Assembly: GCA_000092065.1 (NCBI GenBank)
Contig: CP000587.1
Length of the DNA stretch: 64,000 nucleotides
DNA from: Ostreococcus lucimarinus
Lineage: Eukaryota
Reading direction: 5' to 3' (one strand)
Part shown: positions 1-64,000 of the stretch, in pieces
Position numbering within the stretch: the first letter of the stretch is position 1
Layout: every line of letters starts with the position of its first letter
Notes under the pieces: generated by a model
The model's input: the letters and a program-made list of their open reading frames with translations, nothing else
Database searches by the model: none
Told to the model about the DNA's origin: nothing
Position numbers and translations under genes: made by a program

Positions 1-813
1 GCGGGCGCGAGGACGGGGCGCGTCGTCGCGGTGACGGACGAAAGCGGCGAGATCGTGGCGAGCGTCGCGGACGTGGACGTCGTGGAGCGAGACGTGGACG
101 AAGAGTGGTGCGAAAAGTACGCGAGCGACGCGAGGGGGGCGCGAGTGGTGGTGATCGATGGGAATCTGTCGGCGCGGGGGATTCGAGCGGCGCGGCGCGC
201 GGCGGCGACGACGGCGACGTGGTTCGAACCGGTTTCGGTGGCGAAGGCGGTGAGGATCGTGGAGAGCGGTGATGCGGGGAGACCGATGGTGGGCGTGAGG
301 TGGTGCTCGCCGAACGCGGCGGAGCTTCGCGAGCTGGCGAATGCGGTGCGGAGAAGTTGGGCGAAGGGCTCGCCGATGTCGCCGTGTCCGTTCAATCCAG
401 AGCTCGAGTTCGACGCGGCGAACGATGCGCTCGATGCGTTGGCGAGCGACATAGCCACGGTGCTCGCCGCCGGGTGCGAGCGCGTCGTGCTCACGCTCGG
501 GTCGCTGGGCGTGATCGTCTCCTCCGCACCGGACGGCGACGCGTCGAACGCCGAGCACGCGCACGTGCCCGCTTTCGCGGTGAAGAGCGCGGCGTCGCTC
601 ATCGGCGCGGGCGACGCATTGGTCGGTGGCGCGGTCGGCGCGCTCGCGCGAGGCGTCGATGAGATGCGCGCCATCGCGATAGGAGTCGCGTGCGCTTCGA
701 TGGCGTGCGAACGACGCGAAGCGGCGCTGTTCGACGTCGACGCGAGAGAGATTGACAGGCGGGCGGCGATCGTTTTCGACGGCATCACACCCATAAAAGC
801 CGCCGTGCAATAG
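1..813 (+). CDS. pfkB-family carbohydrate/nucleoside kinase, C-terminal part. The frame is open from base 1, so the 5' end lies outside the window.
   Basis: The translation contains ...VVIDGNLS..., ...CSPNAAELRELA... and the pfkB signature ...IGAGDALVGGAV... (compare DTxGAGD of ribokinase-like kinases). The frame is open back to base 1, and the track's 'M' at position 31 is GTG. A TAG stop follows at 814-816. Confidence 0.5.
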   Translation, partial: AGARTGRVVAVTDESGEIVASVADVDVVERDVDEEWCEKYASDARGARVVVIDGNLSARGIRAARRAAATTATWFEPVSVAKAVRIVESGDAGRPMVGVRWCSPNAAELRELANAVRRSWAKGSPMSPCPFNPELEFDAANDALDALASDIATVLAAGCERVVLTLGSLGVIVSSAPDGDASNAEHAHVPAFAVKSAASLIGAGDALVGGAVGALARGVDEMRAIAIGVACASMACERREAALFDVDAREIDRRAAIVFDGITPIKAAVQ

Positions 814-833
814 GCTAGGATAGCTAGGAATTT

Positions 834-2897
834 CTATTTAATACTAGTAGACTTGCGAGAATGATTCGTCGCCGGTTCCCACGTGCACTCCTCCAACTCG
901 CGCCGCAAGTGCTCCTCCGCCAACGCTTTGCGTCGAGCCTCAGCCTTTTCGACGACGTTTTCGGCGAAGGCGCCGGTGAACGGCTCGGGAATCGTCCGTC
1001 GGCCCCATCGGTCGAAATCGTCCAAGTTCTCGAGGAAAGCCTTGGCGTATCGCTCGCGCTTTTCTTCTTCGAGCTCGCGCGCCTTGGCTTGCTTGCGCAA
1101 AAACGAATCCATACCTTTGACTTTCGACGCGGACGGGGAGCCCATGGCGCGAGGCTCTCGCGCGATGGACTCGGGACGAAACGTACACTGCTCCAACTCG
1201 CGATACTCGGCGCGCCTACGGAGATTTTCGAGCGCAGTTTCTTTTTCGTGCCGGTATGCTTCGATGCGAGCGCTCACCGCATCGCCGCCGACGCCGTAAT
1301 CCATCGCGAACTGACTCGTATCGCGAGCCTTTCGGGCCTCATTCGACCGATCGAGGTTTGGTTCGAACGTGTGCTGTTCTCGGAACTCACGTTCGAGCTC
1401 GGCTTGCGCGCGTCGTCGCGCCAAGTCCCGTCGCTCGTCGCGCGCCAAATCGTCGATCGTACTACCGTGAGGCGCGAGCTCGTACGACTTTTCATTCAAC
1501 TCGGGTTGGTACGTAAACTGCGCGTAGTGCTCTCGCTCGCGGACGCGTTGCGCGGCACGCTTACGCTCGGCGTCTTTCACCGCCAATCGATCTGAGCGCT
1601 CTTCGGGCGTTTCGAGCAACTTGTACACGTGCCGCCCTCGGCGCAACACGCTGGCGGCGTTGCCGATATCTGGCATAAATGTGCATTCGTCGTCGACCAT
1701 AGCGCGCTTTTCCTGGGCGCGCCGCGCGACTTTTTCGCTGAAGTCACGCTGTCGTTCAAGGAAGCCGGCGCCTAGTTTGCCTTGACGCTCAAGTTCGTCG
1801 ACCACGCGCTCGCTTTCGCGCGTGATTTTAGGCGCAAAAGTGAGATTTTCATCCTCGCCGTCCAACGCCGACGATCGTCTGCGGTGAATCGTTGGCGCTT
1901 CGTCGCCGGCGTCGTCATCATCTTCCATAGCCTTCTGAATCTCGGCACGCTGCATGGCGAGAATCACACTCGTCGGATTGATCGTGGGCTTGAACGTGTG
2001 CGCCTTGGCGAGTTCGTCTTCCACCTTTAAACGAGCCTCTGTTCTCACGTTTTCTTTGGCGCGCAACACGTCGGCGACGCGCCGGTGCAACGGCGGCGTC
2101 TTGGCGACTTTGTCTCGAATCCCAGCGCTCGTCCTGACGTTAACTGTCGGCTTGAACGTCAAAAGTTCCATCTCTTCCTCCACCACGCGCGCCTGTACGC
2201 GCTCCCTAGTCTCTAATCGCTTCTCCGCGTACTCGTACAATCGCTCCGCCGCCGGTTTCGTCGACGGCGTCTTCGGCCCTCGACCAACCTTCGGTGCGAA
2301 CGTGCAATTCTCCGCAAACACAGCCTCATCTTTCTCCTTCTTCACGCTCGCCGATCGTTCCCACAACGCCGTCCTCGGCGCCGCCAACTTCTCCAACGAC
2401 GCCCGCTTTCCCGCGTCTCGTCTCCCCTCGCCGTGCGTTCGCGGCCTAAACGTCTCCTCCTCCGCCCGTCGCGCCATCGCCTCCGCCACCACGCGCTCCC
2501 GCGCGTGTCGTCCCGCCAATTTCTCCGCCCGCTCTCTCCTCGCGCACGCCGGCGCCTCTCCCGCGCTTCCGTCCCGTCGCCGCGTCCCGCGCGTCGTCGT
2601 CCCGCTCGCCGTCGTCTCCCTCGCGCGCGTCTCGTACTCCATGTACCGCGATTTCACCCCTCGCCATCGCGCGCTTCGTCCGTCGCCTTTATCACCGTCG
2701 TCCTCGCCCGCGTTCGTCGCGTCCGCGCTCGCGCTCGCGCCGCTTCGCGCGCCGTCGCGCGCGCGCGCCCTGACCAACGCCGCGACGAACGCGCGCCGCT
2801 CGCCCGCCGTCATCTCCCGGACGCCCTTCGACGCGGGCGCGCGCGCGGACGCGCCGGCGGCGTCCTCGCGCGCGTCGCGCGCGTCGACGCGCGCCAT
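834..2897 (-). CDS. Charged coiled-coil-like repeat protein with about 9 degenerate repeats centred on a [CHL]TF[KAREM]P motif. A TPX2-like microtubule-binding repeat protein is possible.
   Basis: This is a long minus-strand ORF. The motifs CTFAPK, LTFKPT, HTFKPT, LTFAPK, CTFMPD, FTYQPE, HTFEPN, CTFRPE and CTWEPA recur every 40-60 aa in E/R/K-rich context. The track start at 2954 is TTG. The first true ATG (CAT on plus at 2895-2897) gives [11 protein letters not shown]... The N-terminus is Arg/Ala low complexity, so the real start may be further downstream. Confidence 0.45.
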
Positions 2898-3060
2898 CCG
2901 TCGCGCACTGGCGCGCGCGCGTCGGTCCGTCGACCGCGTCGCACCGCATTTCAAAAACGACGAGTCGCGAACCGAGGGGGGGGGACTCCAGGGCTGTCGC
3001 GCGCCGCGTCGACGCGGCGACGACGCGACTTCGCGACGCCGAGCGCGCGCGACGAGGACG

Positions 3061-4509
3061 ATGCAGCAGTGCGGGTGCGCGCGACGCGCGACGACCCGAC
3101 CGACGCGCGACGCGCGACGACGACGCGCGACGACGACCGACGACGACGACGACGACGACGACGAACGAGGACTGGATAAATATTTGAAATCGCGCGGGAC
3201 GATCGATCCGACGCGCGACGACGAAAGCGCGGCGACTGACGACGAACGACGGCGACGCAGGTCGAAAAGCTATGCGGGGACGCGCGTGGTGGGACGCGCG
3301 AGCGGCGCGCGGGCGGGCGCGCGAAGGATGACGCGAAGAAGCGGGACGACGACGCGCGCGGCGACGAACGCGGCGACCATCAAGGTGGTCGGCGTCGGCG
3401 GCGGTGGATCGAACGCGGTGAACCGAATGGTGGACGCGGATATTAATGGGGTGGAATTCTGGATCGTGAACACGGATGCGCAGGCGCTGGAGACGGCGGT
3501 GGCGGATCCGAGAAACCACTTGCAGATCGGCGCGGAGCTCACGCGAGGTTTGGGCGCGGGCGGGAACCCGGAGATTGGGCAAAAGGCGGCTGAAGAGAGC
3601 CGAGCCGCGATCGAACAGGCTTTGTCTGGGTCTGACATGGTGTTCGTCACGGCGGGTATGGGCGGTGGTACGGGCTCGGGCGCCGCGCCCGTCGTCGCGC
3701 AAGTGGCGAAGAGCGCCGGTATTTTAACCGTCGGCATCGTGACGATGCCGTTCAAGTTTGAAGGACGTCAGCGATACAACCAAGCGATGGAAGCCGTCGA
3801 ACGTTTGCGACAAAACGTGGATACGCTCATCGTTATTCCTAACGATCGCTTGCTCGCCGCCGTGGACGCGTCTTTGCCGGTGCAAGATGCGTTTTTGCTC
3901 GCCGACGATATTCTTCGCCAAGGCGTCCGCGGCATCACCGATATTATTACTTTGCCGGGCTTGATCAACGTCGATTTCGCGGATGTGCGCGCCGTGATGG
4001 CGGACGCTGGCTCTTCGCTCATGGGTATCGGTCGTGCGAGCGGCAAGAACCGCGCGCGCGAAGCTGCCGAAGCCGCGATTTCGTCCCCGTTGCTCGATTT
4101 GGGCATCGACCGCGCCACCGGCATTGTTTGGAACATCACCGGCGGCAGCGATTTGACTTTGCACGAAGTCAACGAAGCCGCTGAGGTCATCTATGATCTC
4201 GTCGACCCGTCCGCGCTGATTATCTTCGGAGCCGTCGTGAAGGATGGCAACAGAGCCACGGATGGTGAAGTTTCTATTACGCTCATCGCCACCGGGTTTT
4301 CCCCGTCGGCGGGTATTTCTCAAACCGCCGCGCCGGCGTCCCGATCGAACGGAAAGAAAGCCCCGGCCGCCATCGACGGCCGCACGCCCATCATGGGCTG
4401 GAACACGAAGACGGAAATCCCGAGCAACGGTAAATCCGAACGCGATGAAGAGCAACCGGCGTCTCGCGGCGGCATCCCCTCTTTTTTGCGCCGCCGCATG
4501 GGTCGCTAA
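3061..4509 (+). CDS. ftsZ: Plastid division protein FtsZ, cyanobacterial/plastid type. It resembles FtsZ2 because the C-terminal ...IPSFLRRR peptide is present.
   Basis: [26 protein letters not shown], the tubulin signature [17 protein letters not shown], and [12 protein letters not shown]...IPNDRLL are colinear with bacterial FtsZ. The C-terminus [13 protein letters not shown] matches the conserved ARC6/FtsA-binding tail. The part of the ORF upstream of about 3060 overlaps the minus-strand gene and is spurious. An ATG sits at 3061, but the N-terminus, including an Asp8 run, is uncertain and an upstream exon cannot be excluded. Confidence 0.8.
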
Positions 4510-4614
4510 CGAATCAAAGGGGAGGTTCAAGTTTTGTACACGACACACTAACACACACATCATAGAAGAGATCTCTTAATCATTAAGCGAAGCTATTCAC
4601 ATTACAAGTCGCCC

Positions 4615-6594
4615 TCATCGCGAAAGGCTGTCGAGAACGCCGACCTCGGCCAGCGACAGGGGAGGATGAAAACTTCGTCTGTTCACGCGCACGTCTTCCA
4701 CGAAATCGTCCACAGTTTTGGACATCCGTTTGCGCGAATTCGCCGAGTCGAGCAATCGAATCATGACAACGGCAAAATCGCGGCTGTACGGCGGACCTGC
4801 GATCTCCAACACCTCGTTCGCAAAGTATCGAATCTGAGACGGATCCAACGTCCGACGCCACGAGTTCGCCGCAGCCGTGATCGTCGGCATCACGTGGCCA
4901 GCAGCGACGAGTTCGCAACCCAGGTCGAGGAGCGAAATAGCCAATTCGGCGCCGTGTGAACTTCCGCATGATTGAATGATCGCGTTCAGCGCCTCCAGCA
5001 CCACGCCTTGCAGCCCAATGTGCTTCTTCGCCACTTCCCCGAGGACGTGCACGAAAACAGAGTTGGCGTTCCCGACTTGAACGACCCGATGATACATTTC
5101 ATTCGTGAGCGCAGAGCGCGCGGCGGCGATGATACCTGCAGTCGCGCACGGGATAGCGAACACTTTATCGACACTCGTCTGCTCTGGCATCTCGCCCCGC
5201 TTCGCGTTTTCGACGATTGCCACGGCTTCAGTCAACGCCGCTTTTACTTCATCCACGCTCGTCTCGTCATCGCTTGCGGCTAAAGCGATCAGCTCGAAAC
5301 ACTCGCTGCGTAAACGATTCGCGCCCGAGTCAACTGTCCATTTAAAAGCTTCCGAAATGAGGTTGTAAAGGACGTCGGGGTGCCGAAGCGGCGCCACCGA
5401 CGGCTTCTTCTTGACGTCGCTCGACACGTACAAGTCGAGCAGCTTTTTCAAGTCCCCAGCCGCGAGTGCCCCACTGTCGCGTATTTGCCCAACCGATGAC
5501 GTGTTCGTGCCCACTGGACGCGAGCTGAGCAAATCAGCCGTGGCGTACTTGGCCGTAGCGTCAGCCGCGGACGCCGCGAGCCAAGGCGCCAGACGGCGAA
5601 CCGTTGCGGCACCGTGCAAGCTCGCTGCCGCCTCTTCAATCTCTTCCGACAATCGCGCCGCGATCGCCTGTGAACTCTTGGTCGTCGCCTTGTCCGTGTC
5701 TCGCCCTAAAGTCGCGAGCATGAGCTGGCCAAAGACGTACGTGCCTATGGACTGACAGCACATGCTCTTCAACCGCTCTTCAAAGTCCATTCGTCGCTCG
5801 TCGTCATCACCGGCTTCGATGATTCCCTTGACGTGATCGGCGAGAAGTTCGTGAAAGATGCTAAAATACGCCGCCGCCGCAGGTCCGAGCGCGCGCACTT
5901 CGTGTCGCATGCCGCGCTGCCACGCGTGCTGAATCGCGCACGAAATCAATAAACAGTTTGGATTACGCTCCGCCAAAGAAAACAACACCGCCCGCCCGCG
6001 CTCGCTCTTGAACAGCCCATCCAACCACGCCGGCGGTCGTCCCTGGAACACCGCGTCCGCCTTATTCGCGTCGAATTTCTCTCTCACGAGCGCCTCCAAA
6101 AAATACATTTCATCGAATCGCGCCTCCGTCTCCATCGTCGCCGCGCGCTCCCGCGGCGTCCCTTTCCCCGCTCCGCTGGTCAATATCCCTCCAGTCGGTG
6201 TTCTCGTCGCGTCACCGTCGCCATTATCGATGCCTCGCGTCTCTACCGCCGCGCTCACCTTGATCGGCGACGTGTTCGCGCCCCGTCTCGGCGGCGCCGT
6301 CACCTTCAACCAGTGCACCGCCAGCGTCGTCATCGCCGCGTACCCTCGGTAATTCTCGCTCAGCAGCTCTATCGCCGTGCTCGGCGCGCCTCCCGCGGAG
6401 ACGTACGCGCGCACGTCATCGATCGCGCTCGGTTCCATTATGAAATCTTTCTCCGCGAGTCGCGCTTCCAATTCCATCAGCCTCGACGTCTTCGTCTCGC
6501 CCAGCGCCGCGATCGCGCCGCTCTCTCCCGCGCGCGTCCCCTCGCCGTCGCTCGCCGTCGCGGTTCGCGTGCACACCTCGTCGTCGTCGGACAT
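4615..6594 (-). CDS. Conserved hypothetical protein of 659 aa.
   Basis: This is a long ORF with ordinary, non-low-complexity composition over most of its length. It starts with a verified ATG (CAT at 6592-6594) and has GC-rich codon usage like its neighbours. I recognise no confident family. Confidence 0.4.
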   Translation of the reverse strand: MSDDDEVCTRTATASDGEGTRAGESGAIAALGETKTSRLMELEARLAEKDFIMEPSAIDDVRAYVSAGGAPSTAIELLSENYRGYAAMTTLAVHWLKVTAPPRRGANTSPIKVSAAVETRGIDNGDGDATRTPTGGILTSGAGKGTPRERAATMETEARFDEMYFLEALVREKFDANKADAVFQGRPPAWLDGLFKSERGRAVLFSLAERNPNCLLISCAIQHAWQRGMRHEVRALGPAAAAYFSIFHELLADHVKGIIEAGDDDERRMDFEERLKSMCCQSIGTYVFGQLMLATLGRDTDKATTKSSQAIAARLSEEIEEAAASLHGAATVRRLAPWLAASAADATAKYATADLLSSRPVGTNTSSVGQIRDSGALAAGDLKKLLDLYVSSDVKKKPSVAPLRHPDVLYNLISEAFKWTVDSGANRLRSECFELIALAASDDETSVDEVKAALTEAVAIVENAKRGEMPEQTSVDKVFAIPCATAGIIAAARSALTNEMYHRVVQVGNANSVFVHVLGEVAKKHIGLQGVVLEALNAIIQSCGSSHGAELAISLLDLGCELVAAGHVMPTITAAANSWRRTLDPSQIRYFANEVLEIAGPPYSRDFAVVMIRLLDSANSRKRMSKTVDDFVEDVRVNRRSFHPPLSLAEVGVLDSLSR

Positions 6595-6906
6595 CGTCGG
6601 CGAAGGCGCGCGAGCGCGAAGTGCCGCGCTGCATCAATGGGCGCGCGACGACGACGCGCGCACCGCGAGCTCGTCGGTTTAGACGCCGCGGCGCCGGCGG
6701 ACGAGGAATTCGCGCCGACGAGCGCGCGGGCGCGGACGAGCGCGCACGCGCGGGCGCGCGGGCGCGCGAGGGAGAAGGATTCGCAGCGCGAATTCGCGAT
6801 TCTGGTCGGCGGCTTCGCGTGCGTGTTGGCGCTCGTCGTGTTCGTGTTTTACGAGCGCGCGATCCACGGCGGATAGCGGCGTCGACGCGCGCGAACGCGT
6901 CGGACG

Positions 6907-7212
6907 ATGCCGGACGGTGAGGGCGAGCGGCGGGCGAGCGCGAACGAACGCGCGGCGCTGCGGCGGTTGGGGTGGTTTACGGCGGCGCTCGCGGCGGTGC
7001 CGTACGCGACGTATAAAACGACGCTGCGGACGACGTGTCCGGCGGCGTACGAGAGATACGGAGCGACATTTTTAGCGACTGAGAGTGGACGAGCGACGTG
7101 TGCGGGGATGTTTGCGATCGTGGCGGTGAATGTAGTTTTGCTCTTGTACGTCGCTTCGGCCCTGCGCGGCGGCGACGAACGGCTGCCGGTTCCGGCGAAG
7201 AAGGCTGACTAA
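6907..7212 (+). CDS. Possible small protein of 101 aa with a C-terminal hydrophobic segment. The call is weak.
   Basis: ATG verified at 6907. The protein ends ...MFAIVAVNVVLLLYVASALRGGDERLPVPAKKAD. It lies in the divergent gap between two minus-strand genes. An in-frame upstream ORF (6637..6876, also ending in a TM helix) is separated from it by a single stop codon. High GC gives many spurious ORFs, so confidence is low. Confidence 0.2.
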   Translation: MPDGEGERRASANERAALRRLGWFTAALAAVPYATYKTTLRTTCPAAYERYGATFLATESGRATCAGMFAIVAVNVVLLLYVASALRGGDERLPVPAKKAD

Positions 7213-7302
7213 AGTTCTAATGTCAATTTACAGTTTGAAGACGCTATGTGAGTACGCTATGTGAGACCTCGACCACCGCGCTACGGTTATCGAAGTCTTC
7301 CG

Positions 7303-10300
7303 CTAATCTAAAATCGAAGACACGGTATCCTGCACTCCAATTCTCTTTGCGAGGATGTCACTGAACGCCTCGTTCCAGATGAGGACAGTCTGCATCGTCG
7401 CCACGGGAAGCAGCGACATGAAGAACAATATAGTAAAGATTATTAAACCGAAGAACTTGTCCATCTCTTTGTACCAGAAGTCTGAAAACCCTCGCGCTGC
7501 GGCCAAGCCGCGTCGCGCGCGGTACACAAATGGTTGCAACGCGCGACGCACACCGTTTCCTCGAGGTTCCGGTTCGCCATCCACTGTTTTCATCGGGAGC
7601 CAGCTTTCACCGAAAGTAATGATACTCTTGTCACTCACGAAGGAGCACGCCTCGATGAATATCGCCACGACGCACCAAGCGCCGAGCCCAGTCATGAACC
7701 ACGTGCGGAACAAGCTGTTGCTGCCGGTTTCGACGTGCAAAGCGAAAAAGTACAACCCATTCCAGACGAGGAAGAGTCCCAGACGTACCAGTCCGCGATA
7801 CACGCTAATTTTCCACAGTTTGTCGGGGAATTGTAACCACGCGTCGCGTGCGAATACCACTGAGTTCATCGCAGATGTGTACAAGAACACGACGAAGCCC
7901 ATTGCAATCGTCGCAGCGGCGATGCGACCCGAGTTCACGCTGAACTGTTCCATTTGCGTCAGCCCTGTGTATAGCGCGCTGCCGTGCAGAGAACCAATCA
8001 CAACAAGCAAGAGGATGACACGTCCGAAACTACTCATGAATAAGACGCCCGCTTTGTTGAATAAACCAATTCTGTTTCGATAGTTGGTGTTCATCGTCGA
8101 GTGCCACTCTTTCCAGGAACCATTCGCGATTTTGGGCTTGTCGAAAGTACCATCGAGCCAGTCTCGCCAATCGTTCCAGCTATTTCGCATCCAGTAAGTG
8201 TTCGTGCTTTGTGGCGAAAACCACCAGGGCGTTATGATGATGCAGATACCAAAGCTCCAAACCGACCAAGAGTACAGCAGTGATTTTGGAAGCACCGTGT
8301 TCGCGTGAAACAACAGTAAAAGAAGCAACACTTCCATACCAAAGTACAGGTGAGACTTGGCGTACAAGCCGTAAAGTACCACCATGTTCGCATTTTGTAG
8401 CACAAAACCCCGCTCGGTAGCGATATACTGCGCTTTACCGAAAAGGAGACCAACCATGTAATTGTAACCTTTCGTCGTCATGGCAAAAATGTTGAACGCC
8501 CACGAACCACGAACAAGTGACGAGGCGGTGTATTCGATACCATCGCGCAATCCTCTATCCATCACCATCTTCAAGAAGAGAGGTAGGACTGTTAGTAATC
8601 CTAGCTGGATCGCATAAATGGAGTTGTAATAACCACCTTCTTCTTTAGACAGCGACAGTGTTGTTTGTGTCTCTGTCATTTTGAAATAACGATAGACACG
8701 ATAGATTTCAAGATCTGCAATCGCGAGCCCGGCGTGCACTAGAATGTACAAATAAACACACCAAGCCGTCTGCATAACGCTAATGAAGAAGCCTGGGCCA
8801 CTAAAGTACATAGACATCATTCTGAAAAAGTCCATCGAGCGGTGTAGTCTGTAAACGTCACGAGACATTGAGATTGTCCCCGCAGAGCCTGAAATCTTTT
8901 GTTCGAAACCATTTACGGATGTAAAACCCATATCTCTTCCTTTACCCACCTCGATGAACTCTTCAAATAACACTCGGCCGCCACGAACGATCGCGTTCAC
9001 GCCACCGAAGAAATCCTCGGCGACGTGGATCATCTTTGAGGCCTTAGACACGCCACCATTTGTCATGGTGAATGCCTTGTCCCACACGTCGGGGTGACCG
9101 TAGTGGAAGCGCACCATGAGTGGCCACGTCATGAAACGTTGAAACGTTTGGAAAATGAACTCTGAAATCGCCGCGAACTGTGCGACGGCGCCCGTAGTCT
9201 CACTAAATATCACCTCAGGAAAGCCGACGAGGACAACGTCCTCAGAGAAAACATCGAGCAAGTTTCGCATCTTCAACGCCTCCGGGAAGTAGCCATCTTG
9301 ATTCATGTCCAGCGTTTGCAGGTAAGCACCTCTGCTGAAAATGACGGCGTGGTTTTGGTTTTCAGGTTTTCCTTCTCCAATTATTGGATTTCCTGGTAAT
9401 TCTACCTTGCACGCGAGAGATAACGTTCTATTTTCTCGATCGCATCCGACGAGACACGAAGCGAACGTGTCGTTTGTGTCAGACTTTGTCTGCACGAAGC
9501 ACACTCGAAGCTCTGGATGATTCAAGATGAGCTCGTTTATATCCTCCGCTTTCTGTCTATCAGCGGAACCTTGTGGAGCATTCAGCATATTTCCGTACAC
9601 TTGGCAAGACACGAGATATTCGAACTTGTCGCAGACCAATGTCTCAATCTCATCTTCGTCGTACCCTTCCGCTCGCGCAAGAAAGCGCAACGCTGCCCCA
9701 TAACTGCAGACACCACGCACGCAGCGACTGAGCGACTGCGTATGGTCGCTCGTCCAGATGCGGAGTTCTTCCCAGTACTTCTCAGTCACTGTGGCGTCGT
9801 CGCACGCCAAGGCCCCAACGCGCTCTTTGAAGTTTTCGTACTCATCTGGATACGTTGCTTGGATGATGGACAGCAGCGTCTTTTGATCTTCAAGAGGCTT
9901 TATCAATTCATCCTTCACGTAAGAAACCTCTTCAGCGTAATAAGGCGTGAACGCAGTCCACGCACGCATGTTACGCAACTTGGTGGGCATTTTCAGCGTC
10001 GCAAAGCTCAGAGAATTGGCAAAAAACATAAGTTGCCGACGAGCTTCGAGATTACGCGGCTCACCACCAGGATTGATGTTGTTCATTGAATTCAACAAAC
10101 AATCGACAATCTTCCGGTTGTTTACCAGCGTCGCGGAGGCGGACACTACTCGCACATGCTCAGTGTCACGCAGCGCATCGATGCGCACCATTTCAAGAAG
10201 TTGCGAATAAAGCTGCGACACACGATACTTTCTCTGATTGTTTGCGTTCGACCAACGACCATCGTTTTCCATGGCAAACGAACAGATCTTCCGAACCGCG

Positions 10301-13300
10301 AGAAGTATTTCGTGTAACGCTTCAGCGAGCGTGCTCGATTGCGCGTCGATATCTGCATCAGTTTGGATATTCGACCACTTGATGAGCTTTCGGCGACCTC
10401 TTCGCCAACGTTTACGAATGTTCGGTCGCTCTTCGCTTTCGTCCAGGAGAGCTCGTTGCTCTGCGCTCATTTCGTCCCAGTTTTCTTGAACGACGAAGCA
10501 TCCGCGCAACAGACCGCTCTTTTCCTTCATCTTTTTGCGTTTCTCTTTGGGAATAATACCGGTACAGCCAAATTTCATCTCGAGATTGATTGCCTCGACC
10601 ATTTGTTTCTGGCGATTTTTTTCCTTCTCGCGGATAGCCCTGAGTTGTCGCCGTTTTGTTCGTTGCTCCTTCCTCAATCGAGCTCTTTCGGCGCCGGCTG
10701 TATCGCCGAGAAGAAGGAGTTGCGCCTCTTCATCATCACTTTCAGTCTCTGAACCTTCAACATCTTGATCTTCATAATCTTCGATTATGGGAGTCGCATC
10801 AGTCGACGCACTCATCGCTTGCAACGTTAAGAGAAGCTTGATGATGGAGTCACGGAGTTGAATATAGCCACCGACGTCGTCGCGGCGACGTTGAGACATT
10901 TGCTCCCCCTCTATCGCGGCTAAGTCGGTTATGACCCGCATCAAAAGCGAAGAATCGCCGGGGGAGACGACTCGAAGCACTTCAGTCATCACCACACAAA
11001 GCAAATCCTTGGTTTGGATCAGCGTCGTGCCGAAAGAAGGGTACTGCGCCATTGTCCCAGTATTGAAGTTTGCCCTCGAGAAGACTGAAGAGGTGAGCAT
11101 CGGGGGCAGTATGATGTACTCCGGGGCGTCAAATATTTGCTCAATATCACGACCCTGGAGGAAAACAAACTTCAAGTCGGTACACTCCTTGTTTGTGATG
11201 TGGTCACGTGCGCGCAACGAATCGACAATCGAATTCCACCCACGCGAAAAGTGTTGCCATTTGACATCCATCGCCTCCGGTAAGAAGTCAGCTGGATTTG
11301 GAGCGGCGGTCTTTACACCAGACTCCATAAGGACCTCATCTTCTACAACGGTTAGCGCAACAGAATCAAGTAAACCTTCGTGAAGATCGCCGCCACCGTA
11401 GCCACCGCCCGAACGTATTCTTTGTTCTTTGGCACCAAATGCATCATCGTCGCTATCGCCGGAAGCGTTACCACTCGTGGTGGCATCGCCTGTCAAAATG
11501 ACTGGCTTTGGCCACGACTTATTCAAGACTTTTTCGCAGAATAGATTTGGAATCTGTTGAAAGTCTCTCAAAAAGTTCGCCCATCGTTGAGCGTGCGACA
11601 CTTTTCCTCTCCACTGAAGGAAAATTGTGAAGACTGATGCGTAGCACGTGTACCACAAAAACGTATCGCAAAAGTACGTCGCCACGGCTGGAAGCATCCG
11701 CGCGATTACCATGACAGTCATCAAAAATTGAGACGCGTGCACGTCGTAGTATGCTTCCGGTAATTGACCTTCAATTTCTTCACCAATATAACCGAGGGCT
11801 GGAAGGCTGAGCTTTTTGCCGCCGATTGCACTGCTCACGACATTCGACGCAGCGTCCACGATGTCAGATACCGTAGACTCCAACCTAGAATGTGGCATCG
11901 ATGAAGGACTAGCAGCAGCGCTACTCCATCCCCGATATTGACCGTTGTATGGATCAACGGAATAGTTCACGTCATAAGCGATCGAAAACTGACTTTCGTC
12001 TCCCCAAGATGCGCCAGTGAAATCGCCACCACCGGCGTGCGAAAATAGCAAACTTCTCCGGCGCTCGGGAATGGGCTCGTAGTAAGCGAGATTGATATCG
12101 CTTTCTTCGTAGTCGTCGTCGTCTTTTGTAAGCTCGGTAAAGTACGTGACTTTTGGCTTAAACTTCAACGCTTGGACGAGCGCATCGCCTTCGAGGTTGA
12201 TGCACGAAGTGTACTCATCGCTCTCTTTGTTCCAGCACAGATCCCCTTTCTTCAGCGCATTCACCGCCTCGCGCAGAGGAGTGATGAGGAGGAAGTGACC
12301 AAACGCAATCTTTGTGGAGAGCACGACGAGCCAGAAAAGAGTGTAAATAATGCGCTCGCGGACAGGCGTCGCCATTTGCGTCGGCGAGCCAACAAATGGC
12401 TGGCGCCGAACCATAGAGGACATCAGGCCACTGTTTGCGAGTGCGTACACCGCCGCCAAACCTTCAAAGTACTTCGTACTGTTATCGGCGCGAAGCGAAC
12501 GCTCCAGCACGTAAAACATTGGCACCGATATAAACATTCCAGCTCTTGTCGAGGTGACCATCCAGTCGCCAAAAGACTCTTGCGAAATGTTACGGAACCG
12601 GATTACCGCGACTTCCTGTCCAAACTTTAGCAACGCATGCGTCACCATCGACGTCGAGAGGTACGACCAATTCCAACCGTGCGCGAACACGTAAGCGGTC
12701 GATAAATGGAATGCGACGGCGTGGAACAAGATGATGGAATGAAAGTTGACGAACATGCTCAACCAACCTGAGGTTTCACGATGCGTTTTGAAAAAAACAT
12801 TGGTGAGAACGGCTGAGGAATCGCCTGAAGCCATCGCGCGCGACATGAATGAACGCAGGTGCTCGTACATTCTGGCATCTCTAGAAAGATTTTTCATGTT
12901 TCGAGGTACGCCAACGTAATCAGTTTCTTCTTCGCCGCGGTCGGGTTCTTCTTCCGGCGGGAGAAGTCGCACCAATCTGTCGTATTGCCAGAAAAATTCG
13001 TTGACATCGTCGTACATGACGCGCTCCGAAATGGGCGCAGAGGCACGATCAGAAATTTCTCGCTTTAAGAAGGTGTAAATCGGAGTGATCACGGTGCGAA
13101 GGAAATCCTTTTCACCGTAAGGCATGACGTCTGCGGATACGGGTTTGCACATGATGCGCTCTTCGCCTTCACCGGGAAGCCTATCGTCAAGCGTAAGTGA
13201 GCAAAGTGCCGCGTGAAAGATGAAACAGAGACATTCACTCATGTGGCGGAGATTGGCACATTCCCCGTATATCAAAAACCAAAGGCACAGGTGGTGAAGC

Positions 13301-13664
13301 TTTGCGTTCAATTCGACCGCGACGGATTGTTCGCGACTTGCACGCGTCCAGAGTTTGTTTGCGTCAGACATGTACACCGAAAGTAGCATTTCTCTAGAAT
13401 CCTGATCATCGTCACGAGCGATGCGTTTTGCGTGCGAAGCGACGGAGTCCACCATGCCAGTGTACGCGCCCCAGTTGTTGTAGTTCTGGAATAAATGCGC
13501 GTGAAGTTCGTGTACAACATCGTTCCAGTATCGATCCAAGTAATCGGTTGAGTAACTCGATACATCTTCTTTTTGTGTGAGCAATTGCTCAAGCCAGACG
13601 GATAAACTGTCAACGCTGTTTGCGAGGTTTGACGGGACGTCGACTTCCTCATTCGTGAATGTAG
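7303..13664 (-). other. FKS/GT48 glucan synthase module 2. Coordinates are approximate.
   Basis: VRFHYGHPDV is encoded at about 9086-9115 (plus coordinates). The two catalytic cores are about 6.5 kb (about 2177 aa) apart, so each module is a complete FKS unit. Confidence 0.55.
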
Positions 13665-16600
13665 AGTCCTTCGCGCTCTTCTGGAAACCGAACATATCCG
13701 CGAGGTGTGAAGCAATAGGCTCGATCCTACGTTTGATTTCGGTGACTCTCTCGTTTTTGTTGGCCGTCATGTCACCCACTGATGTCAAATCTTCCTTCAT
13801 ATCCGGGATGGTGCTCGGCATCGGTCTAGCATAGCGAACAGGCGTCGATTTCAGGCCGAGGACCTTCCGGATGAAAACTCTGGACGACAGAAACCAAGTT
13901 TTTACCGAACGCGACGTCATCGCCCGATTGATTGTCGTCACCAAAGTGCGGCGGCGCATTTCGACGCCTAGCACAGATGCATATGCTCTGTTGAACAACA
14001 TCTTTGCGTGAACGTAAGAAATTGGCACGAGGGACAGCAGAGCGAGGCAAATATGCAGAGCCAATCCGATCACCTCATCCACATCTCGGAAGAAAAAGTC
14101 ACTGAAGATGCGCATCGTTCGAGCTATGTGCTTGAACATAGGCAGTGGAATATCGGAGATCAGTGAGGATATATGAACGACACAGTGCACCGTGCAGAAT
14201 GCCGCCAAGGCGAAAACGATTTTGTTCTGGCGCTGTTCAGTATCGAGCGTTTCGCTGAATAAACGTCCGCAGAGCTTCATGTGGAACACAACCAAAAAGA
14301 CTCGGACGCACATATTGTACATCAAGATGACGCTGCGTTTACCGACCTCGCTGGATGTGAGACCCAGTCTTTCCCCGATTGCGATTACGCGCTGCGGCCA
14401 GAAGAACGACGGCGACGTACTCATGAAATAGACTCCGGTGAGCAACAATCCGGCGATACCTGCAGTGACAACGACGACGCCTCGTACAGCCGGAATCCCG
14501 TCGAAATCGCTCACACGGACTGCCGCCGTACTACACACCATAAGGATGAGTGGGACAGGGAGAATGCGGAACGTGATGTACTCCATCTTGAGATGTCTCG
14601 GCATGGCGCGTAGTGACTTCATACGCTTGGCCTGCCACATCCACCAAGTGCCATCTTGATTGACTGCTCCTTGATTGCCAAGTTTAAAGGGATCAAGCCA
14701 GAATAGCCAAGAAGTGAAGTTTATCGCGGGGATACCCTCCTTGAAACTCTGTGGATGAAAGAACCAAGGTGAAAACATCCAAAGAATGACGGCGATCCAT
14801 ACATGCCAAGTTGTCGTCACAAAGACGTACCCTGCGCTGAACGTAGATAGTTCTGTGAGCAGAAGAGTCATCGCTAAAGTCGACATCGATGGAATGATGT
14901 GTGAAACCGCGTACTGCATGTAAAGGTCGGAAAAAGAGGCGTTCATACTCATACTGCGTTTGGTACCGCGGTACGACGCTTCGCCAGAGGCGATCGAAGC
15001 ATCGATAGCAGAGCCTCTCGATTTGGCGATGAACATGTGGTACACAAACGATCCCGTAACGATCCCGTGATAGGTATCTTTGACCATCTTTACTAAACCA
15101 CCGGTGATCCAACCGTGCAACATACCAGGCCAGGCCATCACCAAGCTCGCTTGAAGCATCCATTGCGATGGATACAGTGTTTCAAGGCCAATTTCTTGGT
15201 GGAAACCGACGTTATCGAAGGCATCGCCAGTTGTGTAATACGTTTCAATGCTAAACATTGCGATCACTGTCTTACACAAGACAAAGGCGGCCATGGATGT
15301 AAACAGCATGAATTCTGTGTAGAATAACCCAACCGACGACTGGAAAAAGCTCAAGCAGCGGAAAATGTCCATGCTCTTTGAAAGTCTATGAAAGTCACGC
15401 GAGATAAGCTGCATACCGTTCCCAGTAGCGATTTTTTTATTGAATTGGTTGTTACCATCGAATGAAACTTCTCGTCCCTTGCCACAGGTGGTAAAGTTCA
15501 CGTACTCGATTTTGCCACCCCGTTGCACGACATTCATACCTCCGTACACGTCCTCTGACAAGTGCAGTCTTCGAGAAGCCTTAGAGACTCCACCACTTGA
15601 GCGGATGAATGCACCATCCCATATGTCAGGGTGGCCGTAGTGCATGCGGACACGAAGAGGGTTCGTCATGAAACGCTGCAACAAAGTCCCAAAGACCGCC
15701 TCAGAAGTGGCCGCAAAACTCGACACTGACCCCTGACGCCCAGAAATCAGTTGTTCGGTAAAGCCGATGAGCACTATGTCTTCGTCGGATCCATACAACC
15801 TCAGAACGTTACGAAGTTTTAACCCTTCTGCGAGATGTGCATCTTGGTTCATATCAATCGTTTGCACATACATGCCACGCGACCAGACCAATCCCATGTT
15901 TTGGTTTTCGGGCTTGCCTTCGCCAACAATTGGATGCCCAGGAAGTTGAACACGATGCGTTCGCTTGAACTTTCCGTCTGCGCCGCGACTGAGCTTTGCA
16001 ATTGCGAAGTTATCATTGTCGCCACTCGGTTGTTCGACATAATTTACCGTGACATGCGGGAATTGTTCCACGAGCGCCTCCACTTCACCGTTCATCGTAT
16101 ATCCCGGTGAGTTGTAGACTTGGCAACACAGGACGTGCTCGAACTTTGCACGAACCAATGGTTCAATCTCATCTTCAGGGACGCCTTCCAGACGTGCCAA
16201 TAATCGTAGGGCATCGATGTAAGAGGCAAAGCCTCTCACCGTACGATATAAAGTTTGACCTTCGCCGCTCGCCCAGTTCATGGTTTCTTCACTCAGACGT
16301 TTTTCCTCATCGGTGAATGTGGACAAAGCAGTGATCTTGTCCAACATCGCGCGATCAAAAAAGTGCTCGTAGTTTGAGTCTTTCACCTTCACACCAGTGC
16401 GCTCGATCATGTTTTCCCACGAAGACGGTGCCATGCTGACCATGAAGCGAAATCCCGTGACGGATTCGCCATCGATTGTTGATGTCAACGTGTCCAACGA
16501 AGTGCGAATTTCTTCGGTGTAAACCGGAGTTAGCGTCGTCAGCATCGGCATCTGACGAACAGTCATTGGTTTCTTCATTGCAGGATCGCCGAGGCTTGAC

Positions 16601-19600
16601 ACGAAAAATCGAAAGATGTCTTTCGCTTCGTCCAAAGAAGGTTCGGCCGCGGGGTTCGCCGTAGAGAGCATCAGATCCATTTGTTTGATGACGTACGATC
16701 CAGCCTTGGAGGACGCCGCACTTCGAATTTTGGCTGATGACGAATCGAGAGCATTAAAATCCATGATTTGCTGAAGCTTCTCGCACGTTTTAACCAAGAG
16801 TACGTTCGTTTCTTTGTGCGTTGCGCGCTCATTCTCGCGGTCCTTTGCGATCTCAGTGCTGATGAGTTTGAGCAAATTTTCCATCTGCGAGCGAATTCGA
16901 CTGGTATCAAACGCACTTTCGTCATCTTCACGAACTCGCAACAGCTTCAATAGTCCCGCCGATTGCTCGCGCAGCGACCCGAGCCATTTTATCGCATGGG
17001 AATGCTCACTCAAGCTCAGCGACATGAGGTCAACGAGAGACTTGAGCAATTCTACAAACTGCACACGGTCTCTGGCGTCGACAACTCCGAGGACACAGGT
17101 AGCGATGAAAGCGAGCAAGTCAATCGATTGCGCAATCACGGATGACGAAAACGCAAACCGCATCTTTTCATTGCGCTGAACGCCAATTCCACTAAACAAA
17201 GAGCCACTGAGCATGATAGGGAAAACGACGTACCGAGAGCCGAAGAAGCTCTCGCTCGTGGGTCCATCCAGGATACGGAACAAAAGAAGATCGGTCTCTT
17301 CGTTACTCAAGAGGTCTCTTGAGCGCGTCGACTTCACGATCTCGTTCCATGCTTTCGCGAAAGAGAACCAGGCATCCGAAACGCTTTCTGAACACAATGC
17401 TGTTGAAGAGTCCGAAGGTGGTTCCGGCTTGGGAGAAGACGTCAAAACTTTTTCCGCAAATAAATCCACGTTTTGCGGCATATCAAGAACTGTGCGTGCC
17501 CACCCGCTGGCAATACCTGTGTTCTTGTAGCGCTTGTATGCGCTAGCGACGCCAAGCGTCGTGATGAAGTAGAAGAACGTGTTACCAAAGTACAGCAATA
17601 CACTCGGCATCCATCGCTCGAATAACATGAGCGCCTTGAATCCATATCGTCTCGCCAAACGAGTCATTTCGATTAGCTGTGGAGAGAGGAGCTCGTTATA
17701 GTCGTACGCATCACAGTCAGCCCCTGCGAAGTTATAATTCCAGCAGTACAGATCGAGTTCCAGAATCGCTTTCGTTGGTGCGATGAGGGGGTTGACCATC
17801 AAAATATAATCGAGGGTCAACTTCAACGTAAAGGTGACGACCCAGAAGATGATATACGACCGTCGGTCTTTGCTTGATATGGGATTGTTCACCTTCTCTG
17901 TGAAATATCTGTCCGTTTTGTCACCGGAAGTGAGTTGGTAGCCAGAGATATTGGCCAAAACCAGCACAGCGTAGGGGAAACCGACTGCAGCAAACGTCTT
18001 CACATTGATGAAGTCAGTGGCACAAGCCATCCCGAGTAGCAGAACTACTATAGCGAAAGCGGCGCGTCCGACTGATTCTACTCGACTATGGAACAACGCA
18101 ATTCGGTCGAAGAAAATGACTCTCGACTCGATGATCAGGTCAAATACGGCTGCCGTCAGCGCCGTCGTCGAGTACATTGCCGGTTCTGCAAATTTCACAA
18201 ATGCGTGCACAATCATAACGTGCATCATCAACGACAGGAGCGCGAAAATGCGATGGAAGTTGACATACATCGTCATCCAACCCAAATGCTCTCTGTAAGT
18301 TTTTCTGAAAACAACGCTCAAACTCTGATCTTTCTCCTTAGCGGCTCCCGCAGTGCGCACAAAATGCCTGAATTTAGCATACGAGCTTGTGCCCATCTCA
18401 GCGTCTATGTTCAGCATACGCTTCAACTTTGAGACATCAATAAATGTTTCATTCATATCATCGTAACCCATGCGAAGATGCAAAGGAGCAGCACTTTTCA
18501 TGTGCAATGCGAGGAAATTGTATAGCGGTCTCACAATTGAGGTGAGAAAATCATCCGCTTCAAAAGCCAAACCGGAGTCGGGTACAGCCGAACACATGGT
18601 GCCTCGGTTCACGACAGCCGCCGCCATGATGTGAAATACAAACATCATAAACTCTGGCATAAACCTCAAATTGGCAGACTCTTGGTAAATGAGCTCGAAC
18701 AGTACAAGCTGGCATAGCTTCGCATCAGTGCTTCCCTTCAACATCGAAGACGCCAGCGTCTCAGTTCCACGCGGAGAAAAATCTATGCCAGTGTAACTCA
18801 TGTATCGCTTATAACTCGCAAACGTTTTCTGATGAAGAGCCTGCGCGGCCCAGTCTGATTTGTTCGAGCTCGGCGCGTCTTGGAGTTGAGACGTGTTCCA
18901 AAGAAGCATCGCGCACTTATCGATGCAGCTTTCTCGTATGCTTGCGACGCCTTCGCTACCGTTTTGGAATCCAAATAAATCACCGAGACTTTGCGCGATG
19001 GGCGCAAGCCTAGTTTTCCACTGCTCAATATCACGCTCGATGGAGCTTGCTCCCGATGGCTCCGGGCCAAGACGAGTGAGAGAATCTTCTTCGAATTCGA
19101 CAGGTGGAGATTCTTTGCTGAGTTCACCGACGAGTTGCCGAGACGCTTTGGAAGGCGTACCCAACGCGCGTACAGCTCGTTTCTGGATATCCGCCGTCGC
19201 GCGATCGTCCGCAATAAACAGTCGAACGATCAAGAAATTCGATCGAGAAAGAGAGACTAATGCATCTCGCACGTATCGACGCGTTATACGCCAACGAATG
19301 GCGAGAGCAACGCCCAAGTACAAGATGATCGCTAGGTATACCACCGTCAAGAGTTCAACCTCAAGTTTTAAGGCATCGACGGATTCGCGGTCGGGGCAAC
19401 TCGTGTCCCCAGGTTGCTCAAATCGCTCTTTTTGATCTTCTATGTACGTCTCCAACTCTGTAAATATTGTCGGCGGCTCCGGACACGCTCTGTTATTTTT
19501 GCGATGAATCTGTCGCATGTGGTGACAGGTCAAAAAAGTGCTTTGCAATGCTGTCGAAACCGGGTTGATCAACCCCTTTGGATGCGTCAAGATTGCACTA

Positions 19601-21765
19601 AAGTTCTCGAAGTGCGCATAAATCGGTGTCGGCTCGTTCGGATTGAGCTTGATTCCGTGGAATGCCTCCGCCTCGGCGCGCATGAACAAGTGCATCGTCC
19701 TGTTGTGATAACTTTTCATAAATTTCGAGCAGTCTGGATACATGTCGATATTGTAGGCTGGCTGATTATCTTGTCCGTGGAATATAGTACAGCTCCCCCC
19801 GTCCTTCCAAAGCAGCTTCAGCATGTAATAAGCAGCTCTTGGTCGCAGTAGGTCCACTTTGTTTATGCTACACTTCTTCTTCACCGCCATCACTCCGAAC
19901 CACTCCTCGGACACATACAAGTCAGGCTGCGTCGGGGACATGTATCCACACGGAGAATGTAAATATTCTTTCAGCGATGGGCATACTCGCGTGATCGTTG
20001 GAATGCGCTCGTCGTTGGTTGGCACAGGAGTCACTGCTTTGCCTTTCCAGTATTCGTCGACCCAAGCCATGATGGCCCCCCCGGACGTAAATCTAACTCC
20101 GCAACCCGATTTGCACGCCGTGGAGTGTCGCTCTATATCTTCTACCATCGTAGAGAGCCAATCTGCCTGTGAAACCTCATCCTCGGTCCCCATCGTGTCG
20201 TACCCGTTGAGACCATCCAGTTCTGGATTGAGGCTAAAGGCATCAACCCCATACTCCGTAATCAAAAACGGACGTTTGCTCACCAGATGGTATCGCTGAA
20301 ACAGTCCCATTGGAGAAAAGTAACGCCGCGTGTACAAGTTAACGCCCCAAAAGTCGATTTGATCCATGTACCGATCGGCTAACTTTATCCAACTCAAAGC
20401 TCCCCACAGCTGGCGTCCCACCAGATGCTGCTTAGTCTTTGGCAAATTTACGTTCGCTATGGCTGTGCCGCAGAGCATGTTTTCTGATCGGACCATCCCG
20501 CAGAGCATGTTGATCGACTTCATCAGCTTTTCGATCGAATCGTCAAACTGACATCCGCCTACCCCAAAGTTTTCGGCCAAATCGCTATCACACACGTACA
20601 AATTCCACGGGCCGTTCAACTCGTTGCCGACAATCCAACCGACCACGGCCGGATGCTTCGCCGATCGTACAAGTTTGCGTAGTTCAGCTTGCGTATTCTC
20701 CATCGTCTCTGCGGTGTTAAAGAAGCTTTTCGTACCGTCTTCAAAGTCATAGCCGACGAGAATTGATATGTTGTACTGGTGCGCCAAATCAAAGAATTGC
20801 CTATGCCGCTTGGAAAACTTCAACGTGTAGATGCGCATCGTGTTCACGCCCGCAGCGGCCATGAGAGGTATGTCGCGCTCAAATATACCCGCGTAGTCAT
20901 TCGTAAAAAAGTCACCATACGGCTCAAACCAATCTGGGTCCCATCCGACCGGCACGGGGGAGTAACACACCGCGCGCATCAACCATGGTTTGCCGTCGAG
21001 GTACAGGGTACGCCCGAGCCGACGCATTCGACCGGTGTCCCATGTCGTGTTCAACATCGGCGGGTTTAAAAATCTCTTCACCAGCTCTCGTCCCGACCGC
21101 TTGCCGTGCTCGTACTCATCGTCGACAAACGCGGGATCGTAAATCGCCTCGTCCGTCAACGCCAAGCCCGGCTGTACCGTCCCCGCTCTGTTCATTTCGC
21201 TTTGCTTCGAATAAGACGACGAGCGCGATTCACCTTCCGCTACGTCTCTGTTCGCGCGCCCACCGCGTGTGGTCTGCCCTAATGCCGGAAGCGGCCGCGC
21301 CTCGCGCGTCCCCGCCGCCGTCTTCTCCGCCGCCGTCCTCGGTCTCGCCTCGTTAAAGTCCCACACCGATCCCGACAGCCGTTCATTCAGGGCGTCTAAG
21401 TCGACCGTCCCGCTCGTCTCGCTCGCGCTTCGCGCCCCATCGATCGTCCTCGCGCGCTCAAACGTCCGCGCTCCTTCGTCCGCCGCGTCAACACCCTCTC
21501 GGAGGCGGAGCGACTCGCCGCCCGTCGTTCCACCTTCCGTCGCCCCCATCATCGCGTCCGACGCCACCGACCGCGCGCCCGCGTCCCCCCGTCGCGCGAC
21601 GACGGCCAAGACCACTCCCACGACGCCCACGAGCGCCGCGAACGCGCGTCGATGATCGACCCACGCGCCCCGTCCTCGTCCTCGTCGCGATTCTCCCGCC
21701 TCTCTCCCTCGCGTCGCGCCATCGCGCCGCGCGCCGAGCATCGGCGTTCTCTCCGCCGCGCTCAT
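7303..21765 (-). CDS. Giant beta-1,3-glucan synthase megaprotein of 4820 aa. It combines an N-terminal signal anchor, a GH72-like beta-1,3-glucanosyltransferase domain and two tandem complete FKS/callose-synthase (GT48) modules.
   Basis: This is a single uninterrupted ORF with a verified ATG start (CAT at 21763-21765). The N-terminus carries the TM helix AFAALVGVVGVVLAVVA. The GH domain reads IPLMAAAGVNTMRIYTL...AVVGWIVGNELNGPW...IDFWGVNLYTRRY...PFLITEYGVDAF, matching Gas1/Gel (GH72) FPLMKELGINTIRVY...FAGNEV...FFSEYGCN. Module 1 contains ESANLRFMPEFMMFVFH...RVRMHYGHPDIWDG...VQRGGKIEYVNFTTCGKGREVSFDGNNQFNKKIATGNGMQLISRDFHRLS. Module 2 contains ECANLRHMSECLCFIFH...MVRFHYGHPDVWDK...GKGRDMGFTSVNGFEQKISGSAGTISMSRDVYRLHRSMDFFRMMS. 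Both match FKS1/callose synthase signatures. Confidence 0.8.
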   Translation of the reverse strand: MSAAERTPMLGARRDGATRGREAGESRRGRGRGAWVDHRRAFAALVGVVGVVLAVVARRGDAGARSVASDAMMGATEGGTTGGESLRLREGVDAADEGARTFERARTIDGARSASETSGTVDLDALNERLSGSVWDFNEARPRTAAEKTAAGTREARPLPALGQTTRGGRANRDVAEGESRSSSYSKQSEMNRAGTVQPGLALTDEAIYDPAFVDDEYEHGKRSGRELVKRFLNPPMLNTTWDTGRMRRLGRTLYLDGKPWLMRAVCYSPVPVGWDPDWFEPYGDFFTNDYAGIFERDIPLMAAAGVNTMRIYTLKFSKRHRQFFDLAHQYNISILVGYDFEDGTKSFFNTAETMENTQAELRKLVRSAKHPAVVGWIVGNELNGPWNLYVCDSDLAENFGVGGCQFDDSIEKLMKSINMLCGMVRSENMLCGTAIANVNLPKTKQHLVGRQLWGALSWIKLADRYMDQIDFWGVNLYTRRYFSPMGLFQRYHLVSKRPFLITEYGVDAFSLNPELDGLNGYDTMGTEDEVSQADWLSTMVEDIERHSTACKSGCGVRFTSGGAIMAWVDEYWKGKAVTPVPTNDERIPTITRVCPSLKEYLHSPCGYMSPTQPDLYVSEEWFGVMAVKKKCSINKVDLLRPRAAYYMLKLLWKDGGSCTIFHGQDNQPAYNIDMYPDCSKFMKSYHNRTMHLFMRAEAEAFHGIKLNPNEPTPIYAHFENFSAILTHPKGLINPVSTALQSTFLTCHHMRQIHRKNNRACPEPPTIFTELETYIEDQKERFEQPGDTSCPDRESVDALKLEVELLTVVYLAIILYLGVALAIRWRITRRYVRDALVSLSRSNFLIVRLFIADDRATADIQKRAVRALGTPSKASRQLVGELSKESPPVEFEEDSLTRLGPEPSGASSIERDIEQWKTRLAPIAQSLGDLFGFQNGSEGVASIRESCIDKCAMLLWNTSQLQDAPSSNKSDWAAQALHQKTFASYKRYMSYTGIDFSPRGTETLASSMLKGSTDAKLCQLVLFELIYQESANLRFMPEFMMFVFHIMAAAVVNRGTMCSAVPDSGLAFEADDFLTSIVRPLYNFLALHMKSAAPLHLRMGYDDMNETFIDVSKLKRMLNIDAEMGTSSYAKFRHFVRTAGAAKEKDQSLSVVFRKTYREHLGWMTMYVNFHRIFALLSLMMHVMIVHAFVKFAEPAMYSTTALTAAVFDLIIESRVIFFDRIALFHSRVESVGRAAFAIVVLLLGMACATDFINVKTFAAVGFPYAVLVLANISGYQLTSGDKTDRYFTEKVNNPISSKDRRSYIIFWVVTFTLKLTLDYILMVNPLIAPTKAILELDLYCWNYNFAGADCDAYDYNELLSPQLIEMTRLARRYGFKALMLFERWMPSVLLYFGNTFFYFITTLGVASAYKRYKNTGIASGWARTVLDMPQNVDLFAEKVLTSSPKPEPPSDSSTALCSESVSDAWFSFAKAWNEIVKSTRSRDLLSNEETDLLLFRILDGPTSESFFGSRYVVFPIMLSGSLFSGIGVQRNEKMRFAFSSSVIAQSIDLLAFIATCVLGVVDARDRVQFVELLKSLVDLMSLSLSEHSHAIKWLGSLREQSAGLLKLLRVREDDESAFDTSRIRSQMENLLKLISTEIAKDRENERATHKETNVLLVKTCEKLQQIMDFNALDSSSAKIRSAASSKAGSYVIKQMDLMLSTANPAAEPSLDEAKDIFRFFVSSLGDPAMKKPMTVRQMPMLTTLTPVYTEEIRTSLDTLTSTIDGESVTGFRFMVSMAPSSWENMIERTGVKVKDSNYEHFFDRAMLDKITALSTFTDEEKRLSEETMNWASGEGQTLYRTVRGFASYIDALRLLARLEGVPEDEIEPLVRAKFEHVLCCQVYNSPGYTMNGEVEALVEQFPHVTVNYVEQPSGDNDNFAIAKLSRGADGKFKRTHRVQLPGHPIVGEGKPENQNMGLVWSRGMYVQTIDMNQDAHLAEGLKLRNVLRLYGSDEDIVLIGFTEQLISGRQGSVSSFAATSEAVFGTLLQRFMTNPLRVRMHYGHPDIWDGAFIRSSGGVSKASRRLHLSEDVYGGMNVVQRGGKIEYVNFTTCGKGREVSFDGNNQFNKKIATGNGMQLISRDFHRLSKSMDIFRCLSFFQSSVGLFYTEFMLFTSMAAFVLCKTVIAMFSIETYYTTGDAFDNVGFHQEIGLETLYPSQWMLQASLVMAWPGMLHGWITGGLVKMVKDTYHGIVTGSFVYHMFIAKSRGSAIDASIASGEASYRGTKRSMSMNASFSDLYMQYAVSHIIPSMSTLAMTLLLTELSTFSAGYVFVTTTWHVWIAVILWMFSPWFFHPQSFKEGIPAINFTSWLFWLDPFKLGNQGAVNQDGTWWMWQAKRMKSLRAMPRHLKMEYITFRILPVPLILMVCSTAAVRVSDFDGIPAVRGVVVVTAGIAGLLLTGVYFMSTSPSFFWPQRVIAIGERLGLTSSEVGKRSVILMYNMCVRVFLVVFHMKLCGRLFSETLDTEQRQNKIVFALAAFCTVHCVVHISSLISDIPLPMFKHIARTMRIFSDFFFRDVDEVIGLALHICLALLSLVPISYVHAKMLFNRAYASVLGVEMRRRTLVTTINRAMTSRSVKTWFLSSRVFIRKVLGLKSTPVRYARPMPSTIPDMKEDLTSVGDMTANKNERVTEIKRRIEPIASHLADMFGFQKSAKDSTFTNEEVDVPSNLANSVDSLSVWLEQLLTQKEDVSSYSTDYLDRYWNDVVHELHAHLFQNYNNWGAYTGMVDSVASHAKRIARDDDQDSREMLLSVYMSDANKLWTRASREQSVAVELNAKLHHLCLWFLIYGECANLRHMSECLCFIFHAALCSLTLDDRLPGEGEERIMCKPVSADVMPYGEKDFLRTVITPIYTFLKREISDRASAPISERVMYDDVNEFFWQYDRLVRLLPPEEEPDRGEEETDYVGVPRNMKNLSRDARMYEHLRSFMSRAMASGDSSAVLTNVFFKTHRETSGWLSMFVNFHSIILFHAVAFHLSTAYVFAHGWNWSYLSTSMVTHALLKFGQEVAVIRFRNISQESFGDWMVTSTRAGMFISVPMFYVLERSLRADNSTKYFEGLAAVYALANSGLMSSMVRRQPFVGSPTQMATPVRERIIYTLFWLVVLSTKIAFGHFLLITPLREAVNALKKGDLCWNKESDEYTSCINLEGDALVQALKFKPKVTYFTELTKDDDDYEESDINLAYYEPIPERRRSLLFSHAGGGDFTGASWGDESQFSIAYDVNYSVDPYNGQYRGWSSAAASPSSMPHSRLESTVSDIVDAASNVVSSAIGGKKLSLPALGYIGEEIEGQLPEAYYDVHASQFLMTVMVIARMLPAVATYFCDTFLWYTCYASVFTIFLQWRGKVSHAQRWANFLRDFQQIPNLFCEKVLNKSWPKPVILTGDATTSGNASGDSDDDAFGAKEQRIRSGGGYGGGDLHEGLLDSVALTVVEDEVLMESGVKTAAPNPADFLPEAMDVKWQHFSRGWNSIVDSLRARDHITNKECTDLKFVFLQGRDIEQIFDAPEYIILPPMLTSSVFSRANFNTGTMAQYPSFGTTLIQTKDLLCVVMTEVLRVVSPGDSSLLMRVITDLAAIEGEQMSQRRRDDVGGYIQLRDSIIKLLLTLQAMSASTDATPIIEDYEDQDVEGSETESDDEEAQLLLLGDTAGAERARLRKEQRTKRRQLRAIREKEKNRQKQMVEAINLEMKFGCTGIIPKEKRKKMKEKSGLLRGCFVVQENWDEMSAEQRALLDESEERPNIRKRWRRGRRKLIKWSNIQTDADIDAQSSTLAEALHEILLAVRKICSFAMENDGRWSNANNQRKYRVSQLYSQLLEMVRIDALRDTEHVRVVSASATLVNNRKIVDCLLNSMNNINPGGEPRNLEARRQLMFFANSLSFATLKMPTKLRNMRAWTAFTPYYAEEVSYVKDELIKPLEDQKTLLSIIQATYPDEYENFKERVGALACDDATVTEKYWEELRIWTSDHTQSLSRCVRGVCSYGAALRFLARAEGYDEDEIETLVCDKFEYLVSCQVYGNMLNAPQGSADRQKAEDINELILNHPELRVCFVQTKSDTNDTFASCLVGCDRENRTLSLACKVELPGNPIIGEGKPENQNHAVIFSRGAYLQTLDMNQDGYFPEALKMRNLLDVFSEDVVLVGFPEVIFSETTGAVAQFAAISEFIFQTFQRFMTWPLMVRFHYGHPDVWDKAFTMTNGGVSKASKMIHVAEDFFGGVNAIVRGGRVLFEEFIEVGKGRDMGFTSVNGFEQKISGSAGTISMSRDVYRLHRSMDFFRMMSMYFSGPGFFISVMQTAWCVYLYILVHAGLAIADLEIYRVYRYFKMTETQTTLSLSKEEGGYYNSIYAIQLGLLTVLPLFLKMVMDRGLRDGIEYTASSLVRGSWAFNIFAMTTKGYNYMVGLLFGKAQYIATERGFVLQNANMVVLYGLYAKSHLYFGMEVLLLLLLFHANTVLPKSLLYSWSVWSFGICIIITPWWFSPQSTNTYWMRNSWNDWRDWLDGTFDKPKIANGSWKEWHSTMNTNYRNRIGLFNKAGVLFMSSFGRVILLLVVIGSLHGSALYTGLTQMEQFSVNSGRIAAATIAMGFVVFLYTSAMNSVVFARDAWLQFPDKLWKISVYRGLVRLGLFLVWNGLYFFALHVETGSNSLFRTWFMTGLGAWCVVAIFIEACSFVSDKSIITFGESWLPMKTVDGEPEPRGNGVRRALQPFVYRARRGLAAARGFSDFWYKEMDKFFGLIIFTILFFMSLLPVATMQTVLIWNEAFSDILAKRIGVQDTVSSILD
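13665..19965 (-). other. FKS/GT48 glucan synthase module 1. Coordinates are approximate.
   Basis: RVRMHYGHPDIWDGAF is encoded at about 15601-15660 (plus coordinates). Multi-TM regions flank the catalytic core. Confidence 0.55.
20085..21093 (-). other. GH72-like glucanosyltransferase domain of the megaprotein. Coordinates are approximate.
   Basis: GNELNGPW is encoded near 20606-20640 on the plus strand, and the ITEYG nucleophile motif lies downstream of it. Coordinates are derived from amino-acid positions of about 225-560. Confidence 0.55.
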
Positions 21766-22136
21766 CGCGCTTCCGTCCGCGCGCGCGTCCTCGTCGCGCG
21801 CCGCGGTGTGCGGCCGATCGCGTCGCGTCGCGTCGCGTCGCGTCCCGTTCGAGCCTCGGATTCGCGCGCCGCGATTTCGCGCATTCGAGCATCCGATCGG
21901 CCCATTTATCGATCGCGATTTTCCCGCGGGCGGTCCGTCCGCGCGCCAACACCATTCCGCGACCGGCGCGACTCGGCGACGCGCGCGCGATGGCGACGGC
22001 GGCCGCGCGCGCCGATGCGGACGCGCGCGACGCGCGCGACGCGCGCGCGTCGACGCGCGACGGCGAGACGACGACGACGCGCGAGGACCGCGCGAAAAGG
22101 GGCGCGACGCGACGACGACGCGAGGCGCTGCTTGGC

Positions 22137-23930
22137 ATGGTGTTGGCGTGCGTCGTCGCTCGCTTCGCGCGCGTCGGCGCGGACGACGGCGCGGAATCGA
22201 GCGAGAGCGGTGGAGGCGGCGTCGCGGAAGCGGCGCTTGGGATCGAGCGCGACGCGCGGTGGGGCGCGGCGCGCGGGATGGCGAGTTTGAACGCGAAGCG
22301 AGTGCACTTTCGATCGGAGGGCGAGCGGGCGGCGCTCGGGGCGGCGCCGGACGGCGCGAAAGACGCGAGCGATGGTTTCGAGATGACGATGACGGAGTTT
22401 GAGCATTACATGCGATTGCACGGGAAGAGTAAGCAGACGTACTGCAGTCGAAGGGAGGGGGGGGCGGCGCAAGACGTGCGCGCGTGCGAGGCGACGTTGA
22501 GTCGCGCCGAGGCGAGTTTCCGACGTAATCAGAGGATCGTGGCGCAACATAACGCCGATCCGTCGAATACGTTCAAGTTGCGGCTTAACAAATTCGCGGA
22601 TGTGGACTCGGAAGATTTTCAGGCATCGCAGCTCAGGTATAGCGCGCGTCCGATGTCCAAGTTGCGCTCGCACCATCAAAACGCCAAGCGCTTTGCGCGT
22701 CACTTCGCGAGCGGAATGTTGGGGCAATCGGACGTCGATCGAACGGAGTTTCCAAAGCGTTTCAATTGGAAAGACGTTCCCAACGTCATGGGCCGCGTGC
22801 ATAATCAAAAGCAAGACTGCGCCTCTTGCTGGGCGTACGTGACGACCGATATTCTCGAGTCGCTCATGGTGATTAGAAAGGTCACGCCCGTGCACGAGGA
22901 ACTGGCAGTGGACGAACTCATCAACTGCGACACGTATGACAGTGGATGTGCCACGGGGAACATGTTTACCGCTTTCGAGTGGATCGAGACAAAAGGCGGC
23001 ATCGCGACGAATAAGAATTTCAATGGCCTTCTCGACGGCATCAGCAAGAAGCCTGAGTCGTGGTTTTCGAAAGTTCAGGCGCACGCGGGACCCATCGGCT
23101 ATGCGAACGATGACTTAGCGCCCGAGTTTTCAACGAGGCCCGAACCTCACTTTGAATCGGCGCTGAAGGTTGAACCGGGCGTGACGCTGGAGAAGGTGCA
23201 AGAACAAATGTGCATGGCCAGCGAGAAACCCGACTGGCCGCGGGTAGCGCAAGTGCACGGCTACTGCGAGCTTTCTCTGAGTGGAGGCGAGAAAGAGCTC
23301 ATGCATGCGTTGTCTAAATCACCGGTTGCGATCGGGGTCAACGCCAACAAGAAGTTTCAGTTGTACGACAGAGGTATTTTGCGCTTGAAGGATTGTCCTC
23401 CAGCGCCGCATACGTCAGAGACCATGTACACGGCCATCAACCACGCCGCTTTACTCACGGGCTGGGGCGAAGAAAAGATGCCTAACGGTGAAGTTGTCAA
23501 GTACTGGGAGGTGAAGAATAGTTTTGGCTCGGACTGGGGTGAAGGTGGTTACTTTCGCGTCGAACGCGGACCCGTGACGGCGGAAGGGCTTGGAACTTGC
23601 GGTATGTATTTCGAGAGCGTTTACCCGATCGTCGACGAGAAAGAGGCGCGCGCGCAAGAGTGCGTTCCGGGTGCGACGTTTCGCAGGGATTACTATCGCG
23701 CTCTTATGGGCGGGGCGGCGCAGCAAGGACGTTCGTTCATGCAGTTTTTCGATTCGAACGACGACGCCATGGCGGTCCGCCTTGCCCTTCTTGTCGCCGC
23801 GGGATTTGTGATGACTGTGACGCTCGTGACTCGCGTTACGAGGATGGTGAAGCGTACGTGCGCACCACAAGAAGGGCGTGCACCGCTGCTCGATTCGAAT
23901 GGCGCTCGCCGCGGGTCCGACTTGGTATAG
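22137..23930 (+). CDS. Papain-family (C1A) cathepsin-like cysteine protease with an I29-like propeptide and a C-terminal transmembrane anchor.
   Basis: The propeptide region reads FKLRLNKFADVDSEDF. The active-site Cys context is NQKQDCASCWAYVT, the His context is INHAALLTGWG, and the Asn/Trp context is VKNSFGSDWGEGGYFRV. The C-terminus carries the hydrophobic stretch AVRLALLVAAGFVMTVTLV. The ORF is open from an ATG at 21990, but the signal-peptide-like segment starts at the ATG at 22137 (MVLACVVARFARVG...), so I use 22137. Confidence 0.7.
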   Translation: MVLACVVARFARVGADDGAESSESGGGGVAEAALGIERDARWGAARGMASLNAKRVHFRSEGERAALGAAPDGAKDASDGFEMTMTEFEHYMRLHGKSKQTYCSRREGGAAQDVRACEATLSRAEASFRRNQRIVAQHNADPSNTFKLRLNKFADVDSEDFQASQLRYSARPMSKLRSHHQNAKRFARHFASGMLGQSDVDRTEFPKRFNWKDVPNVMGRVHNQKQDCASCWAYVTTDILESLMVIRKVTPVHEELAVDELINCDTYDSGCATGNMFTAFEWIETKGGIATNKNFNGLLDGISKKPESWFSKVQAHAGPIGYANDDLAPEFSTRPEPHFESALKVEPGVTLEKVQEQMCMASEKPDWPRVAQVHGYCELSLSGGEKELMHALSKSPVAIGVNANKKFQLYDRGILRLKDCPPAPHTSETMYTAINHAALLTGWGEEKMPNGEVVKYWEVKNSFGSDWGEGGYFRVERGPVTAEGLGTCGMYFESVYPIVDEKEARAQECVPGATFRRDYYRALMGGAAQQGRSFMQFFDSNDDAMAVRLALLVAAGFVMTVTLVTRVTRMVKRTCAPQEGRAPLLDSNGARRGSDLV

Positions 23931-23961
23931 CGCCGCTCGCGAGGATTGAGGATTAGATAGG

Positions 23962-23966
23962 CTGTA
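23962..23966 (+). promoter_or_regulatory. TGTAA motif 32 nt after the protease stop codon, a putative green-algal polyadenylation signal.
   Basis: ctgTGTAAttca lies downstream of the TAG at 23928-23930. TGTAA is the typical poly(A) signal in chlorophytes. Confidence 0.35.
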
Positions 23967-24069
23967 ATTCATCGACACTTGTCGTCGTCGTCTTGTTTTA
24001 CATGTCGTTTGCGGGATATTGAAAGATTACTTGTAGCAGCTGCGAGAATAATAGTTGCGAGTGTGCGGA

Positions 24070-25446
24070 TCAAGTCGAGTCTTCATCGAAGCTGTCTTGA
24101 TCCAACGTGCAGTCCTCCGTAAAACAGGTGCCGGTTTCTTCTTCGACTGCTTTTGTTGCTAGTTTCCCGACGTACCCGGCGCTAAAGATCGCCAAACCGA
24201 CGCCAAAGAGAGTTGATAAGACGGCACTTCCACCTAGCGCGCCCTCGGCGACCTGTCTCGTGGCCGTGCCCGCGGATACGTACGCAAACGTTCCAGGCAT
24301 CATTCCGAAAAAGGAACCGACGACGTAAGACCTGAACTTCACCGACGTCAAGCCGTAGAGATAGTTGCTCAGAGCGAACGGCATCAGCGGTGAAAGACGC
24401 ATGATGGCGACGACGCGCAAACTGTCCTCTCCGATCGCCTTATCGATCGCCTTGAACTTGGGATATTTTTCCGCCAGGCTCATCACCTTGTCGCGCGCGA
24501 CGTATCTGGAAATCAAAAAAGCGATAGCCGCCGCGATCGTCGCCGCCGTCGTCACGAGCAACGTGCCCGAGTACGTGCCGAACAACGCTCCAGCGGACAT
24601 GGTGAGCGGAAACGCCGGCACCGCCAAGACTTCCAGCGCGACGTATCCCATCAAAAACAACGCGTACCCCGTCGGCCCGAGCGACTCGATGTAATCCGTA
24701 AACGCACCCAGCGAGGCGAACAGCTCATCCTTGTACGTCAACCCCGCCGCCGCGAGCAAGACGACGACCATCGCGGCCAAAACGTACCCAAAGTTATTCC
24801 TCTTGCCCTCCTCGCTCGCCGCCGCCGCGCTCTCCGCGCCCTCGCTCGTCTCCGCGAGCAGACTCGCCAGCTCCACGTCATCCATCTCCGTCTGCACCGC
24901 GTCCGCGGCGAACCACCGTCGTCCATCTCCCGCGCCTTTCATCGCCCGCACCCACGCGACGTCGCGCCTCCTTCCCGCGCGCGTCGCCGCGTCTCCGTTC
25001 GCGCGTCGTCCCCGCGCGCGTCCCGTCTCCCGCCTCCCCAGCGTCCCCGTTCGCATCCGCGCGCGCACGACCGTCGTCGTCGCCATCGCCATCGCTCGCG
25101 TCGTCGCGCGCGTCGTCACCGCGTCCGCGTCTCGTCCGTTCGCGCGCCGTCCGTCGCGCGTCGCTCGCGTCGTCCGTCGTCCGTCGTGGATAAGCGCTCG
25201 CGCGCGCGCGCCTTCGCGTATCCCGTCGCGTCGTCGCCGCGCGCGCGACTCGACGGCGCGCGCGCGCGGTTCGCGTCGATCGGCGCTCGCGTCGAGGCGC
25301 TCACCGTCGGCGTCGCGCGTCGCGCGGTGGCGCCGACGTCGGCGTCGACGCGAATCCGCGGTCGCGACGTCGACGGGATGTCGCGCGTTCGAGGCGCGTT
25401 TAGCGCCATGTAAGTCATATATGCGTTGTTTTATGTACTCGGACAT
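24070..25446 (-). CDS. TVP38/TMEM64/DedA ('SNARE-associated Golgi protein') family membrane protein.
   Basis: The C-terminal 250 aa form a multi-TM domain: ...GYALFLMGYVALEVLAVPAFPLTMSAGALFG...AIMRLSPLMPFALSNYLYGLTSVKFRSYVVGSFFGMMPGTFAYV. This matches the DedA/TVP38 pattern. ATG verified (CAT at 25444-25446). The N-terminus is a long Arg-rich low-complexity region, so the true start is uncertain. Confidence 0.6.
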   Translation of the reverse strand: MSEYIKQRIYDLHGAKRASNARHPVDVATADSRRRRRRRHRATRDADGERLDASADRREPRARAVESRARRRRDGIREGARARALIHDGRRTTRATRDGRRANGRDADAVTTRATTRAMAMATTTVVRARMRTGTLGRRETGRARGRRANGDAATRAGRRRDVAWVRAMKGAGDGRRWFAADAVQTEMDDVELASLLAETSEGAESAAAASEEGKRNNFGYVLAAMVVVLLAAAGLTYKDELFASLGAFTDYIESLGPTGYALFLMGYVALEVLAVPAFPLTMSAGALFGTYSGTLLVTTAATIAAAIAFLISRYVARDKVMSLAEKYPKFKAIDKAIGEDSLRVVAIMRLSPLMPFALSNYLYGLTSVKFRSYVVGSFFGMMPGTFAYVSAGTATRQVAEGALGGSAVLSTLFGVGLAIFSAGYVGKLATKAVEEETGTCFTEDCTLDQDSFDEDST

Positions 25447-25579
25447 TCGGGTCAGGTATTTCAGTGATACTGCTTTTAGTACGTGAAAAGACGCCCACCG
25501 TCGGCGACGCGCGACGCCGACGGCGCGCGAGAGCGGCGCGCGCGCGACGCGTCGAGGCGGTCGACGCGACGACGCGTCG

Positions 25580-26692
25580 ATGTCCGCGCGCGCGGCGCGA
25601 TGCGCGGTGGCGGTGGTGGGGATATTCGTCGCGTTCAGTTACTTTGCGCTCGCGCAGGAGGACGTGTACAAGAAGCGATACGGCGGCGCGCGGTTCGCGG
25701 CGACGTTCTTCGTGCTCGCGTGCGAGCGGTTGGTGAACGTGATGGTGGCCGCGATCGGGCTGGGCGCGTGCGGGGGCTCGGGGGCGCGATTGGCGCGAGG
25801 GGAGATTTTCCAGAGCGGGGCGTCGCAGACGCTCGCGATGGCGGCGAGTAACGAGGCGCTGCGGTACGTGTCGTACCCGACGCAAGTGCTCGGGAAGTCG
25901 TGTAAGATGGTGCCCGTGATGGTTGGGGGGATGGTGCTCGGTGGGCGCACGTTCACGGCGTCGCAGTACGCGCAGGTGGTTTTCGTGACGCTGGGCGTGG
26001 CGATTTTCAATTTCGGCGCCGACACGAAGAAGACGAGCGGAAACGATAGCGCGTACGGGTTGTCGCTCATCGCGATTTCGCTCGTCATGGATGCCGTAAC
26101 GGGTGGGTTGCAAGATCGCGTCAAGCGCACGACGAAGGCGTTGAATCCGCGAGCCGGTGCGAGCGCGAAGCCGAGCGTGTACGAGAGCATGTTGTACACA
26201 AATTTGAGCGGTTTCGTCGTCGCCTTGGGCTTTGCTTTCGCCACTGGACAGCTCACGAGTGGCGTGCGGTCGTGCGTGGCGCACGTTGCGCTCGCGAGAG
26301 CCGTTCTCGTGTACTCTCTCGCCAGCGCTGTCGGACAGGTGTTCATTTATTACACGATTACGCACTTCGACGTCCTCGTGCTCACCACGGTGACGACGAC
26401 TCGAAAAATCTTCTCCACCGTCATCTCCGTCTTCCGTGACCCTAGCAACGCGCTCAACCGAATCCAATGGTTCGGTTGCTCATTGGTCTTTACATTCCTT
26501 GCCCTGGACGTCGTCGCCGCTGCGTTTCGTCCGCGCCATTCCGCGCCCGCGGCGGCGACAGCCGCTCGCCGGGCGCCGTCTTCTCGTCGCGCCGAGCGCG
26601 ATACCGATACCGATCGCGCGGCGGCGGCGATCGGATCCGCGCGATCGACATCATCCCGTCGTCGTCATTCGTCTCGCAGATCCTCGTCGTGA
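25580..26692 (+). CDS. Nucleotide-sugar/PAPS transporter of the UAA (SLC35B-like) family.
   Basis: The protein has about 8-10 TM helices. The N-terminal motif FALAQEDVYKKRYGG...FFVLACERLVNVMVA matches the SLC35B/HUT1 pattern (QE.V.....G..F...LV..Q...N). ATG at 25580 verified. Confidence 0.55.
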   Translation: MSARAARCAVAVVGIFVAFSYFALAQEDVYKKRYGGARFAATFFVLACERLVNVMVAAIGLGACGGSGARLARGEIFQSGASQTLAMAASNEALRYVSYPTQVLGKSCKMVPVMVGGMVLGGRTFTASQYAQVVFVTLGVAIFNFGADTKKTSGNDSAYGLSLIAISLVMDAVTGGLQDRVKRTTKALNPRAGASAKPSVYESMLYTNLSGFVVALGFAFATGQLTSGVRSCVAHVALARAVLVYSLASAVGQVFIYYTITHFDVLVLTTVTTTRKIFSTVISVFRDPSNALNRIQWFGCSLVFTFLALDVVAAAFRPRHSAPAAATAARRAPSSRRAERDTDTDRAAAAIGSARSTSSRRRHSSRRSSS

Positions 26693-26716
26693 GTGCGCCG
26701 GACGCAACACGAGTGA

Positions 26717-26721
26717 TGTAA
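26717..26721 (+). promoter_or_regulatory. TGTAA motif 25 nt after the transporter stop codon, a putative polyadenylation signal.
   Basis: gtgaTGTAAtaaac lies downstream of the TGA at 26690-26692. Confidence 0.35.
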
Positions 26722-26809
26722 TAAACTTATTCACCGCGCGTCGAAGGCCCCTCGCAGTGGTGTAACACCATCCCTGCTGATCATCACCATCATTGAACGA
26801 CGCGCCGTC

Positions 26810-28510
26810 ATGGGCCGAAGGCGCGAACGTGCGTCAGCGCCCGCGGTGGTCGCAACCGCGCTCGCCGCGCTCGCATTCACATCGCAACCCGCGCGCGCGG
26901 CGCGCGCGGCGCGCGCGGCGCCGAACGACCCGCGCAAAATCATCCCGGGGCTGCGCCACGAGCGCGAGTTTCAACGCTACGTTGAAAAGTATGCGAAGAA
27001 TTACTGCGATGCCGACGCGAGCGAGGCGGCGTGCGCCGCGTCGTTGCGCAGACAGAAAGTCTACTACGCGAATATGGTGCGATACGAGGCGCACAACGCG
27101 GATTCGGCGCACAAGTTTCAGTTGAAAGAGACGAAGTTTAGCGATCTCACGGAGGAAGAATTCGCCGCGAGGGTGTTGACGTATAAACCGAGGCGACAGT
27201 TTGGTGAAACGATGCTGGGGAACTCGGAAGATGAGGTTAGCTCGACGTCCGCGCGCGTGGGCTACGAGGCGGCGGCGTTGAAGTCGCCCGCGGAGATCGC
27301 TGTGGCACGGAAGCATTCGCAGCGCGCGCGCGACCGCACTCAAAGGCGCGAGCGAAACCGGCTGCGTGGACATGTCGAAGACCACGGAGAAGTCGACGAT
27401 AGTGGACCGTTGGGTGATGCGGACCCATCGATTCCGGCCGCCTTTTCGTGGCGCACGCCGCCAGATGGATACGGAAACGTCGTCGGTGTGGTGCACGATC
27501 AAGAGGACTTGTGCGCGTCGTGCTGGGCGTTTGTCACCGCGGATTCCATCGCGAGCCGAATCGCAATCATAAACAAGGGCGACGACGCCCCGGCGTTAAG
27601 CGTGAAGCAGCTCATGGCATGCGATGCTGTTGATCACGGGTGTTCGACCGGGAACATGTACACCGCGTACGAATGGATCGGGCAATACGGCGGTATCAGC
27701 TCCAAGGCGGATTACAACGCGAAAGTACCAGGTGACCGAGACGACGCTCCGGATGCCAAGTGCGACGCGTCCGTCAAAAAAGTTTACGATACGCCGGCTA
27801 TGTGTGATTTAGCGCAAGTTGCCGGCGAAGAACCGCTTTATCGTGCGATCTTCGAGCGAGGTCCCGTCGCCGTTGGCATCAACGCAAACAAACTGCAGGC
27901 ATACGGCAGCGGCGTCATCATGTTGGATGACTGTAAGCCACTTGGTCGTGGTATTGAGTCCATCAATCACGCCGCACTTGTCGTTGGGTGGGGCACGACG
28001 GACGACGGGGTCAAATACTGGGAAATTAAAAACTCTTACGGCCCAGAGTGGGGCGACGAAGGATTCTTCAGGCTCGAGCGCGGTCGCATCGGCGAACACA
28101 AGTTCGGCACTTGCGGTCTTCTCTTTGAATCCGTCTACCCGGTCGTCACGAAGGCTGGCGATGCGACGTCGACTGACGCTCCGTGTGTGAAGGGATCAGT
28201 CCAAAAGCAAACGTACTATAGAAACGAGACGCTCAATCCGGGCTTGGGCGACGATGACGTTGAGGACGAGGCGCGCATCGGCGTCGCGCAGCGCCGCGCG
28301 CACCGAGCCCACGGTCACGCACACCGCGCGCGAAAAGCTCGCCTAGGCGACGCCGCTTCGTCGCACCTGACGACGCACACCGAAAACGTCGTCGCCGCGG
28401 CCGCCGCTCTGGCCTCGATCGCCGTCCTCGTCGCCGCGGTCGCTCATCGCCGCCGAGCGCGCCGGGACGCCGTCCCCGAATCCGCCGCGCTCCTCGCCGC
28501 CGAGCCTTGA
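26810..28510 (+). CDS. Second papain-family cathepsin-like cysteine protease (paralogue of 22137..23930). It has a signal peptide and a C-terminal TM anchor.
   Basis: The signal peptide reads MGRRRERASAPAVVATALAALAFTSQPARA. The Cys context is HDQEDLCASCWAFVT, the His context is INHAALVVGWG, and the Asn/Trp context is IKNSYGPEWGDEGFFRLERG. The C-terminal hydrophobic stretch is VVAAAAALASIAVLVAAVA. ATG verified at 26810. Confidence 0.7.
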   Translation: MGRRRERASAPAVVATALAALAFTSQPARAARAARAAPNDPRKIIPGLRHEREFQRYVEKYAKNYCDADASEAACAASLRRQKVYYANMVRYEAHNADSAHKFQLKETKFSDLTEEEFAARVLTYKPRRQFGETMLGNSEDEVSSTSARVGYEAAALKSPAEIAVARKHSQRARDRTQRRERNRLRGHVEDHGEVDDSGPLGDADPSIPAAFSWRTPPDGYGNVVGVVHDQEDLCASCWAFVTADSIASRIAIINKGDDAPALSVKQLMACDAVDHGCSTGNMYTAYEWIGQYGGISSKADYNAKVPGDRDDAPDAKCDASVKKVYDTPAMCDLAQVAGEEPLYRAIFERGPVAVGINANKLQAYGSGVIMLDDCKPLGRGIESINHAALVVGWGTTDDGVKYWEIKNSYGPEWGDEGFFRLERGRIGEHKFGTCGLLFESVYPVVTKAGDATSTDAPCVKGSVQKQTYYRNETLNPGLGDDDVEDEARIGVAQRRAHRAHGHAHRARKARLGDAASSHLTTHTENVVAAAAALASIAVLVAAVAHRRRARRDAVPESAALLAAEP

Positions 28511-28689
28511 GATCGAGCCACGTGGTTTACGATCTGAAACAAATATCCATATTTTAGTTACATGTAGCAACACAACCGAACGCGAAACGATTGAGAAGAG
28601 CTTCCGCGGGCGAGTCCCGAGCCCGCCGCGCCGCCGCGAATGAATCCAGCACCGCCATCGCCCCGCATTACGCCGCGCGGCGCCCTCCG

Positions 28690-29295
28690 ATGGACTTCCT
28701 GCGCGACGTCGCGAACACCGTGGAGCGCGCCGTCACCGGCGCGTCCCCGCGCGCGCTCGATCTCCCGCAATGCGACGTCGCGTTCGTCTCAGAGACCATC
28801 GCCGAGTACGGGCGAATCTTGGCGCGCTCGAAAGACGTCGTAGTTCGCGACGCCGACCGCGCGACCGACGCCGAGGTGCGGCGCGCGCGATTCAACATGG
28901 TGTGGGCGCTGTGCCACAGCGGCGTCGAGGATCAGCTGAGACGAGGGACGCAAATGCTCGAGCGCGGCGCGAGCAACGGGGCGAACGCGGAGACGACGCT
29001 CGAGGCGAGGTGGCGAGTCGAATTCGGCGACGCGATGGAGGTCAGAGATGGGCATTACTTGCGAAGCGTGGCGTATTACGGGATGAGGGATTACGAGCGC
29101 GCGCGCGAAGCGGCGTTTGCGGCGCTGAAGTGTGACCCAGAATGTCGACAGGCGGCGGCGTTGCGCGAGGCCAGCGAAGAAGCGTTGGCGAGGGACGGAT
29201 TGGTCGGCGCGGGGGCGATCGCGGCGGCGGGACTGGCGATCTTAGGAGCGACGGCGGCGATCGCGGCCAACAGCGCGGGGGGGAGTCGACGATGA
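28690..29295 (+). CDS. FIS1: Mitochondrial/peroxisomal fission protein Fis1 (TPR-like, tail-anchored).
   Basis: ...FNMVWALCHSGVEDQLRRGTQMLE...YLRSVAYYGMRDYERAREAAFAALKCDPECRQAAALREASEEALARDGLVGAGAIAAAGLAILGATAAIA plus a basic tail matches Fis1 (YLAVGYYRLKEYEKA...Q..ELE..I.K.GL.G..I.GG). The track start at 28591 is TTG. The first ATG at 28690 gives MDFLRDVANT... Confidence 0.65.
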   Translation: MDFLRDVANTVERAVTGASPRALDLPQCDVAFVSETIAEYGRILARSKDVVVRDADRATDAEVRRARFNMVWALCHSGVEDQLRRGTQMLERGASNGANAETTLEARWRVEFGDAMEVRDGHYLRSVAYYGMRDYERAREAAFAALKCDPECRQAAALREASEEALARDGLVGAGAIAAAGLAILGATAAIAANSAGGSRR

Positions 29296-29359
29296 TGACG
29301 ATGATGGCGGTACTGTACGCTAGTAGTTCTAGAATGAAATTTCAACACGCGTTCACTTG

Positions 29360-32300
29360 CTATTTAATCGACGCCTTTTCTAACGTTTTTTTATATGAAC
29401 GAATGGAGTCTTTCCACACGGACACCTTTTTGTTTTCACACACCCATATCTCTTTCGCCACCTTATCGATCAATCTAAAGTCGTGACTAACGAGTACTAG
29501 ACCGCCTTTGTACTTGTTGATGGCGTCTGCGAGAGAGTCGATGCAATCGTGATCCAAGTGATTCGTCGGCTCGTCGAGAAGAAGCATGTTTGGGTTACCG
29601 AGACAAATCATGGCGAATACCAAACGTGATTTCTGTCCATCCGAAAGCGCGGCGATGGGATTGGTTTGTAAACGCCCGCTGATGCCGAACTTGCCCAAAT
29701 ACGACCGCCACTCGTCCGTCGGTTTTCGCATGTCATAATACGTCCCAGAGAAGAAATCCAAAGGCGACGCGCGCGGGTCCAGCACATCGACGCTGTGCTG
29801 ATGGTACCGCCCGATGCTGAGGTGGTGGTGTCGCGCGACTTCGCCTTCGCTCGCTTCGATATCACCCGTCATGAGCTTGAGAATTGTCGACTTACCCGCA
29901 CCGTTTGGGCCGACGAGCGCGATTCGAGAATCGCAATCCACTCCGAACTCCAGGTTTTCTAAAAGCATACCGAGCGAAGGATCCGCCGTGTGATATCGGA
30001 AGGAAACGTTCTTAAACGGAAGTACTGGCGGTGCGAGCTTGGCACAATCTGGGAACGTGAATTCGAAAGTTCTCTCCGCCGTCGGCGACGGCGTCAACCC
30101 GGCGGCTTCCATCTTGTCCAGAATCTTTTGTTTCGAGTTCGCCTGTTTCATCTTATCCGCGTAGGTACCGCAAGACGCGATGAATTCTTTCAGATGTTTG
30201 ATATCCGCTTGCTCTTTTTCGTACTGCTTCTGCTGAATAACCTCTTCCGCCGCGAGCGTGGCGCGAAACGTATCGAAGTCGCCCGTGTAGTACTTCAAAG
30301 TCTTGTTTGTGACTCTGATGACGTGCGAGCACACACCGTTGAGGAAGTCTTGCGAGTGCGAAATCACGACCAGGCACTTCTTATATTTTGACAGATGATC
30401 TTCGAGCCACACGCACGCGCTCAAATCTAAGTGATTCGTCGGCTCGTCGAGTAAAAGTAACGCCGGCGACGCCAAAAGAGCGCGCGCGAGAGAGACGCGC
30501 ATTCGCCAACCACCAGACAGCGCCTTTGTTTCGCGATTCATCATGACTTTATCGAATCCCAAATTGTGGAGAAGCTCCGCCGCCGTAGTTTCAAATTTAA
30601 CCGGATCGAGTTCCTCTAAACGCTCGTATATTCCCTGAAGGCGCTCGTCGCCGGGCCCGTTCGTCGTGAGAATTTCGCTCTCGATGGCTTGCAGGCGCGA
30701 AACTTCTTCGCGTATATGGTCCACAACAGCCTCGAGCGCGCTTCGCTCACTCGGTTCAGCTTCTTCGCGCAGATGATATATGTCAACGTGTGCGGGTACT
30801 TCTAGTTCGCGCTTCGCTATGGCTTCCAGAAGCATGGACTTGCCGCACCCATTCGGGCCTAATAAACCGTAGCGCCGTCCGACGTTGAGCTCCATCACGC
30901 AATCCTTGATGAGCTCGTTACCGTTCACGGACATAGAAACTTGCTCAAATCGTAAGTCTAGTGCGGTTTTACGTGAGACGAGCACACCTGAGACGCTTCG
31001 ATCGACGTCACCCTCGACGATTTTGCCGTCCGTCTTCGTCGCGTCTCCGGACTCATCTACGCTGGTGCCGTTCTTTTCCCCACGCCGACGTCGCGCGCCA
31101 CCTTTTCGACTTGCACCGACACCGCGAGCTTCATCCTCGCTCGAGGTCACCTTGCCTTGATATACACGCCAGGTATCTGAGCACACGTCTCCCACAAAGG
31201 ATGCGTTGTGGCTGATTGTCAACACGCCTCCCTTGAAACGCCTAAGCGCCGCAGTCAGGGCTGCTAACGTTTCGTTATCTAAGTAGTTTGTCGGCTCATC
31301 CAATGCAATAATATGCGGCTTCGTCCACATCGCGGCCGCGAGCACGAGTCTGGACTTCTGACCGCCAGACATGCGCTTAATTTTCCCGTCGGCGAGCTCT
31401 TGCGATATGCCAAAATCGCGCAAATGAGAATAAACCTCGCCACTTGTCAGAGGACGTATGTCCATCCCACTTTGTATGGCTTTCATCATTTCGTCGTAAT
31501 TTTTGCACATCTTCACGACGTAAGACACTTTGAGGAATCGTTTTGGTTCCCAGTGCGTGACGCCCACTCTGTCGCCGACTTTTTTCACCTCATAACACAG
31601 CTCGCCTCCCTTGACGGCGCGCCCGAGGATCTCGCACACGCTTCCACGCGACTGCTGCTCTACTTTTTCATCATCCGTGAGTGACATTGTGGACATTTTT
31701 GCTAATTCCTTATCTCGGCCTTGGTAAAAACGAGTTTGGATGTACTCCTTGGGCGACATGTCAAGGTGCGCTTGCAAGTGGTGCATCGAGTGCTGCGCAA
31801 TGTAAGCGATGCGCAGGTTATGGTGCTTCCAGATAGAGCCACCCGTCGGCTCGAGCTCACCGACGATATTTTTCATGAGTGTCGTCTTACCCGCGCCGTT
31901 CGCACCGACGACGGCGACGCGACTGCTGAGATACATTCGAGTGTACACGCCGCTCAAGACTTGATTGTTTGGGTACGCGAAACTCAGGTCCTCAAGACGC
32001 GCGACGACTTGCGTCTTGCTCTTGATGCCATCCAGTGGCCCGGGATCGGGGAACACGATTGCCGCCGAACTAGGTTGCTCACGCGCGGCGCGCGCTGAGC
32101 TCATCCTCGATGATCCTCCGGCCAGTGCCGATGACGTGTCGACGCCTCGAATGGCGGTGACTAACCCGGCGGTGTTTTCTAACCTGTTCGCCTCGCTCGC
32201 CGCGCGACGACGACCGTTCGATTCGTTCTGCCCAGAGTCGACGATAACTCCACTTTCGTTCGAAGTCGCCACGATTTGGTCCACCATGTCCTTTTTCATT

Positions 32301-33226
32301 CGTGGGAGCACCAAATTGGGGCGCTGCGCCCGAAACCCATCGAAGCCGCCGTCAAACGTCGAGAGCTGCTGCTTATCGAATTGAATAATGTGCGTAGAAA
32401 TCTTTCGCAAAAACTCGTAGTCGTGCGACACGCACATCACAGTCGTCCCTTCCAACGCGACTAAGTAATTTGCCAGCCATTCCACGGCGCTGACGTCCAA
32501 GTGATTCGTCGGCTCGTCGAGGAGCAACAAATCCGCTCGCTGCAACATCGCTCTCGCGATGGACAATCGCATCCTCCAACCGCCAGACAGTTCAGCCACG
32601 CTCTTTTTCATCATATCGTCGTCAAATCCGACCGACCGCAGGCTCGAGTCGATCGCGCTCGCGTCCGCCCCCCCGAACTCGTTCGCCTCATCCGCCATGA
32701 ACTTGACCACCGACGCGCTCAGCGTCACCAGCACCTCGTGTCGAACGAACACGCACTTGATCCCGGTCGGAAACCCCGCGATATCGCCCGCCGCGATTCG
32801 CGTCAACAGCGTCGTCTTTCCCGCGCCGTTATGCCCGACGACGCCGTATCGCGCCCCTCGCGTCAACGACAAGTTCGTCGGCCGCAGCAGCACCTTGGCC
32901 GCGTACGCCAGGATGATCCCTCTCAGGTCCAAAATCAACCCCTCCGACGTCCCGACGTCCTCCCTCGTCGACGTCGCGTTCGCCATCGTCGCCGCCGTCC
33001 CGTCGTCTCGCGCGCACATCGCTCGAACGTCGCCGTCGTCCATGTTTTCCTCCAGCACCGGCTGCACGAGCTCCATCAGCGCCTCCGTCGTCACCGCGCG
33101 TCCCTCGTCCGCCGCCTCGAGCGTCGCCTCTCGCAGCGCGCTCGCGACGTACTCGCGCACCTCCTCGTCCACGCCCGCGCGTCGCATGACGCCGTCGCAC
33201 CGCGCGAGCCAGGCGTCGTCGTCCAT
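29360..33226 (-). CDS. Four-NBD ABC-F type protein of 1288 aa. The N-terminal half is an eEF3-type ABC cassette with a chromodomain-like insert. The C-terminal half is an ABCF2/Arb1-type cassette.
   Basis: There are four Walker A and four signature/Walker B sets: GHNGAGKTTLL with LSGGWRMRLSIARAML...LLLLDEPTNHLD; GANGAGKTTLM with SGGQKSRLVLAAAMWTKPHIIALDEPTNYLD; GPNGCGKSMLL with LSGGWRMRVSLARALL...LLLLDEPTNHLD; GPNGAGKSTIL with LSDGQKSRLVFAMICL...MLLLDEPTNHLD. The first half is colinear with yeast eEF3 (GFPT..., RIAYIAQHSMHHLQAHLDMSPKEYIQTRF, insert YEVKKVGDRVGVTHWEPKRFL). The second half has the ABCF2-like DIYHLREEAEPSERSALEAV. ATG verified (CAT at 33224-33226). Confidence 0.75.
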   Translation of the reverse strand: MDDDAWLARCDGVMRRAGVDEEVREYVASALREATLEAADEGRAVTTEALMELVQPVLEENMDDGDVRAMCARDDGTAATMANATSTREDVGTSEGLILDLRGIILAYAAKVLLRPTNLSLTRGARYGVVGHNGAGKTTLLTRIAAGDIAGFPTGIKCVFVRHEVLVTLSASVVKFMADEANEFGGADASAIDSSLRSVGFDDDMMKKSVAELSGGWRMRLSIARAMLQRADLLLLDEPTNHLDVSAVEWLANYLVALEGTTVMCVSHDYEFLRKISTHIIQFDKQQLSTFDGGFDGFRAQRPNLVLPRMKKDMVDQIVATSNESGVIVDSGQNESNGRRRAASEANRLENTAGLVTAIRGVDTSSALAGGSSRMSSARAAREQPSSAAIVFPDPGPLDGIKSKTQVVARLEDLSFAYPNNQVLSGVYTRMYLSSRVAVVGANGAGKTTLMKNIVGELEPTGGSIWKHHNLRIAYIAQHSMHHLQAHLDMSPKEYIQTRFYQGRDKELAKMSTMSLTDDEKVEQQSRGSVCEILGRAVKGGELCYEVKKVGDRVGVTHWEPKRFLKVSYVVKMCKNYDEMMKAIQSGMDIRPLTSGEVYSHLRDFGISQELADGKIKRMSGGQKSRLVLAAAMWTKPHIIALDEPTNYLDNETLAALTAALRRFKGGVLTISHNASFVGDVCSDTWRVYQGKVTSSEDEARGVGASRKGGARRRRGEKNGTSVDESGDATKTDGKIVEGDVDRSVSGVLVSRKTALDLRFEQVSMSVNGNELIKDCVMELNVGRRYGLLGPNGCGKSMLLEAIAKRELEVPAHVDIYHLREEAEPSERSALEAVVDHIREEVSRLQAIESEILTTNGPGDERLQGIYERLEELDPVKFETTAAELLHNLGFDKVMMNRETKALSGGWRMRVSLARALLASPALLLLDEPTNHLDLSACVWLEDHLSKYKKCLVVISHSQDFLNGVCSHVIRVTNKTLKYYTGDFDTFRATLAAEEVIQQKQYEKEQADIKHLKEFIASCGTYADKMKQANSKQKILDKMEAAGLTPSPTAERTFEFTFPDCAKLAPPVLPFKNVSFRYHTADPSLGMLLENLEFGVDCDSRIALVGPNGAGKSTILKLMTGDIEASEGEVARHHHLSIGRYHQHSVDVLDPRASPLDFFSGTYYDMRKPTDEWRSYLGKFGISGRLQTNPIAALSDGQKSRLVFAMICLGNPNMLLLDEPTNHLDHDCIDSLADAINKYKGGLVLVSHDFRLIDKVAKEIWVCENKKVSVWKDSIRSYKKTLEKASIK

Positions 33227-33261
33227 CGCGTCGACGCGTGACGCGATGACGCGACGACGCG

Positions 33262-34884
33262 ATGGACGACATTCGTCGACGCCGCGCGATGGCGTCGCGC
33301 GCGACGGCGCGCGCGGCGGCGTCGCACGACGCGCGCGCGGCGACGCGGCGCGCGCGCGTCGGCGGTGCGGCGCGCGAATCGGCGGCGCGGCGGCGCGCTT
33401 CGGGACGCGCGACGTCCGACGTCGACGGCGCTTCGGGACGCGCGACGTCCGACGTCGACGGCGCTTCGGGACGCGCGACGTCCGCGGACGCGTTCGATCT
33501 CGGACAGGCGATCGGGACGCTGGCGAGGGGCGAGCGAGGGGCGACGCTGCCGCCGGGACGCGTGGGCGCGCTCGGCGTGCGCGAGACGCTGGAGTACCTC
33601 GCGGACTCGAACGGCTTCGTGCGACGGCGCGTCGAGCGGTACGGACCGATTTTTAAGACGGCTTTGTTTTTCAAGCCGGCGATCGTGTTCGGAAGCCGAG
33701 AGGCGGTTCGAGAGTTTTTGAAATTTGAAGGCGAGCTCCCCGCGGACGAGGCGCTGCCGGAGACGTTTCGCGAATTGCACACCGAGTACGGGGCGCTGCG
33801 CATGACGGGGAGCAGACACGCGGCGACGCGCGCGAATTTCGGCAAGGTGCTGGGACGCGCGGCGCTGGAGAGTTACGCGCCGGCGATCGGGGAAAGGACG
33901 AGGGAGTTTGTGGAAGACGTAGCGCGGCGATCTGGGAAGGAGACGTCGTCGTTCAGGCCGGGCGCGGAGTGCGTGGATTTCGCGCTCGATTTGTTGTTTG
34001 AGCTCTTCCTCGGTCACGTGCCCGAGGCAAAGTACAAAGACGCGATGAAAGCGTACAACGGAGGATTACTTTCGCTCGGAAAATGGTCGTCGGAGTTTAA
34101 GGCTGGAAAACTGGCGCTGGAGGATTTGACGTCGTACGTCGAGGCGCATTACAGAGGCGTCAAAGCGCGCGGCGAACTCGATCGCCCAGAGTACTTCTTT
34201 TACAAGCAATACTCGCAAGCCGTGGACGAGTTCGACGAAGTGTTCAGCGACGATCGCATCGCGACGACGTGCGTGTTAATGGTCTGGGGTTCGTACATCG
34301 AAGCCGCCGCTCTCATGGGACACGCATGCGTTTTGCTGGGCGAGCACGACGACGCGCGGCGAGCCGTTTTGCGCGAGTTCGAGCGGGTGTGCTGCGACGA
34401 TGAAAACGGTTGTCGTCGCATCGGTACTTTGGCGGACATCATGTCCATGCAGTACACGTCCGCGGTGGCGAAGGAGTCGCTTAGAGTCATGCCGCAGACG
34501 GCGGGCGGCTTGAGAGTGAACCCGTCGCCTCGCAAATTCGCCTCGTTCGACGTACCCGCCGGTTACGTTTTGACCGCAGACCCACGCATTCCATTTCGCG
34601 ACGAAGCCAACTTCCCCGACCCGGACGCGTTCAAGCCTGAACGTTTCGTTCCAGGGACGCACGAAGCGAAGCAAAACGACGTCTCTTCGGAAACGTATTA
34701 TCCGGGCGGCATGGGCCAGCACCAGTGTCCTGGGATCTCTCTCGCGACGGTCATGACGCAAATATTTCTCGCCGAACTCGTGTCCGCTTTCCCAAACGGG
34801 TGGCGAGGAAAGACGGCGCCGAAATACGTTCAGGTTCCCATAGTCATCCTCGACAGAGAGTATGAAATCGAGTTTCTTCGCTGA
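33262..34884 (+). CDS. Cytochrome P450 monooxygenase.
   Basis: The Pro hinge is LPPGRVGALGV. The heme-binding loop is YYPGGMGQHQCPGISLA (FxxGxxxCxG). P450 length and layout are typical. ATG at 33262 verified. The N-terminal region contains the imperfect tandem repeat GASGRATSDVD x3 (about 33395-33480). Confidence 0.7.
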   Translation: MDDIRRRRAMASRATARAAASHDARAATRRARVGGAARESAARRRASGRATSDVDGASGRATSDVDGASGRATSADAFDLGQAIGTLARGERGATLPPGRVGALGVRETLEYLADSNGFVRRRVERYGPIFKTALFFKPAIVFGSREAVREFLKFEGELPADEALPETFRELHTEYGALRMTGSRHAATRANFGKVLGRAALESYAPAIGERTREFVEDVARRSGKETSSFRPGAECVDFALDLLFELFLGHVPEAKYKDAMKAYNGGLLSLGKWSSEFKAGKLALEDLTSYVEAHYRGVKARGELDRPEYFFYKQYSQAVDEFDEVFSDDRIATTCVLMVWGSYIEAAALMGHACVLLGEHDDARRAVLREFERVCCDDENGCRRIGTLADIMSMQYTSAVAKESLRVMPQTAGGLRVNPSPRKFASFDVPAGYVLTADPRIPFRDEANFPDPDAFKPERFVPGTHEAKQNDVSSETYYPGGMGQHQCPGISLATVMTQIFLAELVSAFPNGWRGKTAPKYVQVPIVILDREYEIEFLR

Positions 34885-34939
34885 GACTCGAAACACATTC
34901 ATTTTACATTCAATTCAATTCATTCTAGATACCCGTTTG

Positions 34940-35719
34940 CTACTCTAACTCTACGTCGTCATCTTCATCGTCGCGAAACGTCCCACAGACGAAGTCGGGA
35001 GGCGGCGCGGTTTCCCGCAGAATCGAATTCTGCCCCGTTTTCGCGCCGTCGCGCACCAACTCGAAATAATGACAATCCCGTCCCTGTCCCACTCTGTACG
35101 GCGGCGTTTGCACCTCGAGCACCGCGCACGCCGACAGCGCCGACAGCGTGTGCACGTTCGCCCTCCTCGGATACAAAATTCTCGTCGCCCCTCGCGCGCC
35201 GTTCGCCGCCGACATCACCTCGTCGACGCAATCGCGCGCTTCGTGTTCCCCCCCCCGCGCGGCGTGCGCGTCGCGCGTCGACAACCTCGGCGCGTCGTCG
35301 ATCAAATCGTACGCCTTCACGCGCGTCTCCCCGAACAGGCACCGCATGAGCACCGTCATTCCCGGATGGTTGTGCAGCGGTATCGTCTGTCCGCGCTCGA
35401 AGACGAACGCGCCGACGGTGAAGTCCTCCTCCGCGTGCAACCGCAGGTACGTCACCGTCGCCTGCGGCGTCGACGTCGCCCGCGGCGTCGACGTCGTCGA
35501 CGCCTCGCCGTCGCGCTCGCGCGCGTCCCGCGCGTCCCGCGCCTCGGCGCGCCGCGAGAACGCGCGCAGCGCGCGCAATCCCACGTCATCCATCGACACC
35601 GCGCACACCGCGCGCGCGATCTCCTCGACCGCGCGCGGCGACGCCTCGAGTCGCTTCGCCGCGCCCGCGCGCCGCAGGTGTCGCGCGCACGTCGCGACGA
35701 GCGCGTCGAGCGTCGTCAT
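34940..35719 (-). CDS. Plant-cysteine-oxidase / cysteamine (2-aminoethanethiol) dioxygenase family (PCO/ADO, DUF1637 cupin).
   Basis: [53 protein letters not shown] closely parallels PCO (...[27 protein letters not shown]...). ATG verified (CAT at 35717-35719). Confidence 0.6.
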   Translation of the reverse strand: [259 protein letters not shown]

Positions 35720-35775
35720 CGCGCGCGGCGCACTGCGGCGGCGGCGGCGGCACTCACCGACGCGACGACGCGACG

Positions 35776-36492
35776 ATGCGCCCGCAGCGCGGCGGACGCG
35801 GCGGACGCGGCGCGCGCGGCGCGCGCGGCGGACGCGGCGGACGCGGACGCGGCGACGCGCGCGCGCCGTCGTCGAACGGGGGCATCTGGAGGAGCAAAGT
35901 CACGTGCTTCGGGTGTCGAGGCGTCGGACACACGCTGCGGGACTGCCGCGTGGCCAAGGGCGGGAGCGCGACGATGCGGCGAGGGGAGAAATCGTGCTAT
36001 AACTGCGGCGCGAGCGATCACGCGGCGCGAGACTGCGCGGCGGCGTGGACGAATTACGCGCACGCGAAGTGCTTCGTGTGCGGCGAGACGGGACACCTGA
36101 GCAAGAGCTGCCCGAGGAACGAGCGCGGGGTGTACGTGAACGGAGGTGAGTGTAAGATATGCAAGGCGAAGGATCACTTGGTGAAGGATTGCCCGCACAA
36201 GGGAGACACGTGCATTCGGTGCGGGGAGCGGGGACACTTCGCGGCGGGATGCTCGAAACCGTTCGCGGGGGCGAAGACGACGAAGGCGAAGACGGGGGAG
36301 AAACGACGGTTGGGGGGGGATGATTTAGACGATGATTTCGTCGCCGGTGGTCGTGACGACGGCGATGGTGTCGACGGCGACGCGAGCGAGGATGCGGGCG
36401 TCGAGGCCGAGGAGGTAGAGGCGGAATCGAAGAAGAATCCTTCAAAAAAGTCGAAAAAGGACAAGAAGAATCGAGAGGTTGTCTTTTCCTGA
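35776..36492 (+). CDS. CCHC zinc-knuckle protein (CNBP/Air1/ZCCHC9-like) with an N-terminal RGG/GAR box and a C-terminal Lys-rich tail.
   Basis: The N-terminus reads RGGRGGRGARGARGGRGGRGRGD. At least six CX2CX4HX4C knuckles follow: CFGCRGVGHTLRDC, CYNCGASDHAARDC, CFVCGETGHLSKSC, CKICKAKDHLVKDC, CIRCGERGHFAAGC. ATG at 35776 verified. Confidence 0.65.
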   Translation: MRPQRGGRGGRGARGARGGRGGRGRGDARAPSSNGGIWRSKVTCFGCRGVGHTLRDCRVAKGGSATMRRGEKSCYNCGASDHAARDCAAAWTNYAHAKCFVCGETGHLSKSCPRNERGVYVNGGECKICKAKDHLVKDCPHKGDTCIRCGERGHFAAGCSKPFAGAKTTKAKTGEKRRLGGDDLDDDFVAGGRDDGDGVDGDASEDAGVEAEEVEAESKKNPSKKSKKDKKNREVVFS

Positions 36493-37095
36493 TGACTGGT
36501 ACTACAATCGCTACTTTCGAGGGCTTTAGGTCGTTCGGCGAGATCGCGCGAGCGAGCTGTCCCTCCTTCGCGTGGGGTGTAGTACTGCGGCTGGGTCAAC
36601 CCTGGGTTAACCTGCCGCAGGCGAGCGATAGTTTGTACGCTATCGCCGCCTTGTTTCGGGTGTCTTCTGGCGTCGGCCTCTGCGCGAGGGTCAGTCTGCG
36701 CGGCCCGTCTCGGAGATGACGATCGCGCGAGTCGTCGCGCGAACGCGCGCGCGCGCGTCCATCGCCGCGCACATCGATTCAAAAGAATTCGTACCCGCTT
36801 TCTTTCCTTCGTTTTCGTGTCTTGCTAGTCGCGCGCGCGACGCCCGAGGCGCCGCCCGAGGCGGGATCCGGCGCCGAGAAACGCCGTTTCAACGCGCCCC
36901 GTCTCGCGCGTCCGCGCGTCGCGCGCGCCGCGGCGCGGCGCTCGAACGACGCGCGGTTCGATGTTCGACCTTTTTTCTTCTTTCGCGACGCTTCCGCGAC
37001 GACCGCGCCGAGTCGCGCGCGCGTCGCAGAGTGCCGAGGTGCCCTCGCGCGCGTCCGAGGCGCGCGTCACGAGGTCGAGACGCCGAGACGAAACG

Positions 37096-37512
37096 TCACA
37101 TGGAGGCATGACGAAGAAGACGCACGTGAAAAAGTTTCTGCGACGCCAACGACGCGTGGCGGAGAACGCGCGCGTCGCGGGGGACCGAAATTTCGCGCGG
37201 CTCGCGCAAATCGCGCTCGCGCCCGGTCAAGACGCGCACGCACGCCAGGGCGTGCGAGACGCCGGACTCGTAGTTGACTTCACGGCAGAGAGGACACTGG
37301 TGCGACACTCGCATCCACGGAAGGAGACAATCGGCGTGAAAAGTGTGAGAGCAAGGAAGCTGCGCGAGTTCGCCGACGGCGAGCGAATCGCGACAGACGC
37401 CGCATTCGCGGTCGTCTGCGAGCGGGCGCACGGCGAGCAACGCTCGCGCTTCCTGATGACTGGTTCGCGCGCGCGCGCGCGTTGTAGTGATATCTATCGC
37501 GATGAATTTCAT
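37096..37512 (-). CDS. RING-H2 zinc finger protein, a putative E3 ubiquitin ligase.
   Basis: CGVCRDSLAVGELAQLPCSHTFHADCLLPWMRVSHQCPLCR is a canonical C3H2C3 RING-H2. ATG verified (CAT at 37510-37512). The C-terminal tail is unusual, so the exon structure is uncertain. Confidence 0.45.
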   Translation of the reverse strand: MKFIAIDITTTRARARTSHQEARALLAVRPLADDRECGVCRDSLAVGELAQLPCSHTFHADCLLPWMRVSHQCPLCREVNYESGVSHALACVRVLTGRERDLREPREISVPRDARVLRHASLASQKLFHVRLLRHASM

Positions 37513-37734
37513 TCGTTCCGTCTCTCGTTCGCTTATTAAACTCGCATTAATGTGTGCTCGTGCGAATGGATGGTTTTGGGAGAGGGCGGCGTCGCGTCCG
37601 TCGCGACGCCGTCGTCTCGCGCCGGAAGTTGTTTGTACAGGATGGAAGGCGCGAATCGTGAAAAATATTGCGTCGTCGAAACGGACGCAGGAAAAGCCAA
37701 CTTGCCGCGGTAATCTCGCGGGATCGCGGCTCGT

Positions 37735-38985
37735 TTACTTCTTCCCGGCGCCGGAGAGGATGCGATCGAAAGACTTGGCGAAGCCGTCGAGCGCGGTGGG
37801 CTTGTAGCCGACGAGCTCGGTGGAAATATCAAACACTTCGTTCGCCTTGGCCATGTCTCTGCCTTCCTTCGACGGCTTGTTGTTGAACGCAATCGTGCGC
37901 GTGTCGTCGTTGTTGTTGTTGTAGTTGTCCCAAAGCTGGTCGCCACCACCCTTCCAGGCCCAGTACGCGCCTTGCTCGCTGTATCGCGGATCGTACACGA
38001 TGGAGGCGAGGCGTTCGCCGGCTTCTTCCTCGCTGACGTAACCCTTGGTGACGTTCTTTTGAAGAATCGGGAAGAACCAGCGGAAGAACGCGGTGTGGTT
38101 GCGGAACAAGTTGGAATCCGCGATGCATCCCGGGTACATCGTGCTGAACTTGATCCCCGTGGATTCGCCGAAACGCTCGGCGAACGCCTTGATGTCGAGC
38201 ATGTTGCACAGCTTGGAATCCTTGTACGCCTTGGCGCCGATGAAGCGAGTGCCGTCGATCAACGCGCCTTGGTTACGGTCGCTATTCTTGAAGCCGTTTC
38301 TCAAGCCCGACATGTCGCCGAGACCCGCGCGCGGCGGCACTTGACCGGCGAGCGTGTTCGTGTTGCCCGTCACCGACCCGACGATGATCAAACGCTTCAT
38401 GTTCGCGTCCGGCGCTTCCGCGAGATCGTCGAGCAAGAGCAAAGACAACAAGTGGTGACCGAGATGATTCACCCCCACGCACTCCTCGAACCCATCCTTG
38501 GTGTACGACGGCACCGTGGCGTTCGGGAGATACAGCGCCGCGTTGCACACCAGCGCTTGAAAGTTCTTCACGTACTTGGATCGTCGGAACTCGGTCGCGA
38601 AATCGCGCACCGACTGCAAGTCACCGAGTTCGAGGTACATGATCGCGTACGACGACTCGTCCAGCCCCAGCTCGTTCGCCTTGACCTGCATCTTCTCCGG
38701 CGAGCGCACCGCGTTGACGACGAAGTATCCATTCTTGATCAGCGCCTTCGCCGTGTACAGCCCGAGTCCCGAGGACGAGCCCGTGACGATGGCGACCGGT
38801 TTGTTTTCCGCGTTCGCCGGCATCACGTTTTGTTGCGACGACGCCGCGCGCGCGACGACGGCGCGCCCACCGCGGCGCGTCGGCGTCGCCGCGCGTCTTC
38901 CGGAAGATCCCTTCCTCGCGGTCGTCATCCGTCCCGCCGCGTTCGGCGTCGACGACGCGCGGAGCGAAGACGCGCGCGCGTGCAT
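37735..38985 (-). CDS. POR: Light-dependent NADPH:protochlorophyllide oxidoreductase (POR, SDR family) with an N-terminal transit-peptide-like extension.
   Basis: KPVAIVTGSSSGLGLYTAKAL...LVCNAALYLP...GFEECVGVNHLGHHLLSLLLLDDL...KRLIIVGSVTGNTNTLAGQVPP...GAKAYKDSKLCNML...TMYPGCIADSNLFRNH...ILQKNVTKGYVSEEEAGERLA is colinear with plant POR. The first plausible ATG for an S/T/R-rich presequence (MHARASSLRASST...) is CAT at 38983-38985. The ORF continues in frame upstream to 39108. Confidence 0.8.
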   Translation of the reverse strand: MHARASSLRASSTPNAAGRMTTARKGSSGRRAATPTRRGGRAVVARAASSQQNVMPANAENKPVAIVTGSSSGLGLYTAKALIKNGYFVVNAVRSPEKMQVKANELGLDESSYAIMYLELGDLQSVRDFATEFRRSKYVKNFQALVCNAALYLPNATVPSYTKDGFEECVGVNHLGHHLLSLLLLDDLAEAPDANMKRLIIVGSVTGNTNTLAGQVPPRAGLGDMSGLRNGFKNSDRNQGALIDGTRFIGAKAYKDSKLCNMLDIKAFAERFGESTGIKFSTMYPGCIADSNLFRNHTAFFRWFFPILQKNVTKGYVSEEEAGERLASIVYDPRYSEQGAYWAWKGGGDQLWDNYNNNNDDTRTIAFNNKPSKEGRDMAKANEVFDISTELVGYKPTALDGFAKSFDRILSGAGKK

Positions 38986-39381
38986 GACTGGTTGGCTGGT
39001 TGGTGCGCGAGGCGTCGCGAGGTCGCGACCGAGTCGACGTGTGCGGCGCGCGCGATTCCGGGCGCGAGGTCCCGGCGCGAGGTCGGCGTGTGGATAATAC
39101 TCACGCACCTCGATCGCGATTGCAGTTCGATTTTAGCGCGGACGCGATTCACACGCGAATTGCGAAAAGTGCAGTAATATGCACGAATTAAAGCCTAGAT
39201 CGCACGCGATGCGCGAGAATCACGCGATGCGCGATCAGAGCACCCGTAACATTAGCGCCGCGTGGAGACCTCGGCTGGGGGCGAGCGCTATCGGGCGAAT
39301 TTGCATGTATACGGGTTGGAGACAACCCGATGAATTTCAGCCGGATTCAACGCCGGCGGTGACTCCTGCAACGAATGAGTG

Positions 39382-39511
39382 TTCCCGATAGTATAATGGT
39401 TTAGTATGCCACGCTGTCAAAGGCGTCACGTCGAACGACGTGAGACGAGAAAACGTGAGAAAACGTGAACACAGCGCCGTGGAGATCGGGGTTCGATTCC
39501 CCGTCGGGAAA
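39382..39511 (+). tRNA. tRNA-Asp (anticodon GUC) with a 57-nt intron at the canonical 37/38 position.
   Basis: The acceptor stem TTCCCGA / TCGGGAA forms 7 perfect pairs. The D arm is TA GTAT aatggttta GTAT. The anticodon stem CCACG / CGTGG forms 5 perfect pairs, and the loop CTGTCA[intron]C carries anticodon GTC. The T arm has the conserved GGTTCGATTCC. Discriminator A is at 39511. The intron spans 39420..39476. Confidence 0.6.
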
Positions 39512-39572
39512 AGCGATAACTTTTTGGCTTTTTGGGTCGGGAAAAGCGATAACCCCGTCGGGAAATCTTTTG
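39498..39572 (+). repeat. Local duplication of the tRNA 3' end and trailer.
   Basis: ccccgtcgggaaaagcgataac ... gggtcgggaaaagcgataac cccgtcgggaaatc. The acceptor-3'/trailer motif 'gtcgggaaaagcgataac' occurs twice and 'ccccgtcgggaaa' recurs a third time. Confidence 0.6.
39521..39525 (+). terminator. T5 run downstream of the tRNA, a putative RNA polymerase III terminator.
   Basis: ttttt lies 10 nt after the tRNA 3' end. A second T5 is at 39531-39535. Confidence 0.45.
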
Positions 39573-39842
39573 CATCAAAAACAACGAGTGTTGTATGTAC
39601 ATTACAAGGCGGGATGGTGGGCTATGAGGCGCCGGTGGGCTACTAGGCGGGATGGTGGGCTATGGAGCGCCTCCGTCACGGTGCGCGGACGCCGATCGAT
39701 CTCGCGTTTTCGGCGAGACTCGTCGGCCAAGGCAAACATCCGGAGTTCCGCCACACATCCTGTTCGTCGAATCGACGTGCACGCGGCCAAGACTTCGGCG
39801 CATCGAGCGTGCAGCTGCGGCGCGATGAGCACCTCGTACACT

Positions 39843-40886
39843 TCACGGAGCGACGACTCCCCGTTCATCGTTCCAGTCGTCTGGCAAACCGCTCGGGGGT
39901 CCTCCGACCTCGTTTTGGTGCACCCATATGCGCACGATCCATTTCTCTTCGTTCGCTTCCGTGCCCTCGTGCTCGACGCGGTCGTCGAACTCGCCGTCGG
40001 CGTTCGCCGGAAAGAACACCAAGGCGCGTCCTTTCGCCGGTCGCACGGCGAGGTCACCCAACCGCCCGAACACGGTCTGACCGCCACCGCGCACCTCATC
40101 AACGTCGTTCAAGTAGACGAGCAAGGTCACTAAAGTCTGCCCGCCGCGATTGGCGTCCTCCACCGCCGCGCCGCGATTGGCGTCGAAGTGCGGCGCCAGC
40201 TTCTGGCCTCGCTCGTACCGAATCACCGTCGGCGCCTCGTACGTCGTCCACGACGTCCCCGGAAGCAATCTCTCCGTCGCTCGTATCAACTCACGCTCAC
40301 CGACCCCAGAGCCGTCCAACGCCGTGCTCGTGCTCGTTCGCAAATCCCCGAGCTCTCGCTCCTTATCTTTCACGTACGCCAGAGACGCCGCGTACGCCGC
40401 GCCGACGGCGCCCAAGTACCCGACCACGCCCTCGCCGAGCAACCCCAGGCCGGACTGCCCGAACGCGGCCGATCCTATCAACATCGCGAGCGCTCCGATC
40501 CAAACCGCGGGTCCACTGGACACCGTGGACGTCCACGCCTCGACGTCGTTCGTCCACCCGGCGTACACCACCGGGCTCTGCGTCATGTCCCCTTTCGCCT
40601 TCGCCCGAGCGATTATGTCCGCGCACGCGTCGGCGCTCAGAAAGTCATCGACGACGAAGACGTCGGGGGAGGCGTGCAGCTGCCGCAAACCGTCCGCGTA
40701 GCGGTCGATGGGGACGTGCTTGTCTAAAACCGCCGCCGAGCGCGCGGTGGGGACCGCCGCGCCGAAACCGGCGCGCGGCGGCGCGCCGCGGCGCGTTCGC
40801 GCGGGCACGCGCGACGACGTCGACGCCGGCGTCGACGCTCGCCGCTCGCAGAGCGACGCGGCGAGACGAGGCGCGGATGTCGTCAT
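39843..40886 (-). CDS. Prolyl 4-hydroxylase-like 2OG-Fe(II) oxygenase (P4Hc-type).
   Basis: ...YERGQKLAPHFDA...GQTLVTLLVYLNDVDEVRGGGQTVF...PAKGRALVFFP... matches the P4H alpha catalytic domain with its HxD...H...R pattern. ATG verified (CAT at 40884-40886). Confidence 0.6.
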   Translation of the reverse strand: MTTSAPRLAASLCERRASTPASTSSRVPARTRRGAPPRAGFGAAVPTARSAAVLDKHVPIDRYADGLRQLHASPDVFVVDDFLSADACADIIARAKAKGDMTQSPVVYAGWTNDVEAWTSTVSSGPAVWIGALAMLIGSAAFGQSGLGLLGEGVVGYLGAVGAAYAASLAYVKDKERELGDLRTSTSTALDGSGVGERELIRATERLLPGTSWTTYEAPTVIRYERGQKLAPHFDANRGAAVEDANRGGQTLVTLLVYLNDVDEVRGGGQTVFGRLGDLAVRPAKGRALVFFPANADGEFDDRVEHEGTEANEEKWIVRIWVHQNEVGGPPSGLPDDWNDERGVVAP

Positions 40887-41125
40887 GACGCGGTGTGACG
40901 CGAGGCGAGGCGAGACGAGACGTTCGTGTTTTGCTTTTCCAGTGACATAACAAGAGACATTTCCTAGCGAAACGAATCGAGTTCAACGTACACACCGCGC
41001 CGCGATAGACTATTTAATTATCAGATTAACCGAGCGACGCTGGACGAGCGCGGGCTCGTTCGAACCCGCGCTCGCGTCGTCGCTCCACCCCCCAAAGAAT
41101 CTGCGTCCCTCGTCGGCGTCTCGGC

Positions 41126-41854
41126 TTACGCCTTGACAACCTTGGTGACGAGGAAACGAGTCATGGATTGGCGATGACCGTTCTTCTTGCGATAGTGCTT
41201 CTTCGGTCTGTACTTGAAAACGATCACCTTCTTCGCGTCAAAGTTCTCCAACACCGTCGCCTCGACGCGCGCGCCCTTCACGTACGGGTGGCCCCAGTTC
41301 GGCGCGTTCCCGTCGTGCGTTCCGAGCACGCGTTCGAACGCAATCTTCGAGCCCGGCTCGACGCCCTTCAACGAGTGGCACTCGTAGAAGCGCCCTTCGG
41401 AAACAAACTGCTGCGAGCCGCCGACTTCGATGATGGCGTCCCACTTCGGGGCGGCGCCCGCGGACGGGGGCGTGTTGAAACCGATTTGGTTGATCGAGCT
41501 CTCCGCCGTCGCTGCGAGGGATGAAACAAACGCGCCGTCAGTACACACAACTTTATCACGCCACTCGCGCACCGCCCTTCGCGCGCGCGTTCGCGCCTCG
41601 CCGCCTCCTCGCGCCTCGTCGTCGCGTCTCGCGCCCTATCCCCACAGGTTTTAGGTTTTTCGCCCGCCCGCCCGTCCCATCCTTCGTCGTCGCGTCGCTC
41701 GATGCTCACCCTCCACGCGCACGTCGCGCTTCACCGCGCGCGTCGTCAAGGAAATCTTCGCGCCGTTGCGCTCGACGCTCGCCTTCGCGCGCATTCGCAT
41801 CGCGCGGTTCGCCCCCATCGCGGGCGTCGCCGTCATCGCCGTCATCGCCATCAT
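41126..41854 (-). CDS. Organellar (bacterial-type) ribosomal protein bL21. I propose a two-exon model: exon 1 at 41710..41854, intron at 41512..41709, exon 2 at 41126..41511.
   Basis: Exon 2 encodes ...KWDAIIEVGGSQQFVSEGRFYECHSLKGVEPGSKIAFERVLGTHDGNAPNWGHPYVKGARVEATVLENFDAKKVIVFKYRPKKHYRKKNGHRQSMTRFLVTKV, which matches bL21. The track's start at 41572 is GTG. Upstream, the minus-strand ORF MMAMTAMTATPAMGANRAMRMRAKASVERNGAKISLTTRAVKRDVRVE (ATG verified) looks like a transit peptide. It ends at a 5' splice site GAG G|gtgagc. A polypyrimidine tract plus ...tttgtttcatccctcgcag| gives a phase-compatible acceptor that joins exon 2 in frame (...RVE-A-TAESSINQ...). Confidence 0.55.
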
Positions 41855-42187
41855 CGTTCGCGTCGCGCGCGCGTTCGCGCGTCTGAGATCGTGCGTGCTC
41901 GCGTCTCCGCGCTCGCGTTCGGCGCGAGTTTAAGTCTCGCGCGTCTGAGTCTCGCGCGTCGCGGTGGCGCGTCGTCGAGTGCCGCGCGTCGCCCGCGTCG
42001 CCGTCGTCCCGCGGTCGCGCCCGGTCGCGGGCGTCTCGCCCCGCGGACTGTTTGCGCATACGGACCGACGCGTCGTCGCACACATGGGCGTTTCTGGGGG
42101 CGCTCTACGACGTTCGACGCCGTCGCGGATTTATGGACGCATCGGCGTCGCGCCGCGTCGCGACTCGGCGGCGCGGCGGCGACGGCG

Positions 42188-42757
42188 ATGCGCGCGACGG
42201 CGATCGCGCGCGCGCGCGCGACGGCGACGGCGCGCGCGACGGCGACGCGCGCGCGACGCGCGCGGCGAACGACGACGCGCGCGGGCGTCGAGGAAGAGAC
42301 GAACTTTGCCCCCATCGACGCGACGGCGAGCGACGCCCCGGGAGGCGTCGCCGACGGGCGGTTCGGACCGGAGGCCGCGCTGCTCGTCGGGTTCACCGAG
42401 AGCGAGGTCGCGCGATGGCGCGAGACGCTGGACGAGATCGGCGCGGATTTCGTGCGCGCGACGGCGTGCGAAGAGGCGACGCTCGACGCGCCGCTCGGAC
42501 GCGCGTTGGAGCGGCTTCCGCGAGAGGACGCGAGCGCGGCTAAACTCGCGCTCGGGGTGCCGAGGATGATGTTTTTGAGCGGGATGAGCTCGGCGGAGGT
42601 GATGGAGATCGTGGACGTGTACGACGAACTCGAATGGGAGCCGTGCGTGTTCGCGTGCGCGGTGCCGAAAAATTACGAGACAAACGTCCGCGCGCTACTG
42701 GCGGAGATCATGGACGACCACGAGCGCTTGACGGGGGAGGCGCGGTGTAATTTGTAA
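42188..42757 (+). CDS. Hypothetical protein with a conserved-looking C-terminal domain. It may be organelle-targeted.
   Basis: ATG at 42188 verified. The N-terminus MRATAIARARATATARATATRARRARRTTT is presequence-like. The C-terminal 120 aa are non-low-complexity (...LLVGFTESEVARWRETLDEIGADFVRATACEE...LSGMSSAEVMEIVDVYDELEWEPCVFACAVPKNYETNVRALLAEIMDDHERL). The portion of the track ORF upstream of 42188 overlaps bL21 exon 1. Confidence 0.3.
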   Translation: MRATAIARARATATARATATRARRARRTTTRAGVEEETNFAPIDATASDAPGGVADGRFGPEAALLVGFTESEVARWRETLDEIGADFVRATACEEATLDAPLGRALERLPREDASAAKLALGVPRMMFLSGMSSAEVMEIVDVYDELEWEPCVFACAVPKNYETNVRALLAEIMDDHERLTGEARCNL

Positions 42758-42806
42758 AACACACGCATTGTTTGCGCGCGCGCGATGTCTCGGGCGGCCT
42801 CGATAG

Positions 42807-44369
42807 ATGTTCGATTCGTCGACGCGCGAGCGCCCGTCTTCGCGAAGCTTCGCCGCGACGACGGCGTCGCGCCGCACACGCGCGCGCGCGCGCGCCATGC
42901 TCGCCCGCGCGTCGACGCGCGCGACGCTTCGCGCATCGACGCGCGCGACGCGCGCGACGACGGCGACGCGCGCGACCGCGCGGCGGCGCGCGCGGCGGCG
43001 CGAGCTCGAGCCAAAGTCGTTACGTCACCGGCGCCTCGTGCCGCTGACCGCGGGCGACGGCGACGGCGGTCAGCGGTCAGCGGGCGACGGCGACGATCGG
43101 CTGTGGAGCAACGTCGAGCGCGGCGACGATGGGTTGCGACGCCGCGCCGGATCGCTCGGCGCGTCCGTGGCGCTCGTCGCGGGGACGACGCTCGGCGCGG
43201 GCATGCTCGCGCTACCGCTCGTCTTGCGCGACGCGGGCTTCGTGCCGAGCACGGTCGTCATCGTCGCCTGCTGGGTCTTCTTCGCCGCGACCGGGCTGTG
43301 CGTGCTGGAAGTAAACCTCGGGACGATGTGCGAGCTCGGACGGGGCGGCGGGGTGTCGGTGAATGCGATGTGTCGAAGGACGCTCGGCGACGCCGGCGTA
43401 AACGCGGCGACGGCGTCGTTCGCGTTCATCCACTACGCGTTACTCGTGGCGTACGTGCAAAAGGTCGGGGAGCTCGCGGTTGAGATTTGGCCGCAGGTGC
43501 CAGGAGGGGCGAACGCGGCGTCGGTGGCGTACGCGACGGCGATGTCGACATTTTTGTACCTCGCCTCGCCGGCGAAAATCGAACGGTTCAACTCGGCGCT
43601 CTTCGCGGGCGTCGTCGGGACGTTTGTACCGCTGTTGCTGCTCGCCGCGAGGAGCGAAACGACTTCAGTGGATAATCTGCTCGCCGTGTCGGATTGGAGC
43701 GCGGCGCCGGCGACGATTCCAATCGTCGCCGTGGCGTTCGTGTATCACCAAGTCGTTCCAGTCGTGGCGACTTCGTTGGAGGGCGACAGGAAGCGCGCCA
43801 CGACGGCCGTGCTCGCGGGCACGGCGATACCGGCGTTGATGTTCATCTTGTGGGACGCCGCCGTGCTCGGAAGCGTCGACGCGGGGGCGATCGATGTCGA
43901 CCCTATCGGCGCTCTGCAAGCGTCTTCGCCGTTGACGGCGGCGCTCGTTCGTGGGTTCGAATTCTTCGCCGTATCGACGTCTTTCTTGGGATTCGGATGG
44001 GGTCTCGCGGATTTCCTCGCGGACGGCATGAAGACGACTGATATTCACGATCCGCGGCCGTGGGCCTTGGCGCTCGTGCCTCCCGTGATTTTCGCGCTCG
44101 CGTGCCCGGGCGTCTTCCTAGCCGCGCTCGACAGCGCGGGCGCTTTCGGGGTTTTAGTCGTGTTCGGTATGATTCCACCCGCGATGGTGTATAGACACAG
44201 GCAAATGCGAGACGAGTGTGCGCTCGAGAACGACCCAGTGGGGTGCTTGCCGGTATTAGATCCGGTGCTTCCGGGCGGTGCGCTCACGCTAGCGCTCATG
44301 TTCGCGTTCGCAGCGAGCGAGGTCGGTTCGGAGACCATCGGGCTTGCGCGTCAGTGGTTCCGCATGTGA
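42807..44369 (+). CDS. Amino-acid transporter of the tryptophan/tyrosine permease (aromatic amino acid permease) family, with an S/T/R-rich presequence.
   Basis: ...SLGASVALVAGTTLGAGMLALPLVLRDAGFVPSTVVIVACWVFFAATGLCVLEVN... plus about 11 TM helices is typical of Trp/Tyr permease family proteins. ATG at 42807 verified. Confidence 0.6.
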   Translation: MFDSSTRERPSSRSFAATTASRRTRARARAMLARASTRATLRASTRATRATTATRATARRRARRRELEPKSLRHRRLVPLTAGDGDGGQRSAGDGDDRLWSNVERGDDGLRRRAGSLGASVALVAGTTLGAGMLALPLVLRDAGFVPSTVVIVACWVFFAATGLCVLEVNLGTMCELGRGGGVSVNAMCRRTLGDAGVNAATASFAFIHYALLVAYVQKVGELAVEIWPQVPGGANAASVAYATAMSTFLYLASPAKIERFNSALFAGVVGTFVPLLLLAARSETTSVDNLLAVSDWSAAPATIPIVAVAFVYHQVVPVVATSLEGDRKRATTAVLAGTAIPALMFILWDAAVLGSVDAGAIDVDPIGALQASSPLTAALVRGFEFFAVSTSFLGFGWGLADFLADGMKTTDIHDPRPWALALVPPVIFALACPGVFLAALDSAGAFGVLVVFGMIPPAMVYRHRQMRDECALENDPVGCLPVLDPVLPGGALTLALMFAFAASEVGSETIGLARQWFRM

Positions 44370-44399
44370 AGCGTATTTCTAGGTGTATTATTGATTCAT

Positions 44400-46331
44400 T
44401 CATTCTAGCCGCTCTTTTTTGCGCTTCTGTAACTCATCGTCGCCAGGACCGACGGTGACTTTTCGCTTCGTCGCGACGACGTCGCCTTTCTTCGTCTTAA
44501 AAACGCGACCGCGCCCCCCTTTGTCGTTGTTCCACCACGATGATTTCGATTCACGCTCTCGCTGCGGCGCGTCGGCGATGCCTTCGTCGCCTTCATCATC
44601 GCTCCCTCGCACGTCGTCGGCGTGTTTGCGTTCGCCGCCGTCTCTCGCCGCCGACGCGGTCGCGTCATCGTCGTCGTCGTCGTCGCGTTCGAGCTCGCCG
44701 TGCTCGTCCGCGGGCGAGTCATCGTAGCGATCGGCGTTCGTGACGCTCTTGGCGCTTGGTTTCGGCAGCGCTTCGGCGACTTTGGCCAACACTCGCAAGT
44801 TGGGATCGACAAAATGGCCATCCTTCTCGAGCAGCTTGACCAAATCACTCGCGAGCGGTGTAAACTTGCGCGTGAAGAACGAGAGCGCGGCGCCTTTCTT
44901 GCCTTGTCGTCCAGCACGCCCGACACGATGGCGATATTGTTCTATGCTTCCTGGAAAATCCCAATTCACCACGTACTCTAGTCCCGCGATGTCCAAGCCG
45001 CGACCGGCGACATCCGTGGCGATTAACACCGGAGTCTTCCCCGCTTTGAAATCTTTCAACGCCTGATCTCGTCTGTTTTGCTTCATCGTTCCGTGAAGCG
45101 TGCTCACTTTTTCATTGTGTCTCTTGCACAAATCCGCGATGAACTGCACCGTTTTGATGCGATTGGCGAAGACGAGGACTCGGCTACGAGCGCGCCCGTC
45201 TTCGGCGCGAAGCTTTGTGATGTACTTCATCAACTTGCGACTTTTTTTGTGCTCGGCGCACACGTGTACCGTCTGCTCCACGATCGCCATGTGAACGTTG
45301 ACGTCGTCGTCGTCTTTTGGCACTGTCGCCTTCTCTGAATCAATCTTCACCGTCTCAAAGCCTTTGCGGAGCCACGTCTTGCCGATGGCGCGCACCGCCT
45401 TTGGAAACGTGGCGCTGAACAACAAAGTTTGGCGGCCGCTGTCTTTGTCAGGCAGCGCTTCGCGAATCGTAGAGAGCTGCTCTTCAAAACCGAGGGCGAG
45501 CATGCGATCGGCTTCGTCTAAAACGAGCATCGCGCATCTATCCAACTGCAGGGCGCCTGATTCGAGAACGGCGAGCAATCGCCCCGGGGTGCCGATGACG
45601 AGTAAAGCTTGCGACGTATGCTGAGCCAAGGCCTCTTCCTGCTCCTCCTGAGACGCTCCACCGTACACGGCGACCGCACGTACCGGCACAGCTTTCTTCA
45701 GTTTGTTGCAGACGCCAGATATTTGCAAAGTCAGTTCCCGCGTCGGGGCGACGACGAGCACCGCCGGCGCCCCGGGCCGTTTCTTTCCCACGTTTGGATT
45801 TTCTCTGTGATCTTTCAGCGCGGCTTCGATGGCGGGTAATAAAAACCCTAACGTTTTCCCGCTTCCAGGTGGCGCGATGGCTAAAACATCGCTACCCGCG
45901 CACGCCGGCGGCCAACATTGTCTTTGCACCGGCGTCGTGCGACGATGCCCGATGCTCTTCATCGCATCCATGAAATAATCCGGAACATCGTCCGCACTCA
46001 CGCCGTCGCCGTTCGTTTCTGTTCCATCCGCGTCATCTTCTTCCACCTCTTCCCCGCGCGCCTTCGCTTTCAGCTTTTTCCTCAGCGCCTTCGCCGCTAA
46101 CCGCTCTCGCTCCGCCTTGCGCTTCGCGCTCCGCTCCGCCGCCGTTCGCTTCTCGTCCTCTTCCTGCAGTGCGGGCGGCAGCGGCGGTGCGCTCGAGCAC
46201 ATCCCGCGCAGCTGTCGTTTCACCCCTCGCTTCGTTCGGATTCGATTCCCGTCCGCGTCTTTGCGCGAGAGCGCGCGCGCTTTCTTCGCCTCGCGCTTGC
46301 TTCGCTTTCGCTGGAGGAAATCAACCGTCAT
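44400..46331 (-). CDS. DEAD-box ATP-dependent RNA helicase with basic N- and C-terminal extensions.
   Basis: Q motif ...TPVQRQCWP. Motif I is APPGSGKTLGF, Ia is VVAPTRELTLQI, II is LVLDEADRML, III is FSAT, V is LIATDVAGRGLD, VI is HRVGRAGRQG. ATG verified (CAT at 46329-46331). Confidence 0.8.
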   Translation of the reverse strand: MTVDFLQRKRSKREAKKARALSRKDADGNRIRTKRGVKRQLRGMCSSAPPLPPALQEEDEKRTAAERSAKRKAERERLAAKALRKKLKAKARGEEVEEDDADGTETNGDGVSADDVPDYFMDAMKSIGHRRTTPVQRQCWPPACAGSDVLAIAPPGSGKTLGFLLPAIEAALKDHRENPNVGKKRPGAPAVLVVAPTRELTLQISGVCNKLKKAVPVRAVAVYGGASQEEQEEALAQHTSQALLVIGTPGRLLAVLESGALQLDRCAMLVLDEADRMLALGFEEQLSTIREALPDKDSGRQTLLFSATFPKAVRAIGKTWLRKGFETVKIDSEKATVPKDDDDVNVHMAIVEQTVHVCAEHKKSRKLMKYITKLRAEDGRARSRVLVFANRIKTVQFIADLCKRHNEKVSTLHGTMKQNRRDQALKDFKAGKTPVLIATDVAGRGLDIAGLEYVVNWDFPGSIEQYRHRVGRAGRQGKKGAALSFFTRKFTPLASDLVKLLEKDGHFVDPNLRVLAKVAEALPKPSAKSVTNADRYDDSPADEHGELERDDDDDDDATASAARDGGERKHADDVRGSDDEGDEGIADAPQRERESKSSWWNNDKGGRGRVFKTKKGDVVATKRKVTVGPGDDELQKRKKERLE

Positions 46332-46737
46332 GGCGCTCGCGGCGACGCTCGCGCGCGATCGGCGCGACGCTCGGCGCGATCACGCGCGTGAACGATCGTT
46401 TCGCACGGCTCGACCGCGCGTCGGCGCGCGGGACGCGTCGCGCGAGACGATGGGCGGTCGAACGCGCGCGCAGCCGCCGCCGCCACGAGCGCGGTCGAGG
46501 CGACGCGTCGACGCGACGGCGCGCGCCGTGGAATAGACGGTGCGTCGATTCCGAAGTGCCGCTAAAATCTCGCGGCGCTCGCGTCGGAGCTCGCGTCGAC
46601 GGTGTCGCGCGCGTGAGTGCGAACGAAGGCGAGCGTTCTTCGCGCGACGGGACGCGACGCGACGCGACGGATGGTTTTGGATCCTCTTCGCTGTATTCTA
46701 GTAATCGTAAATCTAAGAAGTTGTACACCACGAACAC

Positions 46738-47676
46738 TCACAGGAAATAGTCCGGACACCGCTTCGCCGCCTGCTGCTCCTCGCCTCGCCTGGGCGCGGG
46801 ATCGAACTGAAGGAAAGACGTTCCCAAATTGTCGTCCACCTCCATGATGCTCGCTTGGTTACCGCACCTGTAGCAGTAATTCGGGGCGCTGAAAATCGTC
46901 ACTAACGACTGGTCGTGGTGCCAAAGGTACCCTTCCATCACCAATTGATGCGCGCGCGCGATGAGCTTCAGACCGTTGTTGTGGTTGAACTGCTCCGTGA
47001 TATCCTGCCCGAACGTGTACCCGGCGCCTCGCGGGCTCATCCCCCACCCGGCGCGATCGTCGGGATCGCTCCACACCAAATCACACACCGGTCCTTCGTG
47101 CGGAACTTCCGCGAACCGATCGATCTTACGCACGTCATCCAGCGTGTCGATCGACGGCGACAAGCCACCGTGCGGGCAGAATATCTTATTCTCGATCACC
47201 GCCGACAGAGGCATGAAATCAAAGAGATCTGTAAACGCCTTCCAAATTCCCGCGTGTCCGTACTTCCGCATGCACTCGTCGTAGAACCCGTACACCTGCG
47301 TGATCTGTCTCGACTCGTGATTCCCACGAATGATCGTCACCCGATCCGGATACCTCACCTTGAGCGCGACGACCAACGTCACCGTCTCCACCGAGTAGTA
47401 CCCGCGATCGACGTAATCCCCCAAAAACAGATAATTCGTATCGGGCGCCAGCCCTCCCATCTTGAACATCTCCATCATGTCGTGAAACTGTCCGTGTATG
47501 TCCCCCACCACCGTCACCGGCGCTCGCACGAGCTGCACGTTGCTCTCCTCCGCCAACAACCCGCGCGCTCGATCGCACAGCGTCATGACCTCCTCCTCGG
47601 GCAGAAACTCGTGCTTCAACAGCGCGCTCACCATCGCGTCGTAATCCCCGTACTCGCTCGCTCGCAATCGCGTCAT
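46738..47676 (-). CDS. Serine/threonine protein phosphatase 2A catalytic subunit (PPP family, PP2Ac-like).
   Basis: [98 protein letters not shown] and the C-terminal ...PDYFL all match PP2Ac. The track start at 47928 is followed by Arg-rich junk. The ATG giving [16 protein letters not shown]... is CAT at 47674-47676 (313 aa). Confidence 0.85.
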
Positions 47677-48067
47677 CGTCGCCGCACGTCTCGCGCCGCA
47701 CGTCTCGCGCCTCGTCCCGCGTCGCGTCCTTCGGTCGCGCGACCGATCGCGCCTCGCGCGTCCTCGCGCGCGCGTCCCTCGCGCGCGCCCTCGCCGGTCG
47801 TCTCCGCGTCGCGCGGTCGCGCGCGCAGGGCCTCGCGACGCGTCGCGTCGCTCGGCGCGTCGACGCGCGTCGGCGTCGTCGCCGGGCGCGCTGTGCCGAC
47901 GATCGACCGCGCGGTGCCGATGGTACAAAGTGTGCTAGGCTCACTGTTTGCCCATACAAACTCCGACGGTCCGATATTGGCGCCGCGCGCGAGTGCGCGT
48001 TCGCGGCGTCGGCGCCGCCGCCGACGGCGCGACGGACGCGCGCGACGGCGCGACGACGCGACGCGCG

Positions 48068-49663
48068 ATGAAGCGCGCGCCGAGGCGCGGCGCGGCGACG
48101 ACGCCGAAGCGCCGCGCGCGCGCGACGCGCGATGAAGCGCGCGACGACGACGACGACGACGGCGCGAACGCGCGCGAGGGCGATTTCGCGGACGACGGCG
48201 ACGGCGACGGCGACGGCGACGACCGGAACGGACTCGCGCGCGCGCGACGGGAGGAGATGGAGGCGAACGAAAACGCGAGCGATTCCGAGCAGCGCGAGGC
48301 GGCGGCGGCGGCGAGGGAGACGGCGCAGGAGAAACGGGTGCGGTTGGCGAAGGCGTACCTGGAGCGGTTGCGAGAGGAACAGGCGGCGGAGGACACGGAC
48401 GAGGACGACGGGGAGGAGGAGGGGAAGAATTTGGACTCGCACACGCGGTTGGCGGCGCGGTTGATGGAGGACGCGCAGCGGAAGTCGGGACATCAGCGGG
48501 CGTCGATCGCGGATCGGACGACGGCGACGAGGGCGCCGGCGAGGCTGTGGCGGGGACATAAACGCGCGGTGACGGGCGTGGCGCTCGCGGAGGATGATCG
48601 AACGGCGTACAGCGTGTCGAAGGATGGATCTATATTTGGCTGGGATATCGAGACCGAGAAGCGAACGAAGTTTCCGAGGACTCCCGAGGCGGTGGTGGAC
48701 CCGACGCAAGGCGGCGGCGGGCCGCAGGCGCCGCCGAAGTGCGGCGCGCACGTCGTGTCGTGCTGCGCGGTGAGCGGGGAGAGAAATCTTCTCGTGACCG
48801 GTGGTGCGGATAAACGCGTCCACGTGTGGGACACACGGAGCATGACGCACATCACCGCTTTCGCGGGACACAGAGGGGCGATCACGGGGCTCGGTTTCCG
48901 CCACGGCACCGGACAGTTGTTCTCGTGCGCGGAGGATCGCACGGTGAAGGTCTGGTCTTTGGATGACATGGCTTACGTGGACACGCTTTTCGGGCATCAA
49001 GATCGGTGCATCGGCTTGGACACGCAGCGTCGCGAGCGTCTCGTCACCGTCGGCGCGGATCGATCGACGAGATTCTGGAAGGTGCCCGAAGATTCTCAAC
49101 TGGTGCTTCGTCCGCCGGAGGGCGGCGGGCCGGCTGAGAGTTGTGCTTTTACCGCGCACGACCACTGGATCACCGGCTCTCAAGACGGCACGGTGGCGAT
49201 TTGGAATACGCAACGTAAGCGCGCGGCGCAGACGTGGGAAAACGTGCACGGTTTCAGAGAGATTGTTGCGCCGAAAGGTTTTAGCGATGCCGACGCCGAC
49301 CGGGCGATGGCTCAACGGGACGCCGCGCAGGCGGCATGTGGGATGAGCGCGAGCGATGATGGAGGTGTGGGCGAGATGGCTTCTTGGGTCAGTGCCGTTC
49401 ACGTCGCCAAAGGCACGGATCTCGCCGCCTCGGGCGCCGGTGACGGCGCGATGCGTTTGTGGAAGACGTCTCACGAGGGCGAACCTCTCGTGCCGCTCGA
49501 CTGCGTACCCGCTCGAGGCTTTGTGAACTCGATTCAGGTCGCGAGTAGTGGTCGGTTTATTCTCGCGGGTATGGGGCAAGAGCCCAGACTTGGGCGTTGG
49601 GGCCGAGACGCGGGGGCGCGAAACGGCGTCCAACTGCATCAACTTAGTTTAGCGGATGAATGA
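48068..49663 (+). CDS. WD40-repeat protein, likely U3 snoRNP protein Rrp9/U3-55K-like.
   Basis: The N-terminus is basic with acidic runs and contains ...KRVRLAKAYLERLREEQ... and ...RLMEDAQRKSGHQRASIADR. At least five WD repeats follow (...LVTGGADKRVHVWD..., ...LFSCAEDRTVKVWS..., ...TGSQDGTVAIWN..., ...SGAGDGAMRLWK...). ATG at 48068 verified. Confidence 0.55.
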   Translation: MKRAPRRGAATTPKRRARATRDEARDDDDDDGANAREGDFADDGDGDGDGDDRNGLARARREEMEANENASDSEQREAAAAARETAQEKRVRLAKAYLERLREEQAAEDTDEDDGEEEGKNLDSHTRLAARLMEDAQRKSGHQRASIADRTTATRAPARLWRGHKRAVTGVALAEDDRTAYSVSKDGSIFGWDIETEKRTKFPRTPEAVVDPTQGGGGPQAPPKCGAHVVSCCAVSGERNLLVTGGADKRVHVWDTRSMTHITAFAGHRGAITGLGFRHGTGQLFSCAEDRTVKVWSLDDMAYVDTLFGHQDRCIGLDTQRRERLVTVGADRSTRFWKVPEDSQLVLRPPEGGGPAESCAFTAHDHWITGSQDGTVAIWNTQRKRAAQTWENVHGFREIVAPKGFSDADADRAMAQRDAAQAACGMSASDDGGVGEMASWVSAVHVAKGTDLAASGAGDGAMRLWKTSHEGEPLVPLDCVPARGFVNSIQVASSGRFILAGMGQEPRLGRWGRDAGARNGVQLHQLSLADE

Positions 49664-49672
49664 GACTCCGGG

Positions 49673-49677
49673 TGTAA
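49673..49677 (+). promoter_or_regulatory. TGTAA motif 10 nt after the WD40 gene stop, a putative polyadenylation signal.
   Basis: ggTGTAAaaaag follows the TGA at 49661-49663. Confidence 0.35.
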
Positions 49678-49706
49678 AAAAGAATTCATGAATATAAAAT
49701 GCTGCT

Positions 49707-52631
49707 CTAATCTGATCGAGTCGCGCGCGCGACTCGATATGCTGCTTGGTCGAATAATACCGAGCCCAATCGCAACGCCGCCGCCTGCGCACCAGGGGCG
49801 AGTTCCGGAGCAAGGTCGACGAGCTCTTGCACGAGCTCCATATCAATCTCCGGCGGAGTTAAGGCGTTGGCTTCTTCCTTCTTGTCCGTCCCTCCATCAC
49901 TGCCGCTGAAGAAGTTGCGAAGCTCGTCAACGACTTTGAGGGTTTCCAAATCTTCCTCGCTCACGTGCGTCGCGCGTTCGAGTGGCGCCAACGTGCCCTG
50001 CGCGCTGCTCAAGAGTTCAGCGGCGGGCGCGAAAGACTGCGCGAAAGACTCGGCTGCGGAGAGAGGAGCCGATAACGCCGACGACGCTGTCGTGGACGCG
50101 AGCGCCCCGGCGTAGCGACCGAGCTCTCGTAGCGCAATGTCTTGAATCGGCCCGCCCGTGGGATCAAACGCTAGTTTCAACGCTTCGCGGGTGCTGCTCG
50201 AAATCTTCTTGTGCGCGCCTCCAGCCTTTTCAGGCTCCGTCGAAGGCTTGGCGCGGCTCGTGATCGATGTGTAGCTTCCGAACGCGGTAGAGAGTTGCCG
50301 AACGCGATTAACACTCAGAACGGCGTGTTCGCCGCTTTCCTTGCCGTACAAGAGCTGTTCCAAAGCACGTCGAGTCTCGGGTGACTTGTCCGTCAACAAT
50401 CGACGAGCGACGTACGGATAGCACTCGTTCGCGATTGAATAGTTTTTGTCGGAAGACAGCCCGATGCCCTCGAGGACGGAGAACGCACGGAGAATGTAGC
50501 CGAAATAGGCTGGAATCTGAAAAATATTTCCGTACTTTTCCTGGACACCTTCCAAATCCTTCGTCAACTGCGCCACCTTGCTATCCGTGCCCGCGGCTTC
50601 CAAGAAGGCGTCGCGACGCGCCTTGGGATCTTTGACGCCCTTTAACTCTTTGCGAATCTCTTTAATGCGCTCTTCGTCCGGAAGACCGAGTTCGTCGCGG
50701 AAACCTTGCGCCCCGCCACCGCGAGCGAGGGCAGAGAATAACAAGCCAAGCGCTCGAGCGACACCTGAATCCTCCATCGCTTCTCGTTTACCAGACGGGA
50801 TGAAACCCATCGCGTCCAAATCACCCGGTACGGCTTCGAAATCCTTGCTCACCAAGTGCGCGATGAAGCGCAAAATAGCCGCCGATAAATCCTTGGATAC
50901 TGGCGTGACGAGACCCCAGTCAAGAATGCACAGCTTGCCGTCATTCGTACGCAGCAGGTTGCCCGGATGCGGATCGGCGTGCAGGTAACCGAGATCCAAG
51001 AGCATCGCCAGGTACGATGTGAGCGCGACAGCGCAGAGTTGCGCCGTATCGTCCGCCTTGCTGTCTTGCAGACGCACGCCCTCTATCCAACCCGTGGTGA
51101 GCACACGACGAGTCGAGGCCTGACGAAAGACGGGCGCCGCCGTGACGACACCTCCCAAATCGGAGCGCGACGCCATGGCTTTCGCAAAGTTCTCACCATT
51201 CGTCGCCTCAGCTTCATAGTCAAGCTCAGCGATGAATCGTCGCCCCCACTCGTCGACCAGACCTTCGAGGTCGGAGTTCAAGTTGTTCCACTTTCGCCAC
51301 GGCTCGGCAAAAGAACGAATGATGCCGACGTCGAGGCTGATGGCGACAAGCGCCCCGGGGCGTTGAACTTTCACCGCCACCTCTTCTAATTGACCCTCGT
51401 CGTTTCGCCAAGTCCCTCTGTACACCTGTCCCAAGCTCGCGCTTGCGATGGGCGTTGAGCCGAGCGACAGCCGGTCAGCGGTGGGTCCGAGCTCGCGATC
51501 CAAAATTCTTCGCGCCAAGTCGTCGTCAAAGGGCGGCACTCTATCTTGCAGCACGCGCAACTCTTCGATGTACTCGGCCGGTAGCAAATCGGCACGACTA
51601 CTCAAAACTTGACCGAGTTTGACGTACGTTGGTCCGAGTGAGACGAGCAGGTTACGCAGCTGCGTCGCGCGCTTGGTGTTGATTTCCTTGCGCTTCGCGT
51701 CGCTCGTGTTCTCGCCTCGCGTCTTCCGATCCAACCAAAGCTTAGCGCTGAAACCGCCGAGCAAGATGAATGATCGAATCCCACGCTTCAACAACGTGAT
51801 CGGTCTGGTCGAGAAATACTTGCGCGTCGCCGCTGGGTCGTACCGCCTCAACTCAGCCGGCTCCACGTCGCCCTCTTGGCTCGCGAGCGCCGCCCACTCG
51901 TCCATGCCGTTCCCTTTCTTCGGTCGCGACGCGACCATCGCCAACGCCGCGAGACCGGCGATCAATCCAGCGCCGGTGGTAAAATCCGCACCTCCTCCGT
52001 TCACCGCGATCGACCCCGCGCGCCTCGCCGCCTCGTTCGCGAGCTCGCTCGCCTCGTTCGGCAGCGACTCGAAGAACGCCGCGCCGTCCGTCGTAAACCT
52101 TTCCCGATCGATCGCCGGCAGTCCCTCGAACGCGTCCGTCAGCGCCTTCACCAGTGTCGACATCACATCGATCCCACCACCGTCGACGACCGAATCAAAC
52201 GCCGCCATCGCCGTCCGCGCCGCGCGTTCCAGCGCGTCCCACGTCGCCGCGCTCGCCGCCGCCTCCGCCGCGTCCGCGCTCGCCCCCGCCGCGCGCGCCG
52301 CCTCCATCGCGCGTCGTCCCGCGCCCTCCGCGCTCGCGAGATCGATCGTCGCCGTCGCTTCGAGCGCCGTCGCGCGCGCGCGATCGAGCGCGTCGTCCGC
52401 GACGCTCCCGCGCGCGACGCCGCGTCGACGTCGTCGCTCGGCGTCGAGATTCCGCCGCGAGCGTCGCTCGCGCCGCGCGCCGCGCGCGTCGGCGACGCGC
52501 GCGATCGACGCGCGAGGCGCGCGCGCGGCGCCCGTCGCCATCCCGCGCGTCGGCGTCGCGCGCGGCGTCGAGCGTCGTCGTGTGCGGCGCCGCGCGCGCC
52601 GGGCCGCACTTCGCCCCGCGCGACGCGCCAT
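49707..52631 (-). CDS. ABC1/ADCK (UbiB-family) atypical protein kinase with long low-complexity N- and C-extensions.
   Basis: ...LGPTYVKLGQVLSSRADLLPAEYIEELRVLQDRVPPF...PIASASLGQVYRG...VAVKVQRPG...FIAELDYEAEATN...LTTGWIEGVRL...GYLHADPHPGNLLR...LCILDWGLV matches the ABC1 domain. The ORF's CAT start (52629-52631) overlaps the ATG of the divergent AAR2 gene, so the true start is probably a downstream ATG. Confidence 0.7.
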   Translation of the reverse strand: MARRAGRSAARRARRRTRRRSTPRATPTRGMATGAARAPRASIARVADARGARRERRSRRNLDAERRRRRGVARGSVADDALDRARATALEATATIDLASAEGAGRRAMEAARAAGASADAAEAAASAATWDALERAARTAMAAFDSVVDGGGIDVMSTLVKALTDAFEGLPAIDRERFTTDGAAFFESLPNEASELANEAARRAGSIAVNGGGADFTTGAGLIAGLAALAMVASRPKKGNGMDEWAALASQEGDVEPAELRRYDPAATRKYFSTRPITLLKRGIRSFILLGGFSAKLWLDRKTRGENTSDAKRKEINTKRATQLRNLLVSLGPTYVKLGQVLSSRADLLPAEYIEELRVLQDRVPPFDDDLARRILDRELGPTADRLSLGSTPIASASLGQVYRGTWRNDEGQLEEVAVKVQRPGALVAISLDVGIIRSFAEPWRKWNNLNSDLEGLVDEWGRRFIAELDYEAEATNGENFAKAMASRSDLGGVVTAAPVFRQASTRRVLTTGWIEGVRLQDSKADDTAQLCAVALTSYLAMLLDLGYLHADPHPGNLLRTNDGKLCILDWGLVTPVSKDLSAAILRFIAHLVSKDFEAVPGDLDAMGFIPSGKREAMEDSGVARALGLLFSALARGGGAQGFRDELGLPDEERIKEIRKELKGVKDPKARRDAFLEAAGTDSKVAQLTKDLEGVQEKYGNIFQIPAYFGYILRAFSVLEGIGLSSDKNYSIANECYPYVARRLLTDKSPETRRALEQLLYGKESGEHAVLSVNRVRQLSTAFGSYTSITSRAKPSTEPEKAGGAHKKISSSTREALKLAFDPTGGPIQDIALRELGRYAGALASTTASSALSAPLSAAESFAQSFAPAAELLSSAQGTLAPLERATHVSEEDLETLKVVDELRNFFSGSDGGTDKKEEANALTPPEIDMELVQELVDLAPELAPGAQAAALRLGSVLFDQAAYRVARATRSD

Positions 52632-53934
52632 GTCGAGCGACGCGCGCGTCGCCGAGCTCGATCGACGCGGGTACTACGTCGCCGTCGACGTCCCGCGCGG
52701 GGCGACGTTCGCGCTGGACACGGCGGAGTGGACGTGCGACGAACGCTTCGCGGGCGTCAAGGCGCTGACGCGTGGATTGCACTTCGTCGCCGTGCGCGAC
52801 GCGAACGAGCGAGGCGCGGGCGAACGCGTGGGAGAGTTCATCGACGCCGCGCCGGGAAGCGTGGAGATCCGGAGGTGGGACGCCGCGGTGGAGACGCTGG
52901 GGGAGGGAGAGGGGATGAGCGCGGAGGACGCGGAGCGCGCGCGCGCGGCGACGCGGGAAGGACGAGCGTTCGATGGAGGGTTAGCGTGGTATCCGACCGA
53001 GGTCGAGACGCGATGGATGGGATTGAGCGGATGGATCACGCGGGACAGCTTGCGGAGGTGTGGGGTGGATTGCGGGACGCGCGTGGTGGCGGGCGACCCG
53101 GAGGCGGAGACGCGCGGCGACGAACGGGGAGGAGTGGTGCCGTATTTCGATAACATACAGCGCGCGCCGACGTTTACGGTGAATGCGGTGCGGAAAAGGC
53201 CGAGTGGAATGACGCCGGCGGAGGTGTCGGCGATAAATATCGATGCGAACGCGCGGCTGGCGCACGCGGTGGCGTGCTTCGGCGACGACGGCTGGCGCGG
53301 GTTGTTGGGAGAGTTTCAACTCGCCTTCGTTCTCTTGATGGGGCTGTCCTCCATGGCGGCGTTGGAGCAGTGGAAACATCTCGCGCACGTGGTGTGCTCG
53401 TGCGCGGAGACGGCGGTGTTCGACTATCCGGAGCTTTACCTCGGGTTTGTCGACGCGCTCGATGCGCAGCTCGCGCGCGCGGGCGAAGACTTTTTCGTGG
53501 ACGATTACACCGAGGACAACTTCTTGCGGCCGTGCATGGTAGCACTGATGCGCATCGACGTCGACGACACCCCGAAGCGAGAAGTCACGGACATGGATGT
53601 CGAATCGACGCTGGACGCGATTTCGAGCAAGCTCGCCGCGCTCGCTCGCGGCGTGCGCGAGAAATTCGACGTCGACCTCATCGAGGAAGCTCGCGAGGCG
53701 AAGCTCGCGGACTCGAGCGTCGTCGACGCCGAAGAAGACGCCCCGGTCGTCGTCGAGTTGAGTGAGGGTCATTACATGGCCATGAACGCGACCGACGTCG
53801 ACGTCGAGTCCGACGCCTTCAAAACGGACGCCGAATCCGGCGCCGAGCGCATGGGCTGGATGCGCGCGTACGCGCCGACCAGCGCCGACCACACGCCGAG
53901 GAACGGTTCGAAATTCGTCAACCAACGGGCGTAG
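52630..53934 (+). CDS. AAR2: AAR2-family protein (U5 snRNP assembly/splicing factor AAR2 homologue).
   Basis: The N-terminus reads ...RRGYYVAVDVPRGATFALDTAEWTCDERFAGVKALTRGLHFVAV. The middle and C-terminal regions read GEFQLAFVLLMGLSSMAALEQWKHLAHVVCSCAE...EDFFVDDYTEDNFLRPCMVALM...DAPVVVELSEGHY. These are colinear with human AAR2 (GELQFAFVCFLLG...EHWKRL...DFFVD...DNFL...DCAPVVVELPEG). ATG at 52630 verified. Confidence 0.65.
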   Translation: MSSDARVAELDRRGYYVAVDVPRGATFALDTAEWTCDERFAGVKALTRGLHFVAVRDANERGAGERVGEFIDAAPGSVEIRRWDAAVETLGEGEGMSAEDAERARAATREGRAFDGGLAWYPTEVETRWMGLSGWITRDSLRRCGVDCGTRVVAGDPEAETRGDERGGVVPYFDNIQRAPTFTVNAVRKRPSGMTPAEVSAINIDANARLAHAVACFGDDGWRGLLGEFQLAFVLLMGLSSMAALEQWKHLAHVVCSCAETAVFDYPELYLGFVDALDAQLARAGEDFFVDDYTEDNFLRPCMVALMRIDVDDTPKREVTDMDVESTLDAISSKLAALARGVREKFDVDLIEEAREAKLADSSVVDAEEDAPVVVELSEGHYMAMNATDVDVESDAFKTDAESGAERMGWMRAYAPTSADHTPRNGSKFVNQRA

Positions 53935-54170
53935 AATCGAATCGGTCCCATGCCGCGGCATCCTCGGTCGTACGTCAGCGATTCCAACTTTTCGTGGAAT
54001 CCGCTCGCGTCGCGCAGGCACCCGGGCCAGATCTCGGCGTCGCTCGTCGCCTTCGAGCCTCGCCGCGACGTCGACATCGCGCGCGTCGCGTTCGTCGTCC
54101 CGCGGCTTGTGATCGTAATCTCACGAACGACCATCCGCGGCTTCGCCTCTCGCCTCTAACGGTAGGGGTC

Positions 54171-54566
54171 GGTGATGCTGAAATCTGCTACATGTTTTTC
54201 AGACTTTTTTTGCTACAAGTTTCTGAACTTTCAGCCAATTTTTGCTACAACTTGTAGCAACTTTCAGACAATTTGCACGCAGAAAGTCTGAAACTTGCTA
54301 CGTCTCCGGTGATGCTGAAATCTGCTACATGTTTTTCAGACTTTTTTTGCTACAAGTTTCTGAACTTTCAGCCAATTTTTGCTACAACTTGTAGCAACTT
54401 TCAGACAATTTGCACGCAGAAAGTCTGAAACTTGCTACGTCTCCGGTGATGCTGAAATCTGCTACATGTTTTTCAGACTTTTTTTGCTACAAGTTTCTGA
54501 ACTTTCAGCCAATTTTTGCTACAAGTTGTAGCAACTTTCAGACTTTGGTGTAGCAAGTTTCAGACT
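54171..54566. repeat. Tandem array of a 137-bp unit, about 2.9 copies. It is AT-richer than its surroundings and internally palindromic.
   Basis: ggtgatgctgaaatctgctacatgtttttcagactttttttgctacaagtttctgaactttcagccaatttttgctacaacttgtagcaactttcagacaatttgcacgcagaaagtctgaaacttgctacgtctcc restarts at 54171, 54308 and 54445, and the third copy is truncated. The units contain the perfect palindrome gctacaa-c-ttgtagc and the inverted pairs tttcagact / agtctgaaa. Confidence 0.85.
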
Positions 54567-54836
54567 GACCCCCTCTCGCCCGAAATCGACATTCGGCGTC
54601 CGCGTCACCAATTCAACGAACTCGCCGGCATTGATCGGGCGCGACGTCACGCGTGCGCGCGAACGAAGCGAACGAAGCGAACGACGCGACCGCTCGATCG
54701 AACGGCGCGACGACGCGAACGACGCGACCGCTCGATCGAACGGCGCGACGGCGCGACGCGCGCCGGCGCGACGAATCGAATTCGCGTCGCGCGATTCGTT
54801 GAATTGCGATTGCGCATCGACGGTCGACGGTGAACC

Positions 54837-56609
54837 ATGGCGAACGCGCTGATCGCGTTTACGCTCGCGAACGCGGCGTGTGAGCTGGTGACGCCGATAC
54901 GGTACGCGCGGACGATGACGCTGTGGAGCCGAGGACGCGGGGATTGCGGAGAGACGGCGAAGATTGGAGCGGTGTGCGGGTACCTGATTCAAATCGCGGC
55001 GACGTTTACGTGGTACGAACTCGCGGTGCTGGGAATCATCCCGGGCGGCGCGAGCGACGGTACGGTGGACTTTGAATTGCGATTGATACATCAAATGTTC
55101 ACGTACGTGACATTCGGAGCGGTGTTCGCTATTTGGCTGGACGACCTCGCCGTCGTCGGCGCGCCCGTTTCGTGGTGCTCGTCGCTGGCGAGATTGTACC
55201 AGTTCTTCTCGACGCGAATGATCGCGTGCATGATGATCATGGCGAGTCGAAAAACGCCAACGGCGTGGCATCCGTTCTGGACCGCGGCCGGTTACACGGC
55301 CAGCGCGGTAAAGGGCGCGGGAACGGACGTAATTCTTAAATATGCGTACTACTTTTGCCGAGCTGGGTTCAGCGTTGTGTCCATGGCGATAGCGCTGACG
55401 GGGGTATTTTACTGGAATCCAGTTCGCGCCTGGTTTATCCGCGTAGAAGATTCTCAATCGCGCGCGAGTCGCACTTCGAACCGCAAGGAGATGATGCGAA
55501 CCATCTTTTGGCACTGTGCGTTTGGTCTGATTTTCAGCGCAATTTGGATCACGGCGTCGAATTCAGGAATTCCTCGCATCGATGCCATCAAGGGGGCATC
55601 TAGATCTACCATGTCTACGCATTACTTCGAGCCTTGGATTCCGGGACACCAGATCATCCACGCGAAGAATCACGGGCAAACGATGATAGCGGTTGCATAC
55701 GCCACTTTTATCGCGTACTCATTGAACTATATGGACGACGGCGGTTTGTGGATCTCAAAAGTTCTCTCAATTCAACTGCCCGCCCAGATTTACAACTTTT
55801 TTGTTGTTATTTACATCATCGTCGCCCTTGGTGGTGGAACCATCTTTCATCCAACCTGGTACACGAATGGTTGGGCCCCAAGCTGGGCGACACATCGTAT
55901 GCTGGATTGGCTCTTCTTCGTTGGTACTGGTCATCTGACTATTTTCGGTGTTCCACTCATCACGTACGCGCTTCTCAAGCATCTCAGTATTCCCGAATTT
56001 AAGCCGTATGCGACTGCTTCCATGGGCTTCTTTACCAAGTGCATGCGTCATGGAATGGTATCAATTTTGTTTTCTGGGCTGTGGATGATGGCCGTCAGTA
56101 CGGGCGTGCCCATGCCAGATGCCAAACTCACAGCCATGTTTGGACTTCCCCCTCTACACAAACTCGACGTGCGAGAAACTATCAAGATGCATCACGTCGA
56201 TATCATCGTGAGCATAATTATTATGGCGAACGGTTACGCCGTGCTGGCTCTCGACCGCGTTGTTCAGCTGGATTACAAGCTGCATCAATTCATCACTGTC
56301 GTATGGAAGCACTCGATGACCAGTCGATGGGTGTACTTTTGGTGTGCGAAAATTCTCTTGCATAGCGGCGAGCGTTTTACTACACCGAACGTTATCGCCT
56401 CGCTCTTGCGCTTCCGATCGCAAGTTAAGTCTACCAGCAGTGACAACTGGTTTTTCGTTTTGATCGCCGTCATGGAACTGTACTCTTTCACCGCGATGAT
56501 GCTCTTATTTCTCTTCACACTCACCCGAATGGCTCGTGCCAGTGTGGCTTACTTGAGAAATAACGGCCAAGGTCAGGTAAACTGGACAACCGGCCTGAAG
56601 CAAGAATAG
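54837..56609 (+). CDS. Polytopic membrane protein of 590 aa and unknown family. It may be a paralogue of the N-terminal membrane module of the lipoxygenase fusion at 58138..63984.
   Basis: ATG at 54837 verified. There are at least 12 hydrophobic helices, rich in Trp/Tyr. It shares short colinear motifs with the fusion protein's N-terminal region: EPWIPGHQ vs SHSWIPALRQ, HPTWYTNGWAPSW vs LLYTNLWYQG...MPEW, and STGVPMPDAKL vs TSGIPHPVPLSD. GC drops along the gene. Confidence 0.5.
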   Translation: MANALIAFTLANAACELVTPIRYARTMTLWSRGRGDCGETAKIGAVCGYLIQIAATFTWYELAVLGIIPGGASDGTVDFELRLIHQMFTYVTFGAVFAIWLDDLAVVGAPVSWCSSLARLYQFFSTRMIACMMIMASRKTPTAWHPFWTAAGYTASAVKGAGTDVILKYAYYFCRAGFSVVSMAIALTGVFYWNPVRAWFIRVEDSQSRASRTSNRKEMMRTIFWHCAFGLIFSAIWITASNSGIPRIDAIKGASRSTMSTHYFEPWIPGHQIIHAKNHGQTMIAVAYATFIAYSLNYMDDGGLWISKVLSIQLPAQIYNFFVVIYIIVALGGGTIFHPTWYTNGWAPSWATHRMLDWLFFVGTGHLTIFGVPLITYALLKHLSIPEFKPYATASMGFFTKCMRHGMVSILFSGLWMMAVSTGVPMPDAKLTAMFGLPPLHKLDVRETIKMHHVDIIVSIIIMANGYAVLALDRVVQLDYKLHQFITVVWKHSMTSRWVYFWCAKILLHSGERFTTPNVIASLLRFRSQVKSTSSDNWFFVLIAVMELYSFTAMMLLFLFTLTRMARASVAYLRNNGQGQVNWTTGLKQE

Positions 56610-56806
56610 TCCGTGAGCAATGGACTTAATTAAAAACTTTCTGCGACTTACTACTCTTTACATCAACTGAAAACGGTCAAGAAGTGTTCGCACACCGGTT
56701 GCTATACAAAAGCCGTTTGTGCACTTTTGCCATAGCATTCTGGAACCTTGTGCGACTTCGAAAAGGATGCTTGATACAATACATATGAATATGCTATGAC
56801 TATTAA

Positions 56807-57859
56807 TTACGCTAATTTCGATGCTCGTGAAGACGAATGCGGCGCGCCATCGAGCGATTCATTGTCATGTAGTAGAACGCTGATGTATTCAAGCATCGCT
56901 TGCCCCGCCGTGTCATTCAGAATTTCCTCAAAGGAGAGTGATCCGCGATTCGAGATATCGATGCGCTCGAAAAGCTCTTTTATGTCTCGTGCGTCGACGC
57001 CCCACGTGAACAATTGCTCACGGAGCTCGCTCCCATCTAACGTGCCATTACCATCCTTATCCAGCACATCAAAAGCTGTCCGTAACGGCGTCTTACCGAT
57101 TCGCAAACGTACCAACGAATTCACTCTACCACAGATAGCTGCAAAATTGCGTTCTTTTCCGCTTTCCTCGGATCCGCACGCGTTGGAATACGCGGCAATG
57201 ATGACTATGGCAATGAGGGCACCCACGGGACCGTACACTGCTGGTATGACTAAAAACAGTGCAAGAGTTGCCCCTGTCGTGTACCGGTGCTCCTTAATAC
57301 CCGGAACATTCGTGAACGCAAATATAAACATTCTGGAATACACGAACCCCTGCGCGAGAACGAGCTGGTCGATGAAATTTTCCAATACGGCGCCGCTCGA
57401 GTCTGACGAAAGCGCGCCGGCTCCAATCAGCACTCGAAACGCTTTTTCGATGTGCGCGGTGTTTATAATGTGCAATGCAGGAGTTATAATAGACGGTGTC
57501 CCAAACGATGCGTCGATTTGAAGCATCGCCGTGAGCGCGATCACCAACACGCACGCCGCGCTCGCGCGCATCGTACCCCTCGCGCCGCCGCCGACCAGCA
57601 ACGCTCGCGCGCCCAACGTCAGCTCCATCGTTCCGAAGGCCACGTGCACCAACAGGCGCCTCGCTCGTCGACGATTCAGTCTAAATTTAGGATGCATGCG
57701 CTTCTTGCCCGCTCGAGCGTAGCCCAAGACGAGGAAAATCTCGAGCACGTACCCGATGACAATCACGGCAATCTTTTGCGTTCGCTGCTCGCTCGCCTCG
57801 CGCACGGTCCCACCGAACGCGTACGCACCGAGCGGGAGATCATACGTCCATGCGAACAT
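56807..57859 (-). CDS. Multi-pass membrane protein with a C-terminal EF-hand pair (putative Ca2+-binding).
   Basis: ATG verified (CAT at 57857-57859). About 6 TM helices are followed by ...AFDVLDKDGNGTLDGSELREQL... (canonical 12-residue EF loop DKDGNGTLDGSE) and ...LFERIDISNRGSLSFEEI (a second, weaker EF loop). Confidence 0.5.
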   Translation of the reverse strand: MFAWTYDLPLGAYAFGGTVREASEQRTQKIAVIVIGYVLEIFLVLGYARAGKKRMHPKFRLNRRRARRLLVHVAFGTMELTLGARALLVGGGARGTMRASAACVLVIALTAMLQIDASFGTPSIITPALHIINTAHIEKAFRVLIGAGALSSDSSGAVLENFIDQLVLAQGFVYSRMFIFAFTNVPGIKEHRYTTGATLALFLVIPAVYGPVGALIAIVIIAAYSNACGSEESGKERNFAAICGRVNSLVRLRIGKTPLRTAFDVLDKDGNGTLDGSELREQLFTWGVDARDIKELFERIDISNRGSLSFEEILNDTAGQAMLEYISVLLHDNESLDGAPHSSSRASKLA

Positions 57860-58137
57860 TTACGCGTGCGTATCGAACGCGCGTCGTCGGGTCGAGACGA
57901 ACGCGTCGCGGTGTTCGGTTGGCCGTTGAGCGGGTTTGGGAAGTGCTTGTTTGAACGTTGTGCTTTTGCTTAAATAGTAAAACTGGTAGCGCGACAAACG
58001 CGTTATCGCACGATAAACGCGCTATCGTTGGGAATGTATCCAAAACTACGAATAGGCCGCAGGCTCGCGGCGGGAAGTCTTGCTCGTGGTGAGTTGGTTC
58101 ACCCACCGATTTTTGGAATTTTGACGCAACAGTGGCT

Positions 58138-60115
58138 TTACACACCAATGTTGCTCGGCACGCGTTCTGGGTGCATGTAAGGATATGCCTTTACTCCAAG
58201 CTTTGCGTTGCGGTTTTCGATCTGGCGTCCCATGGCACGCAGCTCAGAACGGAGATCTTGGAGAGCGGCGATTTCAGCCGGCGTAATCATCATGTCAGTG
58301 ATGTAATGTCCGACAAAAACCTCTTCTTTTGAGAACTGTGAAAGCGTCCAGCCAGTCGCCATCGTCTGCGCCGCTTGACCGACGCTCGGCAGCGCGTCGA
58401 TAACATCTTTTTCCGTCACCGGAACCTTCTTCGTCGGCGCAGGCTTGCGCATGATGAGCGGACGATTTGGACAATAAGAGTAATAGTCCCACTGGCTGAA
58501 GTTGACTGCGGCGTGAGTAAAAGAGCACGTGTACATCACTGACGTGCAGATATCAACAAGTTGATCGATTGAATCGATACTACCCGGCACACCGTGCTGA
58601 CTTCTGTCCGTGCCTTGGTATCCATAGCCTTGCATCTCAAGAATCATGCTCTGTATGTATGGATCGGCGGCAACTTCCGCGTCAGACGTGTAGTGCAGCT
58701 TGAAGATGCTTTTAGCGAAACGACGAAGACAGGCCCATGCTCGCAACGAGTCGTCACGATGATGATAACCTCTCAAATCTCCCTCACTTAGCACGCCACG
58801 TTTTTTAAAGGAGGTCGGAACGTGCAAATCGTCAAGCTTAAATCTCTGGTACGCTTTGCTCATCAAGTCCATGTGACCTCCTTGGCCAACTGCTACGACG
58901 CGATCAGTAACTCCTCCCGGAGATATTAACAACGACCGCCCAAGGGTATTGATGGCAATCACGTAGATGAGATGAGGACGCAATACCCGGTACACAGGAT
59001 GGTTTCTTGGAAGAGTTCTTTCGACGCAGACGGACCACGGTTCCATGAGCAAGTGCGTGCCCAATAGGTGCGATATCATCTGATGTACGTTTCCGTCAGA
59101 GCACATTAAGTGCGCTTTTGCGAGGAGCCACTCGTACTCGCCATCTTTTGGAGTCCATACCGGCGCGCTAGCACCAGACTGAAAGTGCTGGATGCAGATT
59201 GGGCGAAGTGCCGTGCTCTTGTCCGCAAAGAAGAGAGCCATGGAGTTCTCGACGCAGTAGCCTTGACCGCGCTTGATATCCTCAAGGATTTCATAGTCAA
59301 CCATGAATATGTGCCCTGCTGCCAACTCGCTTTCGAGCGTTTTGCCTGGAGGTAAAACGCCTCTTACATGTTCTTCGGTGACGCGAAACTTGGCTGGAAT
59401 TTGAGACACTTTGCGCACTTGATTTGGATGTGTTCCATTCATAAATTGACGACCAAACTCCTCGTCCGAACGCCAGTCTCTGATGATTGCAACAGGGGGG
59501 AGAGAAGCGTAAAGGCGATAGTAGTCATCCAGCGATTTAATTTCTTCGTCCTTGATCATTTCGGCGACGCCTTTATTTTCGAATCCCACAAAAGTATCGA
59601 CAAAGAAGTCCTTGTATTTTGTTGAGCTGAATTGCTCCGTGATGGGGAGCTTTGAGTGGTCGTCATATGTGCTATGATTTGGCAAGTACGAACCATTCGA
59701 CCAATCGAATTCCTTCTTCATGAACGAAAGGTACTGTTCAGTCGCATCGGCGATCAGTTGGCGACAAGCCAAGCTTGTTGTCGGCGTAATGGAGCACGGA
59801 AGAACGAATCGGACACCTTGGCCAATGTATCGCCACACATTCAACGTGAAACTCGTTGGAATTTGCGAAGTGAACGTCACATCTATCCGACCGCAATTCC
59901 AAGAGCTTTTCGAGGTTTGAGAAATAATGGCGTAAGCTGGCTCTCCAATATCGTCGGCGTGCACGAAGTGCGTGCTGATTGCTCCAGTTGCGAAGGAGTC
60001 ACCGAGATCATGCAGGACGATTTTGGGCGTAGCGCCACGCGTTCCGACGAATTGTAGCACCACATCACCGTCTATTCCAGACCCAGCGATTGAATGCGTC
60101 GTAACTTTGATCGTA
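58138..60115 (-). other. PLAT domain (about 59700..60115) plus lipoxygenase catalytic domain (58138..about 59700). Coordinates are approximate.
   Basis: KYTIKVTTHSIAGSGIDG is encoded at plus about 60066-60120. AHLMCSDGNVHQMISHLLGTHLLME is encoded at plus about 59045-59115. Confidence 0.6.
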
Positions 60116-63100
60116 TACTTTTTTGACGCTTCAGGAGCGTAAACGTCTTTTCGTCCGCGGGTGAAAACGCGGCGAATTTTATATGACGTCTCGTAAACCA
60201 CCGCACGCGTCCAGTTCAAGGAGTTATAGTCTTGCGAGTTGATTGGTCGAGTGAGAGGCATGCAAGCCGGAGTACGATTCATACCGAACGATAAATTCTC
60301 AACCGAGTGTTGCGGGAGTGCGGCGTGAAGTCTCACGACTCCAACGTCGAGAAATTCAGTCCCCCAAGCTTTGTTGGGGTTGAAAATTTCCGCGGTATCC
60401 GAAGAAGTGGCCTCATATAACTGGATTTGAAGTCGGTACCTCACGGCTTCGCCCGCCACCTTGGTGCAGAACTCGTTTCGCAGATAGTCAGGCAAACGTT
60501 TCTCGTTCGGTAGTCGACGATATTTCATCATATGTGTCGTTGCGATCAGGTTCTGGTCAGCCTCGTCAGGCAAGAACGGCTCTTGACCGACGTCCGTCCC
60601 AGGGCCAGCTCCGTATGGAACGAGTCTGAACTTGCAGTATCGCTTTTTGCCATCCAAAGCATGGAATTCGCGACAAGTCTGCGAGTAATAATGTAAATCG
60701 CAGTACGAGTCGGGTGCCCTTCGCACCCCGCCGATACCAGCCTTAATGCCTGTGGGATACTTCATTCCCCATGCCTTGTAAGCGGAGTCGTTAAACGTCG
60801 CCATTTGAAATACGAACGGAAGAAACGAATCCAAGTTGAAAAATCCAGCGAATTCACCAGTGTTCAGGTGCAGATCGAATGGACTTTCGTCGACGGCATT
60901 TGAGAACTTCAGCGCACAACCTCGAATCTCAAGAGATGCGTCGTCATACATTTCCGAGTCGGCGAGCTTCACGCCGACGGCGTTCGAGTGCCTCAAGATG
61001 ATTGGCATCGTCTTGCCCTTCGTAAAGAAAGCATTTTTGGGCACCTTACTGTTCTCGATGACGGTGAATTGCCCGATCGCACCAACACCGACTGGATGGG
61101 TCGGGCGCCTTTTCTGCATCAGAGTGCCAAACACGAACATGAAAGCAATCTTCAACTGCATCACCAGCAACCCAAACGCATTGGGAGGTGGCATTGGAAT
61201 GGGAAACTCGGAATTCGAGGCTGCGTCGAACATTTCATCTCCGAAAGCGGCTTTATAACACTTGACCCAGTGATTTTGCCACTGTGACACCACCGCGACC
61301 AATGGCCTTGGAGAGGTGGATGGCGACTTCGACAAAATACGACCGAAACTCGACTTTCGCATCGTACTCATCTCATCCGGAACCACAATGCCCCGCTTAA
61401 ATAGTGCAGCAATGAACCTTACCTTGACGGTACTGAGCATCACCACTCGGTTTTTAACCGAATGGATCAACTTTTGAGTGGCTTTGGCGAATTGGAACCA
61501 GACATAAGTCCAACCCATGGTGTGGAGGAACAGCGAAAGCGTCAAGGGTGTACTGGTGTAACCGCAAAGCCACGAGAACCGCGAAACAAACACCAGCATG
61601 TGCATGAAATACACTCCACGGACGACTCTCATCACAGGTTTCAAGAATCGACCAAACGACGAGACGCCGCTTGTAAGGACTGAATGTGTCAGCGCGAGAG
61701 TCAAGAGACAGAAGTATCCAACGTGAAAGGAATCCTCGATGATACTGTCAGCCGATTCAAACGCGGAGAGAGTCATGAGCCGTCGACGAAGGAGGTCAAC
61801 CATCGAGTTCGAAAGAGCGCCCGCGCCAATAATACGCACTAACCTGATGAGAATATGCCAGATGTGAGATAATGCACCCAGTGTGCACATCATCTTCGTC
61901 GTCTTCTGGATTGCATGAAAACGCGACCTCGCCTCCTTCGACGTTTCGTGCGTATTCACGAGAGCAATGTGCTGCAAGTACACCCGAAGCCAAGCCAGGC
62001 ACAGTAAGATGATTTGAACATCAGTCTCGACGCTTTCTAGGTATGCATTTTCGAAGCGCTTTGCGTCACAACTGCGCAACGGGCATCCTAAGAGTATGTG
62101 AACGAGGGTTCGTGAAACTTTATCACTCTTGCCCGTCAGCGCCTTGTAATAGAGTGAGATAATCACAAACCACAAAGTGATAGTGCTCTGCGCAAAAGTA
62201 TTCATGGAGAGTGCGACTCCTTTTGGAAAAGAAGGGTTCATGAGATTGTGGGCAGCGAAAGATAACAGTAGAGGACTGATTGCGGACATTCTTGGAACTG
62301 GCTTCGGTGCGATCAAGTACGTGTCTGAAAGCGGCACAGGATGCGGTATACCACTCGTTAGCAGAGCGATCGGAAGCATAGCGCAGAGGACAAGGACCCC
62401 ATTTATCCATGCACACTTCTCTACCTGCCGTTGCAAAGCGAAATGCTTCAGCACAAGCATGCGCCAGCGTCCACGCAAATTCGTGAAACCCGTTCGCTGG
62501 CCGCTCGAATCCGGATTTCTGGAAAGGTGAACGGCGCCTCGTACGCACGCGTAGATTGAGAGCATCATGATGAGCCAGATAGTGAAATCAACCCCCACCC
62601 AATCACTGGGAGCGTGATGTAACTTTCGCGTCCACGGATTGGACATAGCACGAGCCACCAGAAAATGATCGCAGAGAGTGTAGGAAACAGACATTGCCAT
62701 CACGCCGTAGATCAATCTGGCGCTTCTTAGCGTTCGTTGGTCAGAAAATGCGCTCTTTCGAATCACGGCGGTGCTTATACCCACGAACGCGTGCAACACG
62801 ATGGAGTATTGCATCATTGAAATGCGAGCCAACTCGGCGTCGCCGCGCAGCAGCGCGTGTTCCTTGCTGAACCGTAAGCGCAGGACGGGAAAAGAAAGAG
62901 TTGACAAGCGGCGTGCGATGGTGCGGAGGATTGGAAAGTTGACCTTCAAAAGTGGTACCTGAAGGCGACCCCACTCTGGCATCATCACACCGGTGGCGAT
63001 GCCCTGGTACCACAAATTTGTGTACAGGAGACTCCCCAGTATGAACAAATGCGCCATGGATGCCAGGGAGACACCAAACATGTGGAATCCTTTGCGAGTC

Positions 63101-63984
63101 GGCCCGACGAAAATGGGACCGTTAAACGCGTGGTGAAAGAGAATGTTCATCAGGGCGGCCGTCATGATTGTGAAGAAGGGCATGTTGATAGAGAACCTGA
63201 ACCAGTCCGGCAGTGATCCGTGCGTTATGATGATCAACGCGAGAAGGCTCTTCGACGCTATCATGACGAACAGTGCGCCGAATGAACCTTGCCGCAGTGC
63301 AGGAATCCACGAATGAGATAGAATGCCAGTGACGAAGAGACCGGCGGAACACATACCGATGGTGTTTGGATTGCGCATGTTCGCCAAAGCGGAGAAGTGT
63401 CGACCGAACTCGAGTACGAAGATCGCCCCGCCGATGTAACAGATGCTAAATAGCACAGCCAGACGTTCGTGCATGATAAATAGCGTCGACGCTGATCGAG
63501 GTTTGGGAATCTTGAAATACCTGACCCGTTTCTCCGGCGGCACGTCCACCACGCCCAAGCGGCTCACGCGAATCAAACAAAATTTACCCAACGCGCCCAG
63601 ACCGTCCACGGACACCATGAGCGCTCCGACCGCGCAGTTCGGCATCTTCATCATCAACCGTAATCCATAAAGCGTCACGAACGCCAGCTGCGTTTCAGTC
63701 GCGTAATGCGTGTACGCGTCGCTCCCCGTGCACACGTACGACCACCCAATCGCGTGCACGCACGAGAACACGTACACCCACAGCGCCAGGCACGTCCCAT
63801 CGAACGAATTGAACACCAAATCGTTCGCGATCGCCCCGACGACCGCCGGCCGCGTTCGATCGCGCGCCACCGCCGCGTACGTCACGTACGCCGTCGACAG
63901 CACGTAATTGATTCCCTGCAACGCGTGGAAACGCCCGACCGACCATCCGGGCCTTAGCGCGTCGCTCGCCGCGTCGCTCGACAT
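58138..63984 (-). CDS. Fusion protein of 1948 aa. It combines an N-terminal polytopic membrane module, a catalase-related (allene-oxide-synthase-like) hemoprotein domain, a PLAT/LH2 domain and a lipoxygenase.
   Basis: This is one uninterrupted ORF with a verified ATG (CAT at 63982-63984). The catalase-like core HPVGVGAIGQFTVIENSKVPKNAFFTKGKTMPIILRHSNAVG...LEIRGCALKF parallels catalase [41 protein letters not shown]...FAVKF. The PLAT domain reads YTIKVTTHSIAGSGIDGDVVLQFVGTRG...NCGRIDVT. The LOX iron-ligand region reads HQMISHLLGTHLLMEPWSVCVERTLPRNHPVYRVLRPHLIYVIAINTLGRSLLISPGGVTDRV (compare HQLxSHWLRTHxxxEPF...HPIYKLLxPH...IN.LAR..LI..GG), and the C-terminus ends ...PSNIGV. The N-terminal 900 aa or so are Trp-rich multi-TM. 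Confidence 0.75.
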   Translation of the reverse strand: MSSDAASDALRPGWSVGRFHALQGINYVLSTAYVTYAAVARDRTRPAVVGAIANDLVFNSFDGTCLALWVYVFSCVHAIGWSYVCTGSDAYTHYATETQLAFVTLYGLRLMMKMPNCAVGALMVSVDGLGALGKFCLIRVSRLGVVDVPPEKRVRYFKIPKPRSASTLFIMHERLAVLFSICYIGGAIFVLEFGRHFSALANMRNPNTIGMCSAGLFVTGILSHSWIPALRQGSFGALFVMIASKSLLALIIITHGSLPDWFRFSINMPFFTIMTAALMNILFHHAFNGPIFVGPTRKGFHMFGVSLASMAHLFILGSLLYTNLWYQGIATGVMMPEWGRLQVPLLKVNFPILRTIARRLSTLSFPVLRLRFSKEHALLRGDAELARISMMQYSIVLHAFVGISTAVIRKSAFSDQRTLRSARLIYGVMAMSVSYTLCDHFLVARAMSNPWTRKLHHAPSDWVGVDFTIWLIMMLSIYACVRGAVHLSRNPDSSGQRTGFTNLRGRWRMLVLKHFALQRQVEKCAWINGVLVLCAMLPIALLTSGIPHPVPLSDTYLIAPKPVPRMSAISPLLLSFAAHNLMNPSFPKGVALSMNTFAQSTITLWFVIISLYYKALTGKSDKVSRTLVHILLGCPLRSCDAKRFENAYLESVETDVQIILLCLAWLRVYLQHIALVNTHETSKEARSRFHAIQKTTKMMCTLGALSHIWHILIRLVRIIGAGALSNSMVDLLRRRLMTLSAFESADSIIEDSFHVGYFCLLTLALTHSVLTSGVSSFGRFLKPVMRVVRGVYFMHMLVFVSRFSWLCGYTSTPLTLSLFLHTMGWTYVWFQFAKATQKLIHSVKNRVVMLSTVKVRFIAALFKRGIVVPDEMSTMRKSSFGRILSKSPSTSPRPLVAVVSQWQNHWVKCYKAAFGDEMFDAASNSEFPIPMPPPNAFGLLVMQLKIAFMFVFGTLMQKRRPTHPVGVGAIGQFTVIENSKVPKNAFFTKGKTMPIILRHSNAVGVKLADSEMYDDASLEIRGCALKFSNAVDESPFDLHLNTGEFAGFFNLDSFLPFVFQMATFNDSAYKAWGMKYPTGIKAGIGGVRRAPDSYCDLHYYSQTCREFHALDGKKRYCKFRLVPYGAGPGTDVGQEPFLPDEADQNLIATTHMMKYRRLPNEKRLPDYLRNEFCTKVAGEAVRYRLQIQLYEATSSDTAEIFNPNKAWGTEFLDVGVVRLHAALPQHSVENLSFGMNRTPACMPLTRPINSQDYNSLNWTRAVVYETSYKIRRVFTRGRKDVYAPEASKKYTIKVTTHSIAGSGIDGDVVLQFVGTRGATPKIVLHDLGDSFATGAISTHFVHADDIGEPAYAIISQTSKSSWNCGRIDVTFTSQIPTSFTLNVWRYIGQGVRFVLPCSITPTTSLACRQLIADATEQYLSFMKKEFDWSNGSYLPNHSTYDDHSKLPITEQFSSTKYKDFFVDTFVGFENKGVAEMIKDEEIKSLDDYYRLYASLPPVAIIRDWRSDEEFGRQFMNGTHPNQVRKVSQIPAKFRVTEEHVRGVLPPGKTLESELAAGHIFMVDYEILEDIKRGQGYCVENSMALFFADKSTALRPICIQHFQSGASAPVWTPKDGEYEWLLAKAHLMCSDGNVHQMISHLLGTHLLMEPWSVCVERTLPRNHPVYRVLRPHLIYVIAINTLGRSLLISPGGVTDRVVAVGQGGHMDLMSKAYQRFKLDDLHVPTSFKKRGVLSEGDLRGYHHRDDSLRAWACLRRFAKSIFKLHYTSDAEVAADPYIQSMILEMQGYGYQGTDRSQHGVPGSIDSIDQLVDICTSVMYTCSFTHAAVNFSQWDYYSYCPNRPLIMRKPAPTKKVPVTEKDVIDALPSVGQAAQTMATGWTLSQFSKEEVFVGHYITDMMITPAEIAALQDLRSELRAMGRQIENRNAKLGVKAYPYMHPERVPSNIGV
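60120..61200 (-). other. Catalase-related (cAOS-like) heme domain. Coordinates are approximate.
   Basis: RRPTHPVGVGAIGQFTVIENSKVPKNA is encoded at plus coordinates about 61065-61145 (reverse complement). Confidence 0.55.
61280..63984 (-). other. N-terminal polytopic membrane module of the fusion. Coordinates are approximate.
   Basis: It contains at least 15 hydrophobic helices. Only the first 300 nt or so (63700-63984) are GC-rich. The rest matches the low-GC body. Confidence 0.45.
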
Positions 63985-64000
63985 CGCGTCCCGCGCGTCC

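Follow-up and report, generated by a model that had tools for sequence, protein, structure and literature searches.

Synthases of family GT48 and the extracellular enzymes that remodel glucan are as a rule separate proteins. A locus in the green picoalga Ostreococcus lucimarinus (assembly GCA_000092065.1, contig CP000587.1) raises the question of whether the two can be joined in a single polypeptide. A sequence-only reading of the window, by which we mean the whole stretch of 64,000 nucleotides that was analyzed, had described one uninterrupted reading frame of 4820 aa in which a GH72 domain is followed by two complete FKS (GT48) units. The frame proved to be uninterrupted as described, and it lies on the minus strand, which that reading had left unstated. 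The features of the frame, from its N-terminus to its C-terminus, are as follows.

7303..21765, minus strand: entire ORF, 4820 aa and a stop codon, about 544 kDa, ATG start (ORF listing)
21592..21765, minus strand: Arg/Gly-rich tail, aa 1-40, then a hydrophobic signal anchor, aa 41-58; hydropathy peak 2.05, RRGRGRG...HRR before the anchor
21076..21591, minus strand: spacer, aa 59-230; no Pfam families
19396..21075, minus strand: clan GH-A domain, aa 231-790, predicted to be exoplasmic; (β/α)8 barrel at about aa 247-575 and a Cys-containing C-terminal extension
20620..20625, minus strand: N381-E382, predicted to serve as acid/base pair where strand 4 ends; invariant N151/E152 in family alignment A1, model strand 144-151
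20254..20256, minus strand: E504 (in ITEYG), predicted to serve as nucleophile where strand 7 ends; E274 of A1, which is nearly invariant, and model strand 270-275
19288..19350, minus strand: TM helix, aa ~806-826, predicted to return the chain to the cytosol, then RWRITRRYVR; hydropathy peak 2.66, conserved in relative L001
13990..19287, minus strand: GT48 unit a, aa 827-2592; predicted cytosolic N-domain, then a GT domain between two TM clusters (Pfam and hydropathy)
18415..18720, minus strand: FKS1_dom1 of unit a, aa 1016-1117; PF14288, 58.5 bits, cut-off 27
14668..16632, minus strand: Glucan_synthase of unit a, aa 1712-2366; PF02364, 443.3 bits, cut-off 37.2
13726..13989, minus strand: inter-unit linker, aa 2593-2680; no stop codons
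7306..13725, minus strand: GT48 unit b, aa 2681-4820; Pfam, and an Fks1 match with E 5e-69
12967..13302, minus strand: FKS1_dom1 of unit b, aa 2822-2933; PF14288, 84.3 bits, cut-off 27
8089..10059, minus strand: Glucan_synthase of unit b, aa 3903-4559; PF02364, 463.6 bits, cut-off 37.2

A run of 4820 stop-free codons would arise by chance with a probability of about 1e-101, given the ORF's own base composition, and the window contains no N. On six independent metagenome contigs the gene was called as a single ORF, of 4812 or 4805 aa, next to the same neighbor as in the window, TH1; over aa ~1718-4820 these contigs were 99.7% identical to the ORF with no gaps. The 10 differences in 3103 codons leave these population variants too similar for an estimate of dN/dS. 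Note that the near-identical calls of 4812 aa were reached only via the neighboring gene, TH1; searching the protein collection for the exact 4820-aa sequence gave no match. Among the matches listed in a word-indexed protein search none exceeded about 1300 aa; as plant callose synthases were also listed there at no more than that length, the lack of giant matches in that search is uninformative.

The claimed N-terminal anchor corresponds to the hydrophobic segment at aa 41-58. P0002 aligned to the ORF from aa 9 onward, and tblastn alignments to relatives began at aa 119-163, partway into the spacer. The domain that follows was assigned to clan GH-A by its (β/α)8 barrel (structure model, pTM 0.75), with N-E after strand 4 and E after strand 7. 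Between the two membrane segments there are 15 Cys and 4 sequons, and basic residues follow the second segment; these features support an exoplasmic position for the domain, which the anchor and the second TM would bracket on the lumenal or extracellular face.

The GH family around this domain counts 6115 members; its place in GH72 is not established. The three hallmarks on which the label had been based, IPLMAAAGVNTMRIY at aa 299, GNELNGPW at aa 380 and ITEYG at aa 502, are all present, but they are generic clan GH-A motifs. In the Pfam comparison that had been suggested as a check, Glucan_synthase and FKS1_dom1 scored above their cut-offs, whereas Glyco_hydro_72 (PF03198) gave 16.3 bits with the whole protein and 21.3 bits with the domain alone, below its cut-off of 25.9; some homologues pass that cut-off (P0237, 52 bits). 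All of the top fold matches belonged to clan GH-A, and GH158, GH157, GH72, and GH2 were equally close both by profile and by fold, GH72 not being uniquely closest. Three of the nearest solved families (GH158, GH157, and GH72) act on β-1,3-glucan. The bacterial endo-β-1,3-glucanases of GH158 and GH157 (BuGH158, PDB 6PAL/9ORO; Labilibaculum GH157, PDB 9FZ9) share 16-21% sequence identity with the domain; unlike it, they are soluble or lipoprotein hydrolases that serve in laminarin breakdown and are not parts of a synthase. When we looked for a GPI anchor, or for the C-terminal CBM43/X8 module that marks the GH72+ subfamily, in the GH domain, Pfam gave no X8 match, and a TM and a GT48 unit followed the domain instead.

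Both of the full FKS units that had been described were recovered, PF02364 and PF14288 each matching twice above cut-off; the PF02364 bit scores were obtained with the protein halves scanned separately. The NLR[FH]M motif occurs at aa 1032 and 2838, and the HYGHPD cores, at aa 2042 and 4221, are 2179 aa apart, in agreement with the earlier figure of about 2177. Unit a carries TPVYTEE (1746), GEGKPENQN (1948), DMNQD (1971), HYGHPD (2042), SEDV (2070), and GKGRE (2095); the corresponding motifs of unit b are TPYYAEE (3940), GEGKPENQN (4130), DMNQD (4153), HYGHPD (4221), AEDF (4249), and GKGRD (4274). Alignment of the units bore out the proposed internal duplication of the synthase, and because they are 28% identical we regard that duplication as old, neither recent nor artefactual. 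When compared with the catalytic and substrate-binding residues of yeast Fks1 known from its structure (PMC10499315), both units have E851, K1082, D1102, N1104, E1155, E1173, H1195, E1221, D1222, K1246, R1248, and K1261; in the units D1080 is replaced by E, K1172 by S, and N1220 by S or A. The units thus resemble the known GT48 enzymes (yeast Fks1/Gsc2, PDB 7XE4 and 7YUY; plant callose synthases; diatom and haptophyte GT48) in having FKS1_dom1 and Glucan_synthase, two TM clusters, and the Fks1 catalytic residues; they differ in that two units are present per chain with a GH domain ahead of them. Both TM clusters were seen by hydropathy in both units, a profile that gives neither helix number nor orientation. 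Yeast Fks1 has 15 or 17 TMs, depending on the description, and cytosolic Rho1 touches its TM15-HH1 loop and K1788. For unit b to function, the C-terminal end of unit a must be cytosolic, and the Rho1 contacts of Fks1 suggest indirectly that it may be.

The order of the modules and both of the junctions between them are retained in relatives, the junctions being in frame at 80%, 53%, and 46% identity. The passage from GH through TM to FKSa occurs within one ORF in P0003 (80% identity, aa 396-983), in P0393 (53% identity, aa 263-1312, with Pfam matches to GH2_C and FKS1_dom1), in L001 (ORF 10816..19929), and in the TARA locus L003 (ORF 4548..9548); the linker from FKSa to FKSb is crossed in one frame by the same L001 ORF and in the L005 alignment at aa 2474-3559. 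Relative to L001, identity is 45% for the junction segment at aa 700-960 and 44% for that at aa 2540-2760, which is the level of the rest of the protein, and the 221-aa segment at aa 2540-2760 contains just two gaps of 2 residues each. The haptophyte Prymnesium parvum has GH, FKS, and FKS in the same order on one strand, annotated as three genes with stops in all frames between the units; its gene models are visibly incomplete, the C-terminal TM region of unit 1 lying outside every model. A third lineage is represented by P0248, a protein of 2355 aa with a signal peptide, GH, TM, and GT48, found in two near-identical 7.35-kb transcript-like contigs. GH-FKS fusions and linkages recur in several lineages, contrary to the impression of a one-off that the sequence-only reading had given. 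A chimeric query containing both junctions, meant to pick up transcriptome peptides, matched only two metagenome proteins and no protein from MMETSP or any other transcriptome. As had been suspected, no paper describing a GH-FKS-FKS architecture was found in a literature search.

The fungal framing of the earlier description did not hold, as the host is a green picoalga and the nearest group for both GT48 units is that of haptophyte enzymes. In a neighbor-joining tree rooted on yeast Fks1, the cluster that they form with these was separated from the clade of land-plant and stramenopile enzymes by a split with 100% bootstrap support. Matches among plant callose synthases carry PF25968, which the ORF lacks; by that split and the absence of PF25968, the units fall outside the land-plant callose synthase (CalS/GSL) clade. 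Unit a formed a long-branch clade with unit 1 of L001 and L005; the long branch may reflect functional divergence of unit a, a point against the coupled machine proposed below. In P. parvum the two units of a locus grouped together (97% and 56%), a pattern pointing to homogenization or to duplication on separate occasions; given this pairing, we make no claim that the duplication is common to Ostreococcus and haptophytes. Similarities in the N-terminal parts of the P. parvum units hint at orthology of a to 1 and b to 2. The ORF has a GC content of 0.51 vs 0.59-0.68 for neighboring genes, and its first 200 codons are host-like at 0.70. Horizontal transfer was considered as the source of the low value and is no more than a possibility, given that another long gene of the window has the same low-GC composition and that in L001 the orthologue lies just moderately below its flank (0.607 vs 0.675).

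Several other explanations of the locus can be weighed against these results. An assembly or annotation error, a decaying pseudogene, or a frame that runs by accident through two adjacent genes or a collapsed duplication would account for the missing exact 4820-aa entry in the protein collection and for the frame breaks in related nanopore-based contigs. However, the breaks in L001 and L005, whose contigs come from pilon-polished long-read assemblies, fall inside domains and not at junctions, the same single ORF was obtained from six independent short-read assemblies, two units at 28% identity are impossible as collapsed copies, and an open frame with a chance probability near 1e-101 is hardly an accident; we conclude that an artefact is effectively refuted. 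It is rather unlikely, in our view, that the ORF yields several proteins, through cleavage of a precursor or internal starts of transcription or translation, so that separate GH, FKSa, and FKSb would assemble in a non-covalent complex. In-frame Met codons in the linker (RPMPSTIPDMKED), the three P. parvum gene models with their intervening stops, and the existence of single-unit GH-FKS forms such as P0248 would fit such an arrangement; yet the P. parvum models are those noted above as incomplete, both linkers are stop-free in Ostreococcus, L001, L005, P0003, and P0393, and the linker-spanning segments are conserved like domains, which would not be expected of an untranslated spacer.

Two further alternatives concern the individual modules. 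The GH domain could, as the sequence-only reading had it, be a true GH72 β-1,3-glucanosyltransferase which elongates or branches glucan like fungal Gas, Gel, and Phr. We consider this rather unlikely. In comparison with GH72 enzymes (Gas1/Gas2, Gel4, Phr) the match falls under the Pfam cut-off, no sequence alignment is obtained for the second catalytic half, and the GPI signal and CBM43 are absent, the domain being TM-tethered on both sides. It is quite improbable, we believe, that synthase activity is confined to one GT48 unit, with the other (unit a, which evolves fast, being the likeliest) serving as a pseudo-enzyme for regulation or scaffolding, or forming another linkage. Such a division would explain the long branch of unit a and its orthologues, the finding that unit b was the nearer of the two for every database match, and the lower FKS1_dom1 score of unit a (58 vs 84 bits); against it, all of the catalytic residues checked are present in both units and the Glucan_synthase scores are nearly equal (443 bits for unit a vs 464 for unit b).

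We propose that the product of the ORF is a single polytopic membrane protein in which β-1,3-glucan synthesis is coupled to extracytosolic processing of the glucan, a covalent synthase-remodeler machine, and we judge this reading to be on balance probable. The anchor (aa 41-58) and the second TM (aa ~806-826) would hold a clan GH-A domain, resembling retaining glycosidases or transglycosylases, outside the cytosol, and two complete GT48 units would follow in series past the second TM. In each, a cytosolic FKS1_dom1 and a TM cluster would precede a cytosolic GT domain equipped with the complete catalytic set of the Fks1 type, and a second, channel-forming TM cluster would come after it. Such a unit would convert UDP-glucose into a β-1,3-glucan chain threaded across the membrane; as the chains emerge, the tethered GH domain would cut, transfer, branch, or release them. 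The predicted catalytic residues are present in all three modules, and translation of the ORF as a single polypeptide and its activity on β-1,3-glucan are what we infer from the sequence, whereas the GH reaction may be either hydrolysis or transglycosylation. Ostreococcus has no wall and uses starch as its store, and for this reason we favor as the cellular role a secreted or division-associated β-glucan, or a soluble laminarin-like one. We know of no β-1,3-glucan from Ostreococcus, which counts against the proposed machine. In favor of the machine, a 'callose synthase' of O. tauri has been reported to fall in mitotic expression clusters (PMC2850359).

The pairing of a synthase with a remodeler has parallels among separate proteins. 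Cellulose synthases have companion endoglucanases, BcsA with BcsZ in bacteria and CesA with KORRIGAN in plants. As is proposed for the Ostreococcus ORF, these systems pair a processive membrane synthase with a glucanase that works on the opposite membrane face; unlike the ORF, they consist of separate proteins, belong to GT2 and GH8/GH9, and make a β-1,4 linkage. Closer in linkage is Bgs3-Ghs2 of S. pombe, a β-1,3-glucan synthase with a membrane-anchored extracellular GH near its extrusion pore, for which coordination was proposed in 2026 (PMC13612389). There the partners are two separate proteins, with a GH16 β-jelly-roll and one synthase; in the Ostreococcus ORF a covalent link joins a clan GH-A barrel to two synthases.

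How synthases and remodelers are coordinated is an open question of cell-wall biology, addressed only in 2026 through the non-covalent Bgs3-Ghs2 pair (PMC13612389). A natural covalent fusion would fix both the stoichiometry and the geometry of such a pair, here in an alga whose genome is tiny. The tandem GT48 units offer a test of cooperation between two channels per chain, which might yield paired strands, for example, or two products. A published survey reported GT48 to be absent from prasinophytes (PMC3797821), and the Ostreococcus gene contradicts that absence. It also raises the question of which β-glucan is made by a naked, starch-storing picoalga, and its haptophyte link bears on the origin of the marine laminarin-type glucans. 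We suggest, tentatively, that these GH-GT48(-GT48) 'megasynthases' may form a distinct, unrecognized class of β-glucan enzymes, common to Mamiellophyceae and haptophytes through either gene transfer or descent from an ancient ancestor, which would make a soluble or secreted laminarin-like glucan. If so, wall-less, starch-storing Ostreococcus would also be a maker of β-1,3-glucan, and its tethered GH would set chain length or branching right at the extrusion pore.

The giant ORF ran without interruption, and every motif quoted for it in the sequence-only reading was found.

Giant ORF and its motifs (aa positions are those of the ORF)
7303..21765, minus strand: giant ORF, ATG start, 4820 aa (ORF listing)
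aa 299: IPLMAAAGVNTMRIY
aa 380: GNELNGPW
aa 502: ITEYG
aa 1032 and aa 2838: NLR[FH]M
aa 2042 and aa 4221: HYGHPD

The window contained 0 N, and a stop-free run of 4820 codons would arise by chance with a probability of ~1e-101, given the base composition of the giant ORF itself. Protein look-up returned no record of the exact 4820-aa product. Look-up of the adjacent TH1 gene led to six independent metagenome contigs (5 ENA, 1 JGI), and in all six the TH1-adjacent gene was one called ORF of 4812 aa (once 4805) with the domain order FKS1_dom1, Glucan_synthase, FKS1_dom1, Glucan_synthase. Over the part compared, aa ~1718-4820, these contigs matched the window at 99.7% identity with no gaps. Because six independent assemblies carried the same single ORF, nearly identical in sequence, a sequencing frameshift or mis-join is excluded as its source, and the claim of a single uninterrupted reading frame, and with it the observation of a giant fused ORF, is confirmed. 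In one of the contigs (L017, JGI 3300007263) a population variant has its stop 15 codons earlier, for a product of 4805 aa, and the alignment ends at aa 4805.

The junctions between modules were also crossed by related sequences. From the glycoside hydrolase-type (GH) domain into the first GT48/FKS synthase unit (unit a), two related proteins spanned the junction, each in one ORF: P0003 (588 aa, 80% identity) over aa 396-983, and P0393 (1129 aa, 53% identity, from a cluster of 60 sequences) over aa 263-1312, the latter with precomputed Pfam matches to GH2_C and FKS1_dom1. The related locus L001, which was 46-63% identical to the giant ORF and had an upstream cathepsin gene in common with the window, contained an ORF (10816..19929, 3037 aa) that extended from the latter half of the GH domain across the TM segment and the whole of unit a into the second unit (unit b). 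In a further related locus, L005, the alignment (aa 2474-3559) passed from unit a to unit b in one frame. Both contigs came from pilon-polished long-read assemblies, and their frame breaks fell within domains, none at junctions. Between the window and L001 the junction segments were 45% (aa 700-960) and 44% (aa 2540-2760) identical, equal to the identity of the remaining protein, which is not the behavior of untranslated spacers.

Scanned as a whole, the protein matched the Pfam models Glucan_synthase (898.6 bits) and FKS1_dom1 (139.8 bits), each in two stretches. Scanned alone, unit a gave 443.3 and 58.5 bits and unit b 463.6 and 84.3 bits, respectively, so that two full FKS units are present, as had been proposed. 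The proposed internal duplication was likewise upheld by alignment of the units with each other, and their identity of only 28% over 1082 aa indicates that the duplication is old. We transferred the residues defined by Zhao et al. in yeast Fks1 (PMC10499315) by way of an Fks1/unit b alignment and then the unit a/unit b alignment. In Fks1 numbering, E851, K1082, D1102, N1104, E1155, E1173, H1195, E1221, D1222, K1246, R1248, and K1261 were kept in both units, and D1080 (to E), K1172 (to S), and N1220 (to S or A) were changed in both; from the catalytic residues kept, both units look catalytically competent.

A neighbor-joining tree of the GT48 core, built from 380 columns with 200 bootstraps and with Fks1 as root, had one clade made up of unit a and its orthologues in L001 and L005, unit b and other Mamiellales fragments, and haptophyte enzymes (Prymnesium parvum, Chrysochromulina). 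This clade was split at 100% from land plants, stramenopiles, and Symbiodinium. The tree did not settle the branching order inside this clade, where unit a was a long branch. The plant-type domain PF25968 was present in all plant matches and absent from the giant ORF in the whole-protein Pfam scan. This absence and the tree split rule out an orthologue of land-plant callose synthase; nor are the units specifically fungal, and the fungal framing of the sequence-only reading is not supported, the units grouping with haptophyte enzymes.

The GH domain was less readily placed. Its match to Glyco_hydro_72 was weak in the whole protein (16.3 bits, Pfam cut-off 25.9), and when aa 231-720 were scanned alone, GH72 scored 21.3 bits (cut-off 25.9) and GH2_C 18.7 bits (cut-off 21). 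A phmmer search against PDB sequences gave no significant match. The first homologue search returned 41 homologues; among the 23 sequences of the family alignment, 20 matched GH2_C and 19 GH72 (E ≤ 0.01). The best match of the profile from this alignment was GH158 (9ORO, E 2.2e-16), with both catalytic halves aligned, followed by GH72 Gas2 (E 2.5e-13, first half only) and GH2 (E 2.4e-11). The AlphaFold model was a clean (beta/alpha)8 barrel (pLDDT 70.8, pTM 0.75), and the alignment and model together placed N381-E382 after strand 4 and E504 within strand 7; by Foldseek, Gel4 (GH72), a GH5 mannanase, BuGH158, and Gas2 all fell within 1e-11 to 6e-11. Profile and model thus describe a clan GH-A domain of retaining type, from a large family lying between GH72, GH157, GH158, and GH2. 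With the Pfam GH72 score under cut-off and GH158, GH157, and GH2 also near, the GH72 call with its transglycosylase reaction was not established. Three of these four neighbors act on beta-1,3-glucan, which fits a synthase as fusion partner. What stood of the original proposal is the fusion of a glucanase-like domain with a double synthase; the GH72 label and the fungal analogy were wrong or unproven.

An exhaustive profile search put the GH family at 6115 cluster representatives (E ≤ 1e-3), taking in multidomain proteins of bacteria that carry RHS, Peptidase_C39, Big, PKD, or T9SS modules and a Cymbomonas protein named GH family 2 by UniRef. Two bacterial-looking members (P0300 and P0308) were joined to Peptidase_C39 and to long stretches of RHS/YD repeats, and another (P0311) carried CBM30, Big, PKD, and a T9SS signal.

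Hydropathy placed an anchor at aa 41-58, with an Arg-rich tail ahead of it, and a strong TM segment at aa ~806-826, followed by RWRITRRYVR; between them lay 15 Cys and 4 N-glycosylation sequons. From these features we infer an extracytosolic GH domain and a cytosolic N-domain of unit a, the side on which Fks1 also needs its N-domain. Unit b would face the cytosol only if unit a ends there. Cytosolic Rho1 touches the TM15-HH1 loop and K1788 of Fks1, which puts the C-terminal region of Fks1 on the cytosolic side and by analogy offers indirect support for a cytosolic end of unit a.

Related arrangements occurred in other lineages. In loci L002 (41% identity) and L003 and L004 (TARA, 31%), the GH gene immediately preceded FKS genes in the same orientation; L003 had two GH domains, and its ORF 4548..9548 went from the second into the FKS unit. 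The tandem GH domains preceding an FKS unit lay at 2002-5084 in L003 and 7842-11623 in L002. A frame change in L003 (aa 483/495) was near the L001 frame break (aa 485), which could mark an intron position or be chance. A Prymnesium parvum locus was collinear with the Ostreococcus ORF and annotated as three genes.

Prymnesium parvum locus L008 (GCA_041296205.1)
6274-6705: GH match
9125-14856: first FKS unit
15371-20932: second FKS unit

The C-terminal TM match of its first FKS unit (13790-14856 of CM083859.1:3786031-3809820) lay outside every annotated gene model, and the gene models there are probably fragmented. Two further P. parvum loci, L006 and L007, again had a tandem FKS pair; these pairs lie ~39 kb apart on CM083876.1 (~1.86 and 1.90 Mb) with identical gene lengths, L006 containing a 1000-N gap, and look like a recent segmental duplication. 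A 2355-aa protein, P0248, consisted of a signal peptide, GH domain, TM, and one GT48 unit. It made up the complete ORF of a pair of nearly identical 7.35-kb contigs that came from two sequencing runs and had short UTR-like ends; these look like one mRNA from a third lineage. The architecture thus varied as GH-FKS, GH-GH-FKS, and GH-FKS-FKS.

The surrounding ORFs were eukaryotic and intron-free: TH1/NELF-D, identical to XP_001418887.1 of Ostreococcus lucimarinus CCE9901 (a Mamiellophyceae picoalga), two cathepsins, FtsZ, an eEF3-like ABC protein, a DEAD helicase, and a lipoxygenase. The TH1 identity assigns the window to this species or to a strain nearly identical to it. Between the giant gene and TH1 (window 6595-7302; 9383-9958 in metagenome contig L012), metagenome contigs had two small genes, a VMA21 homologue (101 aa) and a 79-aa ORF. 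The 851-aa FtsZ ORF (1954-4509, plus strand) had its FtsZ domains confined to the C-terminal half (Tubulin aa 476-636); as metagenome calls of this gene were 393-447 aa, the long stretch ahead of these domains is probably spurious. The giant ORF had GC 0.509 and GC3 0.59, versus 0.59-0.68 and 0.68-0.82 in neighbor genes, and only its first 200 codons (GC 0.70) were host-like. Foreign origin, gene length, and expression level are possible sources of the low GC; the 1948-aa lipoxygenase ORF was about as low (0.518). ORFs 54837-56609 and 56807-57859 were also low (0.53-0.55). The lipoxygenase ORF (58138-63984, minus strand; NCBI model XP_001418901.1 only 1031 aa) had ~950 aa without assigned domain preceding its matches, which were a lipoxygenase domain (229 bits) and, both under cut-off, PLAT (22.5 bits, cut-off 23) and a weak catalase-like stretch (20.6 bits). 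It resembles the catalase-related allene-oxide-synthase/lipoxygenase fusions of corals.

Prasinophytes were reported to be without GT48 (Ulvskov et al., PMC3797821), which the giant ORF contradicts. Monnier et al. (2010; PMC2850359) placed a 'callose synthase' among the O. tauri genes peaking with mitosis and tied it to Golgi-derived secretion at division. The literature searched (GH72/GT48 fusions, haptophyte GT48, Pfam domain names) described neither a GH-GT48 fusion nor tandem GT48, in agreement with the earlier view that the architecture was undescribed. The closest functional precedent is the S. pombe Bgs3-Ghs2 (GH16) module, which is non-covalent (PMC13612389). On our best reading, the giant ORF would encode a covalent synthase-remodeler machine that is conserved across Mamiellales and has a counterpart in haptophytes.

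What the first reader, a model, noticed from the sequence alone, without database searches (positions are those of the whole stretch)
54171..63984. Lower-GC island encoding a co-oriented set: TM module, EF-hand membrane protein and the TM-AOS-PLAT-LOX fusion, bounded by a tandem repeat
The sequence is about 65-70% GC up to about 54100. From the 137-bp repeat onward it becomes visibly AT-richer, by eye roughly 45-52% over 55500-63700. Examples are ...tttacatcatcgtcgcccttggtggtggaacc... and ...aaatattgttttgattcgcgtg.... Within this island lie three things. The first is a standalone 590-aa polytopic protein that shares short colinear motifs (WIP..., YTN[GL]W...PxW, [ST][ST]G[VI]P[MH]P) with the N-terminal module of the LOX fusion. 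The second is a multi-TM protein ending in an EF-hand pair. The third is the fusion itself, whose PLAT domain is classically Ca2+-dependent for membrane binding. This looks like a functionally linked Ca2+-regulated membrane oxylipin unit. All three genes begin with a short GC-rich 5' segment (54837-55500, 57500-57859, 63700-63984) before dropping to low GC. That pattern would fit foreign or atypical coding sequence grafted behind native-like 5' ends, or an atypical chromosomal compartment.
Basis: partly seen in the sequence, partly recalled or inferred. Interest (0 to 1): 0.7.

Follow-up and report, generated by a model that had tools for sequence, protein, structure and literature searches.

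The report
Conserved algal membrane oxylipin gene cluster
This stretch of the tiny green alga Ostreococcus lucimarinus is native DNA, not a foreign island: its low GC follows a gradient seen in every gene nearby, but its three genes, one of them a coral-type lipid-oxidising enzyme fused to a large membrane domain, stay together across related species and probably work as one unit.

Summary
The window is Ostreococcus lucimarinus CCE9901. The GC drop is real: 0.51 over 55.5-63.7 kb against 0.63 over 22-54 kb. It is not special. A 4820-aa glucan (callose) synthase gene in the same window has GC 0.50. All 25 genes start GC-rich and decay 5'->3', with GC3 = 0.57 + 0.30·exp(-d/482 codons). The "GC-rich 5' graft" is therefore a general property of genes here. 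A small extra GC3 deficit remains for the 590-aa and EF-hand genes.

The genes are not co-oriented (+, -, -). Paralogy between the 590-aa protein and the fusion's N-terminus is not supported (hhalign probability <1%). The 590-aa protein does carry an internal duplication.

The linkage idea gains support. The trio is adjacent in four other Ostreococcus lineages, in two gene orders and with different neighbours. The pairing of the 590-aa gene with the fusion persists in a distant relative. A third lineage pairs a 590-aa homologue with a sterol-sensing/patatin/EF-hand fusion.

The fusion's C-terminal 1048 aa align end-to-end with coral cAOS-8R-LOX, and all catalytic residues are kept. Two specificity residues are of the hydroperoxide-lyase type. 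The 870-aa membrane module is an orphan under purifying selection. No evidence of horizontal transfer was found.

The parts
54170..54580 (.). AT-rich 137-bp tandem repeat. It has two perfect copies and one 77% copy. It is built from GCTACA/TTTCAGAC sub-motifs and a TTGCTACAASTTGTAGCAA palindrome. It lies between AAR2 and the 590-aa gene.
   Evidence: TRF and the repeat finder. One unit fewer in contigs L002, L005 and L006. The motif is absent from the other species' loci and from viral contigs.
54660..54756 (.). GC-rich 38-bp minisatellite, 2.5 copies, 80 bp upstream of the 590-aa gene's ATG. It is also copy-number variable.
   Evidence: One unit is missing in L002 and L006.
54837..56609 (+). 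TM590: a 590-aa polytopic membrane protein (XP_001418669 / A4S024). It belongs to an orphan family with no Pfam or PDB match.
   Evidence: Only 6 relatives were found, plus L015_583 (24% identity, E = 3e-21).
55188..55589 (+). TM590 internal repeat unit 1 (aa 118-251), ending in the motif SNSGIPRID.
   Evidence: hhalign of the N-half against the C-half: probability 92%, E = 5e-7, 115 columns. Alignment of the 12 units is.
55782..56126 (+). TM590 internal repeat unit 2 (aa 316-430), ending in the motif STGVPMPDA.
56807..57859 (-). 350-aa membrane protein with a C-terminal EF-hand pair (XP_001418900 / A4S025). It converges on TM590.
   Evidence: Orthologues sit next to TM590 in L008, L010, L012 and L014.
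56918..57088 (-). EF-hand pair (aa 258-314), resembling the calmodulin C-lobe. Loop 1, DKDGNGTLDGSE, is canonical. Loop 2, DISNRGSLSFEE, has Arg at position 5, where the orthologues have Asp.
   Evidence: Pfam EF-hand_7 E = 6.5e-10. Calmodulin hits at about 1e-9. Alignment.
58138..63984 (-). 1948-aa fusion ORF: TM module, linker, catalase-related heme domain, PLAT, then LOX. The NCBI gene model (XP_001418901, 1031 aa) covers only the C-terminal part.
   Evidence: The ORF is uninterrupted and colinear in four species (A1).
61375..63984 (-). N-terminal polytopic membrane module (aa 1-870). It is an orphan family.
   Evidence: Only 5 hits among 1.84 billion cluster representatives. No Pfam or PDB match. 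dN/dS is 0.25-0.35 between distant pairs. A homologous 743-aa ORF abuts the AOS-LOX gene in L015.
61285..61374 (-). Variable linker (aa 871-900), with possible internal start codons at M874 and M877.
   Evidence: Poorly conserved and rich in indels in A1. dN/dS is about 0.8 or higher.
60145..61284 (-). Catalase-related heme domain (cAOS/cHPL type, aa 901-1280). Heme and catalytic residues are R960, T962, H963, R998, N1041, R1260, Y1264 and R1271. Specificity positions are F1054 and P961, both of the lyase type.
   Evidence: End-to-end alignment with 3dy5. The residues are invariant in A1. Residue roles are from PMC5617202.
59839..60117 (-). PLAT/LH2 beta-barrel (aa 1290-1382).
   Evidence: Pfam PF01477 E = 2e-4, 22.5 bits, just below the cut-off of 23. 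It aligns with the coral 8R-LOX PLAT domain.
58141..59772 (-). Lipoxygenase catalytic domain (aa 1405-1948). Iron ligands are H1634, H1639, H1824, N1828 and the C-terminal V1948. Gly1682 occupies the position that governs R/S stereochemistry.
   Evidence: Pfam PF00305 E = 1.3e-67. PDB hits: coral 8R-LOX 2e-106, human 5-LOX 1e-97. The residues are invariant in A1.

Best explanation
The region is native Ostreococcus lucimarinus DNA. It carries a conserved three-gene cluster for membrane-bound, probably Ca2+-controlled, oxylipin formation. It is not a compositional island of foreign origin.

SHOWN.
(1) Every gene in the window starts GC-rich and decays 5'->3' towards about 50% GC. The fit is GC3 = 0.573 + 0.300·exp(-d/482 codons). 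Long genes are therefore GC-poor. The fusion behaves like the glucan synthase and GCN1 genes.
(2) The fusion is one conserved ORF. An orphan 870-aa polytopic module is joined to a catalase-related heme domain, PLAT and LOX. That C-terminal part is colinear with the coral cAOS-8R-LOX fusion, and all heme and iron ligands are intact.
(3) TM590, the TM-EF-hand gene and the fusion stay adjacent through rearrangement and changes of flanking genes in Ostreococcus. The TM590-fusion pair persists in a distant relative.

INFERRED MECHANISM. The N-terminal module holds the enzyme permanently in a membrane. The LOX domain oxygenates polyunsaturated acyl chains, free or lipid-bound. Gly1682 predicts R stereochemistry. 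The hydroperoxide then passes to the adjacent heme domain. That domain makes an allene oxide or, given F1054 and P961, more likely cleaves the chain as coral cHPL does. The EF-hand membrane protein couples activity to a Ca2+ rise caused by stress, wounding or virus. TM590 is an internally duplicated membrane protein that serves as an accessory for substrate supply, product export or regulation.

TM590 and the EF-hand gene lie slightly below the GC3 curve in every species examined. This fits weakly or inducibly expressed genes.
For: Organism and gene identities.

GC.
- island 0.510, glucan synthase body 0.498, 22-54 kb 0.628.
- GC3 decays from 0.82 to about 0.56 in all 25 genes.
- exponential fit. 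Spearman correlation of gene length with GC3 is rho = -0.82, p = 3e-6 for the 22 other genes. The fusion's residual is -0.04, within the range of the other genes.
- the same profiles appear in orthologous loci and in GCN1, SET and ABC1.

Fusion.
- 3dy5 E = 7.5e-162 over query residues 2-1045.
- colinear ORF in four species with invariant catalytic residues.
- TM module dN/dS 0.25-0.35, enzyme domains 0.08-0.09.
- residue roles from PMC5617202.

Linkage.
- trio adjacent in 5 lineages, in the orders [590+ EF- LOX-] and [LOX- 590+ EF-]. Flanks are AAR2/GCN1; 2OG-oxygenase on the left; and SET on the left with beta-helix and 5'-nucleotidase on the right.
- in L015 and L021 a TM590 homologue is divergent from TM-module + AOS-LOX.
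- in L007 and L019 a TM590 homologue converges on a sterol-sensing/patatin/EF-hand fusion.

Context. Oxidised galactolipids, including a 13-carbon oxidised chain attributed to LOX plus lyase, have been reported in O. mediterraneus. That species has a single LOX gene and no recognised downstream enzyme (bioRxiv 10.64898/2026.02.10.705097).
Against: - No expression or biochemical data are available, so co-regulation and Ca2+ control are inferred only.
- The three membrane modules have no detectable homologues of known function. AlphaFold models failed (pLDDT 39).
- No EF-hand gene lies beside the cluster in the L015/L021 lineage.
- In a genome this compact, neighbours can stay adjacent for a long time without any functional link. 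A local transposition would keep them close by default.
- TM590 and the EF-hand gene remain 2.5-4 sd below the GC3 curve. The gradient therefore does not explain everything, and the background is only 22 genes.
- The Ca2+ ligands of the PLAT domain were not checked.
- The second EF-hand loop of the O. lucimarinus protein is non-canonical.
Confidence: 0.6

Rival explanations
1. Foreign or horizontally acquired island: low-GC coding sequence from another organism grafted behind native GC-rich 5' ends.
For: The region is 12 GC points below the 22-54 kb stretch. TM590 and the EF-hand gene have the two lowest GC3 residuals of 25 genes. The closest solved homologue of the enzyme part is cnidarian, not plant. 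An AT-rich tandem repeat sits at one edge.
Against: The same 5'-rich/3'-poor profile occurs in all 25 genes, including glucan synthase, ABC1 and GCN1. The cluster is present in at least 4 other Ostreococcus lineages and in part in a distant relative, so any transfer would be ancient and its composition would have equilibrated. No integrase, transposase or tRNA is present. Pattern scans found no bacterial, archaeal or viral relatives. The repeat is specific to O. lucimarinus and varies in copy number.
Confidence: 0.05
2. Atypical chromosomal compartment: part of a low-recombination, low-GC region like the Mamiellales outlier chromosome or mating-type region.
For: Such regions exist in Ostreococcus, with a sharp 9-17% GC drop (PMC8557840). 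The O. mediterraneus LOX carries a chromosome-2 gene identifier. All three genes lie below the fitted GC3 curve.
Against: Within the window, low GC tracks single long gene bodies and alternates with GC-rich short genes. It does not form a contiguous block. Each gene's 5' end returns to GC3 of 0.75-0.86. The flanking genes are ordinary housekeeping genes of normal composition.
Confidence: 0.07
3. The three genes are neighbours through inherited synteny only. The enzyme works alone, and the two small membrane proteins are functionally unrelated.
For: Gene density is very high. All the Ostreococcus lineages are fairly close. A local transposition keeps genes near each other by default. The EF-hand gene is missing from the L015 locus. 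No expression data are available.
Against: The flanking genes differ between lineages while the trio persists. TM590-fusion adjacency is kept at 24%/44% protein identity. A third TM590 lineage sits next to another membrane-anchored lipid enzyme with EF-hands.
Confidence: 0.25
4. TM590 is a very diverged paralogue of the fusion's N-terminal module, so the cluster arose by duplication.
For: Short colinear motifs are shared: WIP, YTNxW and [ST]xG[IV]PxP. The only local alignment, which is not significant, falls on the [ST]xG[IV]PxP motif that closes each TM590 repeat unit.
Against: BLASTP gives E = 0.015 over 20 aa. hhalign gives probability 0.2-0.4% with 6-8-sequence profiles and with a 12-unit repeat profile. 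phmmer of the module against 1.84 billion representatives does not retrieve the TM590 family. The motifs are not conserved in the distant members of either family.
Confidence: 0.1

Closest known systems
[quoted passage not shown]
   Same: The domain order is the same in one polypeptide: catalase-related heme domain, PLAT, LOX. The alignment runs end to end (E = 7.5e-162). Heme residues R64, T66, H67, R102, N137, R349, Y353 and R360 are all conserved, as are the LOX iron ligands. Gly occupies the stereocontrol position, as in the R-type coral enzyme.
   Different: An 870-aa polytopic membrane module with no known relatives precedes it. The coral enzymes are soluble or peripheral. The residues that separate coral AOS from lyase are of the lyase type here: F at position 150 and P at position 65. 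The NL pair is AG. The host is a green picoalga, not a cnidarian. The gene sits in a conserved cluster with two membrane-protein genes.
5'->3' decreasing GC3 gradients along genes in GC-rich plant genomes (grasses; PMC4684703, PMC5460877) and GC-biased gene conversion in Ostreococcus (PMC8557840, PMC5635611)
   Same: Steep decline of GC3 from the start codon. Negative correlation between gene length and GC3. GC is held above the mutational equilibrium.
   Different: It is seen here in an almost intron-less picoalga, with a length constant of about 480 codons, measured on only 25 genes. I could not establish whether this gradient has been described for Mamiellales.
Ca2+-activated lipid-mediator modules in animals (cPLA2 C2 domain; 5-LOX and 11R-LOX PLAT domains; 5-LOX with its membrane partner FLAP)
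   Same: A lipoxygenase works at a membrane together with small integral membrane partner(s) and a Ca2+ sensor.
   Different: Here the Ca2+ sensor is an EF-hand pair on a separate membrane protein. The membrane anchor is covalently fused to the enzyme. The partners share no homology with FLAP. The genes are physically clustered.
Sterol-sensing/Patched + patatin + EF-hand fusion next to a TM590 homologue (metagenomic loci L019/L020)
   Same: The design is the same: a polytopic lipid-handling membrane module fused to a lipid-metabolising enzyme, with EF-hands, and adjacent to a TM590-family gene in the same convergent orientation.
   Different: The enzyme is different (phospholipase, not LOX), and so is the membrane module (a recognisable sterol-sensing domain). 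The EF-hands are in the same polypeptide.

Membership tests
Catalase-related AOS/HPL-lipoxygenase fusion proteins (coral type) | Catalase-related heme domain with a proximal Tyr, distal Thr-His and Asn, and heme-binding Arg residues | tested here: met
   Y1264, T962-H963, N1041, R960, R998 and R1271 align with coral Y353, T66-H67, N137, R64, R102 and R360 (roles from PMC5617202). All are invariant in 4 species.
Catalase-related AOS/HPL-lipoxygenase fusion proteins (coral type) | Single polypeptide with the order heme domain, PLAT, LOX, colinear with the coral protein | tested here: met
   One alignment covers query residues 2-1045 and 3dy5 residues 3-1063, E = 7.5e-162. Pfam finds Catalase, PLAT and Lipoxygenase in that order.
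Catalase-related AOS/HPL-lipoxygenase fusion proteins (coral type) | LOX iron ligands: three His, one Asn and the C-terminal carboxylate | tested here: met
   H1634, H1639, H1824, N1828 and the C-terminal V1948 are invariant in A1 and aligned with coral 8R-LOX.
Catalase-related AOS/HPL-lipoxygenase fusion proteins (coral type) | Allene-oxide-synthase (rather than lyase) specificity residues: L150, A65, NL176-177 | tested here: not met
   The aligned residues are F1054, P961 and AG. F150 and P65 are the cHPL states (PMC5617202). The 'AOS' label is therefore unverified.
Catalase-related AOS/HPL-lipoxygenase fusion proteins (coral type) | Soluble or peripheral protein of about 1066 aa with no transmembrane region | tested here: not met
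   An 870-aa hydrophobic N-terminal module is present, with at least 6 strongly hydrophobic segments. It is conserved in frame in 4 species.
Catalase-related AOS/HPL-lipoxygenase fusion proteins (coral type) | Dioxygenase activity plus hydroperoxide-converting activity | not testable with these tools
   This needs recombinant enzyme and product analysis.
EF-hand Ca2+-binding proteins | Paired helix-loop-helix motifs with a canonical 12-residue loop | tested here: met
   PF13499 E = 6.5e-10, above the cut-off. Loop 1, DKDGNGTLDGSE, is canonical. Loop 2 has Arg at position 5 in O. lucimarinus and Asp in the orthologues.
Ca2+-dependent PLAT/C2-like membrane-binding domain | Acidic Ca2+ ligands and exposed aromatic residues in the PLAT loops | not tested
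PMC7436259 states that Ca2+ regulation of PLAT domains is not universal.
Horizontally acquired genomic island | Composition unlike the host's own genes | tested here: not met
   Body GC is 0.510 against 0.498 for the native glucan synthase. The fusion's GC3 residual lies within the range of the other genes. TM590 and the EF-hand gene are modest outliers.
Horizontally acquired genomic island | Absent from sister genomes | tested here: not met
   The trio is present in L008, L010 (O. tauri-like), L012 and L014. It is partly present in L015.
Horizontally acquired genomic island | Mobility genes, a tRNA target or donor-like relatives | tested here: not met
   No such genes are present. No tRNA or Rfam hit was found. 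Pattern scans found no bacterial, archaeal or viral relatives. These scans are of limited sensitivity.
Paralogy of TM590 with the fusion's N-terminal module | Significant sequence or profile similarity | tested here: not met
   The best hhalign results are E = 0.03-0.4 with probability below 2%.
Mamiellales low-GC outlier (mating-type-like) region | A contiguous sharp GC drop spanning many genes | tested here: not met
   Within 64 kb, low GC is confined to long gene bodies and alternates with segments of 0.6-0.75 GC. The chromosome-scale context was not examined.
Conserved functional gene cluster in a eukaryote | Adjacency of non-homologous genes kept across species despite rearrangement | tested here: met
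   Two gene orders and at least 3 flanking contexts. The TM590-fusion pair is kept in L015 and L021.
Conserved functional gene cluster in a eukaryote | Co-expression or a shared pathway | not testable with these tools
   No transcriptome data were available here.

The most novel reading that the evidence does not exclude
Ostreococcus and its relatives carry a conserved, operon-like three-gene module. In it an integral-membrane catalase-related lyase/AOS-lipoxygenase acts directly on lipids of its own membrane. It is gated by a dedicated EF-hand membrane protein and assisted by a previously unknown, internally duplicated membrane-protein family (TM590). That family also partners with other membrane-anchored, Ca2+-sensing lipid enzymes. 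On this reading the module is the missing oxylipin pathway behind the oxidised galactolipids and 13-carbon fragments seen during prasinovirus infection.
Probability: 0.25. Interest if true: 0.7.

Novelty: new variant of a known kind. Interest (0 to 1): 0.5.

Why it matters
For genome scanning: in this genome a low-GC stretch with GC-rich gene starts is the normal signature of long genes. It should not be read as foreign DNA.

[quoted passage not shown] This work gives four new leads.
- The single LOX is a coral-type fusion that already carries the second enzyme, a catalase-related AOS/lyase domain.
- The public gene model omits 917 N-terminal residues, including the entire 870-aa membrane module.
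- Two unannotated membrane-protein genes travel with it.
- The TM590 family is linked to Ca2+-sensing lipid enzymes in three separate gene contexts, which gives a testable entry point to the function of an orphan family.

These results make the origin of virus- and stress-associated oxidised lipids in a key marine picoalga directly testable.

Tried and rejected
- Foreign island or graft: rejected on the gene-wide GC3 gradient and on presence in sister lineages.
- Paralogy of TM590 with the fusion's N-terminus: tested by BLASTP, by hhalign on whole proteins, halves and a 12-unit repeat profile, by profiles enriched with distant members, and by phmmer against 1.84 billion representatives. All were negative.
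- Homology of the EF-hand protein's membrane part to either of the other proteins, or to the sterol-sensing/patatin protein: negative apart from the generic EF-hand.
- The search for homologous proteins with the N-terminal 900 aa returned nothing, because the word-index candidates were saturated. With the enzyme part it returned only 4 hits. I therefore could not map the taxonomic spread of cAOS-LOX.
- AlphaFold2 of TM590 (6-sequence alignment) and of the EF-hand protein (single sequence) gave pLDDT of 39 and 39.5. No fold search was attempted.
- Pfam at E <= 1 on 11 membrane-module and TM590-family sequences (7 distinct proteins), plus PDB profile searches: no family found.
- Pattern scans of metagenome, bacterial/archaeal and viral collections added no new loci.
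- A 'distance to the nearest promoter' model did not remove the GC3 deficit of TM590 and the EF-hand gene.
- Reading the Ca2+ ligands of coral LOX PLAT domains failed because the paper is not held.
- An intron that would explain the frame break in L015 could not be identified with confidence.

Full report
IDENTITY AND ANATOMY

Exact-sequence look-ups place the window in Ostreococcus lucimarinus CCE9901. The 590-aa ORF is XP_001418669 (A4S024) and the 350-aa ORF is XP_001418900 (A4S025). The lipoxygenase is annotated only as a 1031-aa protein (XP_001418901 / A4S026), although the open frame is 1948 aa.

The window is an intron-poor, gene-dense eukaryotic stretch. It holds AAR2, an ABC1 kinase, a DEAD helicase and a 4820-aa glucan synthase.

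The three genes of the finding are:
- 54837-56609 on the + strand, called TM590 here;
- 56807-57859 on the - strand, a membrane protein with an EF-hand pair;
- 58138-63984 on the - strand, the fusion.

They are therefore not co-oriented. TM590 and the EF-hand gene converge, and the EF-hand gene and the fusion are in tandem.

THE COMPOSITIONAL OBSERVATION

The GC drop is real. In 200-bp windows, 55.5-63.7 kb averages 0.510 against 0.628 for 22-54.1 kb (p = 2e-17). It is not a singular island, for three reasons.
- 23 of the 64 one-kb windows are below 0.55 GC.
- The body of the glucan synthase gene (8-21 kb) is at 0.498.
- GC3 in 100-codon bins falls from the start codon in all 25 genes of the window. 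The mean is 0.82, 0.80, 0.74, 0.70, 0.68, 0.66 and about 0.56 beyond codon 800.

A fit to the 22 genes outside the trio gives GC3 = 0.573 + 0.300·exp(-d/482 codons). For those 22 genes, gene length and GC3 correlate at rho = -0.82 (p = 3e-6).

The fusion's mean residual is -0.04 by distance from its own start. That is inside the range of the other genes, -0.058 to +0.072. By distance to the nearest start it is -0.07. It appears in the glucan synthase, in ABC1, and in GCN1, the housekeeping gene just beyond the window's end.

Comparable gradients are known in GC-rich plant genomes and are attributed to recombination-linked GC-biased gene conversion (PMC4684703, PMC5460877). Ostreococcus GC is thought to be held above its mutational equilibrium by that process (PMC8557840, PMC5635611).

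A residue remains. TM590 (-0.09 to -0.10) and the EF-hand gene (-0.16 to -0.17) are the two lowest of the 25 genes under both models. The gene-level sd of the other genes is 0.041. The same steep profiles appear in their orthologues in other species, next to different neighbours, and the L015 homologues are also below their neighbours. The deficit therefore travels with the genes. I read it as a signature of weak or inducible expression. That is an inference, and the background is only 22 genes.

THE TANDEM REPEAT

The 137-bp repeat (54170-54580) is real, AT-rich and internally built from GCTACA/TTTCAGAC sub-motifs and a palindrome. A 38-bp GC-rich minisatellite follows at 54660-54756.

Near-identical environmental contigs differ by exactly one unit at each repeat, in three combinations. 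Assembly collapse cannot be excluded.

The motif occurs nowhere else in the window. It is absent from the orthologous loci of other species and from viral contigs. It is a local intergenic VNTR, not a conserved boundary.

It lies where other species have the fusion gene head-to-head with TM590, so it may mark the rearrangement breakpoint. That is speculation.

THE FUSION

The C-terminal 1048 aa align in one piece with the Plexaura homomalla allene oxide synthase-lipoxygenase fusion (3dy5, E = 7.5e-162, query 2-1045 against chain 3-1063). The next best hits are coral 8R-LOX and 11R-LOX and human 5-LOX. Plant LOXs are far weaker, at about 1e-36 to 1e-41.

Using the residue roles given in PMC5617202, all heme-domain residues are kept. 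Coral R64, T66, H67, R102, N137, R349, Y353 and R360 correspond to R960, T962, H963, R998, N1041, R1260, Y1264 and R1271. The LOX iron ligands are also kept: H1634, H1639, H1824, N1828 and the C-terminal V1948. All are invariant in four species.

Gly1682 aligns with the coral Gly at the position that, from my memory of Coffa and Brash 2004, specifies R stereochemistry.

The positions that separate coral AOS from coral hydroperoxide lyase are of the lyase type here. F1054 corresponds to cHPL F150, where cAOS has L150. P961 corresponds to cHPL P65, where cAOS has A65. The NL pair is AG. 'AOS' is therefore a homology label, not an established activity.

Homology with the coral protein starts at W902, upstream of the NCBI model's start at M918, so that model is too short.

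The preceding 870 aa are hydrophobic. They are open and colinear in four species, with indels in multiples of three. They are under purifying selection, though weaker than for the enzyme: dN/dS is 0.25-0.35 against 0.08-0.09, and the linker is near neutral.

This module is an orphan.
- phmmer against 1.84 billion representatives found five proteins. One is an ortholog and two are short fragments at 61-66% identity; the other two are distant, a 214-aa protein at 35% and a 301-aa protein at 28% identity.
- No Pfam or PDB family matches it.

TM590 AND THE PARALOGY CLAIM

TM590 has six relatives in the 5.8-billion-protein search and no Pfam or PDB match.

Residues 118-251 and 316-430 align at hhalign probability 92% and E = 5e-7. 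Each unit ends in [ST]xG[IV]PxPDA. The distant member P0006 makes the relationship plainer.

No test links TM590 to the fusion's N-terminal module.
- BLASTP: E = 0.015 over 20 residues.
- hhalign: probability 0.2%.
- Halves against thirds: best E = 0.03 across six comparisons.
- Repeat-unit profile: E = 0.4.
- Profiles enriched with distant members: probability 0.4%.

The shared motifs are real and colinear, but they are not conserved in the distant members of either family. Paralogy is not supported. A fold-level relationship cannot be excluded, because both AlphaFold attempts failed (pLDDT 39).

LINKAGE

Look-ups of the TM590 relatives returned the following contigs.
- L008: LysM, 2OG-oxygenase, LOX(-), a 1.7-kb gap, TM590(+), EF(-).
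- L010: LOX(-), TM590(+), EF(-), beta-helix, 5'-nucleotidase. This contig is O. tauri-like, because the nucleotidase falls in a 90% cluster with XP_022840034.
- L012: SET, LOX(-), TM590(+), EF(-).
- L014: TM590(+), EF(-), LOX(-), the same order as in O. lucimarinus.

The trio thus persists in two gene orders and at least three flanking contexts.

A more distant lineage (L015/L021) has a LOX part 44% identical and a TM590 homologue 24% identical (E = 3e-21). There the TM590 homologue is divergent from a 743-aa homologue of the N-terminal module (E = 1e-9). That ORF abuts a 1182-aa catalase-PLAT-LOX ORF.

The frame break between those two ORFs recurs in many assemblies. It is either a short intron or a real split. 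No EF-hand gene was seen there. Head-to-head TM590/fusion is therefore probably the ancestral arrangement.

A third TM590 lineage (P0006/P0097) is 29-31% identical to the O. lucimarinus protein and 35% to the L015 copy. It converges on a 1367-aa protein that combines a sterol-sensing/Patched membrane domain, a patatin phospholipase and EF-hands.

TM590-family genes thus sit beside membrane-anchored lipid enzymes carrying or accompanied by Ca2+ sensors in three independent contexts. This is association evidence, not proof.

ORIGIN

Nothing points to recent transfer.
- The genes are shared by sister lineages.
- There are no mobility genes, tRNAs or Rfam hits.
- Pattern-based scans of bacterial/archaeal and viral collections were negative, though these scans have limited sensitivity.

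The enzyme part is 'animal-type' by its closest solved homologues. An ancient transfer or an ancient eukaryotic origin remains open. My protein searches were too candidate-limited to map its distribution.

MECHANISM

Shown: the anatomy and the conservation.

Inferred: the N-terminal module anchors the enzyme in a membrane. The LOX domain oxygenates polyunsaturated chains there. The heme domain converts the hydroperoxide, either to an allene oxide or, given F1054 and P961, by chain cleavage. The EF-hand membrane protein supplies Ca2+ control. TM590 is an accessory membrane protein.

With a covalent anchor, the classical Ca2+-driven membrane targeting by PLAT would be redundant. PLAT Ca2+ regulation is also not universal (PMC7436259). 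I could not check the ligands.

Literature context:
- I found no paper in the held library that combines Ostreococcus, catalase-related and lipoxygenase.
- cAOS-LOX fusions are discussed as cnidarian enzymes (PMC5793058).
- A 2026 preprint on O. mediterraneus reports oxidised galactolipids, including a 13-carbon oxidised chain ascribed to LOX plus lyase. It finds a single LOX gene and 'no clear orthologues' of oxylipin-pathway enzymes.

The present architecture offers a candidate for that missing step.

VERDICT

The compositional 'island' is an ordinary consequence of a gene-wide GC gradient acting on one very long gene and two medium-sized genes. The foreign-graft, co-orientation and paralogy claims fail. 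The idea of a linked, probably Ca2+-controlled, membrane oxylipin unit is strengthened by comparative synteny. It comes with a new variant of the cAOS/HPL-LOX fusion and two orphan membrane-protein families. Interest is moderate, at 0.5.

Noticed in passing
window 1-64000 (all 25 genes): There is a strong 5'->3' decline of GC3 in every gene: 0.82 at the start, falling to about 0.56 beyond codon 800, with a length constant of about 480 codons. Gene length and GC3 correlate at rho = -0.82. Low-GC segments of this genome therefore mark long genes.
   Followed up: yes
window 7303-21765 (-): A single 4820-aa ORF has its FKS1/glucan-synthase domains only in the last ~2000 aa (FKS1_dom1 at 2822-2933, Glucan_synthase at 3903-4559). 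The N-terminal ~2800 aa have no Pfam assignment. The exact sequence is not in the protein collection.
   Followed up: no
window 58138-63984 (-) against XP_001418901: The public gene model for the lipoxygenase (1031 aa, starting at M918) omits 917 N-terminal residues: the whole membrane module and the first ~16 residues homologous to the coral enzyme. Metagenome gene callers report the full 1948 aa.
   Followed up: yes
window 54170-54580 and 54660-54756; L001, L002, L005, L006: Both intergenic repeats (137 bp and 38 bp) differ by exactly one unit among near-identical environmental contigs, in three combinations. This suggests natural VNTR polymorphism, although assembly collapse is not excluded.
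   Followed up: partly
window 60823-60825 (F1054) and 61102-61104 (P961): In the catalase-related domain, the residues that distinguish coral hydroperoxide lyase from allene oxide synthase are of the lyase type. The domain may cleave hydroperoxides rather than make allene oxides.
   Followed up: partly
window 56918-56992 (second EF-hand): The second EF-hand loop of the O. lucimarinus protein reads DISNRGSLSFEE, with Arg at position 5. All four orthologues have a canonical Asp (D[AT]S[HR]DGALSF[AE]E). This site may have lost Ca2+ binding in this species.
   Followed up: partly
L019 12063-16166 (-), L020, L007: A 1367-aa fusion of an NPC1/Patched-type sterol-sensing membrane domain, a patatin phospholipase and EF-hands lies convergent to a TM590-family gene in another picoeukaryote lineage.
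   Followed up: partly
L015 / L021 / L022 7773-13549 (+): In a distant relative, the homologue of the membrane module (743 aa) and the catalase-PLAT-LOX ORF (1182 aa) overlap by 4 bp in different frames. The break recurs in many independent assemblies, so it is either a short intron or a real two-gene state.
   Followed up: partly
window 54519-55514 (-), 56796-57521 (+), 51619-53934 (+, upstream part): Long ORFs lie antisense to, or extend upstream of, real genes in the GC-rich 5' regions. Their GC is concentrated at codon position 1 rather than position 3, so they look spurious. The AAR2 gene probably starts near 52630, not 51619.
   Followed up: partly
window 29360-33226 (-): A 1288-aa ORF has four ABC_tran stretches and an ABC_tran_Xtn domain. 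It appears to be a doubled ABC-F-type protein. GCN1 lies just beyond the window's end.
   Followed up: no
L008 8279-10000: In one species the fusion and TM590 are separated by 1.7 kb holding 333-aa and 103-aa ORFs with no family match. In L010 and L012 the gap is only 263-388 bp. This may be an inserted gene or a spurious ORF.
   Followed up: no

Follow-up and report, generated by a model that had tools for sequence, protein, structure and literature searches.

Between the AAR2 gene and the first gene of a GC-poor region, the genome of Ostreococcus lucimarinus carries a palindrome-rich tandem repeat. The locus lies in a stretch of 64,000 nucleotides (GCA_000092065.1, CP000587.1; CCE9901, 783-kb chromosome), here called the window. 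In a first-pass annotation, the repeat was read as a satellite or MITE-like element, a recombination or insertion scar, or a structured regulatory or insulator region. What the repeat is, and what it has to do with the nearby change of base composition, is the question treated here.

Structure of the tandem array

The array was recognized by Tandem Repeats Finder at 54170-54543 with a period of 137, 2.7 copies, 99% matches, no indels, and a score of 741, and it is by far the strongest tandem array of the window. Over its whole span (54170-54571), 2.7-2.9 copies of the 137-bp unit were counted at 99% identity, and the roughly 2.9 near-identical copies of the first-pass annotation are real. Three in-register copies were aligned in repeat comparison. 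The first two (54170-54306 and 54307-54443) are 100% identical, and the third (54444-54580) is only 77% identical to them because its last ~37 nt differ. The monomers are placed head-to-tail, as in a satellite or minisatellite. The array ends 266 nt upstream of the ATG of a 590-aa protein gene. The gap between the AAR2 stop (53934) and this ATG (54837) measures 902 nt, as estimated before (about 900 bp).

The building block of the unit is a 16-17-nt module, GTAGCAA[C/G]TTTCAGAC(T), found in both orientations; its 17-mer form is AGTCTGAAASTTGCTAC. Six modules were counted in the array against 0.19 expected by chance, and none in the rest of the 64-kb window. The perfect palindrome that had been reported as 7-1-7 exists, but its length was understated. 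It is a 9-1-9 palindrome, TTGCTACAA-C-TTGTAGCAA, with three occurrences against 0.00 expected. At scales of 100, 200, and 400 nt, the lowest GC of the window falls on the array (33-38%; window mean 58.5%). In single-stranded DNA folding, the whole array was far more stable than shuffled sequences (z = -7.6). The hairpin potential claimed for each unit is better than that of shuffles, but only moderately (z = -2.65). A known RNA was rejected as an explanation, since the Rfam search of the array gave nothing near threshold (best 24.5 bits vs. a gathering score of 211).

Two other tandem repeats were observed in the window. An unrelated GC-rich 38-bp repeat of 2.5 copies was found by Tandem Repeats Finder at 54660-54756 (+ strand). 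It has one unit fewer in three metagenome contigs (L002, L006, and L008), and this difference between samples is probably real variation because the repeat is short enough. A perfect 33-bp repeat (33395-33484, 2.7 copies, 100% identical) lies where the sequence is GC-rich and ORFs overlap.

Dispersed copies and the two ends of the family

Copies of the unit were searched in JGI metagenome contigs. The 17-mer scan gave at least 120 loci. Among the matches listed, some thirty loci carried two to four exact 17-mers or at least three relaxed-pattern matches, and the remaining ones were chance single matches. In the nhmmer search with the unit, near full-length copies were found in many contigs that have no other sequence in common with the window, so the 137-mer is dispersed. 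By BLASTn, the window units and the metagenome copies are 88-95% identical. This dispersal was seen in related metagenomic genomes; in CCE9901, there is one locus within the 64-kb window. The family copies occur beside unrelated genes and in any orientation.

The family has two sharp ends. The T1 end is CGGYGATGCTGAAATCTGCTAC, and homology stops exactly at CGG[C/T]GATGCTGAAATCTGCTAC (CGGYGATG...), where the window unit starts on the + strand. The T2 end is GTAGCAAGTTTCAGACTGACCC (54550-54571 in the window), and homology stops exactly at ...CAGACTGACCC. At least seven different non-window flanks were found in marine metagenome contigs for T1 and at least nine for T2, and several of these flanks come from one and the same sample. 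Each end is composed of five to six copies of the 16-17-nt module in both orientations. The module is common to both ends in inverted orientation, yet at the very tips the inverted match is poor, with only about 15 of the 22 terminal positions in agreement.

With these ends, the array can be read as two T1 ends of 137 bp followed by one complete 128-bp short element running from T1 to T2. Unit 1 (54170-54306, + strand) is a complete T1 terminal region, i.e., the T1 end (CGGTGATGCTGAAATCTGCTAC), a module-rich part, the 9-1-9 palindrome, and an outer hairpin ('Q'). It showed 93-95% identity to the long metagenome copies in their terminal region and an nhmmer score of 125 bits. Unit 2 (54307-54443, + strand) is identical to it. 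Unit 3 (54444-54571, + strand) is the short form, in which the T2 end, ...TTTGGTGTAGCAAGTTTCAGACTGACCC, comes after the first 100 nt; these 100 nt have one C-to-G change relative to units 1 and 2. Its layout matches a copy of ~127 bp in contig L036 and the T2 ends of L046 and L047.

Long copies have the TTGCTACAA-N-TTGTAGCAA palindrome near both ends, and in the short form the T1 end is joined to the T2 end via this palindrome. Short non-coding forms of 71, ~127, and 128 bp carry T1 and/or T2 of larger elements, as expected of MITEs. In the ~127-bp copy, the T2 end deviates.

Long or multiple arrays of the same monomer were not found; the other family copies examined were all single. The satellite reading thus holds for a local three-copy amplification of a transposon end and for nothing beyond it. 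The finished CCE9901 reference has three copies, and so does a metagenome contig of 766 kb (L001), which is independent of it. In short-read assemblies there are two, and these versions may be assembly collapse, as k-mer assemblies cannot count identical 137-bp units. The last amplification step appears to be recent because unit 1 and unit 2 have the same sequence and only one change is found in the first 100 nt of unit 3.

Two other origins of the family were considered and rejected. The 16-mer had only 10 matches in IMG/VR, all of them single and none in a module cluster, which speaks against a viral origin. Contigs of 12.85 kb that start and end in the unit, some of them reaching CCCTAAA repeats, had suggested a linear plasmid or virus of that length with the unit as its terminal inverted repeats, or else a subtelomeric element. 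However, two longer contigs (L096 and L139) continue into ordinary unique DNA past three telomere-like repeats, and homology stops on the side facing the cassette described below.

Target-site duplication

A 9-bp direct repeat, CCTCTCGCC, flanks the array. Its right copy (54572-54580, + strand) directly adjoins T2, whereas its left copy (54146-54154, + strand) is separated from T1 by a 15-nt spacer, TCTAACGGTAGGGGT (54155-54169, + strand). This spacer was not found beside T1 in the other copies compared. The repeat is probably the target-site duplication of the element. With its left copy displaced, it is not a textbook duplication. The element would have inserted into ...GCTTCGCCTCTCGCC|CGAAATCG..., upstream of the 590-aa gene.

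Besides the window, the duplication could be tested at one independent complete T1...T2 locus. This is a 71-bp element, composed of T1, two modules, and T2, which was found at one locus in three samples (L062, L068, and L129). A perfect 9-bp direct repeat, CGAGCGGTT, stands on both sides of it. This copy shows that T1 and T2 terminate one and the same mobile unit, which makes 9-bp duplications. No duplication was detected at the L036 short copy or at the related L168 element. A duplication of 9 bp is what MULEs, i.e., Mutator-like elements, produce (8-11 bp, typically 9).

Coding relatives of the element

A larger coding relative with common ends was found. In contig L058, a GC-rich internal segment, which follows the T1 region in long copies, is succeeded by a 1017-aa ORF and T2. 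A 1.9-kb deletion derivative was found in contig L081, which unites the internal segment with T2 and with a T1 end whose tip is truncated; L081 and L058 are 96-97% identical. The full element of ~4.9 kb, which encodes the 1017-aa protein, was reconstructed from two overlapping contigs; among the contigs examined, none carried a full-length T1 end, the ORF, and T2 together.

Seven homologs of the 1017-aa protein were found (40-100% identity), whose contigs measure only 3.7-6.1 kb, and the family has 43 representatives among 1.84 billion proteins. One 90% cluster of this family includes XP_022840681.1 of O. tauri, a protein without a name, and the family was placed in the genus Ostreococcus on this ground. 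It is the only tie of the metagenomic copies to a named species.

In domain search, the 1017-aa query itself had no Pfam match. Distant members matched Peptidase_C48 above threshold (27.6, 37.4, and 56 bits). They also matched the MULE domain PF10551 inside the family-profile region with E = 6e-5 and 23.9 bits, below the cut-off of 27.6. Weak sub-threshold matches to Transposase_mut (PF00872) were obtained in three further members, and the SWIM domain scored 12.8-16.7 bits in three members, below the cut-off of 19.6. The alignment, inspected by eye, has the invariant motifs LPLGxDGxW, VWNSDDHxAYA..CPCxxHIVRRI, DNQPIES, and WxCNC..RRxxCGH, which we take to be of the kind known from Mutator-type transposases. 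At the C-terminus, a triad pattern NHW...YDS...Q.D..SCG was seen. The AlphaFold model of a 1005-aa member was too poor to show a DDE fold (7 sequences, pLDDT 50), and only the protease domain was recognizable in it. With the C-terminal part of this model, Foldseek ranked SENP/Ulp1 proteases first among PDB folds; at the Cys motif, the CE-clan protease RickCE was matched in a profile search of the PDB. The protein would thus be composed of a putative MULE-type DDE transposase, a SWIM finger, and a C-terminal Ulp1-like protease, and the modules may be the binding sites of this transposase.

A sister family (44% identity; L168 and L169) has complete elements of ~5.75 kb. Its inverted terminal repeats follow the same plan with a different 16-nt module, GTCTCATTTTCACTAC. 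In L168 they are clear, are built of repeated modules, and reach 45-90 nt; MULE terminal repeats are expected to have about 100 bp or more. The best classification of the family is a Mutator-like element with an Ulp1-like protease. A 1288-aa ORF near the family copy in contig L083 was considered as an ortholog of a 1288-aa ORF of the window and was rejected; the two have no similarity, and their equal length is a coincidence.

Origin of the array

The MITE-like reading of the first-pass annotation is supported by the dispersed family, its sharp ends and varied flanks, the 9-bp duplication, and the larger coding relative with common ends. We consider it likely that the array is a non-autonomous MITE-like copy of an Ostreococcus MULE, in which the ~137-bp T1 region has been duplicated head-to-tail. 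An internal deletion from the TTGCTACAA-N-TTGTAGCAA palindrome near one end to that near the other may have produced the short form. Between the repeated modules, unequal exchange, replication slippage, or aberrant gap repair could have given rise to the tandem copies. Most simply, the array is a selfish insertion. The element accounts for the palindrome-rich island of low GC; the regional GC shift has another cause.

The array could instead be a cis-element, i.e., a promoter, enhancer, or insulator, for the 590-aa gene, with a host factor acting on the 17-mers. It is in the 5' intergenic region and is AT-rich within a GC-rich genome, its motifs are helically spaced with a sub-period of ~32 nt, and every insertion-type metagenome contig covering the region keeps it without a base change. 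However, this invariance is equally explained by recency, since the flanks are also ~100% identical. The motif is absent from the orthologous lipoxygenase clusters of four related lineages, for which reason a conserved regulatory element of the cluster was rejected, and the same sequence stands beside unrelated genes in any orientation. A regulatory role is therefore improbable as the explanation of the array, although such a function does not conflict with a transposon origin.

Insertion sites and the low-GC cassette

The surroundings of the transposon copies were compared for target choice. In six of the nine non-window contexts, the telomere-like motif AGGGTT starts 23-24 nt beyond T2, and in eight of nine it is within 9-27 nt. 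The loci concerned are the T2 flanks of L037, L046, L047, L051, L052, L054, L062, and L071 and the T1 flank of L035. The spacing in the six corresponds to the 9-bp duplication, 14 nt, and AGGGTT, and the spacers are unrelated in sequence. The motif belongs to host DNA because the first 9 of the 23-24 nt are the duplication in the 71-bp copy. Beyond T2 of the window copy, AGGGTT is absent. This spacing suggests a targeted integration. In contig L047 (4970-5070; also in L049, L126, and L145), a head-to-head telomere palindrome, (TTTAGGG)2 ... (CCCTAAA)2, was observed directly after T2, flanked by a 20-nt inverted repeat. L047 begins with a true telomere array, 4.9 kb from this palindrome.

A 12.6-kb low-GC cassette was found in eight contigs (L061, L103, L133, L070, L102, L150, L096, and L139). 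It encodes KdsA, a KpsF-like isomerase, a CMP-KDO synthetase fusion, and several glycosyltransferases. Inverted long copies of the same transposon family, ~600 bp each, bracket it, and in different samples the cassette is joined to either outer flank. This switching of flanks is either an inversion polymorphism or a switching of assembly paths.

It is conceivable, although doubtful, that the family picks its targets by such a ruler and that its copies drive the inversion and movement of such cassettes in low-GC DNA resembling outlier chromosomes. If both were true, a site-directed transposon would help to build the hypervariable, virus-resistance-linked regions of wild Ostreococcus. It would also contribute to presence/absence variation of gene clusters, of which the lipoxygenase block treated below would be one example.

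The 10.4-kb block and the GC shift

The array is located within a larger insertion of 10.4 kb, which begins at ~53867, fills the window to its end at 64000, and runs on to a window-equivalent position of ~64243 (L001 19407). Besides the array, three genes lie in the block, for the 590-aa membrane protein, an EF-hand protein, and a lipoxygenase. In contigs with flanks that are 99.1-99.97% identical to CCE9901, L001 position 8986 or 9030 is joined directly to 19408 or 19414, so that AAR2 adjoins GCN1. The same neighborhood was found in a strain with 91% AAR2 identity and in three outgroup lineages (~60% identity). On this comparison, the empty state is ancestral and the block a derived insertion, because near-identical genomes, the 91% strain, and the three outgroups have AAR2 beside GCN1.

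The block has 52.7% GC against 63% in the neighboring DNA, and it is the block, not the array, that causes the regional GC shift. The array had been thought to mark the exact point of the composition change. This is approximately right in position, but the array is not causal, since the shift starts at ~53867, ~300 nt upstream. The reading as an insertion scar is likewise correct in that a 10.4-kb insertion begins there, but the array is not its junction. The orthologs of the block genes in other lineages are equally GC-poor. A second low-GC block was observed at 7303-21765 (- strand), where an uninterrupted ORF of 4820 aa encodes a giant 1,3-beta-glucan (callose) synthase with 51% GC in surroundings of 63%. 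Low GC therefore tracks particular long genes, and not insertions alone.

The insertion has changed the end of AAR2 (XP_001418668), a splicing factor. It replaces the last codons of the gene (53823-53934). AAR2 has 434 aa where the block is present; the two empty alleles, distinguished from each other by a 57-nt deletion, encode 419 and 403 aa. The first gene of the block (54837-56609, + strand) encodes a multi-pass membrane protein of 590 aa (XP_001418669), for which no Pfam family was found; homologs with 60-69% identity exist in related lineages. The lipoxygenase gene (58138-63984, - strand) encodes a fusion protein of 1948 aa with a weak catalase-like match (20.6 bits vs. a cut-off of 25). 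Sub-threshold PLAT and catalase-like matches lie upstream of its lipoxygenase domain, an order that recalls allene-oxide-synthase–lipoxygenase fusions.

In the window (54837-63984), the gene order is membrane protein (+), EF-hand (-), and lipoxygenase (-). Other Ostreococcus-like lineages (L021, L025, and L029) have lipoxygenase (-), membrane protein (+), and EF-hand (-), with different neighbors each time. The window order is a circular permutation of theirs, which hints at a movement via a circle or a tandem duplication.

At the block edges, family modules were not found, and the right edge was searched with up to three mismatches. Inverted repeats or duplications were limited to an ambiguous GAC..CGCCGAGGA match and an imperfect ACG(G)CGCC repeat, and the junctions have only ambiguous GC-rich microhomology. 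Under the circle or tandem-duplication model, a remnant of the lipoxygenase 5' region was sought left of the array; the best local alignment scored 44 against 23 ± 3.6 in mononucleotide shuffles, but it falls in low-complexity, GC-rich sequence. The transposon insertion and the block insertion were treated as separate events because the array is ~300 nt inside the left edge and no module is present at either edge.

The element might otherwise have moved the lipoxygenase block itself, by composite or Pack-MULE-like transposition or by recombination between copies. This would fit a derived insertion that is missing from part of the genomes of the species, with a permuted gene order and a neighborhood that differs in each lineage, and the KDO/glycosyltransferase cassette between two inverted long copies offers a metagenomic parallel. 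However, the position of the array, with its own 9-bp duplication within the block, and the lack of a module at or near the right edge are against it, and the junction microhomology fits end-joining better. A Pack-MULE would have an element end on either side of its captured genes and the duplication beyond them, an arrangement that was not found for this block. Mobilization of the block by the element is thus improbable.

Two further readings are very unlikely. A chromosome-maintenance element, i.e., a short AT-rich centromere, a replication origin, or a relic of a chromosome end, could be imagined at the lowest-GC point of the window in a family whose copies are strikingly often near telomere-like TAGGGTT, one of them 4.9 kb from a true telomere, but the locus is dispensable, since genomes of the same species are without the whole block and hence without the array, many copies exist per genome-scale sample, copies carry target-site duplications, and at the usual distance from the window copy a telomere-like motif is lacking. 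A local minisatellite made by slippage and unrelated to mobile DNA, or an assembly artefact, would suit a single locus in the window with two or three copies in different assemblies, but the first is refuted by the 88-95% identical copies in many unrelated contexts and by the 71-bp element with its duplication, and the second is hard to reconcile with an array found in the finished reference and in more than 10 independent assemblies of different kinds.

The preferred reading remains a transposon copy with an amplified end inside a separately inserted block. The block has a meaning of its own, since an ordinary chromosome of O. lucimarinus shows here a natural polymorphism of presence and absence. 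Multi-gene structural variation thus extends beyond the outlier chromosomes, and sharp local GC changes should be read with caution, as in these genomes they can mark recent insertions and not functional boundaries.

Comparison with known systems

The array alone is a routine outcome, i.e., a transposon end amplified in tandem. What is gained for work on Mamiellales genomes is a transposon family with defined ends, a duplication length, and a candidate transposase-protease, whose proteins, including one in the O. tauri reference, are currently without annotation.

Tandem amplification of transposon parts has been described elsewhere. In Drosophila virilis, building blocks of the terminal repeats of the foldback transposon Tetris became a satellite (PMC4079207), and tandem dimers of transposable elements have been described as seeds of satellites (PMC5932611). 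As in these cases, the monomer here is a terminal region of a DNA transposon in euchromatin beside a gene. Unlike them, there are three copies at one locus and no sign of further expansion.

In O. mediterraneus, a 1,001-bp 'spacer' with 225-bp inverted repeats was proposed to be a non-autonomous transposon; it has few copies on several chromosomes in hypervariable regions (PMC13390643). It is non-coding with inverted repeats like the window element, but the two, compared by description, differ in size and structure.

MULEs have been reported in outlier regions of Mamiellales (bioRxiv 10.1101/2025.04.21.649811). The present family shares with MULEs and Mu-type MITEs the 9-bp target-site duplication, terminal regions of ~100-140 bp packed with repeated short motifs, and deletion derivatives that keep the ends only. 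It also shares with MULEs a protein with D..D..E-like, CxxH, and SWIM-like (CxC...CxH) motifs. Unlike MULEs, the ends are only loosely inverted at their tips, the transposase matches are below Pfam thresholds, and in the window copy a 15-nt spacer lies between one copy of the duplication and the end.

MULEs with an Ulp1-like (C48) protease include the KI-MULEs of Arabidopsis and CUMULE of melon. The family resembles them in its element-encoded C48/CE-clan protease domain. Transposons carrying ULP1 have been discussed before (PMC2836005). In contrast to KI-MULEs and CUMULE as described, the protease is here fused to the C-terminus of the putative transposase, and its carrier is a green picoalga.
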